32,000 bases of DNA, from assembly GCA_036703255.1 (NCBI GenBank), contig DATNPL010000151.1:1-32000 (forward strand), in the 5' to 3' direction. Origin of the DNA: Coleofasciculaceae cyanobacterium. Lineage in GTDB: Bacteria > Cyanobacteriota > Cyanobacteriia > Elainellales > Elainellaceae. A model generated the notes under the pieces. The model was not told the origin of the DNA, searched no databases, and saw only the letters and a program-made list of their open reading frames with translations. Below are positions 1-32,000 of this stretch, piece by piece. Position numbers and translations under genes: made by a program. Positions within the stretch are counted from its first letter, which is position 1. Each line of letters begins with the position of its first letter.

Positions 1-72
1 GGGTAAGATGTCGAGCAGCAGGGGTTCAAAGATTTCCCATTCTGCATCTGTGAGGTCGCTGGAATAAGGCAT
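1..72 (-). mobile_element. 5' end (first 24 codons) of an IS5-family (DUF4096 / IS4-IS5 type) transposase gene; the element continues past the window start
   Basis: The reverse complement of 1..72 reads ATG CCT TAT TCC AGC GAC CTC ACA GAT GCA GAA TGG GAA ... = MPYSSDLTDAEWEIFEPLLLDILP. The LTDAEWE-I-EPLL N-terminus is typical of IS5/IS1031-group transposases. The IS end itself was not identified; it lies somewhere in 73..133. Confidence 0.6.
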
Positions 73-133
73 GGCATCTCAATGAGGGAAGTTGGAGCAC
101 CTAATTCCTATTCTAAAAGATCTCAAATGGGTT

Positions 134-1074
134 CTATAGAACCTCAGCAATTTGAGAAGCAATTGAATGAACGAACAAACCATGATCCTTTTGATCAACA
201 ATATCTTTGAATGTTATAGCGATATAAATATCGTCGGCATATCTAATGATCTTGTGAGAGTCAACAACATGTTTATAGCTATTCAGTATATCATCAATAA
301 ATAGATCGCCAAAGACTAAATATAAATATCCAAGGAAACTTGAATAATATTGTTTTCTCCTTGAGGTATGCCAGACTTGCCATTTGAGATGAATTGAAAT
401 AAGCAAATAATTTGCTCCCTTGTGAACACGTCATAAGCAAAATTAGCTTGAACACTTGGCTTGATGAAACGACCGAGGAGGTTTAATAATATTGATACTG
501 ATAACTCATTGAAATAATTTTCAATATCAAGCTTTAATACTACCTTACTTGCGTTTCCTAACTTAATTTCGTCTTTGATTTTTGACTTAAACTGCTCATG
601 AAAACTACGATAATATATATTATTCGGATTGATTTCGAGCTTGTTTGATTTGTAGATGAGGCTCCCACCATAAAAAGCTTCAATGCCATCAATTTTTTTG
701 TATGTTTCAATCAAAAATTCTTGCGATAGTTTAAGCAAGTAAAGCCCGACAGAGTAGTATACAGCTCTCATTGGGTAGGTAAAAAATTTATAATCTCTTA
801 GCCCTAGTCCTGGTTTAGGTATGACGTAGGAGAGAACAGAAAACTCTTCCTTTAAACCATAAAAGAGGCTGCTGGATATTTTTATATTGAAATAGTCTTG
901 TGTGGGATGATTGAGACAAGCTATATCTAATTTCTCATAATAAAACATGCTGAGAGTATTAAAGTGCTTGTTATTCATCTTCTGCTTAATTTGAAAATTA
1001 AGCAGATCCAGTGCATCTTGCCATAGGTCAAAGTTTATGAAATACCCAAGTTGTGTTGTGCTACTTTTGGTCAT
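134..1074 (-). pseudogene. Stand-alone (Abi/UG/DRT-like) reverse transcriptase, disrupted by one frameshift and apparently C-terminally truncated
   Basis: ORF 316..1074 carries RT motifs VIPKPGLGLRDY (motif 1/2), KLDIENYFNELS (motif A Asp) and GIPQGE (motif B). The continuation YYSSFLGYLYL...IRYADDIYI (YADD catalytic motif C) is in the other frame, in ORF 134..406. The frame switch must lie in ~349..360 (T4 run 353..356 on the + strand). Only ~30 aa follow YADD before the stop, so there is no thumb or effector domain. The region is visibly AT-rich and lacks HIP1 sites. Confidence 0.7.
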
Positions 1075-1763
1075 TATTTAATTTCAGCAGAAGATTTGTT
1101 TTAATCTAGAGTGCCCATAAAGTAAGCCCTTCTTTACATGCCAATAATCTTTTAGTACTGCTCCCATCAAGGGCTAAGCGGTCTAATAATTATTAGGCTG
1201 AAAGTTTCTGCATAACACCCAGAGAAGGCAGATATACCGAAAGTTTTCGTATAGCACCTTGATTTGGGTATATAGGCAGAATCTTTTCATGTAGTATGTC
1301 GATCAAGGTGGATCGGCAGAATCTTTCCCTACCTTTTCAGTTTTGGTATGGATACGACTCTAGGTTAACCTACACTACCTCTGCAAAAGCTACCCGATCG
1401 CCCCCTAATCCCAAAATACAGATGAACTTGTGCGACAAATGGCTTGACGATCGCCCCCTTCTCCATCTATTGTTATCCGCTAAGGTTGCTTTTCGTGTTC
1501 TGCGCCCAGCAGCCTTAATCCACCCAAAAACCTCTGGCGAGGCATGAAGTAGATTAGGCCCTACAACATACCTCTAACCCCACAGACCGAACGACCCAGT
1601 CCGTAGGGCTTAAGTTAGTTTAGCTTTCTAGCTACACTCCTTGGCGCTACTTGTTCAATCGATCGTGAGTAGCCATGTTTTTGGGGTTCCTTCTCAGCTT
1701 GTGTTTACCGCAAGCGAGAACTCAACAAGTGAACCCAACCAAAACAACAAGGAGAATAGAGTC

Positions 1764-2003
1764 ATGACCGGAGAATTCAATTTCTTCAACCATCCCGCAT
1801 TGCAGCCAGGGGATGAACCCAACCCAGAGCGGGAAGTGATTCGCGTGATTGTTTTTGCCTCCCGTGATGCGGTGAGAGCGACGATTCACGAATCGCATGT
1901 GCGAGGATTTCGGACGATCGATACCTGGAGTCCGCTGCTGCCAACCCCTGACCCGCAGAAGGTAATGGCGATCAGCACCCACTATCGCCCGACAAACGGA
2001 TAG
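1764..2003 (+). CDS. Small hypothetical protein (79 aa)
   Basis: The ATG at 1764 is preceded by AAGGAGAA (1749..1756) at Shine-Dalgarno distance, in frame with track ORF 1641..2003. No recognisable domain. Confidence 0.45.
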   Translation: MTGEFNFFNHPALQPGDEPNPEREVIRVIVFASRDAVRATIHESHVRGFRTIDTWSPLLPTPDPQKVMAISTHYRPTNG

Positions 2004-2062
2004 GGCATGGGTTAAATGGCTGGGGGACTTTGAACAAAACTACGCGCTTCGCATAGGCAAGC

Positions 2063-2131
2063 GAACAAAAGTCCCCTAAAATTGCGGCGTTGGGGAGCCA
2101 ATGCAGAACATTTGACACTTTTCAGACATCC
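2063..2131. repeat. Copy 1 of a ~70-bp dispersed (MITE-like) repeat
   Basis: 2101..2131 atgcagaacatttgacacttttcagacatcc equals the reverse complement of 3553..3583 with 1 mismatch. The adjoining aagtcccctaaaattgcggcgttggggagcc resembles the reverse complement of 3584..3620. Confidence 0.7.
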
Positions 2132-2377
2132 ATTCAGCGCTGGGCAAGCTATTAAGCAATATTGCGTAAACTCTGGCGATCGCCCTCTATTGCCAAATTT
2201 GCGGACTACCCTCTCATTTTCAGATAGAATTGACCACGACTAGACCTGTCCGACGCTGGTTCTCATTATTCGTTTTTTAATATGATTCAAGGTATCACTG
2301 GGCGATCGGCTCGTGCGTTTCCATCTCAGCCGTTAGAGGCACCCTCTGACTCGTCAACCCCTCAGCCAAGCGAGATC

Positions 2378-3040
2378 ATGGTTAGCCTCAAACAGGTGAC
2401 GAAGATCTATACAAACGGCTGTCAGGCTTTGGTCGATGTGAATCTGCAAATTCGTAAAGGAGAATTTCTGTTTATTACAGGGCCTTCTGGTTCAGGCAAA
2501 TCGACCTTGCTCAAACTTTTGTACGGCGAAGAGCAAGCCAATCAGGGAGCGATCGCCGTTAACGGCAACATCATCTCTAATCTGCGAGGCAATCAGCTCT
2601 CGATGCTGCGTCGGCAAATCGGTATCGTGTTTCAAGACTACAAGCTGATTCCTCGCCGCACCGTAGCCGAAAACGTGGCCTTTGTGCTGTGGGCACAAGG
2701 CTTCACCCGCAAAGAAGTGCATCGCCGTTTGCAGCCCGCCCTAAAAATGGTGGGTTTGCAGCATAAGGCCGACTGCTTCCCCGATCAGCTCTCTGGTGGC
2801 GAACAGCAGCGCGTCAGCATTGCCCGTGCTGTAGTCAATACGCCCCCCCTGCTGCTGGCAGACGAGCCGACCGGAAACCTTGACCCAGACAACTCCTGGC
2901 AGGTGATTAAGATCCTCAGAAAGCTAAACGCAATGGGAATTACGGTCGTCGTCACCACCCACGATGAACAGTTGGTCAGACAGTCAAACCATCCCGTCGT
3001 GCAGGTTCACAACGGGCGGCTATACCGCGTTCAGGGCTAA
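2378..3040 (+). CDS. ftsE: Cell-division ABC transporter ATP-binding protein FtsE
   Basis: Walker [13 protein letters not shown] signature [14 protein letters not shown], Walker [13 protein letters not shown] and a ~220-aa length are typical of FtsE. Start chosen at the in-frame ATG 2378 (MVSLKQV...); the track ORF begins at 2282. Confidence 0.85.
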
Positions 3041-3453
3041 GGCTTTTGCGTCAGCCGATTGCGAATGCTGCCTAGCCGATCGCGGCTGTCTATAGGCGAT
3101 CGCGGCTGGGGCAGTTCGGTGTCCGGCCAAAGCGGCAGATCGGCACAGGCGCAATCTGGCGACTGTAGACCAACCGACAAAATGGGCACGGGCATGTCGC
3201 ACCGCGCACAAGGATAAATGTCCCAGTTGGGCTGTAGTAGCTGGCTGAGCGTCTGGTTAGAGCCTTCCAGATAGCATTTAGCCAGGTCAGATTGCAGAAT
3301 TTGCTCCCAGCATTGCTCAAACTCAGGGCTGTAGCGATCGCCCTGAAGCACTGACTTGGGGAAAATTTCCGCTTCGGCGTTGTCAACTTTCACCTTTTTA
3401 CCCAACTGAAACCAATAGGCTAGATAGCGTTTGACTTGTTCAGGGGAAGCCAT
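3037..3453 (-). CDS. Conserved hypothetical protein (Cys-containing C-terminal half)
   Basis: Long ORF, convergent with ftsE and overlapping its stop. The start is ambiguous: ATG at 3453 (MASPEQVKRY...) or ATG at 3501. No family recognised. Confidence 0.55.
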   Translation of the reverse strand: MASPEQVKRYLAYWFQLGKKVKVDNAEAEIFPKSVLQGDRYSPEFEQCWEQILQSDLAKCYLEGSNQTLSQLLQPNWDIYPCARCDMPVPILSVGLQSPDCACADLPLWPDTELPQPRSPIDSRDRLGSIRNRLTQKP

Positions 3454-3552
3454 AGGAGTTAAGAAACTGAGTTGCAAGGGTGCTGATCTGATCTTAGGCA
3501 TACCTTACGACTTCTGCCCGTTTGAAACCTGTAGCTAAGGTTATGTTTGAGA

Positions 3553-3655
3553 GGATGTCTGAAAAGTGTCAAATATTCTGCATTTGCCCCCAACTTCCCG
3601 ATTTTGGGGGACTTCCGGAACTCAAAGTCTCCCAAAATTGGGGAATTTAGGGAGC
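3553..3655. repeat. Copy 2 (inverted) of the 2063..2131 repeat, with an extra back-to-back sub-copy forming a long imperfect palindrome
   Basis: 3553..3620 is the reverse-complement match to 2063..2131. 3624..3655 (caaagtctcccaaaattggggaatttagggagc) is a forward-orientation copy of the aagtcccctaaaatt...ggggagc sub-repeat, so 3584..3655 can fold on itself. Confidence 0.7.
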
Positions 3656-3783
3656 TTCGAGGCTTAAAACTCAGCATACTGGACTTGTGTCTACACCGTA
3701 GGGAAAGAAGAGTGCAGCCAAAAACAGCAGCGATCGCCCCTCAAAAACAAAGATTGCGATCGCCCACTCCACCAATGCCACTT

Positions 3784-3825
3784 GAAACAGCAGTGTTTCG
3801 GTTTGAAACAGCAGTGTTTCGGTTT
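3784..3825. repeat. Perfect 2 x 21-bp tandem repeat; each unit contains a 6-bp stem hairpin
   Basis: gaaacagcagtgtttcggttt occurs at 3784..3804 and again at 3805..3825. gaaaca/tgtttc are complementary around the loop gcag. The flanking cacttgaaac (3779..3788) and gtttcaagtg (3822..3831) are also complementary. Confidence 0.9.
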
Positions 3826-3828
3826 CAA

Positions 3829-4045
3829 GTGAGACGTTTCTCGTTCTGAACTGCATCATTCAGGCAAAAAGTGCGACATTCCGAGTTCTGAGCTGCATTG
3901 TTTGAGTAAAAAGTGAGATGTTTCTCGTTCTGAACTGCATTGTTCGAGTAAAAAGTGTGGCGTTCCGAGTTCAAAGGCTGACGTTTCATGTTCAAAGCTC
4001 GAAGTGTGACGTTCCGAAGGAAAAGTGTCGCGTTTTGAAGCCGAT
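3829..4045. repeat. Degenerate tandem array: three 42-bp units followed by shorter units sharing the AAAAGTGnGnCnTT core
   Basis: Units start at 3829, 3871 and 3913 (exact 42-bp phase): gtgagacgtttctcgttctgaactgcatcattcaggcaaaaa / gtgcgacattccgagttctgagctgcattgtttgagtaaaaa / gtgagatgtttctcgttctgaactgcattgttcgagtaaaaa. Further AGTGTG(G/A)CGTTCCGA-type cores start at 3955, 4004 and 4025. Confidence 0.85.
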
Positions 4046-4064
4046 CAATCGATCGTAAACCCGT

Positions 4065-4133
4065 AGGGGCGAGGCATTCGGCAGATCCCTTCTCGGTCAA
4101 CCCAGAAATTGACCTCCCGAATGCTTCGCCCTC
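4065..4133. repeat. Nested hairpin element (MITE-like or structured leader) about 70 bp upstream of the 4206 start codon
   Basis: aggggcgaggcattcgg (4065..4081) pairs with ccgaatgcttcgccctc (4117..4133) over ~15 bp with one G-U position. The inner ggtcaa (4095..4100) pairs with ttgacc (4109..4114). Confidence 0.6.
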
Positions 4134-4205
4134 AGCCTGTCATGACGGAATAGATTTGATTGGAGTAAAGTAAAGGCAACAAAGCACAGGATGGGAGTGC
4201 CGTAG

Positions 4206-4694
4206 ATGTCGAGCGATCGCCTGCCCCAAGTAGAGAAGAACCTATATCGTCTGCGAGAGCAGCTACATGGCAAAGAAGATACGCTCACCACGATCGCCCC
4301 CGAAGAAAAAGTGCGAATCAAGCAGCAAATTGCTGATTTGAAAGCTGAGATCAAGCCGCTTGAGCAAGAATATTGGCAGATTTTGGCGGAGCGATCGGCT
4401 GCTGTCTCTGTTGAAGAATCAGAGGCAGAGGTGATTGTGGCAGAGTTGGTGGAGCAGGTCGGACAACTGCAAGCCAGCCAGCAATACCCGCCCGAAATTT
4501 TGCCGCTGTTGCAAAAGATTGTTCAAGAGGTCAACAAGCCCGGAGCGCCTGCCGCCGCCAAGCTCAAGGGAACGCTCTCGCTGCTGCCGCCTTTTGTCAA
4601 TGTGACTTACGAAGCCGAGCTGGATACTGAAAACTTCCTACGAACTCATTTCCCGACCTTTACCCGATGGGCTAAAGCACTGGCAAAAAAGTAG
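4206..4694 (+). CDS. 162-aa protein with a coiled-coil-like N-terminal half; probable N-terminal module of the downstream STAND NTPase
   Basis: ATG at 4206. The heptad-like charged sequence LYRLREQLHGKEDTL...IKQQIADLKAEIKPLEQEY is present. The ORF ends GCA AAA AAG TAG (4683..4694) and the downstream NB-ARC ORF is open in the -1 frame from 4676. Confidence 0.6.
   Translation: MSSDRLPQVEKNLYRLREQLHGKEDTLTTIAPEEKVRIKQQIADLKAEIKPLEQEYWQILAERSAAVSVEESEAEVIVAELVEQVGQLQASQQYPPEILPLLQKIVQEVNKPGAPAAAKLKGTLSLLPPFVNVTYEAELDTENFLRTHFPTFTRWAKALAKK
4685..4691 (+). promoter_or_regulatory. Candidate -1 ribosomal frameshift heptamer A_AAA_AAG (or the site of a 1-nt homopolymer indel)
   Basis: The X_XXY_YYZ heptamer is in the correct phase with the 4206 ORF and sits immediately before its TAG. 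The -1 frame continues GTA GCC TCC ... into the NB-ARC ORF. A possible stem, cctctga (4698..4704) with tcagggg (4720..4726), starts 6 nt downstream. Confidence 0.35.
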
Positions 4695-4762
4695 CCTCCT
4701 CTGATCCGATCGCTTCAGGTCAGGGGATTATTGGACAACCCGCCAGCCGATCGCCCCACAAT

Positions 4763-6553
4763 TTGCCCTACACCGGAGCCACTGAATTTGTCGGGCGAGA
4801 AGCCGACCTACAAAAGCTGCACGATCGCCTCCAAGAATCTAACCTGCTGGCAATTACAGCAATTCAGGGCATGGGCGGCATCGGCAAGACCGAATTGGCG
4901 TTGCAATATGCCTATAGCGCACTGGCGCAAGACCAATATCCGGGGGGGGTGTGCTGGCTGCGATCGCGGGAAGACATCAGCACTCAAATTGTCGGCTTTG
5001 CCAGAGTTCACCTAGACTTATCGCTGCCGACTGAGCTGGATTTGTCGCAGCAGGTCGCCTATTGCTGGAGCCACTGGCGCGAGGGCAAGGCGCTATTGAT
5101 CTGGGATGACGTAACGGACTATGCCGAAGTTCAGCCCTACCTGCCGCCGAGGGGCGATCGCTTCCAGATTTTGCTGACCACGCGGGTCGATCTGGGGGCA
5201 TCGGTGCGGCAGTTGCGGCTGGAGGTGTTGAGGGAAGAAGCGGCGCTAGATTTGCTGAGGGCGATCGTCACACAGGGCGGAGAGGTTGAAGACCTCCGAT
5301 TTCTTGAAGAAATCGGAGGTCTGGAGCGGCAGCTTTGTCAATGGGTGGGCTATTTGCCGTTGGGATTGGAGCTGGTGGGGCGGTATCTGGCGCGCAGGAA
5401 AGAGGTGTCGATCGCCACCCTGCTGCAACGGCTGCAAGAAAAACGGCTGGAGGCAAGGGCGCTGCTGCAAGCCGAACCGGGAATGACGGCATCGCTGGGG
5501 GTGGCGGCGGCGTTTGAGCTGAGTTGGCAAGAGCTAAAGCCGTCGGCAAAAGAGCTAGCCGCATGGCTGAGTTTGTTTGCCCTTGCGCCGATTGCTTGGA
5601 CGCTGGTGCAAGCCTGTTTGCCAGAGTGGGATGAGGAAGATCTGGAGGATGTGCGAGACGAAGAGCTGCTGGGGCTGCATCTGCTGCAACCCTCAGAGGC
5701 AGGCATATACCAACTGCATCAGCTCTTGCGAGAATTCTTTGCGGCAAAGCGGCAGCAAATGCCAGCCGAAGCCGCGATGCAGCAAACCCTGTGTCGGGTG
5801 ATGGTGGCAGAGGCAGAACAAATTCCCCAAACCCCAACGCTAGATCTAATTGCCCAATTCACGCCTCTCATTCCCCATCTAGAAGAAGTGGCAACCGCCC
5901 TCACCGACTGCCTCACAGACGATGACTTGATTACACCCTACACTCGAATTGCCTGGTTTTACGAAGGACAGGCGGCCTATGCTCAGGCGCAACCGTGGTT
6001 GGAACAATGCCGAGCAACCGCCGAAACCCGTCTAGGCAAAACCCATCCCGCTGTGGCAACCAGCCTCAACAATTTGGCATTGCTGTACCAATCCACCGGA
6101 CGCTACAGTGATGCCGAGCCATTGTTGGTGCGATCGCTGCAAATTAATGAGCAACAGTTAGGAGCCGACCATCCCGACACAGCCCAAAGCCTCAACATTT
6201 TGGCAGGGCTGTACAAAGCCACCGGACGCTACAGTGATGCCGAGCCATTGTTGGTGCGATCGCTGCAAATCAGAGAGCAACAGTTAGGAGCCAACCATCC
6301 CGACACAGCCCTCAGCCTCAACAATTTGGCATTGCTGTACGACTCCACCGGACGCTACAGTGATGCCGAGCCTTTGTATCTTCGGGCAGTGGTAATTTTT
6401 CACAATCGACTGGGCGAAACCCATCCCACCTTCCAAACCGTTTGGGGTAATTTCATTGCGTTTCTGAGGCAAGCGATTCAGGCAGGGCAAACCGCGCAGT
6501 TATCCGAGCATCCGATGACACAGGACGTGCTGGAACAACTGAGGCGATCGTAG
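4763..6553 (+). CDS. STAND NTPase: NB-ARC domain plus TPR (kinesin-light-chain-like) repeats
   Basis: NB-ARC features: FVGREADL, P-loop GMGGIGKTELA (nt 4868..), Walker B LLIWDDV, ILLTTR, GYLPLGLELVG (GLPL motif). These are followed by 42-aa TPR units HPDTA-SLNNLALLY-STGRYSDAEPLL-RSLQI-EQQLG. The only in-frame start is TTG 4763 (first ATG-encoded Met is inside the P-loop). The frame is open upstream to 4676. Confidence 0.9.
   Translation: MPYTGATEFVGREADLQKLHDRLQESNLLAITAIQGMGGIGKTELALQYAYSALAQDQYPGGVCWLRSREDISTQIVGFARVHLDLSLPTELDLSQQVAYCWSHWREGKALLIWDDVTDYAEVQPYLPPRGDRFQILLTTRVDLGASVRQLRLEVLREEAALDLLRAIVTQGGEVEDLRFLEEIGGLERQLCQWVGYLPLGLELVGRYLARRKEVSIATLLQRLQEKRLEARALLQAEPGMTASLGVAAAFELSWQELKPSAKELAAWLSLFALAPIAWTLVQACLPEWDEEDLEDVRDEELLGLHLLQPSEAGIYQLHQLLREFFAAKRQQMPAEAAMQQTLCRVMVAEAEQIPQTPTLDLIAQFTPLIPHLEEVATALTDCLTDDDLITPYTRIAWFYEGQAAYAQAQPWLEQCRATAETRLGKTHPAVATSLNNLALLYQSTGRYSDAEPLLVRSLQINEQQLGADHPDTAQSLNILAGLYKATGRYSDAEPLLVRSLQIREQQLGANHPDTALSLNNLALLYDSTGRYSDAEPLYLRAVVIFHNRLGETHPTFQTVWGNFIAFLRQAIQAGQTAQLSEHPMTQDVLEQLRRS
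6043..6420 (+). repeat. Three near-identical 126-bp intragenic repeats (TPR units) within the STAND gene
   Basis: The ccatccc landmark recurs at 6043, 6169, 6295 and 6421 (exact 126-nt period). Long identical runs include caccggacgctacagtgatgccgagccattgttggtgcgatcgctgcaaat. Confidence 0.9.
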
Positions 6554-6633
6554 AGGCAAAGAGTAGTATGGTGGCATAGCCTAAGTCTTAAGCATCAGCT
6601 TAGTAGACATCAACCTGAAGACCGGAGACAATC

Positions 6634-6834
6634 ATGTCTGAGCTAACATTGGATCAAAATCAACTCAAAGCGATCGTCAAAGTTGCCCTGCTTGAGCTGT
6701 TTCAAGAAAATCGTAGTGCCTTTACCGAGCTGATTGCAGAAGCGATCGAAGAGATTGGGCTAGAACGAGCGATTGTAGAAGGCGAAGCTACCGAACCAGC
6801 TAGCCGAGCCGATATCTTCAAACTGCTGGAGTAG
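6634..6834 (+). CDS. Putative antitoxin of TA cassette 1 (66 aa, acidic)
   Basis: GGAGA lies 6 nt upstream of the ATG. The stop is 5 nt before the GTG of the RelE/ParE toxin gene. The call rests on small size, acidity and position; no family recognised. Confidence 0.6.
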   Translation: MSELTLDQNQLKAIVKVALLELFQENRSAFTELIAEAIEEIGLERAIVEGEATEPASRADIFKLLE

Positions 6835-6839
6835 CAAGC

Positions 6840-7106
6840 GTGAAGGTTGAGTTCCGAAAAAGCTTTGAAAAAGATCTGCGTAAACTCCGCGATGCCTCAC
6901 TGCTGCAACGAATTAAAGCTGCTATTGAAGAGGTAGAAAGTGCTGAGAGTCTTGAGACAGTCAGCAATCTTAGCAAACTTAAAGCCGAAGGCAATCACTA
7001 TCGTATCAAGATTGGGGATTACAGAATCGGCATCGCGGTTCAATCTAATTCAGTGGACTTTATTCGAGTTCTACATCGTAAGGAAATTTATCGCTACTTT
7101 CCTTGA
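6840..7106 (+). CDS. RelE/ParE-family type II toxin (88 aa)
   Basis: F-KDLRKL, KLK....YRIKIGDYRIGI and IRVLHRKEIYRYFP are the characteristic RelE/ParE (plasmid stabilisation) signature. GTG start. Confidence 0.8.
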   Translation: MKVEFRKSFEKDLRKLRDASLLQRIKAAIEEVESAESLETVSNLSKLKAEGNHYRIKIGDYRIGIAVQSNSVDFIRVLHRKEIYRYFP

Positions 7107-7131
7107 GGCTAATTCTATCGAATGATTGGAG

Positions 7132-7214
7132 AAGCGATTCAGGCAGAGCAAACCGCGCAGTTGTCCGATCATCCAGCGACACAGGATGTGCTAGAGCAAC
7201 TGAGGCGATCGTGA
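7132..7214 (+). pseudogene. Displaced copy (copy B) of the last ~27 codons plus stop of the STAND gene
   Basis: Gap-free alignment with 6471..6553, about 72 of 83 positions identical by hand count. It translates in frame to EAIQAEQTAQLSDHPATQDVLEQLRRS*, versus QAIQAGQTAQLSEHPMTQDVLEQLRRS* in the intact gene. Confidence 0.75.
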
Positions 7215-7325
7215 TAGGCTAGGCGCGATCGTCTTGGCTAAAGGCTGAGGGGCGATCGCATGAGTTCTGGGCGACTCTACAATCTTGCTACAATTCAGTC
7301 AATGCACACCCGACTCGCCACACTC

Positions 7326-7535
7326 ATGACTCACTCAGTCGAAAACTATCCCTTCGCGCAAGAGTTTATCACTGACCCTCAAGGTAAAATTCGCAAAGTC
7401 ATCTTAGACATTACAGACTACCAAAAATTGCTAGAAGCCTTAGAAGACGAGGGGCTATATCGGGCAATGCAAGAAGTTTCCTCCGAAATTCCCCTCAGTC
7501 TAGAGGATGCCTTATTAGAACTAGAGCAACCGTGA
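7326..7535 (+). CDS. Putative antitoxin of TA cassette 2
   Basis: KVILDITDYQKLLEALEDEGLYRAMQE is typical of small cyanobacterial antitoxins. Its stop overlaps the GTG of the downstream toxin (GTGA at 7532..7535). The start is uncertain: in-frame ATGs at 7260, 7302 and 7326, the first two lying inside the repeated promoter-like segment. Confidence 0.55.
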   Translation: MTHSVENYPFAQEFITDPQGKIRKVILDITDYQKLLEALEDEGLYRAMQEVSSEIPLSLEDALLELEQP

Positions 7536-7797
7536 TCGTCAATTACTTGCCAAGTTTTATTCGAGACTTGAAAGCGCTCAAGAATCCCCTATTTACGAAA
7601 CAATTAGACAGCTAGCGTTTGAAGAAATCCCTGCCAGTGGCATCGACCAAATTCCTGACCTCAAGAAAATCAAAGGATACGATCGAGCATACCGAATTCG
7701 AGTGGGCGACTATCGCGTCGGCCTCTTCATCGAAGACAACACCGTAACCTTTGCCAGAGTCCGCCATCGACGCGAGATCTATCGCTATTTCCCCTAA
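7532..7797 (+). pseudogene. RelE/ParE-family toxin with a frameshift
   Basis: From GTG 7532 the sequence reads VIVNYLPSFIRDLKALKN..., then hits TAG. The rest, (E)SPIYETIRQLAFEEIP...YRIRVGDYRVGLFI...VRHRREIYRYFP*, is in another frame. The span is 266 nt, not a multiple of 3. The shift is near the aagaatcccc run. This is a homologue of the 6840..7106 toxin. Confidence 0.75.
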
Positions 7798-7802
7798 AAC
7801 GC

Positions 7803-7869
7803 CAAACCCACGCAACGCTCAAATCATCCGCCGACACAGAGAGTGCTAGAGCAACTAAGGCGATCGTGA
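7803..7869 (+). pseudogene. Second displaced copy (copy C) of the STAND gene 3' tail
   Basis: It translates in frame to AKPTQRSNHPPTQRVLEQLRRS*. The following taggctaggcgcgatcg (to 7886) is identical to the sequence after copy B (7215..7231). Similarity resumes at tctgggcg.ctc.acaatcttgctacaattcagtcaa (7266..7301 vs 7923..7960). Confidence 0.65.
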
Positions 7870-7950
7870 TAGGCTAGGCGCGATCGCAGTCGTGACGGAG
7901 ACAGTGTTACAGCAGCTTCAGGTCTGGGCGGCTCCAACAATCTTGCTACA

Positions 7951-7996
7951 ATTCAGTCAAAGATTCAGTCAAAGATTCAGTCAAAGATTCAGTCAA
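7951..7996. repeat. 12-bp tandem repeat attcagtcaaag, ~3.8 copies, in the pta upstream region
   Basis: Perfect copies at 7951, 7963 and 7975, plus a partial copy at 7987..7996. The homologous segment at 7290..7301 has a single copy. The repeat starts within or just after a TACAAT -10-like hexamer (7947..7952). Confidence 0.9.
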
Positions 7997-8063
7997 CGTA
8001 CACTTTTCAGTCAGTTGGTTAAGCTGCCGATCGATTTGTCCTTTTGCTAAGAGCTACGTCATC

Positions 8064-10151
8064 ATGTCACGCAATCTTTACATCGCGGCGATCGCCCCCG
8101 ATAGCGGCAAATCTGTGGTTGTGTTGGGGTTGATGGAGCTACTGTCTAAGCGCATTGACAAAGTAGGATTCTTTCGTCCGGTGGTGCAGGCAGGCAGCGC
8201 CCATGATAATGATATTGAGCTAATTCGCAGCCGCTACGCGAGCGAAATTCCCTATGAGATGCAGTATGCCCTCACCCACGAAGAGGCGCGATCGCTGGTG
8301 GCGGAAGGTCGCTACGATGAGCTACTAAAGCGGGTAATTGAAAAATACAAATCGCTAGAGCGGCAATGTGATTTTGTTCTGTGCGAGGGCATTGATGCCT
8401 CTGATCTTGGCTCTGCCTTTGTAGACAACTTTGACACGCGGGTGGCAAACCTCTTGTCTGCCCCGATCTTTATGGTGGTGAATGGGCAAGACAAGCAGCC
8501 CGTCGAAGTGATTGATGCCCTCCGTACCGATCGCGAAACCTTTGTAGAGGCAGGATGTGCGATCGCCGCTACGATTGTCAATCGGGTTTTGCCTGCTCAA
8601 CATCAGGCTGTTTTAGAGTCGGTAGAAAAAATCTGGGTTTGCAAAGACCCGGTATTTGTGTTGCCAGAAGAAACGTTGCTGGCAAAACCCACGATGGCTG
8701 AGATTGCCAACGCCCTCAACGGTCAGCTTTTGTATGGCGAGGGCAGCTTGCTCAATCGGGAAGTTCTGAGCTTTAAGGTGGCTGCTATGCAGGTTGCTAA
8801 CTTTTTAAGCTATCTGGAAGAAGGCGGGCTAATCATTACACCCGGCGATCGCGCGGACGTGATTTTGGGCTGTTTGGCCAGCACGTTTTCCGATAGCTAT
8901 CCCAACATTGCAGGCATTATCCTTACGGGCGGTCTTGCGCTAGCGCCCTCGCTGCAAAAGCTGCTAGAAGGGCTGACCCGATGGACAGTGCCCATCTTTA
9001 GCGTCCAGACTGACACCTACGAAACGGCAACCCAGATCAATCAAGTCCATGCCGAAATTACGCCCGATAACGATCGCAAAATTGCCTCAGCCTTGGGTTT
9101 ATTTGAGTCCCACGTCGATATTGTCCGACTTGAGGAACAAATTTCCGTCTCCCGCTCTGGTCGGATTACGCCGCTGATGTTTGAGTATGACCTGATCGAA
9201 CGGGCGCGGGCAAACAAGCAGCACATCGTTTTGCCAGAAGGACAAGAAGAGCGCATTTTGCGGGCGGCAGAAATTCTGCTGCGGCGAGGCGTTGTTGAGC
9301 TAACGCTGCTGGGCAATGAGACAGAAATCCGAGAACACATTGCGGCGCTAGGGCTAAACCTAGACGGCATTCACATCATCGACCCGATGCAGTCAGAATG
9401 GCATGAAGCCTATGCCCAGACCTATTTTGAGCAGCGTCAGCACAAGGGCATCACGCTAGACTTTGCCCGCGACATGATGCAGGATGTCAGCTATTTTGGC
9501 ACGATGATGGTCTATAAAGGCGCGGCGGATGGCATGGTGTCAGGCGCGCTCCACACGACGGCGCACACGATTCGCCCAGCCCTAGAGTTTATTCGCACGC
9601 AGCCAGGATGCTCGATCGTCTCTAGCGTTTTTCTCATGTGTCTAGACGATCGCGTTTTGGTTTACGGCGATTGTGCCGTCAATCCTAACCCCGATCCTCA
9701 ACAACTGGCCGATATCGCCATTAGCTCAGCGGCGACGGCTGAAATGTTTGGCATCGAGCCGCTGGTGGCTCTGCTGTCTTACTCAACGGGAGAGTCGGGC
9801 AAGGGCGAAGATGTCGATAAGGTGAAGCAGGCAACCCAAATTGCTCGATCGCAGCGTCCTGATCTCAAGGTAGAAGGGCCGATTCAATATGATGCGGCAG
9901 TAGATGAAAGTGTGGCGAAGACCAAGCTGCCCGGTAGCGCTGTGGCAGGTCATGCAACAGTGTTTATCTTCCCCGACTTGAATACAGGAAATAATACCTA
10001 CAAAGCGGTGCAGCGATCGGCCAATGCGGTTGCGATCGGCCCAGTCTTGCAGGGTTTGCGTAAGCCCGTCAATGATTTGAGCCGAGGCTGCACGGTTACA
10101 GATATCGTCAATACGATCGCGATTACCGCAATTCAGGCGCAGGCTGTCTAG
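8064..10151 (+). CDS. pta: Phosphate acetyltransferase, long form (N-terminal P-loop-like/DRTGG region plus PTA_PTB domain)
   Basis: 695 aa. The N-terminus is MSRNLYIAAIAPDSGKSVV.LGL. The C-terminal catalytic domain shows HIVLPEG.EERIL.AA, GADGMVSGA.HTTA, SYSTGESGKG and IFPDLNTGNN.YK, all typical of Pta. Confidence 0.9.
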   Translation: MSRNLYIAAIAPDSGKSVVVLGLMELLSKRIDKVGFFRPVVQAGSAHDNDIELIRSRYASEIPYEMQYALTHEEARSLVAEGRYDELLKRVIEKYKSLERQCDFVLCEGIDASDLGSAFVDNFDTRVANLLSAPIFMVVNGQDKQPVEVIDALRTDRETFVEAGCAIAATIVNRVLPAQHQAVLESVEKIWVCKDPVFVLPEETLLAKPTMAEIANALNGQLLYGEGSLLNREVLSFKVAAMQVANFLSYLEEGGLIITPGDRADVILGCLASTFSDSYPNIAGIILTGGLALAPSLQKLLEGLTRWTVPIFSVQTDTYETATQINQVHAEITPDNDRKIASALGLFESHVDIVRLEEQISVSRSGRITPLMFEYDLIERARANKQHIVLPEGQEERILRAAEILLRRGVVELTLLGNETEIREHIAALGLNLDGIHIIDPMQSEWHEAYAQTYFEQRQHKGITLDFARDMMQDVSYFGTMMVYKGAADGMVSGALHTTAHTIRPALEFIRTQPGCSIVSSVFLMCLDDRVLVYGDCAVNPNPDPQQLADIAISSAATAEMFGIEPLVALLSYSTGESGKGEDVDKVKQATQIARSQRPDLKVEGPIQYDAAVDESVAKTKLPGSAVAGHATVFIFPDLNTGNNTYKAVQRSANAVAIGPVLQGLRKPVNDLSRGCTVTDIVNTIAITAIQAQAV

Positions 10152-10249
10152 GGTATCTTGCGCCCGAGAAGCTGATACTGAACCGGGGGTACAGGGTACT
10201 TTGAGAGAGTTGGTAAATATAGCTCAGCTCATATAGCCGTAATCATTGT

Positions 10250-10295
10250 GAGGACATTTTTGTGGCGCGCTCCGCGCGCCCACAAAAATGTCCTC
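10250..10295. repeat. Long GC-cored palindrome (member 1 of the TTTTGTGGCGCGC family), downstream of pta
   Basis: gaggacatttttgtggcgcgc (10250..10270) / loop tcc / gcgcgcccacaaaaatgtcctc (10274..10295). About 21 bp of pairing with one bulged C. No U-run follows on either strand. Confidence 0.75.
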
Positions 10296-10360
10296 ATCCC
10301 CGCTGTGGATATAGCTATAAATCGTAGCTACGGCTTGCCCTGTAACCTGGAATCTTTCCC

Positions 10361-12001
10361 ATGCTAGATTTTTTGCCAATTCTAGAGCGATCGCTGTTGG
10401 CAACTGGTTTAGCCGCTTCAATCCTCGTGGCTGCGGCGCTCATTGTCACATTGTGCGATCGCCATTTTGCCTCAGAAAAAGCCAGGGCGGCGCTGTCACG
10501 ACGCAGCGAAAAGCGGTTTCAGTCGCTGGTGCAAAACAGCTCAGATGTGATCATGGTGGTCTCGGAGACGGGCATCATCGCCTATGCCAGCCAATCGATT
10601 CAGCGATTGCTGGGTCACGCAGCCGAAACCTGGGTGCATTGCAATATTCTGGCGCTGGTGCATCCTCAAGACCTGGCTCAAGCTCAGGAGCTGCTGGCAA
10701 AAGTATCGCGATCGCCCAAGGCAGGAGCCGTTGTTGAGCTACAGATTCAAGATGGAACAGGGGTGTGGCGCATTCTAGAAGTGATTGCCCACAATTTATT
10801 AGATGAACCAACGGTGGCAGGCATTGTTCTCACCTGTCACGACATTACCCAACGCAAACAGCAAGAGCAAAGTTTGCGGCTGTTGCAATCGGTGGTGATG
10901 CAGGCCAAAGATCCCATCATCATTACCGAGGCCACACCGCTAGATCTGCCAGGGCCTCGCATTCTCTATGTCAATCAAGCCTTTACCAAGATTACAGGCT
11001 ATGAAGCGGAGGAGGCTCTAGGCAAAACTCCCCGAATTTTGCAGGGCGAAAAAACTGATCCTGAAGCCTTGAGTAAAATTCGGACAGCGCTAGAAGCTTG
11101 GCAACCCGTTGTGGTGGAGCTGGTTAACTACTGCAAAGACGGGACTGAGTTTTGGGCTGAGTTGAGCATTGCCCCGGTGGCTAATGAAGTGGGTTGGTTT
11201 ACCCATTGGGTAGCCATTCAGCGCAACATTACCGAGCGCAAGCAGGCCGAAGCCGAGATTCAGAAAGCTTTAGAACAAGAGCGAGAGCTGCGAGAGCTAA
11301 AGTCTCGATTTATTTCTATGGCTTCCCACGAGTTTCGGACACCCCTAGCTACCATCATGGCCTCTAGCGATTTGCTGAAATCTTTTGGGCATAAGCTCAG
11401 CGAAGAGAAGAAGCTAGAGCGCCTCAATAAAATTCAGGCGGAGGTCAACAACATGACTCAACTGCTAGAGGAAGTTTTGCTGATTGGCAAAGCCGAGGCG
11501 GGCAAGATGCAGTTCAATCCGACTCTGCTGAATTTGCCTCAGCTCTGTCAGGATATTTTGGATGAGTTGGGGCTGGCGAGCGATCGCCATAGCCTCACGT
11601 TCGAGCAGGTTGGCAATGAAGCCGAGCCGGATGGTCTCATTTCTGCTGATGAAAAACTGCTGCGCCACATTCTCACCAATTTACTTTCAAACGCAATTAA
11701 GTATTCTCCGCATGGTGGCGAAGTGAGTTTGAAACTACAGTATGAGCCAGCGTCCATTACCTTTCAAATTCAGGATCAGGGCATTGGTATCCCGCTAGCC
11801 GATCAAGGGCATTTGTTTGAGCCGTTTCATCGCGCTAGCAATGCAGGCAGCATTTCTGGTACAGGCTTGGGTCTCGCCATTATTCGATATGCAGCGACTT
11901 TGCATGGTGGCACCATTCAGTTTGACAGCACAGTGGGTTTGGGCAGCAGGTTCACGGTTTCCATTCCCCGAGTAGGTTCTGCCCAATCCACCCTGACTTG
12001 A
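10361..12001 (+). CDS. Membrane-anchored sensor histidine kinase with two PAS domains (the second LOV-like), HisKA and HATPase_c
   Basis: N-terminal hydrophobic segment. PAS with SDVIMVVSETGIIAYASQS. LOV-like NQAFTKITGYEAEEALGKTPRILQGEKTD...NYCKDGTEFW. H-box SHEFRTPLATI. N-box LTNLLSNAIKYS. G-box GTGLGLAI. Confidence 0.9.
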   Translation: MLDFLPILERSLLATGLAASILVAAALIVTLCDRHFASEKARAALSRRSEKRFQSLVQNSSDVIMVVSETGIIAYASQSIQRLLGHAAETWVHCNILALVHPQDLAQAQELLAKVSRSPKAGAVVELQIQDGTGVWRILEVIAHNLLDEPTVAGIVLTCHDITQRKQQEQSLRLLQSVVMQAKDPIIITEATPLDLPGPRILYVNQAFTKITGYEAEEALGKTPRILQGEKTDPEALSKIRTALEAWQPVVVELVNYCKDGTEFWAELSIAPVANEVGWFTHWVAIQRNITERKQAEAEIQKALEQERELRELKSRFISMASHEFRTPLATIMASSDLLKSFGHKLSEEKKLERLNKIQAEVNNMTQLLEEVLLIGKAEAGKMQFNPTLLNLPQLCQDILDELGLASDRHSLTFEQVGNEAEPDGLISADEKLLRHILTNLLSNAIKYSPHGGEVSLKLQYEPASITFQIQDQGIGIPLADQGHLFEPFHRASNAGSISGTGLGLAIIRYAATLHGGTIQFDSTVGLGSRFTVSIPRVGSAQSTLT

Positions 12002-12047
12002 TTTGCCTTGACCCTTCGCCTTCCTTCGACTAGCCATTAAAGACGCA

Positions 12048-13796
12048 ATGACCACTATTCTAATTGTTGAAGATACAGCTTCTTTGCGGGAAGAAATCCT
12101 GCAAATGCTGAATCTAATGAATTTTCAAGGTGTTGGTGCACCGGATGGTGTCACGGCCGTACAGTTAGCCCAGCAGTATCTTCCAGATATCATTCTCTGC
12201 GACATCATGATGCCAGAAATGGATGGATATGCGGTTCTACAAACCCTGCGGCGCAATCCTGAAACGGCACGCATTCCCTTTATATTTCTGACGGCCAAAG
12301 CCGATCGCGCTGATATCCGGCGAGGCATGAACTTGGGAGCCGATGACTATCTCACGAAGCCTTTTACCAGCGATGATTTGGGTGAGGCGATCGCTGCCCG
12401 ACTTTACAAGCATGCCGCCATTACCACGCCCTATGTCTCCGAAATGAAGCGGGCGGCAGAACAGTTGGGGCAGATGGCTTTTCGAGATGGACTCACGGGG
12501 CTACCCAATCGTATTCAGTTTCAGCATCGCCTTCAGGAGGCATTGGTTCAGGCAAAGCTCAGACACAGGGCGATCGGAGTGTTGTGCCTCAATCTAGAGC
12601 GATTTCGAGCGGTCAACGTGCGCTTTGGCCAGTCGGCAGGAGATACGCTATTGCAGGCAGTGGCCGAACGGCTAAAAGCTTGCGTCACGAGCAATGATAC
12701 GGTTGCCCGACTCAGCGGCGATGAGTTTTGCGTCTTGTTGCCCAACCGTGATCTCGATGGCAACTTAGACGGTGACTCTAACGGCGACATTGCTCTGGCG
12801 GCGGAGGAAATTCTCAAAACGCTATCGGCTCCCTACCTGATTCAAGATCAGTCCCTGCGGATTCAAATCAACATGGGTGGCACGATTTATCCCAACGACT
12901 GTAGCCCTGGCGATCGCTTGCTCAACCATGCCGTCATTGCAATGAATTGGGGCAGAGATCAAGGCAATGCTAGCTGTCAGTTTTACAGCGGCGAAATCGC
13001 TCAGGCTACCGCTAATCGCCACATTTTAGAAACCGGACTCCGACGCGCATTGGACAAATCGGAGCTAAAGGTTCACTATCAGCCTCAGGTCAATCTAGTG
13101 ACCGGACGAATTATTGGAGCAGAGGCTTTTTTGCGGTGGCAGAGCGCTGAGCTAGGTTCGGTACCGCCTTTCAGCTTTATTCCGGTGGCAGAAGAGACAG
13201 GTCTGATTGTTCCGATCGGCGCATGGATGATACAAATGGCTTGCTTGCAGGCCAAACTGTGGCAATCGCAATATTTGCTGCCCCTGCGAATGTCGGTCAA
13301 TCTCTCAGCCTATCAGTTTAAGCAGCCCGGCCTGAGGCGATCGATCGCGCAAGTCTTGCAGGAAACAGAGCTAGACGCTGATTTATTAGCGATCGAGCTG
13401 TCTGAAGCCACCATTATGGAAGATGTAGAAGCCAGCCTGATCACGCTGCAACAAATTAAAGAGTTGGGTGTTCATGTCAGCATTGACGACTTTGGCACAG
13501 GCTATTCATCTCTCAACTATCTGACGCAACTGCCGATTGATACTCTCAAAATTGACCGCGCTTTTATCAGCAATATTGCCAGCCCCGATCATGATGGGGC
13601 GATCGCTTCAGCCATTACAGCATTGGCTCGTAGCCTAAATTTGCGTGTGGTGGCCGAGGGCGTTGAGACACAAGAGCAGCTTGCCTTTCTCCGCCGACAG
13701 GGTTGCAATGCGCTGCAAGGTTTTCTGTTTAGTCCGGCAATTTCTGCTGAGGAGTTTGAGAAACTTTTAGCAGAAGATAAGCGATTGTCGCTTTAG
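12048..13796 (+). CDS. Response regulator: REC + GGDEF (SGDEF variant) + EAL (EAF variant)
   Basis: REC: ILIVEDT...DIILCDIMMPEMDGY...TAK. GGDEF domain with RLSGDEFCVLL. EAL domain with GAEAFLRW, DDFGTGYSSLNYL, AEGVET and QGFLFS. It lies 46 nt downstream of the kinase gene. Confidence 0.9.
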   Translation: MTTILIVEDTASLREEILQMLNLMNFQGVGAPDGVTAVQLAQQYLPDIILCDIMMPEMDGYAVLQTLRRNPETARIPFIFLTAKADRADIRRGMNLGADDYLTKPFTSDDLGEAIAARLYKHAAITTPYVSEMKRAAEQLGQMAFRDGLTGLPNRIQFQHRLQEALVQAKLRHRAIGVLCLNLERFRAVNVRFGQSAGDTLLQAVAERLKACVTSNDTVARLSGDEFCVLLPNRDLDGNLDGDSNGDIALAAEEILKTLSAPYLIQDQSLRIQINMGGTIYPNDCSPGDRLLNHAVIAMNWGRDQGNASCQFYSGEIAQATANRHILETGLRRALDKSELKVHYQPQVNLVTGRIIGAEAFLRWQSAELGSVPPFSFIPVAEETGLIVPIGAWMIQMACLQAKLWQSQYLLPLRMSVNLSAYQFKQPGLRRSIAQVLQETELDADLLAIELSEATIMEDVEASLITLQQIKELGVHVSIDDFGTGYSSLNYLTQLPIDTLKIDRAFISNIASPDHDGAIASAITALARSLNLRVVAEGVETQEQLAFLRRQGCNALQGFLFSPAISAEEFEKLLAEDKRLSL

Positions 13797-13846
13797 CTAA
13801 GGATGGCGGTGGCCCCTCACTCGATCGCGTTGGGCATCGATAAAAA

Positions 13847-13878
13847 TTAAGGTTTTGTGGCGTGCCGCAAAACCTTAA
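13847..13878 (-). terminator. Intrinsic terminator for the minus-strand 13930..15891 gene (member 2 of the palindrome family)
   Basis: A 14-bp stem ttaaggttttgtgg / ccgcaaaaccttaa (one G-U) with loop cgtg. In the minus sense it is followed by TTTTTAT (complement of 13840..13846). Confidence 0.55.
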
Positions 13879-13929
13879 AAGCTGGATTTCAAAGTCGAGA
13901 AGACTTTATCGCTACAGACTTTATAGCGA

Positions 13930-15891
13930 CTAAGACAGCCACTCTTCTACAGATGTCTCAGTCGGGTTGGCGTGGCGCTCTAAAGTTTCACGTTTGAATT
14001 TGAGGTGGATCGATCGCGTTTGCTCTCCATCTGCTGCGACTGCCATGACTGGGAGGTCAATTTCGCCATCCTGGAAAGATAGCTGTATGCGAAACGTGCC
14101 ATCAGGATTGAGCTTGATGGGCTGTCCGGCGATCGTCACATTAGCACCCGCTTCAGTAACGCCATGAATAATCAGTTCAGCATCGGCCACCATCCAGAAT
14201 TTACGGGGACGGATAGGAGGCATGGAAGCAGAGAAGCCGACACCCGACATGCCGATGCCAGACATCATACCGATACCGGACATCATGCCAACACCCGACA
14301 TCATCCCAATACCGGACATGCCGATGCCCGACATCATGCCGCCAATACCCACACCCGACATACCGATGCCGGACATCATCCCGATACCGGACATGCCGAT
14401 GCCCGACATCATGCCGCCAATACCCACACCCGACATGCCCACACCCGACAGCATCCCAATGCCCGACATTCCCGCTCCTGATGTCGTATACATGCCGATA
14501 CCCGACATCATGCCGATGCCCGACATTCCCGTTGCGCCCATGCCCGATAGACCTGCACCCGATAGCATTCCGATACCCGACATCCCGATACCGGACATCC
14601 CGATACCAGACATCCCGATACCAGACATCCCGATACCAGACATTCCTGCAAGACTGGCACCCGGCATCATGCCCACGCCCGACATGCCGACGCCCGACAT
14701 TAGACCCATGCCGACGCCAGAGGTCATGCTGAAGCCTGACATGCCGACGCCTGACATTCCCACGCCCGACATTCCCGCAGCACCCACACCTGACATTAGA
14801 CCCATGCCAGACCCCATGCCGATGCCAGAGGTCATGCCGACGCCCGACATTACGCCGACACCCGACATGCCTGCTGCGCCCACGCCCGACATCAGACCCA
14901 TGCCGATGCCAGAAGTCATGCCCATGCCCGACATGCCTGCTGCGCCGACACCTGACATGCCTGTCGCACCCGCTCCAGAAGCCATGCCCATGCCCGAAAC
15001 CTCAGACAAGGCTTGACCCGCACCAGAAGCCCATTGCCCCATGCCCGAAGGGAAAATGTAGGAACTAACAGCCTCTTCGGGGACTTGATGCATTGAACCA
15101 AACACAGATCCTGCCGATCGCTTTGATTCAGCCCCTTTAGCCAAAACAAATGCCGTTTCAGCAACAGGCTCAGCCACGCTAACCGATGTTAACTGTCGAG
15201 CAGGATGCACCAGTTTTAGGAAGGTTTTGCTGCGTAGGTCTTCATCCCAATCGATCGTAATGAATTGGTCATCAATCCAATCAGTAGGATAGACGGGCGG
15301 AATTCTTACGGATGCCGATCGCGCTAGTACCAGCCAACGACCTTCTAAAGTCAAATAGCCAATCTCAATCATGTAGTCGCGATCGCTAACGGGCACTGGC
15401 AAATACCACTCTCTAGCCAGCTCGTCACATTCATACTGCTGCAAGCTGTGGGGGCGCTGAACTTCTAGATTCACGTTAGTGATGTCATAAAATCGCAGCG
15501 CTAGCCGCACACCGCCCTGGCGACGCAGAACCTCTTTACTGGCATTGGAAACATCCCAATAGGCGTATGCCCACTGGGGATCACGAGGCATGAGCACAAT
15601 GCAGCTCTCCCCATAGCCACTGGGCAACTCTGGCAAAACTTCATCCACGGTGGCCAAAGCGACGCTAACGCGAGCGGGTTGCCCAACATCAAACTTTGCA
15701 GCCTCAACTTCTGCCTGGGCTTCTACGACACGGGCTGAGCCAGGAGCAGCCTGTAGCCGCTGAATTTCTTGAATAGCATTGAAGAGCTGGTCTTTACGCA
15801 TTCGGCTATAGCGGGAGATATTCAGCTCACTGGCAATTCGGCGGAGTTGTCGGAGGGTCATTTCCTCCAGGGGTGGACGTTGCGCTGACAT
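13930..15891 (-). CDS. Rho_N (SAP-like) domain + DUF4912-like domain protein with a ~270-aa Gly/Met/Ser low-complexity tract
   Basis: N-terminus: LRQLRRIASELNISRYSRMRKDQLFNAIQE (Rho termination factor N-terminal motif). CIVLMPRDPQWAYAYWDV... resembles DUF4912 (from memory). aa ~283..556 are (M)SG(I/V)GM repeats. The structured C-terminus is FWMVADAELIIHG... Confidence 0.8.
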   Translation of the reverse strand: MSAQRPPLEEMTLRQLRRIASELNISRYSRMRKDQLFNAIQEIQRLQAAPGSARVVEAQAEVEAAKFDVGQPARVSVALATVDEVLPELPSGYGESCIVLMPRDPQWAYAYWDVSNASKEVLRRQGGVRLALRFYDITNVNLEVQRPHSLQQYECDELAREWYLPVPVSDRDYMIEIGYLTLEGRWLVLARSASVRIPPVYPTDWIDDQFITIDWDEDLRSKTFLKLVHPARQLTSVSVAEPVAETAFVLAKGAESKRSAGSVFGSMHQVPEEAVSSYIFPSGMGQWASGAGQALSEVSGMGMASGAGATGMSGVGAAGMSGMGMTSGIGMGLMSGVGAAGMSGVGVMSGVGMTSGIGMGSGMGLMSGVGAAGMSGVGMSGVGMSGFSMTSGVGMGLMSGVGMSGVGMMPGASLAGMSGIGMSGIGMSGIGMSGIGMSGIGMLSGAGLSGMGATGMSGIGMMSGIGMYTTSGAGMSGIGMLSGVGMSGVGIGGMMSGIGMSGIGMMSGIGMSGVGIGGMMSGIGMSGIGMMSGVGMMSGIGMMSGIGMSGVGFSASMPPIRPRKFWMVADAELIIHGVTEAGANVTIAGQPIKLNPDGTFRIQLSFQDGEIDLPVMAVAADGEQTRSIHLKFKRETLERHANPTETSVEEWLS

Positions 15892-16441
15892 AAAAGATAC
15901 CTCCAGTTGTTCAAAAGTTATTCAAATATTGATTCAGAGTTAATAGCAAGCTTAAACAGTGGCGCGATCGCAGCAGCGACCGCCTCAATCCTCAAAAACT
16001 GCCCTAAATGAGCCTTTTGTGATGGCATGTCCCATAAGTAAAAATCACAGAGCTTGAGTTTTAGGAAGCAGCATCAGCTGAAACGTCATATGGCAAAAGA
16101 GTTAAACAGCACAGATTTAGACAATTCCATCGATTTTCTTTGGGATCGTGGGGATCAGATCTGTACCTTACATAGTGCAGAAAATACTCTCAGGAAGCAA
16201 GAGGCTGAGCTGCCTGATTCTAGAGCGTTTTATGGAATTGCAGGAAAAACGGGGATCGTAATGTCACGAAATCCTGACATTATAAATTTCGCCAACCTAC
16301 TGGTAAAACGATGTTCTGTTAGGTTTTCATGACATTTAAAAAAAGCGATTCTGCCTGAGCTATGATGGCTAATGGTGAGTATATTTACTCATTTGTTATT
16401 TCGCCGATTCAGTAAGCGTTAGAGGCTGCTTTGGGTAGGTT

Positions 16442-17176
16442 ATGCCGAGTCGATTAATCAGCAAGGTTTTGTCTCCTGCCATTCGGCTGTGGCTCAGATC
16501 TCAGGTAGAGTCGATCGCTCATCTGGCCTTTCAGATTGCAGGGAGCGATCGCCAGATTTTGACGGGATGTATTCCAGGAGTTGAGGTTACGGCTCAACAG
16601 GCCGTCTACCGGGGCATCCACATTGCCCAGGTCGCTCTGACAGCGGGAGAAATTCGGATTAATCTCAGTCAAGTTTTACAGGGAAAGCCTTTGAGGTTAT
16701 TGGCTGCGATTCCCATTGAGGCGGAAGTTCAGCTTTCTCAAGCGGATCTGAATGCTTCTCTAAAGTCTCCCTTGCTGGGTCAAGCTTTGCAGGAAACGCT
16801 GTTTCCCCTGCTGCGGTCTAGCCTGCTTGATCCCCATATGGAGCCGTGGGGCGATCGCCTCACCGATTTCCACTCGCCACAGTTGGTTTTGCAGGGCGAT
16901 CGCCTGATTGTCACCCTTCAGCTAATTGTTGCAGACCAAATTATCCCGTTTACGCTGCGGACAGGGCTAGCGGTAATCGAAGGTTCTCGTCTACGGTTCG
17001 ATCGCCCAGAATCGCTGCCCTCTCCCAACGCAGAGCAAGGCACACCCCTAGAGGCGTTTGAGCAGTATGAGGCTAATTTGGGAACAGAGGTAAATCTGCG
17101 TCAGTTGCGCGTGGAAAATGGACATCTCTTCTGCCAAGGGCGGCTCAACGTTATTCCAGAACCTATCCAGTCTTGA
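16442..17176 (+). CDS. DUF2993 (LmeA-like) family protein
   Basis: 244-aa ORF. The pattern ...QILTGCIPGVEVTAQQAVYRGIHIAQVALTAGEIRINLSQVLQGKPLRLL...DLNASLKSPLL matches my recollection of cyanobacterial DUF2993 proteins. The family call is from memory only. Confidence 0.6.
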   Translation: MPSRLISKVLSPAIRLWLRSQVESIAHLAFQIAGSDRQILTGCIPGVEVTAQQAVYRGIHIAQVALTAGEIRINLSQVLQGKPLRLLAAIPIEAEVQLSQADLNASLKSPLLGQALQETLFPLLRSSLLDPHMEPWGDRLTDFHSPQLVLQGDRLIVTLQLIVADQIIPFTLRTGLAVIEGSRLRFDRPESLPSPNAEQGTPLEAFEQYEANLGTEVNLRQLRVENGHLFCQGRLNVIPEPIQS

Positions 17177-17222
17177 ACGCCTAGCTGATAAACGCCTAAT
17201 TCGTAAACTCCTGCCCTATATC

Positions 17223-17624
17223 CTATTGAGCTGAGCTGTTTTCAAGCCGCAGCTTGGCTTCTTGCTCAAACCAAGCTAGCACTTGTGGCACGGTCAAGGT
17301 TTCGATCGCCCCATTCTCTCTGAGCGCAACCTGCTTGAGCGGTTTGAGTGATGAGATCACAAGCTGCGTAAAGAAACCCTTAAAGCCTTCATCAAAGGCT
17401 GGGTTGGTCTGAAAAATTGGATCAGCTGCAACCCAGTCAGCAATTTGCTGCGGACTCAGATCGGCGATCGCCATTTCATATTTTTGGGCAATTAGCTTGA
17501 GCGATCGGAGAGAGTACAACGCGACTCGGGCAGAAAATTTTTCTCGAGAGGTGAGTAAGGCTTTATCGACTTCAGCCACCTCCTCAAAGGTTAAAAACTC
17601 TGGCGGTGAAGGTTGATCAAACAT
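17223..17624 (-). CDS. Conserved hypothetical protein (133 aa)
   Basis: Clean ORF with an ATG start and typical codon usage. No family recognised. Confidence 0.6.
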   Translation of the reverse strand: MFDQPSPPEFLTFEEVAEVDKALLTSREKFSARVALYSLRSLKLIAQKYEMAIADLSPQQIADWVAADPIFQTNPAFDEGFKGFFTQLVISSLKPLKQVALRENGAIETLTVPQVLAWFEQEAKLRLENSSAQ

Positions 17625-17951
17625 AGTTCAAACGATGTCCTCAGATTTTTGCAAGTCCAGCTTTTGGCTTACTCATCGTAGGGGTAAACGGGGCAATTGC
17701 CATGATGCCTCAGGCATGTTCAATCAAGAGCTTTTTTGAGAGCGTGCGTCTCCGCCGCACGCTCCTAATTAACTGACAAAACTCCTGAAACCGTTATGCT
17801 TGAGTAGTTTGGGTTAGCGTCAGCGTCACCCAATAAAATCTAGCTATTGTTGGGTTTCACATTGTTCAGGTCATGATTCTTTCAAGTCATAGCTCTTTGT
17901 CGGATATGCTTTACCGACCCAATTCAAAATCATGACTGCTTGAAAACTGAC

Positions 17952-18311
17952 CTAAATTTTATTTAACTCTGGCACGGTCAGCTCATTTTGCACATTGCCT
18001 GTATTGAGTACCGAGGCAGGCTCAAACAGCATCACATGTACTTCTTCGGCCGCTACAGGGCGATGCTCAACGCCTCTGGGCACCACAATAAATTCGCCTT
18101 CCTTCATTTCAACGGTGCGCTCTCGGAACTCCATGTGAAAGCTGCCTTTTACCACCAAAAACATTTCATCTTCTTGCTCGTGATGATGCCAGACAAATTC
18201 GCCTTGAAACTTGACAAGCTTTAATTGCTGCCCGTTGAGTTCGCCTACCACATGAGGATTCCAGTGATCGTGAAACAGGCTGAGCTTATCTGCGAGGTTG
18301 ACCTTTTCCAT
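17952..18311 (-). CDS. Cupin-domain protein
   Basis: G.F.WHHHEQEDEMFLVVKG (motif 1) and GEFIVVPRGVEHRP (motif 2) are the two-motif cupin signature. Start taken at the internal ATG (MEKVNL...); the track ORF extends to 18347. Confidence 0.8.
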   Translation of the reverse strand: MEKVNLADKLSLFHDHWNPHVVGELNGQQLKLVKFQGEFVWHHHEQEDEMFLVVKGSFHMEFRERTVEMKEGEFIVVPRGVEHRPVAAEEVHVMLFEPASVLNTGNVQNELTVPELNKI

Positions 18312-18356
18312 TGTTTTATAGCCTCTTGGTGATTGCTGACTTAACATCGCAAACTA

Positions 18357-18384
18357 GGGTTTTGTGGCGCGCGCCACAAAACCC
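18357..18384. repeat. Perfect 28-bp palindrome (member 3 of the TTTTGTGGCGCGC family), downstream of sufR
   Basis: gggttttgtggcgc (18357..18370) followed directly by gcgccacaaaaccc (18371..18384). Confidence 0.85.
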
Positions 18385-18475
18385 CATAAAGCTGAATTTT
18401 AGATAAAAATAGGAGGACTTTAGGATCGGCTGAGCCTCTCAATATAAAACTCCCATCAAGCCTGAGCAATACTCA

Positions 18476-19153
18476 TCACGCAACCCTTACCAAATAACCG
18501 CACTGGTGTTCGCCGCCTACCATCCAGTGGGTTCGTTCTACCTTGCAGCCTTCCAGCGCCAGTTCAAACATTTCTAGCTCATGTCCACAGACGCTAGGAA
18601 ACGATTCGGCGATTTGAGAAATGGCGCAATTGTATTCTGTAATCACATAGTGGGGAGCCGCCATCTCTTGAGCGTCAATTCCTGCTGCATCAAGCTTCTC
18701 AGCATCGACCAAATGCCATTCTGCCATGTAGCCTTCGGCACGACGAATTTCAACCAAAGCCGCGACTCGATCTTGTAAAGAGCCGCTGCCTAGGCGATCG
18801 CGATACTCTAAGGCTTTTTGCTCCCACTGCTTCCGCAAAATATCGCTGAACTGTTTTTTATCGACGGTTGCCGCTAGCGTCGTCAGCAAGGAAACAGCAA
18901 ATTCGTCATAGCGATCGGGGAACTGGTGATGTCCGATCTGGCTCAGCTTATAGATATAGTTGGGACGACCCATGCCCACCTGAATGGTCTCATGATGAAT
19001 TAACCCTTCATCTTCCAAATCTTTGAGATGCCGCCGCGTGGCTTGAGCGCTAATTTCTAGCTGATGGGCAAGATCTTGTGCAGTGGCGTGACCTTGCTTT
19101 AGCAGGTGATTGAGAATGTGTTGCTTGGTGGAAGGTTGCTGCGTAGCGGTCAT
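18476..19153 (-). CDS. sufR: Fe-S cluster biogenesis transcriptional repressor SufR
   Basis: The N-terminal winged-helix region is ILNHLLKQGHATAQDLAHQLEISAQATRRHLKDLEDEGLI. The C-terminal Cys cluster is C-AISQIAESFPSVCGHE...C...C. The gene is divergent from the suf operon, as in other cyanobacteria. Confidence 0.85.
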   Translation of the reverse strand: MTATQQPSTKQHILNHLLKQGHATAQDLAHQLEISAQATRRHLKDLEDEGLIHHETIQVGMGRPNYIYKLSQIGHHQFPDRYDEFAVSLLTTLAATVDKKQFSDILRKQWEQKALEYRDRLGSGSLQDRVAALVEIRRAEGYMAEWHLVDAEKLDAAGIDAQEMAAPHYVITEYNCAISQIAESFPSVCGHELEMFELALEGCKVERTHWMVGGEHQCGYLVRVA

Positions 19154-19321
19154 GGCTGTTTTAGCTTCCAGTGTCTTAGCGTCCAGACTGTTTTGAGCTT
19201 TTGGGTGTTCTATCTTTCAGATTTTAGCTTTTAGATTTCAGGGGGCTACAGAAAGTTTTGGCGATCGTCTCAGAGCGTCCAGGCAAAATAGTAGACTAAA
19301 AAAGCTGGTTTTTGACTTTAA

Positions 19322-19335
19322 CAACTTTTTTGTTG
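19322..19335. promoter_or_regulatory. Candidate SufR operator 1 (CAAC-N6-GTTG)
   Basis: caacttttttgttg is a perfect inverted repeat of the form reported for cyanobacterial SufR sites. It lies in the sufR / ftrC divergent intergenic region. Confidence 0.55.
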
Positions 19336-19361
19336 CTAAAGTGCTTTAGAATGTACTTACG

Positions 19362-19375
19362 CAACAGCCAGGTTG
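19362..19375. promoter_or_regulatory. Candidate SufR operator 2 (CAAC-N6-GTTG)
   Basis: caacagccaggttg is a second perfect CAAC-N6-GTTG, 40 bp from the first. A TAGAAT -10-like hexamer (19347..19352) lies between them. Confidence 0.55.
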
Positions 19376-19431
19376 TTTTAATTATAAAGCTATTGGTCAC
19401 CCTCTCGCTCTATTGAGATGAACTCCTTGAG

Positions 19432-19794
19432 ATGAACACAACCTCACAAACCACCCAAGCATCAGATAAAAATTTAGAGCTAATGCGCAGCTTTTCCGAA
19501 AGCTATGCCAAGCGAACAGATACTTACTTTTGTGTCGATCCAAGCGTCACGGCCGTTGTGATCGAAGGTTTGGCAAAGCATAAGGATGATTTGGGCGCTC
19601 CCCTTTGCCCCTGTCGGCACTATGAAGATAAGGTCGCAGAAGCCGCTGCTGCCTACTGGAATTGTCCTTGTGTGCCCATGCGTGAGCGCAAAGAGTGTCA
19701 CTGTATGCTGTTTCTCACCCCCGACAATGATTTTGCGGGTGAGCAGCAAGAAATTGGCTTTGACGAAATCCGGGCGACGACCAACCACTGCTGA
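19432..19794 (+). CDS. ftrC: Ferredoxin-thioredoxin reductase catalytic subunit
   Basis: CPCRHYEDK...WNCPCVPMRERKECHCMLF is the CPC / CPC / CHC cysteine pattern of the FTR catalytic chain. The ~120-aa length fits. Confidence 0.9.
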   Translation: MNTTSQTTQASDKNLELMRSFSESYAKRTDTYFCVDPSVTAVVIEGLAKHKDDLGAPLCPCRHYEDKVAEAAAAYWNCPCVPMRERKECHCMLFLTPDNDFAGEQQEIGFDEIRATTNHC

Positions 19795-19969
19795 TTTTAT
19801 GTAGGGCGGACGTCTGTCCGCCTGAAGCAGCACTCTCATAGGTCTGCAATGAGCCGGAAGTTTGCCTCTCTGGATTTGAGAGGTCAAGATTTGAGGAGTC
19901 AGGTTTAAGAATTCAAGTTTAATCTTCTTTTGTTAGCGATCGAGAGAACACAGCCACCCCCCAGCCACT

Positions 19970-21406
19970 ATGACGACAACGGTTACCTCTTTAGTCAACC
20001 AACCTTATAAGTACGGCTTCGTCACTGATATTGAATCAGATGTGATTCCGGCAGGCTTAAGCGAAGATGTGGTTCGCCTGATCTCGTCGAAGAAAAACGA
20101 GCCTGAGTTTATGCTGGAGTTTCGCCTCAAAGCCTATCGTCAATGGCTAAAAATGGCAGAACCCAACTGGGCAGAAGTGGGCTATCCCGCGATCGACTAT
20201 CAAAAAATTATCTACTACTCGGCTCCTAAGCAAAAAGAAAAGCTCGGCAGTCTAGATGAGGTTGATCCAACCTTGCTAGATGCTTTCGAGAAACTAGGCA
20301 TTTCGCTTTCAGAGCAAAAGCGGCTGTCTAACGTAGCAGTGGACGCCATTTTTGACAGCGTTTCAGTGGCTACCACCTTTAGAGAAAAGCTGGCAAAGGA
20401 TGGCGTGATTTTCTGCTCCATTACGGAAGCGATGCGCGAGTATCCTGAACTGATTCAGAAATATTTGGGCAGCGTCGTTCCAGTGGGCGATAACTTTTTT
20501 GCCGCGCTCAACTCGGCGGTGTTTAGCGATGGCTCTTTCGTCTATATTCCTAAGGGCACGAAATGTCCGATGGAGCTATCGACCTACTTCCGGATTAACA
20601 ACGGCGACTCAGGACAGTTTGAGCGGACGCTGATTGTGGCCGAAGAAGGCAGCTCCGTGAGCTACCTCGAAGGCTGTACTGCTCCTATGTTTGACACCAA
20701 TCAGCTACATGCGGCTGTGGTGGAACTGGTGGCGCTCGACAATGCCGAGATCAAATACTCCACGGTTCAGAACTGGTACGCCGGAGACAAAGAGGGCAAA
20801 GGCGGTATCTATAACTTTGTCACCAAGCGTGGACTCTGCCAGGGTGCAAACTCTAAGATCTCCTGGACGCAGGTGGAAACGGGTTCGGCCATTACCTGGA
20901 AGTATCCAAGCTGTGTATTGGTGGGCGATAATTCGATCGGTGAGTTTTACTCGGTAGCGCTAACCAACAACCGCCAGCAGGCCGACACAGGCACCAAAAT
21001 GGTTCACATTGGTAAGAATACGCGCAGTACGATCATTTCTAAAGGCATCTCAGCAGGCCAGTCTGAAAACAGCTATCGGGGTCTGGTGAAGATTTCACCT
21101 AAGGCAGACGGCGCACGCAACTATTCACAATGCGACTCGATGCTCATTGGCGATCAAGCTGGGGCAAACACCTTCCCCTATATCCAGGTGCAAAACAACA
21201 CGGCTAAAGTGGAGCATGAAGCTTCGACCTCCAAAATTGGGGAAGACCAGTTGTTTTACTTTGCTCAGCGGGGCGTTTCGGCAGAAGACGCGATCTCAAT
21301 GATCATCAGCGGTTTCTGCAAAGATGTGTTCAACCAACTGCCTATGGAGTTTGCGGTAGAAGCCGATCGCCTCCTCAGTCTCAAGCTTGAAGGCAGCGTG
21401 GGCTAA
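19970..21406 (+). CDS. sufB: Fe-S cluster assembly protein SufB
   Basis: 478 aa. N-terminus [30 protein letters not shown] and the C-terminal GFC...LPMEFAVEA...L are typical of SufB. Confidence 0.95.
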
Positions 21407-21472
21407 TTTCTCGGTCGGGTGGGCATTGCCTACCCTGCTGTCCAATGGAATATCTTTACTAAAGCATTAATT

Positions 21473-21537
21473 GTAGGATGGGTTGGCGATCGCACAGCCC
21501 ATGCAGATTTTAGGTTTTGCGCCTCAACCTAACCTAC
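21473..21537. repeat. Short dispersed hairpin repeat (GTAGGTTGGGTTGAG family) in the sufB-sufC spacer
   Basis: gtaggatgggttgg (21473..21486) faces cctcaacctaacctac (21522..21537; reverse complement gtaggttaggttgagg). The architecture and core match the 26322/26409 element. Confidence 0.5.
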
Positions 21538-21613
21538 CTAGGGTTTCTATTTAATGAGTCCCAGCGACTGCAATGATGAGATGTAAGTGATGAGAGTTGT
21601 TAAAGGCTAGAGC

Positions 21614-22402
21614 ATGATTATTGATAACAGCAGCACCGTTTTATCCGTCAAGAATCTAACGGCTAGCGTAGGCGAAACGCCGATTCTCAAAGGCATGAAC
21701 CTGGAGGTTAAGGCAGGGGAAATTCATGCCATTATGGGGCCGAATGGCTCTGGGAAAAGCACTTTTTCTAAAGTCTTGGCGGGTCATCCGGCCTATGAAG
21801 TCACGGGCGGAGAAATTCAGTTTCAGGAGCAAAACCTGCTAGAGCTAGAGCCGGAAGCAAGGGCGCGATCGGGAATTTTTCTAGCCTTCCAGTATCCTCT
21901 AGAGATTCCTGGAGTTAGCAACCTAGACTTTTTGCGTGTCGCCTACAACTCCAAGCGCAAGCATTTGGGTGAAGAAGAGCTGGATGCTTTTGATTTTGAT
22001 GAGTTGGTGCAGCAAAGGCTAGATGTGGTGAAAATGGATGCCAGCTTCCTCAGCCGCAGCGTTAACGAGGGCTTTTCGGGCGGCGAAAAGAAGCGCAATG
22101 AAATCTTGCAAATGGCGCTATTAGAGCCAAAGCTGGCTATTCTAGACGAGACAGATTCAGGGCTGGATATTGATGCCCTGCGAATTGTGGCAGGCGGCGT
22201 CAACCAGCTTTCGACCGCTGAGAATGCGATCGTTGTGATCACCCACTATCAGCGATTGCTAGACTACATCATTCCTGACTACATTCACGTTATGGCTAAC
22301 GGGCGCATCATTCGCACGGGCGGCAAAGAGCTGGCTTTGGCGCTAGAAGAACGCGGCTATGACTGGGTGCTAGAAGAAGCGGCATCAGGAGCAGCATCAT
22401 GA
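21614..22402 (+). CDS. sufC: Fe-S cluster assembly ATPase SufC
   Basis: Walker [10 protein letters not shown], signature [13 protein letters not shown], Walker [13 protein letters not shown]. The stop overlaps the sufD start (ATGA). Confidence 0.95.
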
Positions 22403-23745
22403 GTACTCAGGTTTTCCCCTCAGAAGTGACGCTGACCGCCTCAGACAAACGGGCGGCCTACCTCGCCAATTTGCTGGCGCTGGCGCAGCGATCGCCCCTC
22501 TCTGGAATCGATCGCCCTTGGCTGAATGAGCTACGCGATCACGCTGCCCTACGGGTGCAGGAGCAGACCTTCCCGACGCAGCGCGACGAAGAATGGCGAT
22601 TTACCGACCTGTCGGCTCTGCTGCAAACTCCGCTAGAAGCCGTTAAAACTCAGAAGATCGGAACGTCTGCTATCGCTCCTTTTGGGTTACCAGAAGCGGA
22701 TCGGCTCGTGTTTGTGGATGGCGTTTATGCCCCGGAGTTATCCAACCTTACCCATCTGCCTGAAAGTCTGATTGTCGGCAACCTCTCTGCTCTGGCTGAG
22801 CAGCATGGCGATCGCCTACAGCCCTACCTGGGTCAGCAGTCTGGAGCCGATGAGGTGTTTACGGCTCTAAACACGGCAGGACTGACGGATGCAGCCATCC
22901 TATGGGTGCCCAAAGGTGTAGCGATCGATGTTCCGATTCACCTGCTGTTTCTCTCAACCGCCAGCCATGCAGCCCTGATTCAGCCGCGCGTTTTGGTGGT
23001 GGCAGAAACCAATAGCGCCGTGACGCTGATTGAAGATTATGGGGCGATCGGTTCAGGCTCTTACCTCACCAATGCCGTGACTGAGATCTGGATTGCCGAT
23101 AACGCTGAGGTCAACCATACCCGCGTTCAGCGCGATGGACATCACGCCTTTCACATTGGCAAAACAGCCGTCTCTCAAGCCCGCACCTCACGCTATACCT
23201 GCAATGCCGTGAGTTTGGGCGCAAAGCTTTCTCGACATCATCTGGAAATCTACCAGACCGGAGCGCAGACGGAGACTACGCTCAATGGCCTGACTCTGCT
23301 CCATGGCGAGCAGATAGGAGACACCCACAGCACGATCGCCCTGACCCAGCCCCACGGCACGACGCGCCAACTGCACAAATGCATCATTGACGATAAAGGT
23401 CATGCGATTTTCAACGGCAAGGTCTTTGTACCGCGCGCCGCACAAATGACCGATGCCGGACAGCTCAACCGCAATCTTCTGCTGTCATCCAAAGCCCGTG
23501 TAGATACCAAGCCGCAGCTCGAAATTGTTGCCGATAACGTTAAATGCACCCACGGAGCCACCGTCGGACAGCTCGAAGCCGATGAGGTCTTTTATCTGCA
23601 AAGCCGGGGAATTGACGCTGCCGATGCGCGTCAGCTCTTGGTTTATGCCTTTGCCTACGAAGTGATTGAGAAAATTGCGATCGCTTCTCTCCGTCGCACG
23701 CTCTCCGAACTCGTGCAATGCCGCAGCATGGCAGTGCGAAACTAG
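22399..23745 (+). CDS. sufD: Fe-S cluster assembly protein SufD
   Basis: 448 aa between sufC and sufS. The C-terminal SufB/D beta-helix region shows [28 protein letters not shown]. Confidence 0.9.
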
Positions 23746-23786
23746 TCCCCTATTTGCCTTCGCTATCCCTCACCTCCTCACCCTCC

Positions 23787-25037
23787 ATGACTTTCACCCA
23801 AGCCCGCACCCTTGCCGCTCAGACCCGTGCCGACTTTCCCATTCTCGATCAGGAGATTCACGGCAAGCCTCTGATCTATCTGGATAACGCTGCCTCCTCC
23901 CAAAAGCCTTTGGCCGTTCTAGATGCGTTGCAGCATTACTACACGCACGATCACGCCAATGTGCATCGCGGGGTTCACACCTTGAGTTCGCGGGCAACTG
24001 ATGCCTACGAAGGCGCAAGGGATAAAGTCGCTGCCTTTGTCAATGCTGCTTCTCGCCAGGAAATTGTCTATACGCGCAACGCCACTGAAGCTATCAACTT
24101 AGTAGCCTACGCCTGGGGCAATGCTAACCTCAAGTCCGGCGACGAAGTGATTCTGTCGGTGATGGAGCACCATAGCAATCTGATTCCCTGGCAGCTTTTG
24201 GCGCAGCGTACCGGAGCTGTCCTGAAGTTTGTTCAGCTCTCTGAAACGCAGGGATTTGATCTGGAACATTACAAATCGCTGCTATCCGATAGAACCAAGC
24301 TGGTGGCGATCGTCCATGTTTCTAATACGCTAGGCTGCATTAATCCCGTTGAGGAAATTGTCCGTCTGGCGCATCAGCAGGGGGCAAGAGTGCTGATCGA
24401 TGCCTGCCAGAGCGTGCCCCATATGCCAGTCGATGTTCAGGCGATCGATTGCGATTGGCTGGTGGCTTCGGGTCACAAAATGTGCGCCCCGACGGGCATT
24501 GGTTTTTTGTATGGCAAGCTGGATCTGCTGCGATCGATGCCTCCTTTTTTGGGCGGCGGCGAAATGATTGCAGATGTGTTTCTCGATCACGCCACCTATG
24601 CCGATTTGCCTCACAAATTTGAGGCCGGAACTCCAGCGATCGCTGAAGCAGTTGGCTTGGGTGCAGCCATTGACTACTTAAATAGCTTAGGGATGGAAAA
24701 TATCCATGCCTACGAGCAAGAGTTAACGACTCATCTTGTTCAGCAGCTCCAGCAAATTCCCGAAGTCACGCTCTACGGCCCTCAGGGGAGCGATCGCGCT
24801 GGATTGGCGGCCTTCACGACAGGAGCCGTTCACCCCCACGATTTATCCACTATTCTCGACCAGGCGGGTATTGCCATCCGTGCCGGACACCACTGCACTC
24901 AGCCTTTACACCGCATTGTCAAGGCGCAATCGACCGCTCGGGCTAGCGTTTACTTCTACAATACCCAGGCTGAAATTGATGCGTTTATCGTCGCGCTGCG
25001 GGAAGCGATCGAGTTCTTTGGCGGCATTTTTGCATGA
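23787..25037 (+). CDS. sufS: Cysteine desulfurase SufS (class V aminotransferase, group II)
   Basis: DFPIL...[25 protein letters not shown] (PLP lysine) and RAGHHCTQP (active-site Cys) are present. Start placed at the in-frame ATG 23787 (MTFTQAR...); the track ORF starts at 23718, overlapping sufD. Confidence 0.9.
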
Positions 25038-25169
25038 AATCCATTGCCGGATGAAGCAGCGCCTAAAATGATTCTCTGGAGTGATTGCAAACGCCCCCGT
25101 ACTCTGCCACGCTGCTAACAGATAAGACTGACGTGTAGACGTAGCGGCGAGGAGAGCCAAGGGCAAATC

Positions 25170-25646
25170 ATGATCAAACCCTGGATGATTATCGGCGGCA
25201 TTATGCTTGCCTTAGCTCTGGCGATCGGTAGCCTAGTTACGCCCAAAGGCACTCAGTGGTTCAATCGGTTGACGCGGCCGAGATGGCTGACCTTCGAGAA
25301 GGCGATTCCTTTTATTTGGACGTTTGTCTTTACCTGTGGTGCTGCGTCTGCCACGTTAATTTGGGAAGAAGATCCAGGAAGTTCTCAGACTTGGCTGCTC
25401 ATGGGGTTATATTTGCTATTAGAGTTAGTCACTCTGGCATACAGCCCAATTATGTTGCGAATGCAAAGCCTGAAAGTGGGTACCCTGATTGGTGGAGCTG
25501 GAGCAGTTCTTGCTGTAATTCTGGCAATTTGGGTGGCGCAGATTTCTGGGTGGGCGCTGATTTTGCTGATTCCTTACCTGATTTGGAGTCCTATTGGTAC
25601 TTACACCACATGGGCCATGTCTCGCCTCAATCCGCTGGATGCCTAA
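25170..25646 (+). CDS. TspO/MBR-like tryptophan-rich membrane protein
   Basis: 158 aa with five hydrophobic segments. WFNRLTRPRWLTF...IPFIWTFVF and the C-terminal PYLIWSPIGTYTTWAMSRLN resemble the TspO pattern (WY..L.KP.W.PP...PVWT / PYL.W..FA..LN). Confidence 0.55.
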   Translation: MIKPWMIIGGIMLALALAIGSLVTPKGTQWFNRLTRPRWLTFEKAIPFIWTFVFTCGAASATLIWEEDPGSSQTWLLMGLYLLLELVTLAYSPIMLRMQSLKVGTLIGGAGAVLAVILAIWVAQISGWALILLIPYLIWSPIGTYTTWAMSRLNPLDA

Positions 25647-25777
25647 TGCTCTGTCAAAGAAATTCAGACCCTGATACAAAAAGCTTTAGATTTAAATCTG
25701 AAGTTCAGGTTTAGAATTTCGATCGCCTCTGTACTTCTGCTCAGAGGCAACTTATAACTAGACACAGCCCTCTATTT

Positions 25778-25806
25778 TTGACATGGGTTTGACAGCCACA
25801 TGTAAT
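25778..25806 (+). promoter_or_regulatory. Near-consensus sigma-70-type promoter for the lipoprotein gene
   Basis: TTGACA (25778..25783), a 17-nt spacer, then TGTAAT (25801..25806). Two more TTGACA hexamers sit at 25789 and 25821 within the direct repeat gtttgacagcca. Confidence 0.35.
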
Positions 25807-25846
25807 TAATAGCCAGTTGTTTGACAGCCAGTTCAGGAGAAGATGC

Positions 25847-26296
25847 ATGACGTTTTTGGATCCGCTACTTTGCAAGCGGGCGATCGCCGTTTCAACCCTC
25901 GCCGCTCTTAGTTTTCTCGTCAGTTGTTCAGACAACAAAGTGTCTCAGTGCAACAAATTGATTAAAGTTGCCAATGAGGCTGTGTCTGCCGTTCAAAACG
26001 TTACCCAGACCGCAACCCCTGATAACGTAGCCGCTATGTCTCAGATTGCTACGGCGGCAGACAAAGCCAAGGCCGATATGCAAGGACTTCAGATCGGCGA
26101 TGAGCAGCTCAAGGGATTTCAGACTCGCTTTATTAGCATGTACACCGATACTGGCAAAGCTACCCGCGATCTGGTGACGGCAGCAGGAGCTAAGGATGCG
26201 GCGGCGGCGCAAACAGCCTTCGATGCTTTGAAGACAGCCACCGATCAAGAAGGGCCTTTGGTTAATCAGGTTAATACCTACTGCACGGCAAACTAA
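25847..26296 (+). CDS. Putative lipoprotein (hypothetical)
   Basis: AGGAGA lies 6 nt upstream of ATG 25847. The signal peptide carries the lipobox LVSC (MTFLDPLLCKRAIAVSTLAALSFLVSCSDNK). The mature part is Ala/Thr/Gln-rich. Confidence 0.6.
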   Translation: MTFLDPLLCKRAIAVSTLAALSFLVSCSDNKVSQCNKLIKVANEAVSAVQNVTQTATPDNVAAMSQIATAADKAKADMQGLQIGDEQLKGFQTRFISMYTDTGKATRDLVTAAGAKDAAAAQTAFDALKTATDQEGPLVNQVNTYCTAN

Positions 26297-26305
26297 AGAT
26301 TGTGG

Positions 26306-26432
26306 ATTAAATAACCTGTGTAGGTTGGGTTGAGCTTTGCGAAAGCCCAGCGCCTGAGACGGTGCGGGTTTACACTGCGGGAAGCAAGCTACGTGCCTCA
26401 ACCCAACCTGCAACAGTCGATGCTATTTAATC
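26306..26432. repeat. MITE-like element with nested inverted repeats
   Basis: The outer inverted repeat is gattaaata (26306..26314) / tatttaatc (26424..26432). The inner perfect 13-bp inverted repeat is aggttgggttgag (26322..26334) / ctcaacccaacct (26397..26409). Confidence 0.55.
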
Positions 26433-26655
26433 TATGAATCCTGGCGAAGCTTTAAAGCAGGTTTGCCGTAGCTTTCGAGTTTAGATTATCTAGGCGCTAA
26501 CAACAGCTCCATAGCACTAGTTCTATAGCACTACCGGGCGAACTTTTCGAGCTGAAATTTACCCTGGGCACTGATGAAATTGAGAAGCAATAGCCTCTCT
26601 TCAAAAAAGTTTGGTACTCTGAAATTCAAAGGCTGTTTCAGAGCGCCGTTTCGCC

Positions 26656-29600
26656 ATGAAAATTCTTCACGGTAGTTGGATTCCGCAATCAGAACCAGGG
26701 TTTGTCCAAAATGGGGCATTTTACCTTTGGGTCGAAACGACTGAACGCAAACAATTTCGCAAACCCACTCAGCAGCACCCTAGCCAGATCTTCTCGGCCA
26801 ATCTGGCAACATTACTGGCAAAAGAGCTAGGAATCCAGCCCCCTGGCTACCGTAAGCTAGAAGACTTTATTTCGCCGCAATACTTTTTGCTGCCCACTGT
26901 CGATCATCAGCCTTTGCCCTCTTTAGAACTCTCTCGCTACCTCGAAGAAGAGTTGCCTGAATCATTTGAGCTGGCGTACTGGCAAATCGACTGCTACAAA
27001 ACGATCGCCTCTGCCAAAACAGGGGGCACCGTTAACAATGTCATCAGCTTGCTCAACGACCTACATTTTTTGGCGTTGCATAATCTGACAGAGATTCAGC
27101 TTGGTGCCGATCTGCTGTTTTGGTTTCACTACACCCAGGCACTAAAGCGAATCATCCTCAAAGATCAGTACATTCCTGCTCTGAAATACCGAGAGATAGC
27201 GCCCTCCCAGACCGCTAAATCCGCTTCGCCAGCGGCTCAGGCAAAAGCTAAGACAGCCACCAAGACCCCTGCAAAAACCTCTGCTAAGACTTCCGCCAAG
27301 GCTAGCGCTAGATCTGCAACGAAAAGCAGGCGATCGCCCCGATCGGCAAACCTGGCAAAACCCCGTGCCGTCACCAAAACCATCGATGTCACGGCTCAAA
27401 ATGCCTCTGCCCAGAAATCTGTCAAATCCTCAACAAGTTCCTTTGAGATCTACCCCGGCTGGGAGCTGATTGGCGAAGAGTATGAATCGATCATTCAGCA
27501 ATACGTCGAATATATGCCCTTGGCTTGTGTGGCAGGTTTTGCCGCACCGCGAGAAACGCCGGAATTTTACGATCGCGCCACTCTGCTTCGCCATTTTTCC
27601 GACTGTCTGCTGACGGATATCGTTACCCATACGCCGACCACACAAGCCTATGAAAAGACGATCGCAGATTCGCTGCTCTATGACTGTTTGCACCGTAACG
27701 ATCAGCCCTGGACTCCGGGTACACACCTAGAGCTGTATCAACAGTGGCAAGTGTGGCGCGATCGCATCGTCCGTACTCAGTCGGATCTGCCGTTTTACCT
27801 CTGCTTCCATTTGCAAGATCCGCTGAAACCCAACGATCCTTGGGAGGTGCAATTTCAGGTCGCGCCCAAAAACGATCCTTCCCTGCGTGTCTCGCTGCAA
27901 GAATACTGGCGCATGCGTCCCCCGCAGCAGAAGCAGATTCAGAAGCAAATGGGGCAAGATTTTGAGCGGCAGTTGCTGATGAATTTGGGCTATGCGGCAC
28001 GAATTTATCCCGATCTCTGGCGCGGTCTGGAAACCGATCAGCCCGTTGGCATTACGCTCAACCTGGATACAGCCTTTGCCTTTCTAAAAGAGTCAGCCTG
28101 GGTGCTGGAAAATGCTGGATACAAAGTTATTGTTCCGGCCTGGTGGACACCCCAAGGACGGCAGCGGGCTAAGGTGCGGCTCAAGGCCAAAGGCAAATCG
28201 TTATCCGGGGGCGAAGACAAAGCCAAGTCTTACTTCTCGTTTGACAACTTGGTGGAGTATGAATATGAATTGGCGATCGGCGGAGAACCCGTCAATGAAC
28301 AGGAATGGAATCAGCTTGTCAGCGCCAAAACGCCCCTGGTGAAATTTCGCGGCCAGTGGATGGAGCTAGATCAAGACAAAATGCGGCAGATGCTGGAGTT
28401 CTGGAAGACCCAGCAGCAGGAAAACCCGGAGCTGAGTCTGCTCGATTTCCTCAAGCTTACGGCTGGAGAAGGAGATGACCTGGAGTTGCAGATCGATCGC
28501 CACAGCAGTCTTTCCGAGATGCTGGCAAAACTAGGAGATAAGAGCCAGCTCCAGCCCGTCGAAAATCCCAAACAGCTTCAGGGCAAGCTGCGAGAATACC
28601 AAAAGCGAGGCGTGTCCTGGGTGCAATACCTAGAAGATCTGGGGCTAAACGGCTGTTTGGCGGACGACATGGGCTTGGGTAAAACTATTCAAGTCATTGC
28701 CCGACTGCTGCAAGAACGAGAGATGGCGGGGAAAAAGCGGGGGAAAACTTTGCCACCGACCCTGCTAATTGCACCCACCTCAGTTGTGGGCAACTGGTAC
28801 CACGAGATTCAAAAATTTGCGCCGCAGCTACAGGCTGTGGTGCATTACGGCACGGATCGCGCCAAAGACAGCCAGGACTTTAAGCAAGCCTGCCGAGAAA
28901 ACGATCTGGTGATTACCTCTTTTGCCCTAGCGCGGAAAGACATCAAGCTATTGAGCGACATCAAGTGGCACCGCATCGTTTTAGACGAAGCGCAGAATAT
29001 CAAGAACCCCAAAGCCGACTTGACCAAAGCCGTTCTGAAGCTCTCTGCCCCGCATCGGCTGGCGCTCACCGGAACACCGATCGAAAACCGCCTGCTCGAT
29101 CTCTGGTCAATCTTTAACTTCCTCAATCCTGGCTATCTCGGCAACCAAGCCCAATTTCGCCGCAGTTTTGAGCTGCCCATTCAAAAAAATAATGATCCAC
29201 AGCAGTCTACCGTCCTCAAAAAGCTGGTAGAGCCTTTCATTTTGCGACGGCTGAAAACCGATCAGTCGATTATCAAAGATTTGCCAGACAAAGTAGAGCA
29301 AAAGCTATACTGCAACCTGACCAAAGAGCAAGCTTCGCTCTATGCGGCCGTGGTCAAAGATGTAGAAAATCAGCTCCAGGCTGTAGAAGGGATTCAGCGT
29401 AAAGGGCTGATTCTGGCAACCTTGACCAAGCTGAAGCAAATCTGCAACCACCCCATGCAGTTTTTGCAGGACGGCAGCGAGTTTACGCCAGAGCGATCGC
29501 ACAAGCTGACCCGCCTGAGCGAAATGGTAGAAGAGGCGATCGAAGAGGGAGAAAGCCTGCTGATCTTTACCCAATTTAACGAACTGGGTCAGGCTTTGGA

Positions 29601-30039
29601 AAAGTATTTGCGGCATGCCTACCACTACAACACCTACTATCTCTCTGGCAGTACCCCACGTAGCAAGCGTGAGCAAATGATTAAGCAATTTCAAGATGCC
29701 GAAACAGAACCTTCGGTCTTCATTTTGTCGCTCAAGGCAGGGGGTGTGGGGATTACCTTAACCAAGGCCAATCATGTGTTTCATTTCGATCGCTGGTGGA
29801 ATCCGGCTGTGGAAGATCAGGCCACCGATCGTGCCTTTCGCATCGGTCAGAAAAAGAATGTTTTCGTCCACAAGTTTGTCGCCATGGGCACCCTGGAGGA
29901 GCGCATCGACGAAATGATTGAAGACAAGAAGAAATTAGCCGGATCGATCGTCGGAGCCGATGAGTCTTGGCTGACAGAGCTTGATAACGATGCGTTTAGG
30001 AAGCTGATTGCTCTCAATAAGAGCGCCATTTTGGAATAG
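26656..30039 (+). CDS. SNF2-family helicase/translocase with a long N-terminal accessory region
   Basis: SNF2_N: LREYQKRGVSWV, LADDMGLGKT (motif I), LDEAQNIKNP (DEAQ, motif II), LTGTPIENRL (III). Helicase_C: LIFTQF, LSLKAGGVGITLT, DRWWNPAVEDQATDRAFRIGQ (VI). The N-terminal ~600 aa contain a Lys/Ala/Thr/Ser-rich tract. Confidence 0.9.
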   Translation: MKILHGSWIPQSEPGFVQNGAFYLWVETTERKQFRKPTQQHPSQIFSANLATLLAKELGIQPPGYRKLEDFISPQYFLLPTVDHQPLPSLELSRYLEEELPESFELAYWQIDCYKTIASAKTGGTVNNVISLLNDLHFLALHNLTEIQLGADLLFWFHYTQALKRIILKDQYIPALKYREIAPSQTAKSASPAAQAKAKTATKTPAKTSAKTSAKASARSATKSRRSPRSANLAKPRAVTKTIDVTAQNASAQKSVKSSTSSFEIYPGWELIGEEYESIIQQYVEYMPLACVAGFAAPRETPEFYDRATLLRHFSDCLLTDIVTHTPTTQAYEKTIADSLLYDCLHRNDQPWTPGTHLELYQQWQVWRDRIVRTQSDLPFYLCFHLQDPLKPNDPWEVQFQVAPKNDPSLRVSLQEYWRMRPPQQKQIQKQMGQDFERQLLMNLGYAARIYPDLWRGLETDQPVGITLNLDTAFAFLKESAWVLENAGYKVIVPAWWTPQGRQRAKVRLKAKGKSLSGGEDKAKSYFSFDNLVEYEYELAIGGEPVNEQEWNQLVSAKTPLVKFRGQWMELDQDKMRQMLEFWKTQQQENPELSLLDFLKLTAGEGDDLELQIDRHSSLSEMLAKLGDKSQLQPVENPKQLQGKLREYQKRGVSWVQYLEDLGLNGCLADDMGLGKTIQVIARLLQEREMAGKKRGKTLPPTLLIAPTSVVGNWYHEIQKFAPQLQAVVHYGTDRAKDSQDFKQACRENDLVITSFALARKDIKLLSDIKWHRIVLDEAQNIKNPKADLTKAVLKLSAPHRLALTGTPIENRLLDLWSIFNFLNPGYLGNQAQFRRSFELPIQKNNDPQQSTVLKKLVEPFILRRLKTDQSIIKDLPDKVEQKLYCNLTKEQASLYAAVVKDVENQLQAVEGIQRKGLILATLTKLKQICNHPMQFLQDGSEFTPERSHKLTRLSEMVEEAIEEGESLLIFTQFNELGQALEKYLRHAYHYNTYYLSGSTPRSKREQMIKQFQDAETEPSVFILSLKAGGVGITLTKANHVFHFDRWWNPAVEDQATDRAFRIGQKKNVFVHKFVAMGTLEERIDEMIEDKKKLAGSIVGADESWLTELDNDAFRKLIALNKSAILE

Positions 30040-30077
30040 CCGTTTTTTAGGGAATAGCCCGTTTGGGAGAAACAGCC

Positions 30078-30911
30078 ATGAGCCAATTTAGCCGCACCTG
30101 GTGGGGACAAAAATTCATTGAAGCCCTGGAAGAAATCTCTGATGACGGACGATTGAGCCGGGGGCGTTCTTATGCGAAAAACGGCAAAGTTACCCACTTT
30201 ACAATTGACAATGGCCTGATCACGGCCAAAGTCAGAGGCTCTGTTAATCCCTACTTTGGGGTATACAAAGAACCGCTCTACACCACTACGATCGAATTTC
30301 ATCCCATTAGTGCAGCAAAGTGGGCAGCCGCGATCGCCCTGATTGCCTCTCGGTCGAGCCTGATTTCACGGCTGCTGCTAAACGAAATCCCTGACAATAT
30401 CGAAGACTCCTTTGCTCAGCTCAGGCTGCATCTGCTGCCCCACAGTAACAAAGATTTTGAGGCCGATTGCTCTTGCCCCGACTGGGGCAACCCCTGCAAA
30501 CACATTGCCGGAGTCTACTATCTCATCGCAGCCGAACTCGATCGCGATCCTTTCTTGCTGTTTGAGCTGCGCGGGCTGTCGCGGCAAGATCTGCTCAAAG
30601 AGTTAGCCAAATCGCCTTTAGGTCAAGCCCTTTCTGACGAACTGCAACTGGCACAGCGATCGCCCCAGCCTGTCTCTTCCTACTACACGCAACCCCAAAC
30701 TACCGCTGCCGTTGCCCCTGCCGAGCTGCGTGATTTTTGGCAGGGTGCCAAGCGGCTTCCCCAGGCGATCGAACCCTTGCCTCAAACGCTTGTTGCAGGA
30801 ATCCCAGTGAAAAAGCAGGGAGACTTTCCTGCCTTCTGGCACCGCGATAACTCCTTCCTAGCAGCCGCAGAAGCGCTCTATGAGCAGGTGAGAAATAAAG
30901 GGCCGCTATAA
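30078..30911 (+). CDS. SWIM zinc-finger protein, partner of the SNF2 helicase
   Basis: CSCPDWGNPCKHIAGVYY is the SWIM CxC...CxH motif. GGGAGA lies upstream of ATG 30078. The gene starts 38 nt after the helicase stop, matching the conserved SNF2+SWIM gene pair (the B. subtilis ywqA/ywqB arrangement, from memory). Confidence 0.85.
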   Translation: MSQFSRTWWGQKFIEALEEISDDGRLSRGRSYAKNGKVTHFTIDNGLITAKVRGSVNPYFGVYKEPLYTTTIEFHPISAAKWAAAIALIASRSSLISRLLLNEIPDNIEDSFAQLRLHLLPHSNKDFEADCSCPDWGNPCKHIAGVYYLIAAELDRDPFLLFELRGLSRQDLLKELAKSPLGQALSDELQLAQRSPQPVSSYYTQPQTTAAVAPAELRDFWQGAKRLPQAIEPLPQTLVAGIPVKKQGDFPAFWHRDNSFLAAAEALYEQVRNKGPL

Positions 30912-31191
30912 ATACGCTTGGCATGGGTGGATACTCGGCCTCAGTTTATCCACGTCCCCTCTATGGCTTACCCTATCAGGCCGTCCATTGGGAACTGCTC
31001 TCTGGGTTATTTTCAGAGTCATTCTCAGAAATTTGCCTGGGCTTCCGATTGCAAATTTAATGATCCATGATCCTTAGAGAGTGTTGTAGGGTTAAGAATT
31101 CGATTAAAATTGCCCCAGTCTGACTAACAAATCCTGTTTCAAGTCATGTAACCGCTCTGCCAAACCTCGCCCCATTCTCTATCGTGAAACT

Positions 31192-31788
31192 ATGCCCTCT
31201 GTTAAGCCGTCTACGCCAAAACCCGTTGGGGACGAGTTGATCCTAACCCGTCAGCCAAACCCTGCCCAACTCGACAACATCAAGGCACAGCTTGACCTGG
31301 TGCTGTTGGCATTGGAAGCATTAGCGGGCATTGGTTCTGAAGCCATGCTTCAGGCGGCAGCAGACTTGAACCTGACGGAAGTCGTGGCCGATCGCGTCTC
31401 TCTCTGGCGATTGCGGCAGTCTAGTCCGCTGCGGCGGGGGCAAGGTCGCAAGCGGTTAGATGTCGAAGAAGCGCGATCGCTGGTCTTAATCACCTGTCAC
31501 TTGGCCAAACAGCATCAGGAGTTGATTCGTCGTGCCGTGGCTCTCCTGGAACAGGTCACAGAACAAAACCGCCAACCCCACCAAGCTGCCCTATTAGGGG
31601 ACTATCTAGATAACTTTAGCAATACCTATCAGGAGCGTATGGAAGATGGCGAAACCGTTGCTTCAGGAGAACTCACCCACCTCGCCCTGAAGCTGCTGAT
31701 TGATCTCCTGTTTTATAGTGCTGCCAGCGGTGCGCGGCGGCTGTGGATGGCGCTACTCGATCGCTCTACTAGCGAATTAGGGGCATAA
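31192..31788 (+). CDS. Conserved cyanobacterial hypothetical protein (DUF3038-like)
   Basis: 198-aa ORF with an ATG start. The family assignment rests on my recollection of the LDL.LLALEAL-type N-terminus and its usual pairing with a DUF4335 gene downstream. Confidence 0.5.
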   Translation: MPSVKPSTPKPVGDELILTRQPNPAQLDNIKAQLDLVLLALEALAGIGSEAMLQAAADLNLTEVVADRVSLWRLRQSSPLRRGQGRKRLDVEEARSLVLITCHLAKQHQELIRRAVALLEQVTEQNRQPHQAALLGDYLDNFSNTYQERMEDGETVASGELTHLALKLLIDLLFYSAASGARRLWMALLDRSTSELGA

Positions 31789-31838
31789 GTGCCCAAACGA
31801 CTATCTCCCTCTTCGTTCTTCATCCCACTTTGCTTACC

Positions 31839-32000
31839 ATGACCTCTGTTCTACGGCGATACACTCCTCCTACCTGCACGCTAGAAATCGCGGCAAAGGG
31901 TTCTGCCTTGTCGAAATGGACGGATCGGGCAGTGCTAAAAAATCTGCGGTTTCAGCTCAGTTTTGACGATCCGACGGTGCCCGAAGATAAGCAGGTCGAA
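31839..32000 (+). CDS. 5' part of a conserved cyanobacterial hypothetical protein (DUF4335-like); continues past the window end
   Basis: From ATG 31839 it reads MTSVLRRYTPPTCTLEIAAKGSALSKWTDRAVLKNLRFQLSFDDP..., open to the window end. The RRYTPPTCTLEI start is as I recall for DUF4335. Confidence 0.5.
   Translation, partial: MTSVLRRYTPPTCTLEIAAKGSALSKWTDRAVLKNLRFQLSFDDPTVPEDKQVE

Follow-up and report, generated by a model that had tools for sequence, protein, structure and literature searches.

A putative programmed −1 frameshift site links a helical adaptor-like module to NB-ARC-TPR and other sensor proteins in cyanobacteria

Main finding

In a 32,000-nt stretch of cyanobacterial DNA (here, the window), we identified a conserved sequence that is very probably a site of programmed −1 ribosomal frameshifting of the dnaX/IS3 kind. 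As predicted from the sequence, ribosomes translating a short module gene would reach the Lys pair AAA AAG at its end, within the heptamer A_AAA_AAG, where a hairpin 5 nt downstream, and probably the adjacent stop codon as well, would stall them. In a fraction of the ribosomes, both tRNA-Lys would then shift back by one base and pair anew. Non-slipping ribosomes would terminate at the TAG at 4692 and release the free module, and those that slip would read GUA GCC... and produce a 782-aa protein composed of module, linker, NB-ARC, and TPR. We observed the anatomy of the site, its nucleotide conservation, the obligatory −1 relation between the frames, partner genes without start codons, in-frame fusions, and the module's slot in related proteins; we infer the slip itself and its efficiency. 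The features expected of −1 frameshifting occur together here, namely, an in-phase heptamer, an open −1 frame without initiation signals of its own, a 3′ structure, and synonymous conservation.

Anatomy of the slip site in the window

Table 1. Positions of the module gene, the candidate frameshift signals, and the downstream reading frame in the window
Feature	Position	Strand	Description
Candidate Shine-Dalgarno, GGGAG	4193..4197	+	8 nt 5′ of the module-ORF ATG at 4206; read from the sequence
0-frame module ORF	4206..4694	+	162-aa all-helical adaptor-like module; its stop, TAG 4692-4694, would yield the termination product
Last −1-frame stop, TAA	4673..4675	+	The two frames overlap by only 9 nt before the slip site
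Slippery heptamer A_AAA_AAG	4685..4691	+	X_XXY_YYZ phase (codons GCA AAA AAG); phase confirmed by script
−1-frame ORF: linker, NB-ARC, and TPR	4691..6553	+	620 codons plus stop; C-terminal part of the predicted 782-aa fusion
0-frame stop TAG	4692..4694	+	Abuts the 3′ end of the heptamer
Hairpin 3′ of the heptamer	4697..4727	+	10-bp stem (4697-4706 with 4718-4727), starting 5 nt after the heptamer
TTG used as start by gene callers	4763..4765	+	Inside the conserved HNLPY motif; no Shine-Dalgarno
NB-ARC NTPase domain	4799..5452	+	Pfam PF00931, E 1.4e-17, 64.2 bits (cutoff, 23.5); −1-ORF residues 37-254
P-loop GMGGIGKT	4868-4891	+	Read from the sequence
TPR_10/TPR_12 repeats, presumed sensor	5939..6418	+	Pfam E 1e-37 to 1e-39; TPR_12, 132 bits

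The module ORF ends in GCA (4683-85), AAA (4686-88), AAG (4689-91), and TAG (4692-94), so that the A run at the slip site is A6 (4685-4690). The last −1 stop is the TAA at 4673-4675, which leaves the −1 frame open over 4676-6550; its translation, KK VASSDPIASGQGIIGQPASRSPHNLPYTGATEFVGREADL..., leads into the P-loop. This reading of the sequence bears out an earlier note on the same DNA, which had described the ORF end, the heptamer phase, and a −1 frame open from 4676. The window contains 9 copies of A_AAA_AAG compared with 9.1 expected, indicating that the heptamer by itself is not unusual. The significance of the slip site lies in its context and in the comparative data, not in heptamer frequency.

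Upstream of the heptamer (GATGGGCTAAAGCACTGGC), we found no GGAGG-like element in the window and hence no Shine-Dalgarno-like stimulator of the kind located about 10 nt upstream in dnaX-type sites. AAGGAGG is present 13 to 15 nt 5′ of the heptamer in some clades only (L046, L056, and L057). An Rfam search at a permissive threshold returned no known frameshift element, and no promoter-like or terminator-like sites were found between the module ORF and the NB-ARC ORF. The hairpin was rejected as an intrinsic terminator, as it is followed by no T-run and the long ORF continues 3′ of it. In E. coli, the high shiftiness of AAG depends on the absence of tRNA-Lys(CUU), and we counted this dependence against the frameshift reading here. 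No tRNA genes occur within the 32,000-nt window.

The downstream ORF is that of an NB-ARC (AP-ATPase) STAND NTPase with a TPR sensor, the TPR region being one 42-aa unit shorter, at about 6093, than in L073, another assembly of the same organism. The only ATG, GTG, or TTG before its P-loop is the TTG at 4763, and the 18 nt 5′ of this codon (AGCCGATCGCCCCACAAT) contain no Shine-Dalgarno-like sequence; both points had been made previously and were confirmed. Initiation at this TTG would cut the conserved PHNLPY..FVGR motif, and the peptide VASSDPIASGQGIIGQPASR is encoded in the −1 frame upstream of it. The conceptual fusion product, put at ~780 aa in the earlier note, is 782 aa long.

Hairpin downstream of the heptamer

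In the window, the 61-nt fold has a dG of −17.5 kcal/mol (z, −1.65), which is only a moderate excess given that an equally good fold arises in 10 of 200 shuffles. The stem had initially been described as 7 bp beginning 6 nt 3′ of the heptamer; it is present, with corrected dimensions of 10 bp and 5 nt. Across the family, stems of at least 7 bp starting within 9 nt were found at 56% of sites versus 25% of background positions (p 0.003), and sites with AAG as the second Lys codon (the AAG class) had a median dG of −13.0 (z, −1.8) compared with −9.9 for background coding windows (p 0.0014). Family hairpins, which start 2 to 7 nt after the heptamer, are thus enriched but not universal, and several members have no clear hairpin (L002, L006, L009, L054, and L060).

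The sequences of the hairpin arms vary from clade to clade. RNAalifold returned no consensus structure for 16 post-heptamer segments aligned with MAFFT; the 3′ arms fail to align in MAFFT because loop lengths differ. The evidence for the hairpin is therefore that from shuffles and background positions, as anchoring an alignment on the individual fold of every sequence would be circular.

Conservation across cyanobacterial loci

We compared 69 related cyanobacterial loci at the species level, of which the 65 bearing a heptamer span 38 to 82% protein identity. An in-phase A_AAA_AAG or A_AAA_AAA occurs at the module C terminus in 65/69 loci, and in nearly all of these a 0-frame stop lies 0 to 3 codons 3′ of it. 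Long −1 ORFs (154 to 1,078 aa, some cut by contig ends) were found in 55 loci, including the window, and all 55 are in the −1 frame despite varying linker length. The earlier note had proposed that orthologs in which heptamer, stop, and open −1 frame are all kept would argue for programmed frameshifting, and this is the pattern recovered.

The codon preceding the Lys pair is NNA in 66/66 sites, a count made slightly circular by anchoring the sites on the A6 run, and this holds even where the residue differs (Ala, Leu, Pro, Val, Gly, or Lys). The first slip-site Lys codon is likewise always AAA (66/66); at the second, both AAG (50) and AAA (14) occur. Invariant internal Lys residues used as controls are mixed (36 AAA and 24 AAG at K121; 26 and 33 at K119), and the preceding Ala is encoded by GCA in 36/36 cases versus 26/61 at A117 (Fisher p 1e-9 to 1e-14 for slip-site versus internal-control codons). 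The heptamer is frozen at its synonymous sites, in contrast to the variable codons of other invariant Lys and Ala residues, demonstrating constraint at the nucleotide level. Only two loci with readable C termini lack the A6 run, and both are without a partner. Heptamer loss was seen in 5 of 11 partner-less loci versus none of the 55 with a partner (p 5e-5); in L076, for example, the equivalent of the slip site reads GCG AAA AAG.

Based on these patterns, we consider it unlikely that the locus consists of two translationally coupled genes, in which termination at TAG 4692 would melt the hairpin and translation would restart from TTG 4763 or some non-canonical codon to make NB-ARC-TPR without the module. 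The in-frame TTG exists and is used by gene callers, so that in the window itself the NB-ARC ORF could in principle be initiated independently, and many hairpins have a G-rich, Shine-Dalgarno-like 3′ arm, as would fit a masked ribosome-binding site. This arm ends about 36 nt before TTG 4763, however, and that codon has the deficits noted above. Re-initiation needs no slippery heptamer and has no frame preference, yet the heptamer's synonymous sites are frozen and 55/55 partners lie in the −1 frame. Many partner ORFs also lack any ATG, GTG, or TTG upstream of essential motifs, in many cases until past the P-loop; the first such codon is number 47 in L003 (P-loop at 54), 114 in L013, 185 in L021, 195 in L031, 245 in L032, 252 in L047, and 266 in L044. 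In favor of separate genes, a distant relative (L070) has a TIR-module and, 30 nt further on, a STAND gene starting from GTG, with no slip site. Fusions in frame through one extra A (A7 in L008 and L035; A10 rather than A9 in L017) speak against re-initiation, and there are distant natural in-frame fusions to nSTAND1 (P0187 and P0202).

The A7 and A10 in-frame variants could suggest that the shift occurs in the nucleic acid, either by RNA polymerase adding an A (transcriptional slippage) or by variation of the run in population DNA (phase variation), which we judge very improbable. Relatives with A9/A10 runs (11 loci, mostly Nostocales) have the run lengths of polymerase slippage, as in T. thermophilus dnaX (PMC5009743, PMC1088944), and lack the hairpin (median dG, −4.9; z, +0.3). 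The window run is only A6, whereas the literature consulted here places efficient polymerase slippage at a minimum of about 8 to 9 A or T, a length that the A9/A10 relatives reach. Additionally, 42 of 43 AAG-class sites are exactly A6 followed by G, sites of this class carry a downstream hairpin of the kind that stimulates ribosomal frameshifting, and A6 is found in four assemblies of the window organism. The Nostocales relatives probably arrive at the same outcome by slippage on the A9 run.

Homopolymer runs are prone to indels, and the fused A7 versions (L008 and L035) would be compatible with a broken gene, in which a fusion gene was split by a 1-nt deletion in, or misassembly of, an A7 run and the downstream ORF is a pseudogene remnant. 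Against this, the A6 layout is the rule in >50 species, across orders, and the same arrangement of module, slip site, and −1 ORF occurs in a finished isolate genome, on a plasmid of Crinalium epipsammum PCC 9333. Three other assemblies of the window organism (L073, L074, and L075) have the same A6, with 0 mismatches over 1,200 nt, and downstream ORFs are intact over hundreds of codons, up to 1,078, with Pfam-detectable domains. We therefore see hardly any chance that the gene is broken or the sequence an artifact. Of the two alternatives in the earlier note, frameshifting or an A7 deletion or assembly error, the orthologs, the PCC 9333 plasmid, and the three assemblies favor the former.

Flanking ORFs were compared all against all and revealed no conserved neighbor gene beyond within-genus synteny. 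An apparently shared upstream ABC ATPase was discarded as generic similarity, being only about 32% identical.

The module and its partners

An AF2 model of the 162-aa protein is all-alpha, with seven helices (pLDDT, 79.9). This corrects the earlier description of the module as coiled-coil; it is not a simple coiled coil. The likeness once drawn to the CC domain of plant CC-NLRs was not sustained; a Foldseek search of the model against the PDB gave nothing better than E 0.3 (best, 0.33), with designed or generic helical bundles only, a result that lends no support to similarity with solved CC, HeLo, or MLKL bundles. A sequence search of the PDB with the module yielded coiled-coil noise only and no informative relative. 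Similarity to Pfam EAD9 (PF19962) is weak: the window module scores 15.3 bits against a cutoff of 25, which is below the gathering threshold, and is ~160 aa long versus 62 aa for EAD9. EAD9 was matched weakly in 11 of 22 module relatives (best E 3.8e-4).

Homologs of the module (n=497) are led by stand-alone proteins, which account for all of the best 120 of 497 and measure about 135 to 178 aa, and the module profile matched 309 clusters (50% identity) spread over cyanobacterial orders. Together with the slip site, the module is joined to NB-ARC, NACHT, nSTAND, WD40, TPR, and CHASE2 partners, representing at least six unrelated architectures. Other fusions are to 2xTIR/SEFIR (P0261), TRADD-N (P0126), Roc-COR (P0232), and DUF8370/8371 (P0123). 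Close NB-ARC homologs carry EAD1, EAD4, EAD7, EAD10, or TIR in the module's slot. This slot, the in-frame fusions (L008, L017, L035, P0187, and P0202), and the start-less ORFs support the previous proposal that the N-terminal module missing from the NTPase is encoded by the 162-aa ORF.

We define the module as a putative and as yet unnamed adaptor domain that is also found fused to TIR, TRADD-N, and Roc-COR. It would act like an effector-associated (EAD-type) adaptor, with the NTPase-bound copy pairing homotypically with free or TIR/TRADD-N-fused copies on STAND oligomerization, and frameshifting would fix the proportion in which the free and NTPase-bound forms are made. An amyloid two-gene NLR system of the Bell/BASS type was also considered and set aside, as by eye no motif is common to the module C terminus and the NLR N terminus.

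Discussion

To our knowledge, only a few cellular genes of bacteria use conserved programmed −1 frameshifting (examples are dnaX, copA, and csoS2, some of them named in a review), and the family described here, if the frameshift reading is true, would add a large one. It sits in NLR-like STAND proteins, where the stoichiometry of adaptor to sensor is central to signaling. Gene callers divide such loci between two entries, a "hypothetical protein" and an NB-ARC or NACHT protein with a truncated N terminus, and the one RefSeq record that we inspected annotates the locus as two genes; surveys of domain architecture in bacterial NLRs therefore overlook the N-terminal module. It would also be absent from expression constructs made from the annotated start codon.

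We lean, with moderate confidence, toward a broader interpretation. Module, slip site, stop, and hairpin may form a portable recoding cassette that has been joined many times to unrelated cyanobacterial sensor/NTPase genes, giving a fixed ratio of adaptor to adaptor-NLR from one mRNA and so embodying the EAD principle in a single gene. This would be the first programmed frameshift described for a prokaryotic NLR-like system of immunity or cell death; our literature search found no description of frameshift expression for NLR-like proteins of the NB-ARC-TPR class. The family would also switch between A6G-plus-hairpin frameshifting and A9 polymerase slippage, like dnaX, and constitutes a natural comparison of ribosomal and transcriptional slippage applied to the same problem.

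Comparison with known systems

The module resembles the EADs of NTP-dependent conflict systems (PMC7159879, PMC8195603) in being a small, non-catalytic domain N-terminal to a STAND or core NTPase, in 55 loci by predicted frameshift, with further copies that are free (the 0-frame product) or fused to effector/signaling domains (P0261, P0126, P0232, and P0123). Unlike in EADs, the free and NTPase-bound copies would come from one gene by predicted recoding, not from two genes, and the EAD papers (Kaur, Burroughs, Iyer, Aravind 2020/2021; PMC7159879, PMC8195603) contain 0 occurrences of frameshifting. The order of N-module, NB-ARC/NACHT/nSTAND NTPase, and repeat sensor is also that of bacterial NLR-related and Avs/bNACHT antiphage STAND proteins. 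The partner in an A9 relative (L021) matches the PADLOC candidate PDC-S60 (E 8e-85), although the first ~150 to 185 positions of that profile are unmatched by the module. PADLOC gave no specific match for the two window proteins, and no obvious defense island surrounds the window locus.

The slip site is most readily compared with the −1 programmed frameshift of E. coli dnaX, which yields the tau and gamma subunits (PMC3711429, PMC5009743). Both have an identical A_AAA_AAG, a stem-loop a few nucleotides downstream, and two products with a common N terminus, and in both families another lineage has an A9 run without a hairpin (T. thermophilus dnaX, with transcriptional slippage, and the Nostocales relatives here) (PMC3711429, PMC5009743). 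In dnaX, however, the shifted ribosome stops almost at once and makes the shorter product, whereas here the frameshift product would be the long one. The window also differs in lacking an upstream Shine-Dalgarno-like stimulator and in having a 0-frame stop that abuts the heptamer, and the gene family is unrelated.

In overall layout, the locus is similar to IS3-family (IS911/IS150) orfA-orfB and retroviral gag-pol, in which a short ORF ends just past an A_AAA_AAG-type heptamer followed by a 3′ structure, and a long, start-less −1 ORF is expressed only as a fusion (partly PMC1088944). The window locus, however, is not a mobile element or a transposase; a helical adaptor-like module is followed by a STAND NTPase or, in relatives, another sensor, and one upstream cassette is joined to at least six unrelated downstream architectures.

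Candidate frameshift site in the window

The 3' end of the 162-aa module ORF very probably carries a utilised -1 ribosomal frameshift site, an interpretation that an earlier note had proposed and that the comparative data (conserved heptamer, stop, and -1 ORF) support. We confirmed on the sequence the anatomy that the note had described, including the ORF end, the heptamer phase, and the open -1 frame. Across the site, this frame reads KK-VASSDPIASGQGIIGQPASRSPHNLPYTGATEFVGRE..., followed by NB-ARC (Pfam E value, 1.4e-17) and TPR_10/12 repeats, and the predicted junction peptide of the fusion is ...WAKALAKKVASS. The note was also right that TTG 4763 is the sole ATG, GTG, or TTG 5' of the P-loop and that no Shine-Dalgarno-like sequence is found there. 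This TTG lies within the conserved HNLPY motif, and the -1-frame sequence 5' of it encodes VASSDPIASGQGIIGQPASR. In the window, we found neither a promoter-like nor a terminator-like site between the module ORF and the NB-ARC ORF. The stem suggested in the note is present and is larger than proposed, with 10 bp beginning 5 nt 3' of the heptamer (dG, -17.5 kcal/mol; z, -1.65), and no T-run follows it. An upstream Shine-Dalgarno-like element is absent from the window and was seen in some clades only. The heptamer count in the window is at chance level (9 copies versus 9.1 expected), so the case for frameshifting rests on context and comparison.

Features of the window and of related genomic loci (L-numbers) and database proteins from the module profile search (P-numbers); positions are those of the window unless a locus is named
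Feature	Position	Strand	Content, loci, or source
Module ORF	4206..4694	+	162 aa; last codons GCA AAA AAG TAG; sequence
Last -1-frame stop	4673-4675	+	frame then open up to 6550
A6 run	4685-4690	+	sequence
Heptamer A_AAA_AAG	4685-4691	+	X_XXY_YYZ phase; sequence
Hairpin arms	4697-4706, 4718-4727
TPR unit difference	~6093		versus L073 4888-5014
Three small ORFs directly 3' of NB-ARC-TPR ORF	6634-6834, 6840-7106, 7260-7535		gene tables of identical loci
SNF2/DUF3670 helicase and SWIM protein	26656-30911
A9/A10 runs	~6477-6495 of most of these loci		L016, L021, L022, L027, L031, L032, L039, L040, L044, L047, L067
TIR/SEFIR-module fusion	L070 2999-3056
DUF8370+DUF8371+module protein	L076 2251-2290		Coleofasciculus sp. 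FACHB-501
TRADD-N+module protein	L072 (= L048) 3488-5221		Microcoleus sp. A006_D1
Plasmid cassette	L078 3631-3811		NC_019736.1, pCRI9333.05
Heptamer-loss loci, all partner-less			L015 (AAC), L043 (AAT), L076 (GCG AAA AAG), L026, L063
First start codon in partner			L003 codon 47 (P-loop at 54); L045 codon 53; L013 codon 114; L021 codon 185; L031 codon 195; L032 codon 245; L047 codon 252; L044 codon 266
NB-ARC plus TPR partners			window, L010, L013, L018, L042, L054, L057, L060
NACHT partner			L001
nSTAND_NTPase4 partners			L021, L067
WD40 partner			L007
TPR_1-type repeat partners			L046, L059, L066
CHASE2 partner			L069
C-terminal module fusions			TRADD-N P0126; 2xTIR/SEFIR P0261; STAS-LRR-Roc-COR P0232; NACHT P0212; DUF8370/8371 P0123

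Conservation of the arrangement and codon-level constraint

Scanning a single genome per species yielded 69 related loci (38-82% identity), nearly all labelled cyanobacteria, among them Coleofasciculus, Microcoleus, Symploca/Caldora, Nostoc/Anabaena, Microcystis, Pseudanabaena, Leptolyngbya, and Stenomitos. A script located an in-phase A_AAA_AAG or A_AAA_AAA at the module C-terminus in 65/69 loci, with a 0-frame stop 0 to 3 codons past the heptamer in nearly all of the 65. A long -1 ORF (154-1078 aa, some cut by contig ends) follows in 55 loci, window included. Orthologues thus keep the heptamer, stop, and open -1 frame, which the earlier note had regarded as an argument for programmed frameshifting. 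The partner frame is always -1, while the P-loop distance ranges from 45 to 120 codons.

Codon statistics came from 66 unique sites. These were anchored on an A6 run, a caveat for the counts, but the only loci with readable ends lacking the run (L026 and L063) are both partner-less. The codon 5' of the Lys pair is NNA at every anchored site: GCA in 36/36 Ala cases, with NNA also kept for Leu, Pro, Val, Gly, and Lys. All 66 sites have AAA as the first Lys codon; at the second, AAG is used 50 times and AAA 14 times. As internal controls, the invariant K119 (AAA 26, AAG 33) and K121 (AAA 36, AAG 24) use both codons, and invariant Ala columns use all four (Fisher p 1e-9 to 1e-14 for heptamer codons versus internal Lys/Ala columns). 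The canonical heptamer was lost in 5/11 partner-less loci versus 0/55 with a partner (p 5e-5).

The L076 protein ends GCG AAA AAG TGA with no -1 partner, the heptamer's first A being gone exactly where no downstream ORF requires it. At L072, where the protein adjoins a CyanoTRADDas_TM gene, the site still has its heptamer and half the hairpin, and the downstream -1 ORF is reduced to 10 codons, which looks like recent partner loss.

Partner translation and gene integrity

The first ATG, GTG, or TTG of the partner often lies 3' of conserved motifs or of the P-loop; as predicted from sequence, such ORFs are incapable of independent initiation. The segment P(H/Q)NLPY..(E/K)FVGR, 5' of the TTG in the window, is conserved in L003, L010, L014, L037, L041, and L053 and is therefore translated.

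The alternative raised in the earlier note, that a 1-nt deletion or assembly error had split a fusion gene, was weighed against further assemblies. In-frame fusions do occur at three loci, with one extra A each (A7 in L008 and L035; A10 versus A9 in L017). The A6 run of the window is identical in three other assemblies (0 mismatches/1200 nt). The same layout is found on the finished Crinalium epipsammum PCC 9333 plasmid pCRI9333.05, with GCA AAA AAG TTG TAG and then a hairpin, and the -1 frame there, KKVVARDRQPGQG..., runs into a NACHT ORF. Because A6 recurs in the three assemblies and on this plasmid, assembly error and pseudogene are excluded. RefSeq annotates the plasmid locus as a hypothetical protein plus a NACHT protein begun at an internal ATG, with ~60 conserved residues removed. 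The plasmid carrying this cassette is typed as mobilizable (MOBP).

Stimulators and two site classes

In the A6G class (A_AAA_AAG sites; 43 loci), the 55 nt past the heptamer have a median dG of -13.0 kcal/mol (z, -1.8), versus a median of -9.9 for coding windows of the same loci (p 0.0014). Among 27 A6G sites left after removal of near-duplicates, contiguous stems beginning within 9 nt were enriched (p 0.003), with at least 7 bp in 56% of sites versus 25% of background positions and at least 8 bp in 37% versus 12%. The downstream hairpin is not universal in this class, and its arms vary by clade (CCUCUGAUC/GAUCGGAGG, GUCUCCCGAUC/GAUCGGGAGAC, GCUUCUCCUGGU/GUCAGGAGAAGC, and AGACCUGGA/UCCAGGUUU). 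The 3' arms of many hairpins, including those of the window, L003, L041, and L053, are G-rich and Shine-Dalgarno-like (GGAGG, GGGAG, AGGAG); they may simply reflect the C-rich 5' arms, or an internal ribosome-binding site may be masked by them.

A second class of 11 loci, mostly Nostocales, has a longer run (A9 in ten, A10 in one), and no hairpin was found in these 11 (median dG, -4.9; z, +0.3). A long run lacking a hairpin is the signature that would be expected of polymerase slippage, and it suggests that members of one gene family have either changed over to transcriptional slippage or vary in run length at the DNA level.

The module, its partners, and the neighbourhood

We queried with the 162 aa plus 43 -1-frame residues, and 497 proteins were returned. 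All of the best 120 are 135-178 aa long and cover 64-81% (mostly 79-80%) of the query, and none of these 120 clearly reaches into the -1-frame part. By this comparison, the upstream ORF encodes a conserved protein that exists on its own. Its C-terminus, ...ALAKK(S), is almost invariant among homologues, and an identical 162-aa protein is on record from a Coleofasciculaceae MAG. Searched with the module profile, 1.84 billion representatives gave 309 clusters, most of them stand-alone proteins of 160-170 aa. The module forms the very C-terminal end of longer proteins in ~25 of the best 150 of the 309 clusters and lies in frame at the N-terminus of ~8 long proteins, including nSTAND1 proteins P0187 and P0202. 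An AF2 model gave a seven-helix bundle (pLDDT, 79.9) for which no informative structural relative was found. Similarity to Pfam EAD9 was below threshold (11/22 module members match; best E value, 3.8e-4).

Unrelated partners were found on modules >64% identical to each other, and the L021 partner matches the PADLOC candidate defence protein PDC-S60 (E value, 8e-85). Since the 45-50 nt past the heptamer (hairpin and linker start) are common to the differently partnered L004, L005, L010, L014, and L068, the slip site moves together with the module. Close homologues of the window NB-ARC (50-58% identity) have an in-frame N-terminal EAD1, EAD4, EAD7, EAD10, or TIR, which places the module in the adaptor/effector slot. 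There it might serve homotypic recruitment or buffering at a set ratio. At L070, a distant module lacking the slip site is fused to two TIR/SEFIR domains; 30 nt further on is a STAND-like gene with a GTG start, in the -1 frame and open across the junction. Either the module-STAND pairing exists here in two-gene form or this locus holds an unrecognised recoding site.

The window neighbourhood is ordinary chromosome, with an ABC ATPase, a RelB/ParE pair, pta, a PAS histidine kinase, a GGDEF-EAL regulator, the suf operon, TspO, and SNF2 with SWIM, and no neighbour gene is conserved across genera among the related loci. The labels of the three small ORFs (RelB-like antitoxin, ParE toxin, and RelB-like) point to a toxin-antitoxin pair with an additional, apparently orphan, antitoxin. 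Compared with two further assemblies from this organism, the window is shorter by exactly 126 nt, equal to one 42-aa TPR unit, and the rest of the compared sequence is identical; either the TPR copy number is polymorphic or assembly collapsed a repeat. The SNF2/DUF3670 helicase (1127 aa) is immediately followed by the SWIM zinc-finger protein, and in database protein P0121, the module is preceded by a fused SNF2 helicase. The window is cyanobacterial, with 44 HIP1 sites (GCGATCGC) versus 0.96 expected.

Comparison with known systems

No mention of a module/STAND frameshift was found in the literature searched, including two large recoding surveys and the EAD papers (PMC7159879, PMC8195603). 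Mechanisms of this kind are known, and the gene family and its biological setting appear to be new. The weak EAD9 likeness, the slot, and the TIR-, TRADD-N-, and Roc-COR-fused copies fit the EAD principle of Kaur et al. (PMC7159879, PMC8195603). Unlike those EAD systems, one gene here would yield both a free and an NTPase-bound copy. A known parallel is dnaX, which uses A_AAA_AAG plus a hairpin in E. coli and an A9 run in Thermus (PMC3711429, PMC5009743), the same pairing of sites that we find here.

Follow-up and report, generated by a model that had tools for sequence, protein, structure and literature searches.

Downstream of rhs and cdiA genes, the main gene is followed by co-oriented 3' fragments that are interleaved with toxin and immunity genes, the older copies being located farther away and decayed. 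Restriction-modification (RM) units were reported to insert with a long target duplication while mobility genes are absent (Furuta, Abe and Kobayashi 2010, PMC2853133; the type is also named for Nobusato et al. 2000), mostly in naturally competent bacteria and in one case in the cyanobacterium Microcystis (PMC2853133). A 2013 review ascribed this mode to RM units only, and in the published literature we found this layout for RM units only. Elements that target a gene 3' end and supply a replacement end include tRNA-targeting islands and the tycheposons of Prochlorococcus (10.1101/2020.12.28.424599). In cyanobacteria, excision between flanking HIP1 sites (GCGATCGC, core CGATCG) was reported for smtB (Gupta 1993), and HIP1 in homology arms raises the integration frequency (Kamoku and Nielsen 2024, 10.1101/2024.09.10.611283).

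We analyzed a stretch of 32,000 nt (the window) from the 7.1-Mb genome of a Coleofasciculaceae cyanobacterium (G000, contig C215), in which a STAND gene is followed by toxin-antitoxin (TA) pairs, each with a displaced copy of about 27 codons of the STAND 3' end behind it (Table 1). The reading that we favor, with moderate confidence, is that a conserved NB-ARC/TPR STAND gene anchors, at its 3' end, an integrase-free TA cassette array, which was formed by insertion with long target duplication and subsequently shuffled by homologous recombination. The duplicated interval would comprise the last 80 to 140 nt of the STAND gene (T) and, usually, a HIP1-rich post-stop spacer of about 60 nt (R).

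Table 1. Features of the TA cassette array and its flanks (window coordinates)
Feature	Position	Strand	Evidence and remarks
NB-ARC/TPR STAND gene, array anchor	4763..6553	+	596 codons from TTG; Pfam NB-ARC 1.3e-17, TPR_12 7e-39
Tail A (T_A), working last 27 codons and stop	6471..6553	+	Repeat search; begins at degenerate HIP1 GCGATTCA (6473-6480), ends on CGATCG site 1 (6545-6550)
Spacer R remnant (aggcaaagag, from its first part) following T_A	6554..6563	+	Local alignment to G003 S-T-R reference, which stops at reference position 197, beside site 2; TA1-specific DNA from ~6564, the HIP1 site 2 position
Antitoxin 1, 66 aa	6634..6834	+	PF25734 RelB_like_antitoxin, 3.3e-16
Toxin 1, 88 aa, ParE/RelE type, frame open	6840..7106	+	PF05016 ParE_toxin, 5.8e-11
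Tail B (T_B), displaced STAND 3' end	7107..7214	+	7132-7212 89% identical to T_A; TAA at 7110-7112 stops read-through; CGATCG site 1 at 7206-7211
Spacer R_B, conserved post-stop element	7215..7259	+	Common to relatives' arrays; holds HIP1 site 2 (7226-7231) and site 3 (7253-7258)
TA2 leader/promoter-like block, partial copy	7266..7302	+	Exact 24-nt repeat D3; homologous to leader upstream of TA2 in G003
Antitoxin 2, RelB-like	7302..7535	+	PF18506, 1.1e-23, from residue 31; likely start ATG 7302 or 7326; listed ORF begins at 7260 (7260-7535)
Toxin 2 pseudogene, ParE/RelE type	7532..7797	+	Frameshift near codons 16-22
Tail C (T_C), decayed displaced tail	7798..7869	+	Recognizable from about 7803/7823; CGATCG site 1 at 7861-7866
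Truncated spacer R_C	7870..7886	+	Compared with G004_E and G003_C; sites 2 and 3 merged into a single CGATCG (7881-7886), a deletion between two HIP1 cores
Second, fuller copy of TA2 leader and promoter block, upstream of pta	7887..7960	+	Repeat search, homology to G003
pta (phosphate acetyltransferase-like, name from the earlier note), right flank outside the array	8064..10151	+	ORF; homology to the G005 pta locus begins only at 8011; G005 orthologue on another contig with a different upstream neighbor

The comparison with the described systems can be summarized as follows. (i) As in the RM insertions, small, putatively selfish post-segregational-killing units without mobility genes in the insert or its flanks lie between direct repeats of tens to hundreds of base pairs (more than 30 bp), which occur nowhere else in the genome and may extend over the 3' end of a neighboring gene. 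Unlike in the RM cases, the units are type II TA pairs that would have been inserted serially, as many as five repeats accumulating at a single gene end, the endpoints tend to lie on HIP1, and no empty site was found. (ii) The orphan arrays of rhs and cdiA resemble this locus in the co-oriented 3' fragments downstream, here of the STAND gene. However, the displaced STAND tails are near-identical ends of 27 to 45 codons that lack an alternative toxin domain, and each cassette is a complete TA operon in its own right, with no fusion to the tail, so that the STAND protein exchanges no functional part. The rhs-like interpretation of the earlier note is thus retained in part, the tails decaying with distance as a push-downstream history predicts, whereas the displacement of an alternative functional module is not seen and the cassettes are autonomous. 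For its proposal that the incoming cassette would bring a replacement tail, target duplication of the Nobusato/Furuta type is an equally good alternative. (iii) Sedentary chromosomal integrons and CALIN share with the array small cassettes, of which most point the same way and many are TA pairs, and similar separating repeats of ~60 to 130 nt that are homogenized within a genome. In contrast to these, intI is absent nearby and on the contig, as are the attC architecture and the GTTRRRY core (between 6400 and 8100, GTTRRRY occurs only at 6846 and 8018, both off-boundary, and RYYYAAC is absent), and the repeat varies in length and derives from the coding end of a host gene. (iv) tRNA-targeting islands and tycheposons likewise have direct repeats that are the displaced 3' end of the target, tandem accretion at one site, and some cargo-only units, but they use dedicated integrases with a fixed crossover and mostly tRNA targets, whereas no integrase is in evidence here and the endpoints vary among HIP1 sites. 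(v) Breakpoints at GCGATCGC or CGATCG recall the HIP1-associated rearrangements of cyanobacteria; those published so far comprise deletions, plasmid fusions, and engineered integrations, but no case in which a gene was captured naturally and a gene end was duplicated.

The displaced tails are genuine copies of the STAND 3' end that are specific to this locus. The repeat search returned a single 81-nt family with members at 6471-6551 (the reference), 7132-7212, and 7787-7867. The second member matches the reference at 72 of 81 positions without gaps and at an offset of 661 (E = 9e-24 for tail A versus tail B in a BLAST search against the 7.1-Mb genome), and its weak similarity to the STAND 3' end may reach 7107, directly after the stop of toxin 1. 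The third member is 60% identical to the reference overall; in BLAST against its own genome, a 43-nt stretch of tail C (7825-7867) is 81% identical to tail A, and a 139-nt match to tail B is 78% identical. Translation gives G, stop, FYRMIGEAIQAEQTAQLSDHPATQDVLEQLRRS, stop for tail B and NAKPTQRSNHPPTQRVLEQLRRS, stop for tail C. The recurrence of the tail after each TA cassette, as described in the earlier note, was reproduced for B at 7132-7214 and, in decayed form, for C at about 7823-7869, and the two copies also proved to share downstream sequence, namely, the post-stop spacer, tgataggctaggcgcgatcg, and the exact 24-nt block ACAATCTTGCTACAATTCAGTCAA (7279-7302 and 7937-7960). A hidden Markov model of tail plus spacer (T-R) retrieved three copies only from the 7.1 Mb at E < 0.01, and the flanking direct repeats of 81 to 130 nt are unique in the genome apart from these copies. 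The idea that the tail is a generic dispersed repeat was rejected, as a BLASTN search of its own genome, which had been proposed as a check, also gave three copies only, all at the array.

The STAND protein has the domain order of a STAND NTPase, NB-ARC at residues 13 to 230 being followed by TPR_10/TPR_12 at about residues 390 to 545 (Pfam), and its orthologues are 95% (G004, Drouetiella hepatica) and 88% (G005) identical at the nucleotide level. Judged from their Pfam matches (Table 1; the toxin of cassette 2 is ParE-like and frame-broken), both cassettes are predicted type II TA modules of the RelB/ParE-RelE type, two-gene operons with the antitoxin first. The reported homology of the toxins holds, with 39.5% identity, and the broken frame of toxin 2 is apparent from a tblastn search with the intact G051 toxin, which needs two frames. 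That the antitoxins are unrelated was overstated, since the Pfam matches of both are to families of the RelB type, and PF18506, the family of antitoxin 2, also matches antitoxin 1 weakly (E = 0.007). Antitoxin 2 has 89 homologues in filamentous cyanobacteria.

Similar arrays were found in seven related genomes or assemblies from at least three genera (Drouetiella hepatica and an Elainellales MAG among them), mostly behind the orthologous STAND gene; the array-bearing relatives are G004, G005, G003, G001, G055, and G051, plus the ENA contigs L039/L040. As many as five copies of the tail occur in them, together with some ten distinct TA cassettes (RelB/ParE, HicAB, DUF6883/DUF4926, DUF2442/MqsA-like, and PemK) in varied orders and with varied neighbors. 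Every cassette tested was a TA-type pair, and the cassettes hold TA genes only, with no mobility gene inside or beside them. The first cassette varies between species, and TA2 tends to occupy a distal position; a single cassette, PemK/DUF2281, runs in the opposite direction, several toxins are broken, and the arrays of G001 and L039 lack an adjacent full-length STAND gene. The synteny comparison suggested in the earlier note thus revealed differences in cassette presence and order, with tail repeats between the cassettes. The identity to the working tail drops with distance from the STAND gene, from 89 to 63% in G000, from 79 to 73% in G003, and in G004 through 86, 63, and 58% at B, D, and E, with no recognizable tail at C; the tail of G004_B has acquired stops, and tails are shortened by deletions. 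Copies of R differ at 4.3 positions per 34 nt within a genome, compared to 5.2 between genomes (permutation p = 0.013), and this likeness is consistent with ongoing exchange. No empty site was encountered, at which a STAND orthologue would have just one T-R and lack a cassette: every orthologous locus found carries a cassette, and a metagenome scan added nothing. In another lineage, a 56-nt repeat that resembles R and has CGATCG at its bounds is conserved.

The ends of the duplicated units tend to fall on HIP1 core sites. Relative to the stop, T begins at CGATCG sites located at -140 or -81 (with exact coincidence in G055 copies 2 and 3, G003_B, and G001_b), R terminates at HIP1 site 1, 2, or 3, and where the repeat gives way to cassette-specific DNA, the joint tends to coincide with CGATCG or GCGATCGC. 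HIP1 also bounds the R_C deletion, inversions in G004_E and G003b_2, and a deletion within the DUF6883 gene of G004. Across the genome, GCGATCGC occurs 1.23 times per kb; T-R is HIP1-dense, with 4 to 5 sites in about 200 nt, and some coincidences of endpoints are therefore expected by chance, about 30 to 40% within a few nucleotides. Many endpoints are shared by descent, site 0 of G000 is only HIP1-like, and several left ends of shortened tails are away from HIP1, which we read as probable later deletions. In the same genome, the 3' end of hsdM is duplicated at two independent loci, hsdM-[Fic]-hsdS (C139) and hsdM-[Uma2]-hsdS (C140), that are unrelated to the STAND array; both duplicated stretches begin exactly at GCGATCGC, and a search for a clean empty site at these loci found none.

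A recombinase encoded elsewhere (integron-like, Xer-like, or HIP1-directed) might instead act on a T-R core and move the cassettes as circles, which would make this a CALIN-like array; we regard this as unlikely. The co-oriented small cassettes are split by a conserved unit of ~90 nt, in which the core TGCTAGAGCAACTGAGGCGATCG is followed by R, the R-like repeat persists in the other lineage, the breakpoints are at palindromic HIP1 sites with inversions between them, and site-specific plasmid recombination at HIP1 is attributed to Akiyama 1998 in a paper that cites it. However, Phage_integrase (PF00589) gave no match on the three long array contigs G000:C215, G004:C66, and G005:C47, which are without a tyrosine recombinase, and only near the L039 array, at a distance of 3 kb, is there an integrase fragment (200 aa). 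Furthermore, the left ends of the repeats vary (20 to 140 nt of tail), the right ends are at three different sites, attC core sites, covariation in R (where predicted pairs form only between HIP1 palindromes), and an Rfam match to the array are all absent, and the like duplications at hsdM genes are quite different in sequence except for HIP1.

The alternative offered in the earlier note, that the tails remain from tandem STAND paralogues, each of which had a TA cassette behind it before its body was deleted, is disfavored by the data, and we consider it highly improbable. About 20 copies in seven genomes are all at most 140 nt long and always the extreme 3' end, none with 5' or middle parts; the better-preserved ones are 79 to 93% identical to the resident tails, compared to 49 to 72% to the in-genome paralogue C29, and their left ends cluster at two fixed sites, unlike random deletion. 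In its favor are the tandem STAND genes with homogenized 206-nt 3' ends of a Nodosilinea genome (L026) and the 127-nt STAND remnant with its own distinct C-terminus in the G001 array. The chance is just as slight that T-R is kept for cassette function, as terminator or insulator plus promoter or as a small translated ORF, the repeats then being parts and not scars: different genera retain the 3' half of R (GCTGA..GGGGCGATCG.GGGTAT), always just upstream of a cassette, and the leader block of TA2 recurs ahead of pta, but a promoter/terminator scan gave nothing above shuffle expectation, covariation is absent, and the tails decay, as by the stops and deletions described above. Local tandem amplification of one unit of tail, spacer, and TA pair (~658-nt period), after which the units diverged and gene conversion kept the tails similar, would account for the nearly equal periods of 661 and 655 nt, the homologous toxins, and the slight homogenization of R within genomes, but is even less credible, as the tails are 89% identical while the cassettes have no detectable DNA similarity and toxins at 39.5%, the antitoxins belong to different Pfam families, relatives place HicAB, DUF6883/DUF4926, and PemK between the same repeats, and the nearest relatives of TA2 are indicated in other genomes and contexts, not in the neighboring unit.

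We thus return to insertion with long target duplication as the favored origin of the TA cassettes; as no empty site was found, the duplication is a step that we infer. The duplicated interval being the STAND 3' end, the STAND frame would stay whole and the cast-off tail would come to lie distal to the new cassette. We infer an order of events in which new cassettes would tend to arrive beside the STAND gene, older ones being shifted outward and decaying. The multiple T-R copies may then provide portable homology, and homologous recombination between them would delete, insert, swap, and homogenize units; the partners could be the several chromosome copies in one polyploid cell or DNA taken up by transformation, and the exchange may depend on RecA or on transformation. 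The cassettes are predicted to be selfish addiction modules that may incidentally stabilize the STAND locus, several toxins having since been inactivated. HIP1 may have supplied microhomology or a crossover hot spot for cassette capture, and the joints on the HIP1 palindrome hint at how TA cassettes are captured.

The window opens contig C215 of a 7.1-Mb cyanobacterial assembly that is rich in HIP1, the palindrome with the core CGATCG. The last 81 nt of its STAND open reading frame (ORF; tail A) recur without gaps at 7132-7212 (tail B, 89% identity), and a third, much weaker copy is found at 7787-7867 (tail C). In whole-genome BLAST searches tail A matched tail B with E=9e-24, and tail C aligned with A at 81% over 43 nt and with B at 78% over 139 nt; a weak similarity of copy B to the STAND 3' end may extend back to 7107. 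The copies translate as EAIQAEQTAQLSDHPATQDVLEQLRRS and as a peptide ending in NHPPTQRVLEQLRRS, each up to a stop codon. A hand count of the substitutions between A and B (5 synonymous, 4 nonsynonymous, with the third codon position affected in 6 of 9) suggests a divergence partly under coding constraint, 81 nt being too short to build on. The first cassette, TA1, consists of a RelB-like antitoxin and a ParE-type toxin, and the second, TA2, of a RelB-like antitoxin and a ParE-type toxin with a broken reading frame (39.5% identity to the TA1 toxin). Tails B and C have in common the post-stop spacer (R) and an exact 24-nt block. The earlier note's description of a tail after each cassette, with common sequence downstream of B and C, was thereby confirmed; its statement that the two antitoxins are unrelated was not, since both fall in RelB-type families. 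The second copy of the TA2 promoter-like block is directly followed, still upstream of pta, by about 3.8 repeats of a 12-nt unit (agattcagtcaa; 7951-7996). At the contig start (134-1074, minus strand) there are decayed reverse-transcriptase-like ORFs with a YADD motif, for the 252-amino-acid part of which there was no Pfam match.

To assess the specificity of the repeat, a hidden Markov model (HMM) was built from tail plus spacer (T-R) and run on the window's own genome. At E<0.01 the three window copies were the only matches, and this result, together with the BLAST searches, rules out the generic dispersed repeat that the earlier note had allowed for. A paralogue on contig C29 (54% identical) ends in a related tail and has no downstream copies; the tail peptide is, by sequence comparison, a normal part of this STAND protein family. 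No Rfam family matched positions 6300-8200 at E<=1, and a promoter/terminator consensus scan gave nothing above shuffled sequences. R was searched for with nhmmer, and a metagenome scan with the R pattern matched only the twin record of the Drouetiella hepatica metagenome-assembled genome (MAG; G004).

Tail matches were present in all five other species of the genus, with several copies in four of them, and in 13 of the 57 family genomes; in two further genera several copies lie a few hundred bases apart. Four array layouts are given in the table, and further variants occur in an Elainellales MAG (G055), in the relative G001, and on two ENA contigs (L039 and L040). The same cassette therefore has different neighbors depending on the genome, and the first cassette after the gene varies by species. 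This variation in cassette content and order, with tail repeats between the cassettes, agrees with the exchange that had been envisaged from the window. A STAND-alignment search of genome contigs returned 11 loci, of which only those in the relatives already known have arrays. On L039, a 96-nt piece (4815-4910) overlapping a minus-strand PemK-like gene has a second copy behind a cassette further along the array (7757-7852, 90%); this displaced fragment seems to derive from a cassette gene and not from the STAND gene. We found no description in the literature of TA arrays behind gene tails in cyanobacteria.

Features of the STAND arrays and of the hsdM loci (T, STAND tail; t, tail as denoted in G005; G003, G005, and G051, relatives' genomes; L-numbers, retrieved loci)
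Feature	Location	Identity	Description
STAND ORF	Window 4763-6553		596 codons; NB-ARC domain and TPR_10/12 repeats
Array, G004			STAND-T-[RelB/ParE]-T R-[HicBA]-R-[DUF4926]-T R-[HicBA-2]-T R-[TA2]
Array, G005			STAND-T-[antitoxin+ParE/RelE-like][DUF2442+MqsA-like]-t R-[HicBA-2]-t R-[RelE-like pair]-t R
Array, G003			STAND-T R-[DUF6883+DUF4926]-T-[PemK/DUF2281, inverted]-T R-[TA2]
Array, G051			STAND-T-[DUF4160/DUF2442-like pair]-T-[TA2, intact]-T
R copies with inverted segment	L013 (G004:C66) reverse complement 6306-6341; L020 1052-1091
DUF6883 deletion, G004	L013 reverse complement 5315-5385		From HIP1 site in codons 5-8 to last codons; leaves DUF4926 alone
hsdM-[Fic]-hsdS	C139, hsdM end 5113-5200 and 6628-6715 (L045 2613-2700, 4128-4215)	84%	Duplicated hsdM end
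hsdM-[Uma2]-hsdS	C140, hsdM end 34406-34467 and 35103-35164 (L046 1906-1967, 2603-2664)	82%	Duplicated hsdM end

The repeat unit is a 5'-truncated STAND 3' end of 20-140 nt followed by the approximately 60-nt R (consensus GTGAnAGGCTAGGnGCGATCGTCTTGGCTCAAAGCTGAnGGGCGATCGC), in which CGATCG occurs three times; the arrays on L039 and L040 are punctuated by a related 56-nt R, likewise CGATCG bounded. A number of observations concern the history of these units. (i) Identity to the working tail drops with distance from the gene: 86, 63, and 58% at positions B, D, and E of G004 (no recognizable tail is left at C), 89 and then 63% in the window's genome (G000), and 79 and then 73% in G003. (ii) Stops and internal deletions accumulate in displaced tails. 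(iii) Toxins were inactivated repeatedly: the TA2 toxin has a frameshift in two genomes (G000 and G001) and a nonsense codon in a third (G003), and in G004 an in-frame stop interrupts toxin 1. Taken together, these features fit a serial accretion next to the gene, in which older units would have been pushed outward. (iv) Two R copies from one genome resemble each other somewhat more than copies from different genomes do (permutation p=0.013), which we take as evidence of probable continuing exchange; the resemblance does not depend on which cassette lies downstream. The locus itself also appears to have been mobile: in each of G000, G004, and G005, the whole unit from about 3705 to 8010, made up of the upstream repeat region, the adaptor, the STAND gene, and the array, is found in a different chromosomal context. 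DNA homology of G000 to G004 begins at window position 4752, and the adaptor gene upstream of STAND is of one type in G004 and G005 and of another in G000 and G055.

HIP1 is hyperabundant in cyanobacteria, and its function has been debated for thirty years. Every tail copy was aligned to the contiguous STAND-T-R reference from G003. The longer tails begin at two positions, both CGATCG in functional orthologues: approximately 140 nt upstream of the stop codon (G055 copy 3, G001_c, and L040) and about 81 nt before it (G000_B/G004_B, G003_B, G001_b, and G055 copy 2), and in G055 copies 2 and 3 homology begins exactly at CGATCG. Right ends coincide with HIP1 site 1, 2, or 3 of R, site 1 lying at the tail end. 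In the window, TA1-specific DNA begins at site 2 (~6564). Other small rearrangements are likewise HIP1 bounded: in the R following tail C of the window, the DNA separating sites 2 and 3 is missing, two R copies (G004_E and one of G003) have the 13 nt separating sites 1 and 2 in inverted orientation, and the DUF6883 deletion of G004 starts at a HIP1 site. This pattern is by itself only suggestive because T-R is HIP1 dense and many endpoints are inherited. For this reason, the whole genome was scanned for local direct repeats of which the first copy ends a long ORF. Besides the STAND locus, the clearest cases were two type I restriction-modification operons with a foreign gene between hsdM and hsdS. 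Both hsdM duplications have GCGATCGC as their exact starting point, upstream of which there is no similarity, and extend to the hsdM stop/hsdS start. Since the density of GCGATCGC in the genome is 1.23 per kb, two such exact coincidences would very unlikely be due to chance. No empty site for either insertion was seen among the relatives, which show other inserts or a nonoverlapping junction.

The best-supported reading of the STAND locus is a serial insertion of TA cassettes at one gene end, each with a long target duplication; the T-R repeats thus produced would then have undergone homologous recombination with each other. The sample of relatives, small and partly fragmented, yielded no empty site for this locus. 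A site-specific enzyme acting in trans could conceivably move the cassettes, although the array contigs of G000 (113 kb), G004 (126 kb), and G005 (305 kb) encode no tyrosine recombinase and cassette boundaries have no integron core motifs. A structured attC-like site in R was rejected, there being neither covariation nor core motifs; predicted pairs form only between HIP1 palindromes, without compensatory change. That the tails are relics of deleted tandem STAND paralogues, the alternative in the earlier note, is unlikely: every copy is at most about 140 nt and covers only the extreme 3' end, and the better-preserved copies are closer to the resident tail than to the in-genome paralogue. Tandem STAND genes with homogenized ends do exist elsewhere; Nodosilinea sp. 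LVE1205-7 has two neighboring STAND/TPR genes that differ except for a common 206-nt 3' end (L026 7821-8026 and 12488-12693, 89%), which suggests a concerted evolution of STAND tails. Simple tandem amplification of one tail plus TA unit fails because the cassettes between near-identical tails come from unrelated TA families.

Insertion with long target duplication is known for restriction-modification units moving without mobility genes (PMC2853133), and a 2013 review ascribed it to such systems only (PMC3874152); here, in contrast, TA cassettes are added, serially and at one gene end. HIP1 as the joint for capture is plausible because integration increases up to 7-fold when homology arms contain HIP1 sites, and more than 100-fold if these are methylated (10.1101/2024.09.10.611283), and because HIP1-flanked excision and HIP1-associated plasmid recombination have been reported. 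Fragments of foreign DNA bounded by HIP1 would join at a staggered pair of HIP1 sites close to a gene end, and the interval between these sites would be duplicated into reusable docking repeats. From endpoints on HIP1 we infer HIP1-mediated capture, which may depend on RecA or transformation. In its general form, with HIP1 as a joint for integrase-free gene capture and the STAND-TA arrays and hsdM-[Fic/Uma2]-hsdS operons as its natural records, we put this forward tentatively and with more doubt than confidence. Serial insertion of the kind read from the STAND locus would provide a concrete route by which TA modules without mobility genes spread and stack in chromosomes, and the HIP1-bounded duplications are a testable clue that ties the pattern to the open question of the role of HIP1 and to recent evidence that HIP1 promotes the integration of transforming DNA. 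With arrays on an NLR-like STAND gene and an upstream adaptor swapped between species, the locus is a hot spot of modular exchange and bears on the assembly and stabilization of bacterial immune islands.

What the first reader, a model, noticed from the sequence alone, without database searches (positions are those of the whole stretch)
14224..15040. A ~270-residue Gly/Met/Ser pentapeptide-like tract (about 55 methionines) inside a Rho_N/DUF4912-type protein
Between a structured N-terminal half (Rho_N-like helix-hairpin plus a DUF4912-like domain) and a ~95-aa structured C-terminus, the protein consists almost entirely of (M)SG(I/V)GM-type repeats. By hand count there are ~55 Met in ~273 aa, about one residue in five, with the rest mostly Gly and Ser and almost no charged residues.

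The DNA is a mosaic of short near-repeats (catgccgat / catcccgat ...). These also generate the artefactual PDMP-repeat ORF on the opposite strand.

Met-dense low-complexity regions are rare. Known roles of such regions elsewhere include Cu(I)/Ag(I) binding by Met-rich motifs and redox-switchable self-assembly of Met-rich low-complexity domains. Combined with a nucleic-acid-binding Rho_N module in a phylum that lacks Rho, this looks like a candidate redox- or metal-responsive condensate or scaffold protein. I know of no characterised bacterial example.
Basis: partly seen in the sequence, partly recalled or inferred. Interest (0 to 1): 0.6.

Follow-up and report, generated by a model that had tools for sequence, protein, structure and literature searches.

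The report
Expanded Gly-Met-Ser motif array, cyanobacterial protein
A protein of unknown function found across cyanobacteria normally carries three or four copies of a short Ser-Gly-x-Gly-Met motif, and in this genome the motif has multiplied to about 40 copies, giving a real, floppy, uncharged, methionine-rich stretch that selection preserves but whose role is untested.

Summary
Residues 284-556 of the 653-aa ORF at 13930..15891 (-) contain 54 Met, 96 Gly, 46 Ser and one charged residue. It is the most Met-dense ORF in the genome.

The tract is not an isolated oddity. It is a roughly 40-copy expansion of the motif [M/T]-S-G-[V/I/A]-G-[M/L/F]. Members of the cyanobacterial Rho_N-DUF4912-Ig-like family carry 2-4 copies in 17 of 30 sampled family genomes and a comparably short core in 79 other species.

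- **Length:** tracts run from 24 to 452 aa and differ by 51 aa between two species of this genus.
- **Constraint:** the motif is kept under purifying selection (dN/dS 0.10).
- **Structure:** AlphaFold2 predicts no structure for the tract.
- **Met is replaceable:** Leu/Thr take its place in some lineages. Mets-type Cu motifs, export signals and Msr linkage are absent.
- **Paralogue:** a membrane-anchored, PstS-fused paralogue carries an independently expanded tract of similar length.

My best reading is a disordered, multivalent "sticker-spacer" tether. The metal and redox ideas are weakly supported.

The scan had already flagged this family in other genomes. The tool that finds sequencing runs was closed, so tract length is not verified by reads.

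The parts
13930..15891 (-). Whole gene, 653 aa plus stop: Rho_N - DUF4912 - helical linker - SGxGM tract - Ig-like C-terminal domain
   Evidence: More than 3300 homologues, all of the named ones cyanobacterial 'DUF4912 domain-containing protein'. Orthologue present in 31 of 31 related genomes.
15772..15870 (-). Rho_N (helix-extended-helix) domain, residues 8-40. It is the only Rho_N domain in the genome.
   Evidence: Pfam 3e-11, above cutoff. AF2 pLDDT 92-96. PDB profile hit to the Rho N-terminus, E 0.0011. Single genomic match.
15268..15615 (-). DUF4912 domain, residues 93-208, predicted FN3-like beta-sandwich
   Evidence: Pfam 1.1e-41. AF2 pLDDT 87-96. Foldseek best hits are FN3 domains, TM (target) up to 0.72, E about 5e-4.
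15043..15267 (-). Conserved linker, residues 209-283, with one predicted helix (243-260). It ends in the family-wide 'SSY(V/I)FPSG(V/M)GxW' entry motif.
   Evidence: alignment A2 conserved columns; AF2
14224..15042 (-). The tract, residues 284-556: about 40 SGxG motifs (28 of them SGxGM) in units of 5, 6 or 8 residues. It is uncharged and predicted disordered.
   Evidence: AF2 pLDDT 29-39 with no secondary structure. dN/dS 0.10 against the congener.
13933..14223 (-). C-terminal Ig-like beta-sandwich domain, residues 557-653, entered through the conserved 'MSGVGFSASMPPIRPRKFW' junction
   Evidence: sub-threshold Pfam Glucodextran_B (25.7 bits, cutoff 27) and Big_6. AF2 pLDDT 75-86, all-beta. 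Near-invariant columns.
14222..15016 (+). Shadow ORF (PDMP repeats) on the opposite strand; not a gene
   Evidence: It spans only the low-complexity tract. The minus-strand frame is the one joined in frame to conserved domains on both sides and conserved in homologues.
13847..13878 (-). Hairpin followed by a U-run, about 50 nt after the stop codon: probable intrinsic terminator between the convergent genes
   Evidence: RNA fold -15 kcal/mol, z = -3.4; sequence read
16442..17176 (+). Divergently transcribed LmeA-like (DUF2993) gene, a recurrent neighbour of this family
   Evidence: Pfam LmeA 7e-32. Same pairing in L. ohadii and in 29 of 112 homologous loci.

Best explanation
The tract is a lineage-specific, in-frame amplification of a short linear motif, [M/T]-S-G-[V/I/A/M]-G-[M/L/F]. 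It has grown to about 40 copies here. The short forms of the cyanobacterial Rho_N - DUF4912 (FN3-like) - Ig-like protein family carry two to four copies, between the linker and the C-terminal domain.

Shown:
- The motif is conserved family-wide.
- Copy number changes fast through whole-unit indels.
- The sequence is under purifying selection.
- The segment is uncharged, flexible through Gly/Ser, studded with hydrophobic Met/Ile/Val, and predicted disordered.
- Only this protein and one paralogue in the genome carry the motif array.

Inferred mechanism:
- The array acts as a multivalent 'sticker-spacer' tether.
- The N-terminal module fixes the protein to a site. In this protein that is the Rho_N helix-hairpin, probably on nucleic acid. 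In the paralogue it is a transmembrane helix with a periplasmic PstS-like domain.
- The motif copies make weak, additive hydrophobic contacts with each other, with the paralogue's array, or with an unknown partner.
- Copy number would therefore set reach and avidity, possibly up to forming a cohesive phase.
- Met is the preferred, flexible hydrophobic sticker but is not chemically indispensable.
For: - Motif conservation: 2174 SGxG motifs in 121 homologues give position -1 M 62%, position 3 V/A/I 88%, position 5 M 59% / L 20% / F 5%.
- Default short state: 79 GTDB species representatives carry only the core 'PSGVGMWAVPTxSGLTMSGVGMSGVGFSAS'.
- Length range 24-452 aa.
- A same-genus species has flanking domains 98-99% identical but a tract 51 aa longer with many unit indels.
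- Selection: dN/dS 0.10 in a gapless 112-codon tract block at pS 0.36, against 0.02 and 0.06 in the folded domains. Seventeen SGIGM units occur in 10 synonymous DNA versions.
- Disorder: AF2 pLDDT 29-39 with no secondary structure, while all three domains are confident.
- Physical chemistry: fraction of charged residues 0.004, normalised hydropathy 0.595, no TM-grade window.
- Exclusivity: only two ORFs in the genome have at least 2 motifs (31 and 29).
- Paralogue: SP-PstS-TM-3xDUF4912-tract-Ig. Its tract is independently built, sharing no DNA word above 23 nt and using different unit flavours, yet it is the same length by my borders (271 vs 271 aa).
- Co-expansion: across 30 genomes of the family, 17 are short/short, 13 long/long and 0 discordant.
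- The flanking FN3-like and Ig-like folds are generic interaction modules.
Against: - No experimental data exist for any family member. The literature lists it only as an uncharacterised 'Rho-like' DUF4912 protein (PMC13613805).
- No binding partner is known, and gene context gives no operon.
- Low AF2 confidence is not proof of disorder.
- The co-expansion of the two paralogues rests on only 2-3 independent events on the tree, so it is not statistically established.
- Most cyanobacteria manage with 3-4 motifs, so the extra copies may add little.
- Nucleic-acid binding by the Rho_N module is assumed, not shown.
Confidence: 0.5

Rival explanations
1. Neutral runaway linker. Only the ancestral 3-4 motifs matter. 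The extra roughly 36 copies arose by replication slippage or unequal recombination in a tolerant linker, and they persist by drift.
For: The default state in most lineages is short. Length differs by 51 aa between congeners and by 168-324 aa within the genus. The DNA is made of 15-, 18- and 75-bp near-repeats prone to slippage. Expansions recur with different unit flavours in many lineages.
Against: dN/dS of 0.10 at pS 0.36 shows the added copies are held under purifying selection. Old copies have diverged synonymously yet keep the peptide. Charged and bulky residues stay excluded over 273 aa. The paralogue expanded in the same lineages without DNA exchange.
Confidence: 0.25
2. Methionine redox device. 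The Met-dense tract acts in one of two ways. It could be an oxidation-reversible self-assembly switch, like the yeast Pbp1/ataxin-2 or TDP-43 low-complexity domains. Or it could be a sacrificial oxidant sink recycled by Msr enzymes, like MrpX, in an oxygenic phototroph.
For: 54 Met in 273 aa, the highest density in the genome. The genome has three msrA genes. Characterised precedents exist (PMC4436054; PMC10576115 for TDP-43). An earlier scan note reported a divergent msrA neighbour in one other genome (e1-2585512).
Against: Met content of the tract ranges from 3% to 27% among homologues, with Leu/Thr versions in Roseofilum-type and other lineages. msrA is near the gene in only 1 of 112 loci and not in this window. 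MrpX-type proteins are exported, and this protein has no signal peptide.
Confidence: 0.15
3. Cu(I)/Ag(I)-binding Met-rich region.
For: High Met content. Thioether-rich regions bind Cu(I) in CueO, PcoC/CopC, CusF and Ctr1 (established knowledge).
Against: The dominant Met-Met spacing is 5; MxM/MxxM account for 6 of 53 spacings. There is no His, Asp or Cys in the tract. The protein is cytoplasmic by sequence, whereas Mets motifs are typical of oxidising compartments (my knowledge). No copper-handling gene is in the neighbourhood. Met is replaceable in homologues.
Confidence: 0.05
4. Folded repeat: a pentapeptide-repeat beta-helix or a Gly-rich PPII bundle rather than a disordered region.
For: Fourteen of the units are exactly 5 residues long. 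(V/I)-G-M-S-G can be written on the A(D/N)LXX register (inference). GroEL GGM tails sample PPII (PMC12571646).
Against: No Pentapeptide Pfam hit even at E <= 1. Unit lengths are irregular (5, 6, 8, 9, 10, 14). AF2 gives pLDDT 29-39 and no strands. Frequent indels between close relatives would break a solenoid register.
Confidence: 0.03
5. Assembly artefact: the tract length or sequence is mis-assembled.
For: Repetitive DNA. Reads could not be consulted.
Against: The frame stays open and joins two conserved domains. The longest exact repeat is 53 bp. The tract lies inside a 112.8-kb contig. A congener's independent assembly is colinear over the first 112 tract residues. Hundreds of homologues from independent assemblies have such tracts.
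Confidence: 0.02

Closest known systems
Cyanobacterial 'Rho-like' DUF4912 proteins (PF07498 + PF16258), e.g. those annotated 'DUF4912 domain-containing protein'; possibly all2705 of Nostoc PCC 7120
   Same: Same family and architecture. Membership was tested by Pfam scores and by full-length homology at 46-65% identity. PMC13613805 describes the family as conserved across cyanobacteria, lacking the RNA-binding and ATPase domains of Rho, with function unknown.
   Different: Typical members have 3-4 motifs (about 410 aa). This one has about 40 (653 aa). The motif array itself is not described in the papers found. The identity of all2705 with this family is inferred only from its annotation and its position near ZipN-like genes (PMC8147232).
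GroEL C-terminal (GGM)4M tail
   Same: A bacterial, cytoplasmic, uncharged Gly/Met repeat that is disordered or PPII-sampling. It is thought to offer a flexible, mildly hydrophobic surface (PMC11978752, PMC12571646).
   Different: It is 13 residues at a C-terminus with triplet periodicity, inside a chaperonin cavity. Here the segment is 273 internal residues with a Ser-containing penta/hexapeptide motif, in an unrelated protein.
Abductin and elastin-like (VPGVG / XGGZG) elastomeric repeats
   Same: Gly-rich short repeats with Met or aliphatic residues, no charge, and entropic-spring or self-coacervating behaviour. The comparison of abductin with Gly/Met tails is made in PMC12571646.
   Different: These are extracellular animal structural proteins, cross-linked, and abductin is rich in Phe. 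No homology. The repeat details are from my own knowledge and were not tested here.
FG-nucleoporin cohesive domains and bacterial multivalent IDR scaffolds such as CsoS2
   Same: Many copies of a short hydrophobic motif separated by flexible polar spacers, acting by multivalent weak binding (CsoS2: PMC11365436).
   Different: The stickers there are aromatic (FG) or [IV][TS]G with charged spacers, and the partners are known. Here the partner is unknown and the spacers are nearly absent.
Met-rich redox or metal systems: yeast Pbp1/TDP-43 LCDs, MrpX/BcrX, Mets motifs of CueO/PcoC/Ctr1
   Same: Unusually high Met density in a low-complexity segment.
   Different: No export signal, no MxM/MxxM pattern, no Msr or Cu gene linkage, and Met is not conserved across orthologues.

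Membership tests
Pfam DUF4912 (PF16258) | HMM score above the gathering cutoff | tested here: met
   142.3 bits against 29.4, residues 93-208; same match from the genome search
Pfam Rho_N (PF07498) | HMM score above the gathering cutoff | tested here: met
   43.5 bits against 24.9, residues 8-40; PDB profile hit to the Rho N-terminus of 3l0o_A, E 0.0011
Transcription termination factor Rho | OB-fold Rho_RNA_bind domain and RecA-type hexameric ATPase | tested here: not met
   No such Pfam hits in the protein at E <= 1. No Rho_RNA_bind anywhere in the 97%-complete genome.
Pentapeptide repeat proteins (PF00805) | Tandem A(D/N)LXX units in strict 5-residue register forming a right-handed beta-helix | tested here: not met
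   No Pfam hit at E <= 1. Unit lengths of 5, 6, 8, 9, 10 and 14. AF2 shows no strands, pLDDT 29-39.
Mets-motif Cu(I)/Ag(I) binding regions | Clustered MxM / MxxM (often with His) in an exported or periplasmic protein | tested here: not met
   6 of 53 Met-Met spacings are 2 or 3; 23 are 5. No His in the tract. No signal peptide in the N-terminus.
Mets-motif Cu(I)/Ag(I) binding regions | Measured Cu(I)/Ag(I) affinity | not testable with these tools
   Needs purified protein.
Met-rich redox-switch LCD (Pbp1 / TDP-43 type) | Met residues conserved as the functional element across orthologues | tested here: not met
   Tract Met content ranges from 3% to 27%. Leu/Thr versions occur (P0032/33, P0051/53/58).
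Met-rich redox-switch LCD (Pbp1 / TDP-43 type) | Self-assembly that is melted by Met oxidation and restored by Msr | not testable with these tools
   Biochemical assay required.
MrpX-type sacrificial Met-rich scavenger | Export to the periplasm and genetic linkage with a methionine sulfoxide reductase | tested here: not met
   No signal peptide. msrA lies within the fetched flanks in 1 of 112 loci. The neighbours here are GGDEF-EAL and LmeA-like genes.
Multivalent short-linear-motif array in an intrinsically disordered region | Predicted disorder together with a conserved repeated motif under purifying selection | tested here: met
   pLDDT 29-39; motif logo from 2174 copies; dN/dS 0.10
Multivalent short-linear-motif array in an intrinsically disordered region | A defined binding partner or self-association of the motif | not testable with these tools
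   No multimer prediction or interaction data available.

The most novel reading that the evidence does not exclude
The nucleoid-anchored Rho_N form and the membrane-anchored PstS-TM form are two ends of one system. Their independently built but co-expanding SGxGM arrays would co-assemble into a charge-free Gly/Met cohesive phase. That phase would couple periplasmic phosphate sensing or the cell membrane to the nucleoid. Array length would set the span or avidity, and Met oxidation would tune cohesion in an oxygen-producing cell.
Probability: 0.08. Interest if true: 0.85.

Novelty: new variant of a known kind. Interest (0 to 1): 0.5.

Why it matters
The host protein belongs to one of the few families found across cyanobacteria with no known function. 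It carries the only Rho_N domain in a Rho-less genome.

Showing that its hallmark is a conserved, amplifiable SGxG(M/L) motif gives a concrete handle for experiments. The motif copy number can be varied, Met can be swapped for Leu using natural precedents, and partners can be sought by pull-down with motif peptides.

If the array drives multivalent assembly, it would be a bacterial, aliphatic/thioether counterpart of FG-type cohesive domains. Nature would already have supplied a length series from 3 to about 70 motifs. The parallel expansion in a membrane-bound phosphate-binding paralogue hints at a two-component structural system that nobody has described.

Tried and rejected
- **Gene context:** clustering neighbours in 79 loci showed no conserved operon. 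The recurrent neighbours (a secreted 310-aa protein, a 188-aa protein, a ZipN/Ftn2-like gene, PDH E1-alpha) look like clade synteny.
- **ccmP adjacency** seen in Spirulina major: unique to that locus. CipG of the PNAS 2026 carboxysome paper is a pentapeptide-repeat protein, not this family.
- **Solved structures:** only the Rho N-terminus matches, and DUF4912 has no PDB relative by sequence. Foldseek gives only a generic FN3-like fold.
- **NCBIfam:** no family.
- **Rfam** on 13000-17500: nothing.
- **Promoter scan:** no more sites than in shuffled sequence.
- **PF25533 'Lysostaphin_N'** labels on homologues: sub-threshold hits on the repeat tract, which is low-complexity noise.
- **Statistical test of paralogue co-expansion:** only 1-2 independent pairs, so it cannot reach significance.
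- **First AF2 run** with 38 close homologues gave a poor C-terminal domain. It was redone with 78 sequences.
Full report
**1. The observation**

The ORF at 13930..15891 on the minus strand encodes 653 residues. Pfam places a Rho_N domain at residues 8-40 and DUF4912 at 93-208, both well above their cutoffs. A weak Ig-like match (Glucodextran_B / Big_6) lies at 568-628.

Residues 284-556 (window 14224-15042) are 273 aa. They contain 96 Gly, 54 Met, 46 Ser, 19 Ile, 18 Ala, 17 Val and a single charged residue.

Tandem Repeats Finder shows a mosaic of imperfect arrays with periods of 15-96 bp. The opposite-strand 264-aa 'PDMP' ORF covers only the tract, so it is a shadow frame.

Among 4671 ORFs of at least 150 aa in the 7.1-Mb genome, this one has the highest Met density. 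It reaches 24 Met in 100 residues, against a genome median of 4.

The tract is unlikely to be an assembly artefact:
- It stays in frame between two conserved domains.
- Its longest exact internal DNA repeat is 53 bp.
- The 17 SGIGM units are spelled in 10 different ways.
- An independent assembly of a congener is colinear over the first 112 tract residues.

**2. What the tract is**

A database search gave more than 3300 homologues. All of the named ones are cyanobacterial 'DUF4912 domain-containing proteins', 405-1142 aa long. At least 581 stretches in GTDB species representatives encode relatives. The orthologue is present in 31 of 31 related genomes spanning 13 families.

Reading the sequences shows that the tract is a family hallmark whose length varies widely. 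In 79 species representatives (Nostocales, Oscillatoriales, Chroococcales and others), the segment between the linker and the C-terminal domain is only about 45 residues. It reads 'SSYVFPSGVGMWAVPTxSGLTMSGVGMSGVGFSASxPxRPRKFW', which is three or four copies of one motif.

In other lineages the same motif is amplified. Tracts run from 24 to 452 aa, the longest in Spirulina major. A logo built from 2174 motif copies in 121 proteins reads [M 62%, T, A, E]-S-G-[V 56%, A, I, M]-G-[M 59%, L 20%, F 5%].

The repeat 'flavour' differs between lineages. Examples are MYTESGVG, AARTESGVGM, LETMSGVGMMSG, MVGGMSGVG, ERMSGVGM, LTTSGVG and LTASGIG. Expansions therefore appear to have arisen repeatedly and independently.

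Met is not obligatory. In P0032/P0033 (SGIGLTA) Met makes up about 3% of the tract, and the Roseofilum-type proteins (SGVGLTT units) are likewise Leu/Thr-rich. Elsewhere Met reaches up to 27%, and it is 19.8% here.

**3. Evolutionary behaviour**

Within the window's genus the tract is 168, 180, 273 and about 324 aa. A congener (G005) has N- and C-terminal domains 98-99% identical to the window's protein. Its tract is 51 aa longer and differs by many whole-unit indels.

In the 112-codon block that aligns without gaps, pS is 0.36 and pN 0.048, giving dN/dS 0.10. The folded domains give 0.02 and 0.06. The tract therefore changes length freely, but its sequence is constrained at the protein level.

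**4. Structure and physical chemistry**

I ran AlphaFold2 on the full protein with a 78-sequence alignment.

| Region | pLDDT |
|---|---|
| Rho_N | 92-96 |
| DUF4912 | 87-96 |
| C-terminal beta domain | 75-86 |
| Residues 272-555 (tract) | 29-39, no secondary structure |

Foldseek places DUF4912 among FN3-type beta-sandwiches, with TM up to 0.72 on the target and E about 5e-4. No sequence relative of DUF4912 has a solved structure.

For the tract, the fraction of charged residues is 0.004 and the normalised hydropathy is 0.595. Sequence entropy is 2.71 bits, and no window reaches transmembrane-grade hydrophobicity. An uncharged chain flexible through Gly/Ser and carrying one hydrophobic residue in three is expected to be cohesive rather than expanded. 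That is inference from polymer-physics rules for disordered proteins, not something shown here.

**5. The paralogue**

The genome has four DUF4912 proteins. One of them, on contig C102, has this architecture: signal peptide, PstS-like phosphate-binding domain, transmembrane helix, three DUF4912 domains, an SGxG(M/L) tract and the same Ig-like C-terminus.

The positive residues after the helix place the DUF4912-tract-Ig part in the cytoplasm (inference). So the same module exists with two anchors: a Rho_N helix-hairpin or a membrane helix.

Only these two ORFs in the genome have two or more motif copies (31 and 29). The two tracts share no DNA word longer than 23 nt and only 18 heptapeptides, so gene conversion is not homogenising them. 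By my borders they are nevertheless both 271 aa.

Both forms are present in 37 of the 39 other genomes of the family. In the 30 genomes where I could measure both, 17 are short/short (2-4 motifs) and 13 are expanded/expanded. None is discordant, and Spearman's rho is 0.84.

On a tree built from the flanking domains, this reduces to two or three independent events. No test can reach significance on that basis. It is a lead, not a result.

**6.

Copper:
- The dominant Met-Met spacing is 5. MxM and MxxM account for only 6 of 53 spacings.
- The tract has no His, Cys or Asp.
- The protein has no export signal.
- The neighbours are pta, a PAS histidine kinase, a response-regulator GGDEF-EAL protein, an LmeA-like protein, a cupin, and sufR-sufBCDS.

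Redox:
- msrA lies near the gene in 1 of 112 homologous loci.
- The pairing reported by an earlier scan note is therefore not general.
- Met replaceability argues against Met chemistry as the conserved function, although it could still matter in Met-rich lineages such as this one.

Nucleic-acid binding by Rho_N is plausible but untested. The genome has no Rho_RNA_bind domain, and this is its only Rho_N domain. That agrees with reports that cyanobacteria lack Rho (PMC12642595) and possess this 'Rho-like' DUF4912 protein of unknown function (PMC13613805).

Characterised bacterial Gly/Met or Met-rich precedents do exist. They include GroEL (GGM)4M tails (PMC11978752, PMC12571646) and MrpX (PMC4436054). 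Neither is a member-level match.

**7. Most likely mechanism**

Shown: the tract is a conserved, amplifiable motif array that is disordered by prediction, uncharged, and under purifying selection. It sits between generic interaction folds and is attached to alternative anchors.

Inferred: it works as a multivalent sticker-spacer tether. Copy number would tune reach and avidity for self-association, for the paralogue's array, or for an unknown partner. I put this at about 0.5.

The main rival, at about 0.25, is that the extra copies are tolerated slippage products. Met-redox is about 0.15, copper about 0.05, and a folded solenoid or an assembly artefact are each a few percent.

**8. Novelty**

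The family is known and annotated, but I found no functional characterisation. The only mentions I found are PMC13613805 and a proteomics table listing all2705 as 'Rho termination factor' (PMC8147232). The link of all2705 to this family is my inference.

I did not find the motif array, its expansion series, or the co-expanding membrane paralogue described anywhere. The scan had already flagged this family, and Gly/Met tracts in other proteins, in other genomes.

I class the finding as a new variant of a known kind: a low-complexity multivalent region in a conserved scaffold-like protein. It is of moderate interest.

Noticed in passing
own genome, contig C102:115735-119824 (+), outside the window: Paralogue of 1363 codons (open frame): signal peptide, PstS-like phosphate-binding domain, TM helix, three DUF4912 domains, a 271-aa SGxG(M/L) tract rich in Tyr/Leu units, and the same Ig-like C-terminus. 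Two further PstS-TM-2xDUF4912 proteins without a tract lie on C151 and C152.
   Followed up: partly
30 genomes of the window's family (loci L092-L182): Tract expansion in the Rho_N form and in the PstS form always go together (17 short/short, 13 long/long, 0 discordant), although the two tracts share no long DNA words. Only 2-3 independent events, so this is unproven.
   Followed up: partly
window 16442-17176 (+): A divergently transcribed LmeA-like (DUF2993) gene neighbours this family in 29 of 112 loci, including several different families. The two genes share a 550-bp intergenic region with no Rfam match.
   Followed up: partly
window 13847-13878: Palindromic hairpin (-15 kcal/mol, z -3.4) with a U-run between the convergent GGDEF-EAL and DUF4912 genes.
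   Followed up: partly
window 16279-16307 (-): The only good sigma-70-like site upstream of the gene (TTTACC-17-TATAAT) lies about 390 nt before the ATG, which would imply a long 5' leader. The number of such sites is no higher than in shuffled sequence.
   Followed up: no
window 8064-13796 and 18476-25037: Flanking genes: pta (DRTGG-PTA), a PAS histidine kinase, a response-regulator GGDEF-EAL protein, and on the other side a cupin, a SufR-like regulator and sufB-sufC-sufD-sufS. No evident link to the finding.
   Followed up: no
own genome, C236 (+, offset 67448, 278 aa) and C148 (+, offset 33694, 207 aa): Two other ORFs reach 15 Met per 100 residues, the next highest after this family and its shadow ORF. 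I did not examine them.
   Followed up: no
protein P0057 (metaclust record, 506 aa): This homologue contains an internal duplication joined by 'SYTHLDVYKRQ'. I recall this peptide as the translation of a sequencing-adapter sequence, so the record is probably a chimeric artefact.
   Followed up: no
homologues P0002, P0020, P0040: Precomputed 'PF25533 Lysostaphin_N' labels fall on the repeat tract at 26-38 bits against a cutoff of 60. This is low-complexity noise, not a domain.
   Followed up: yes
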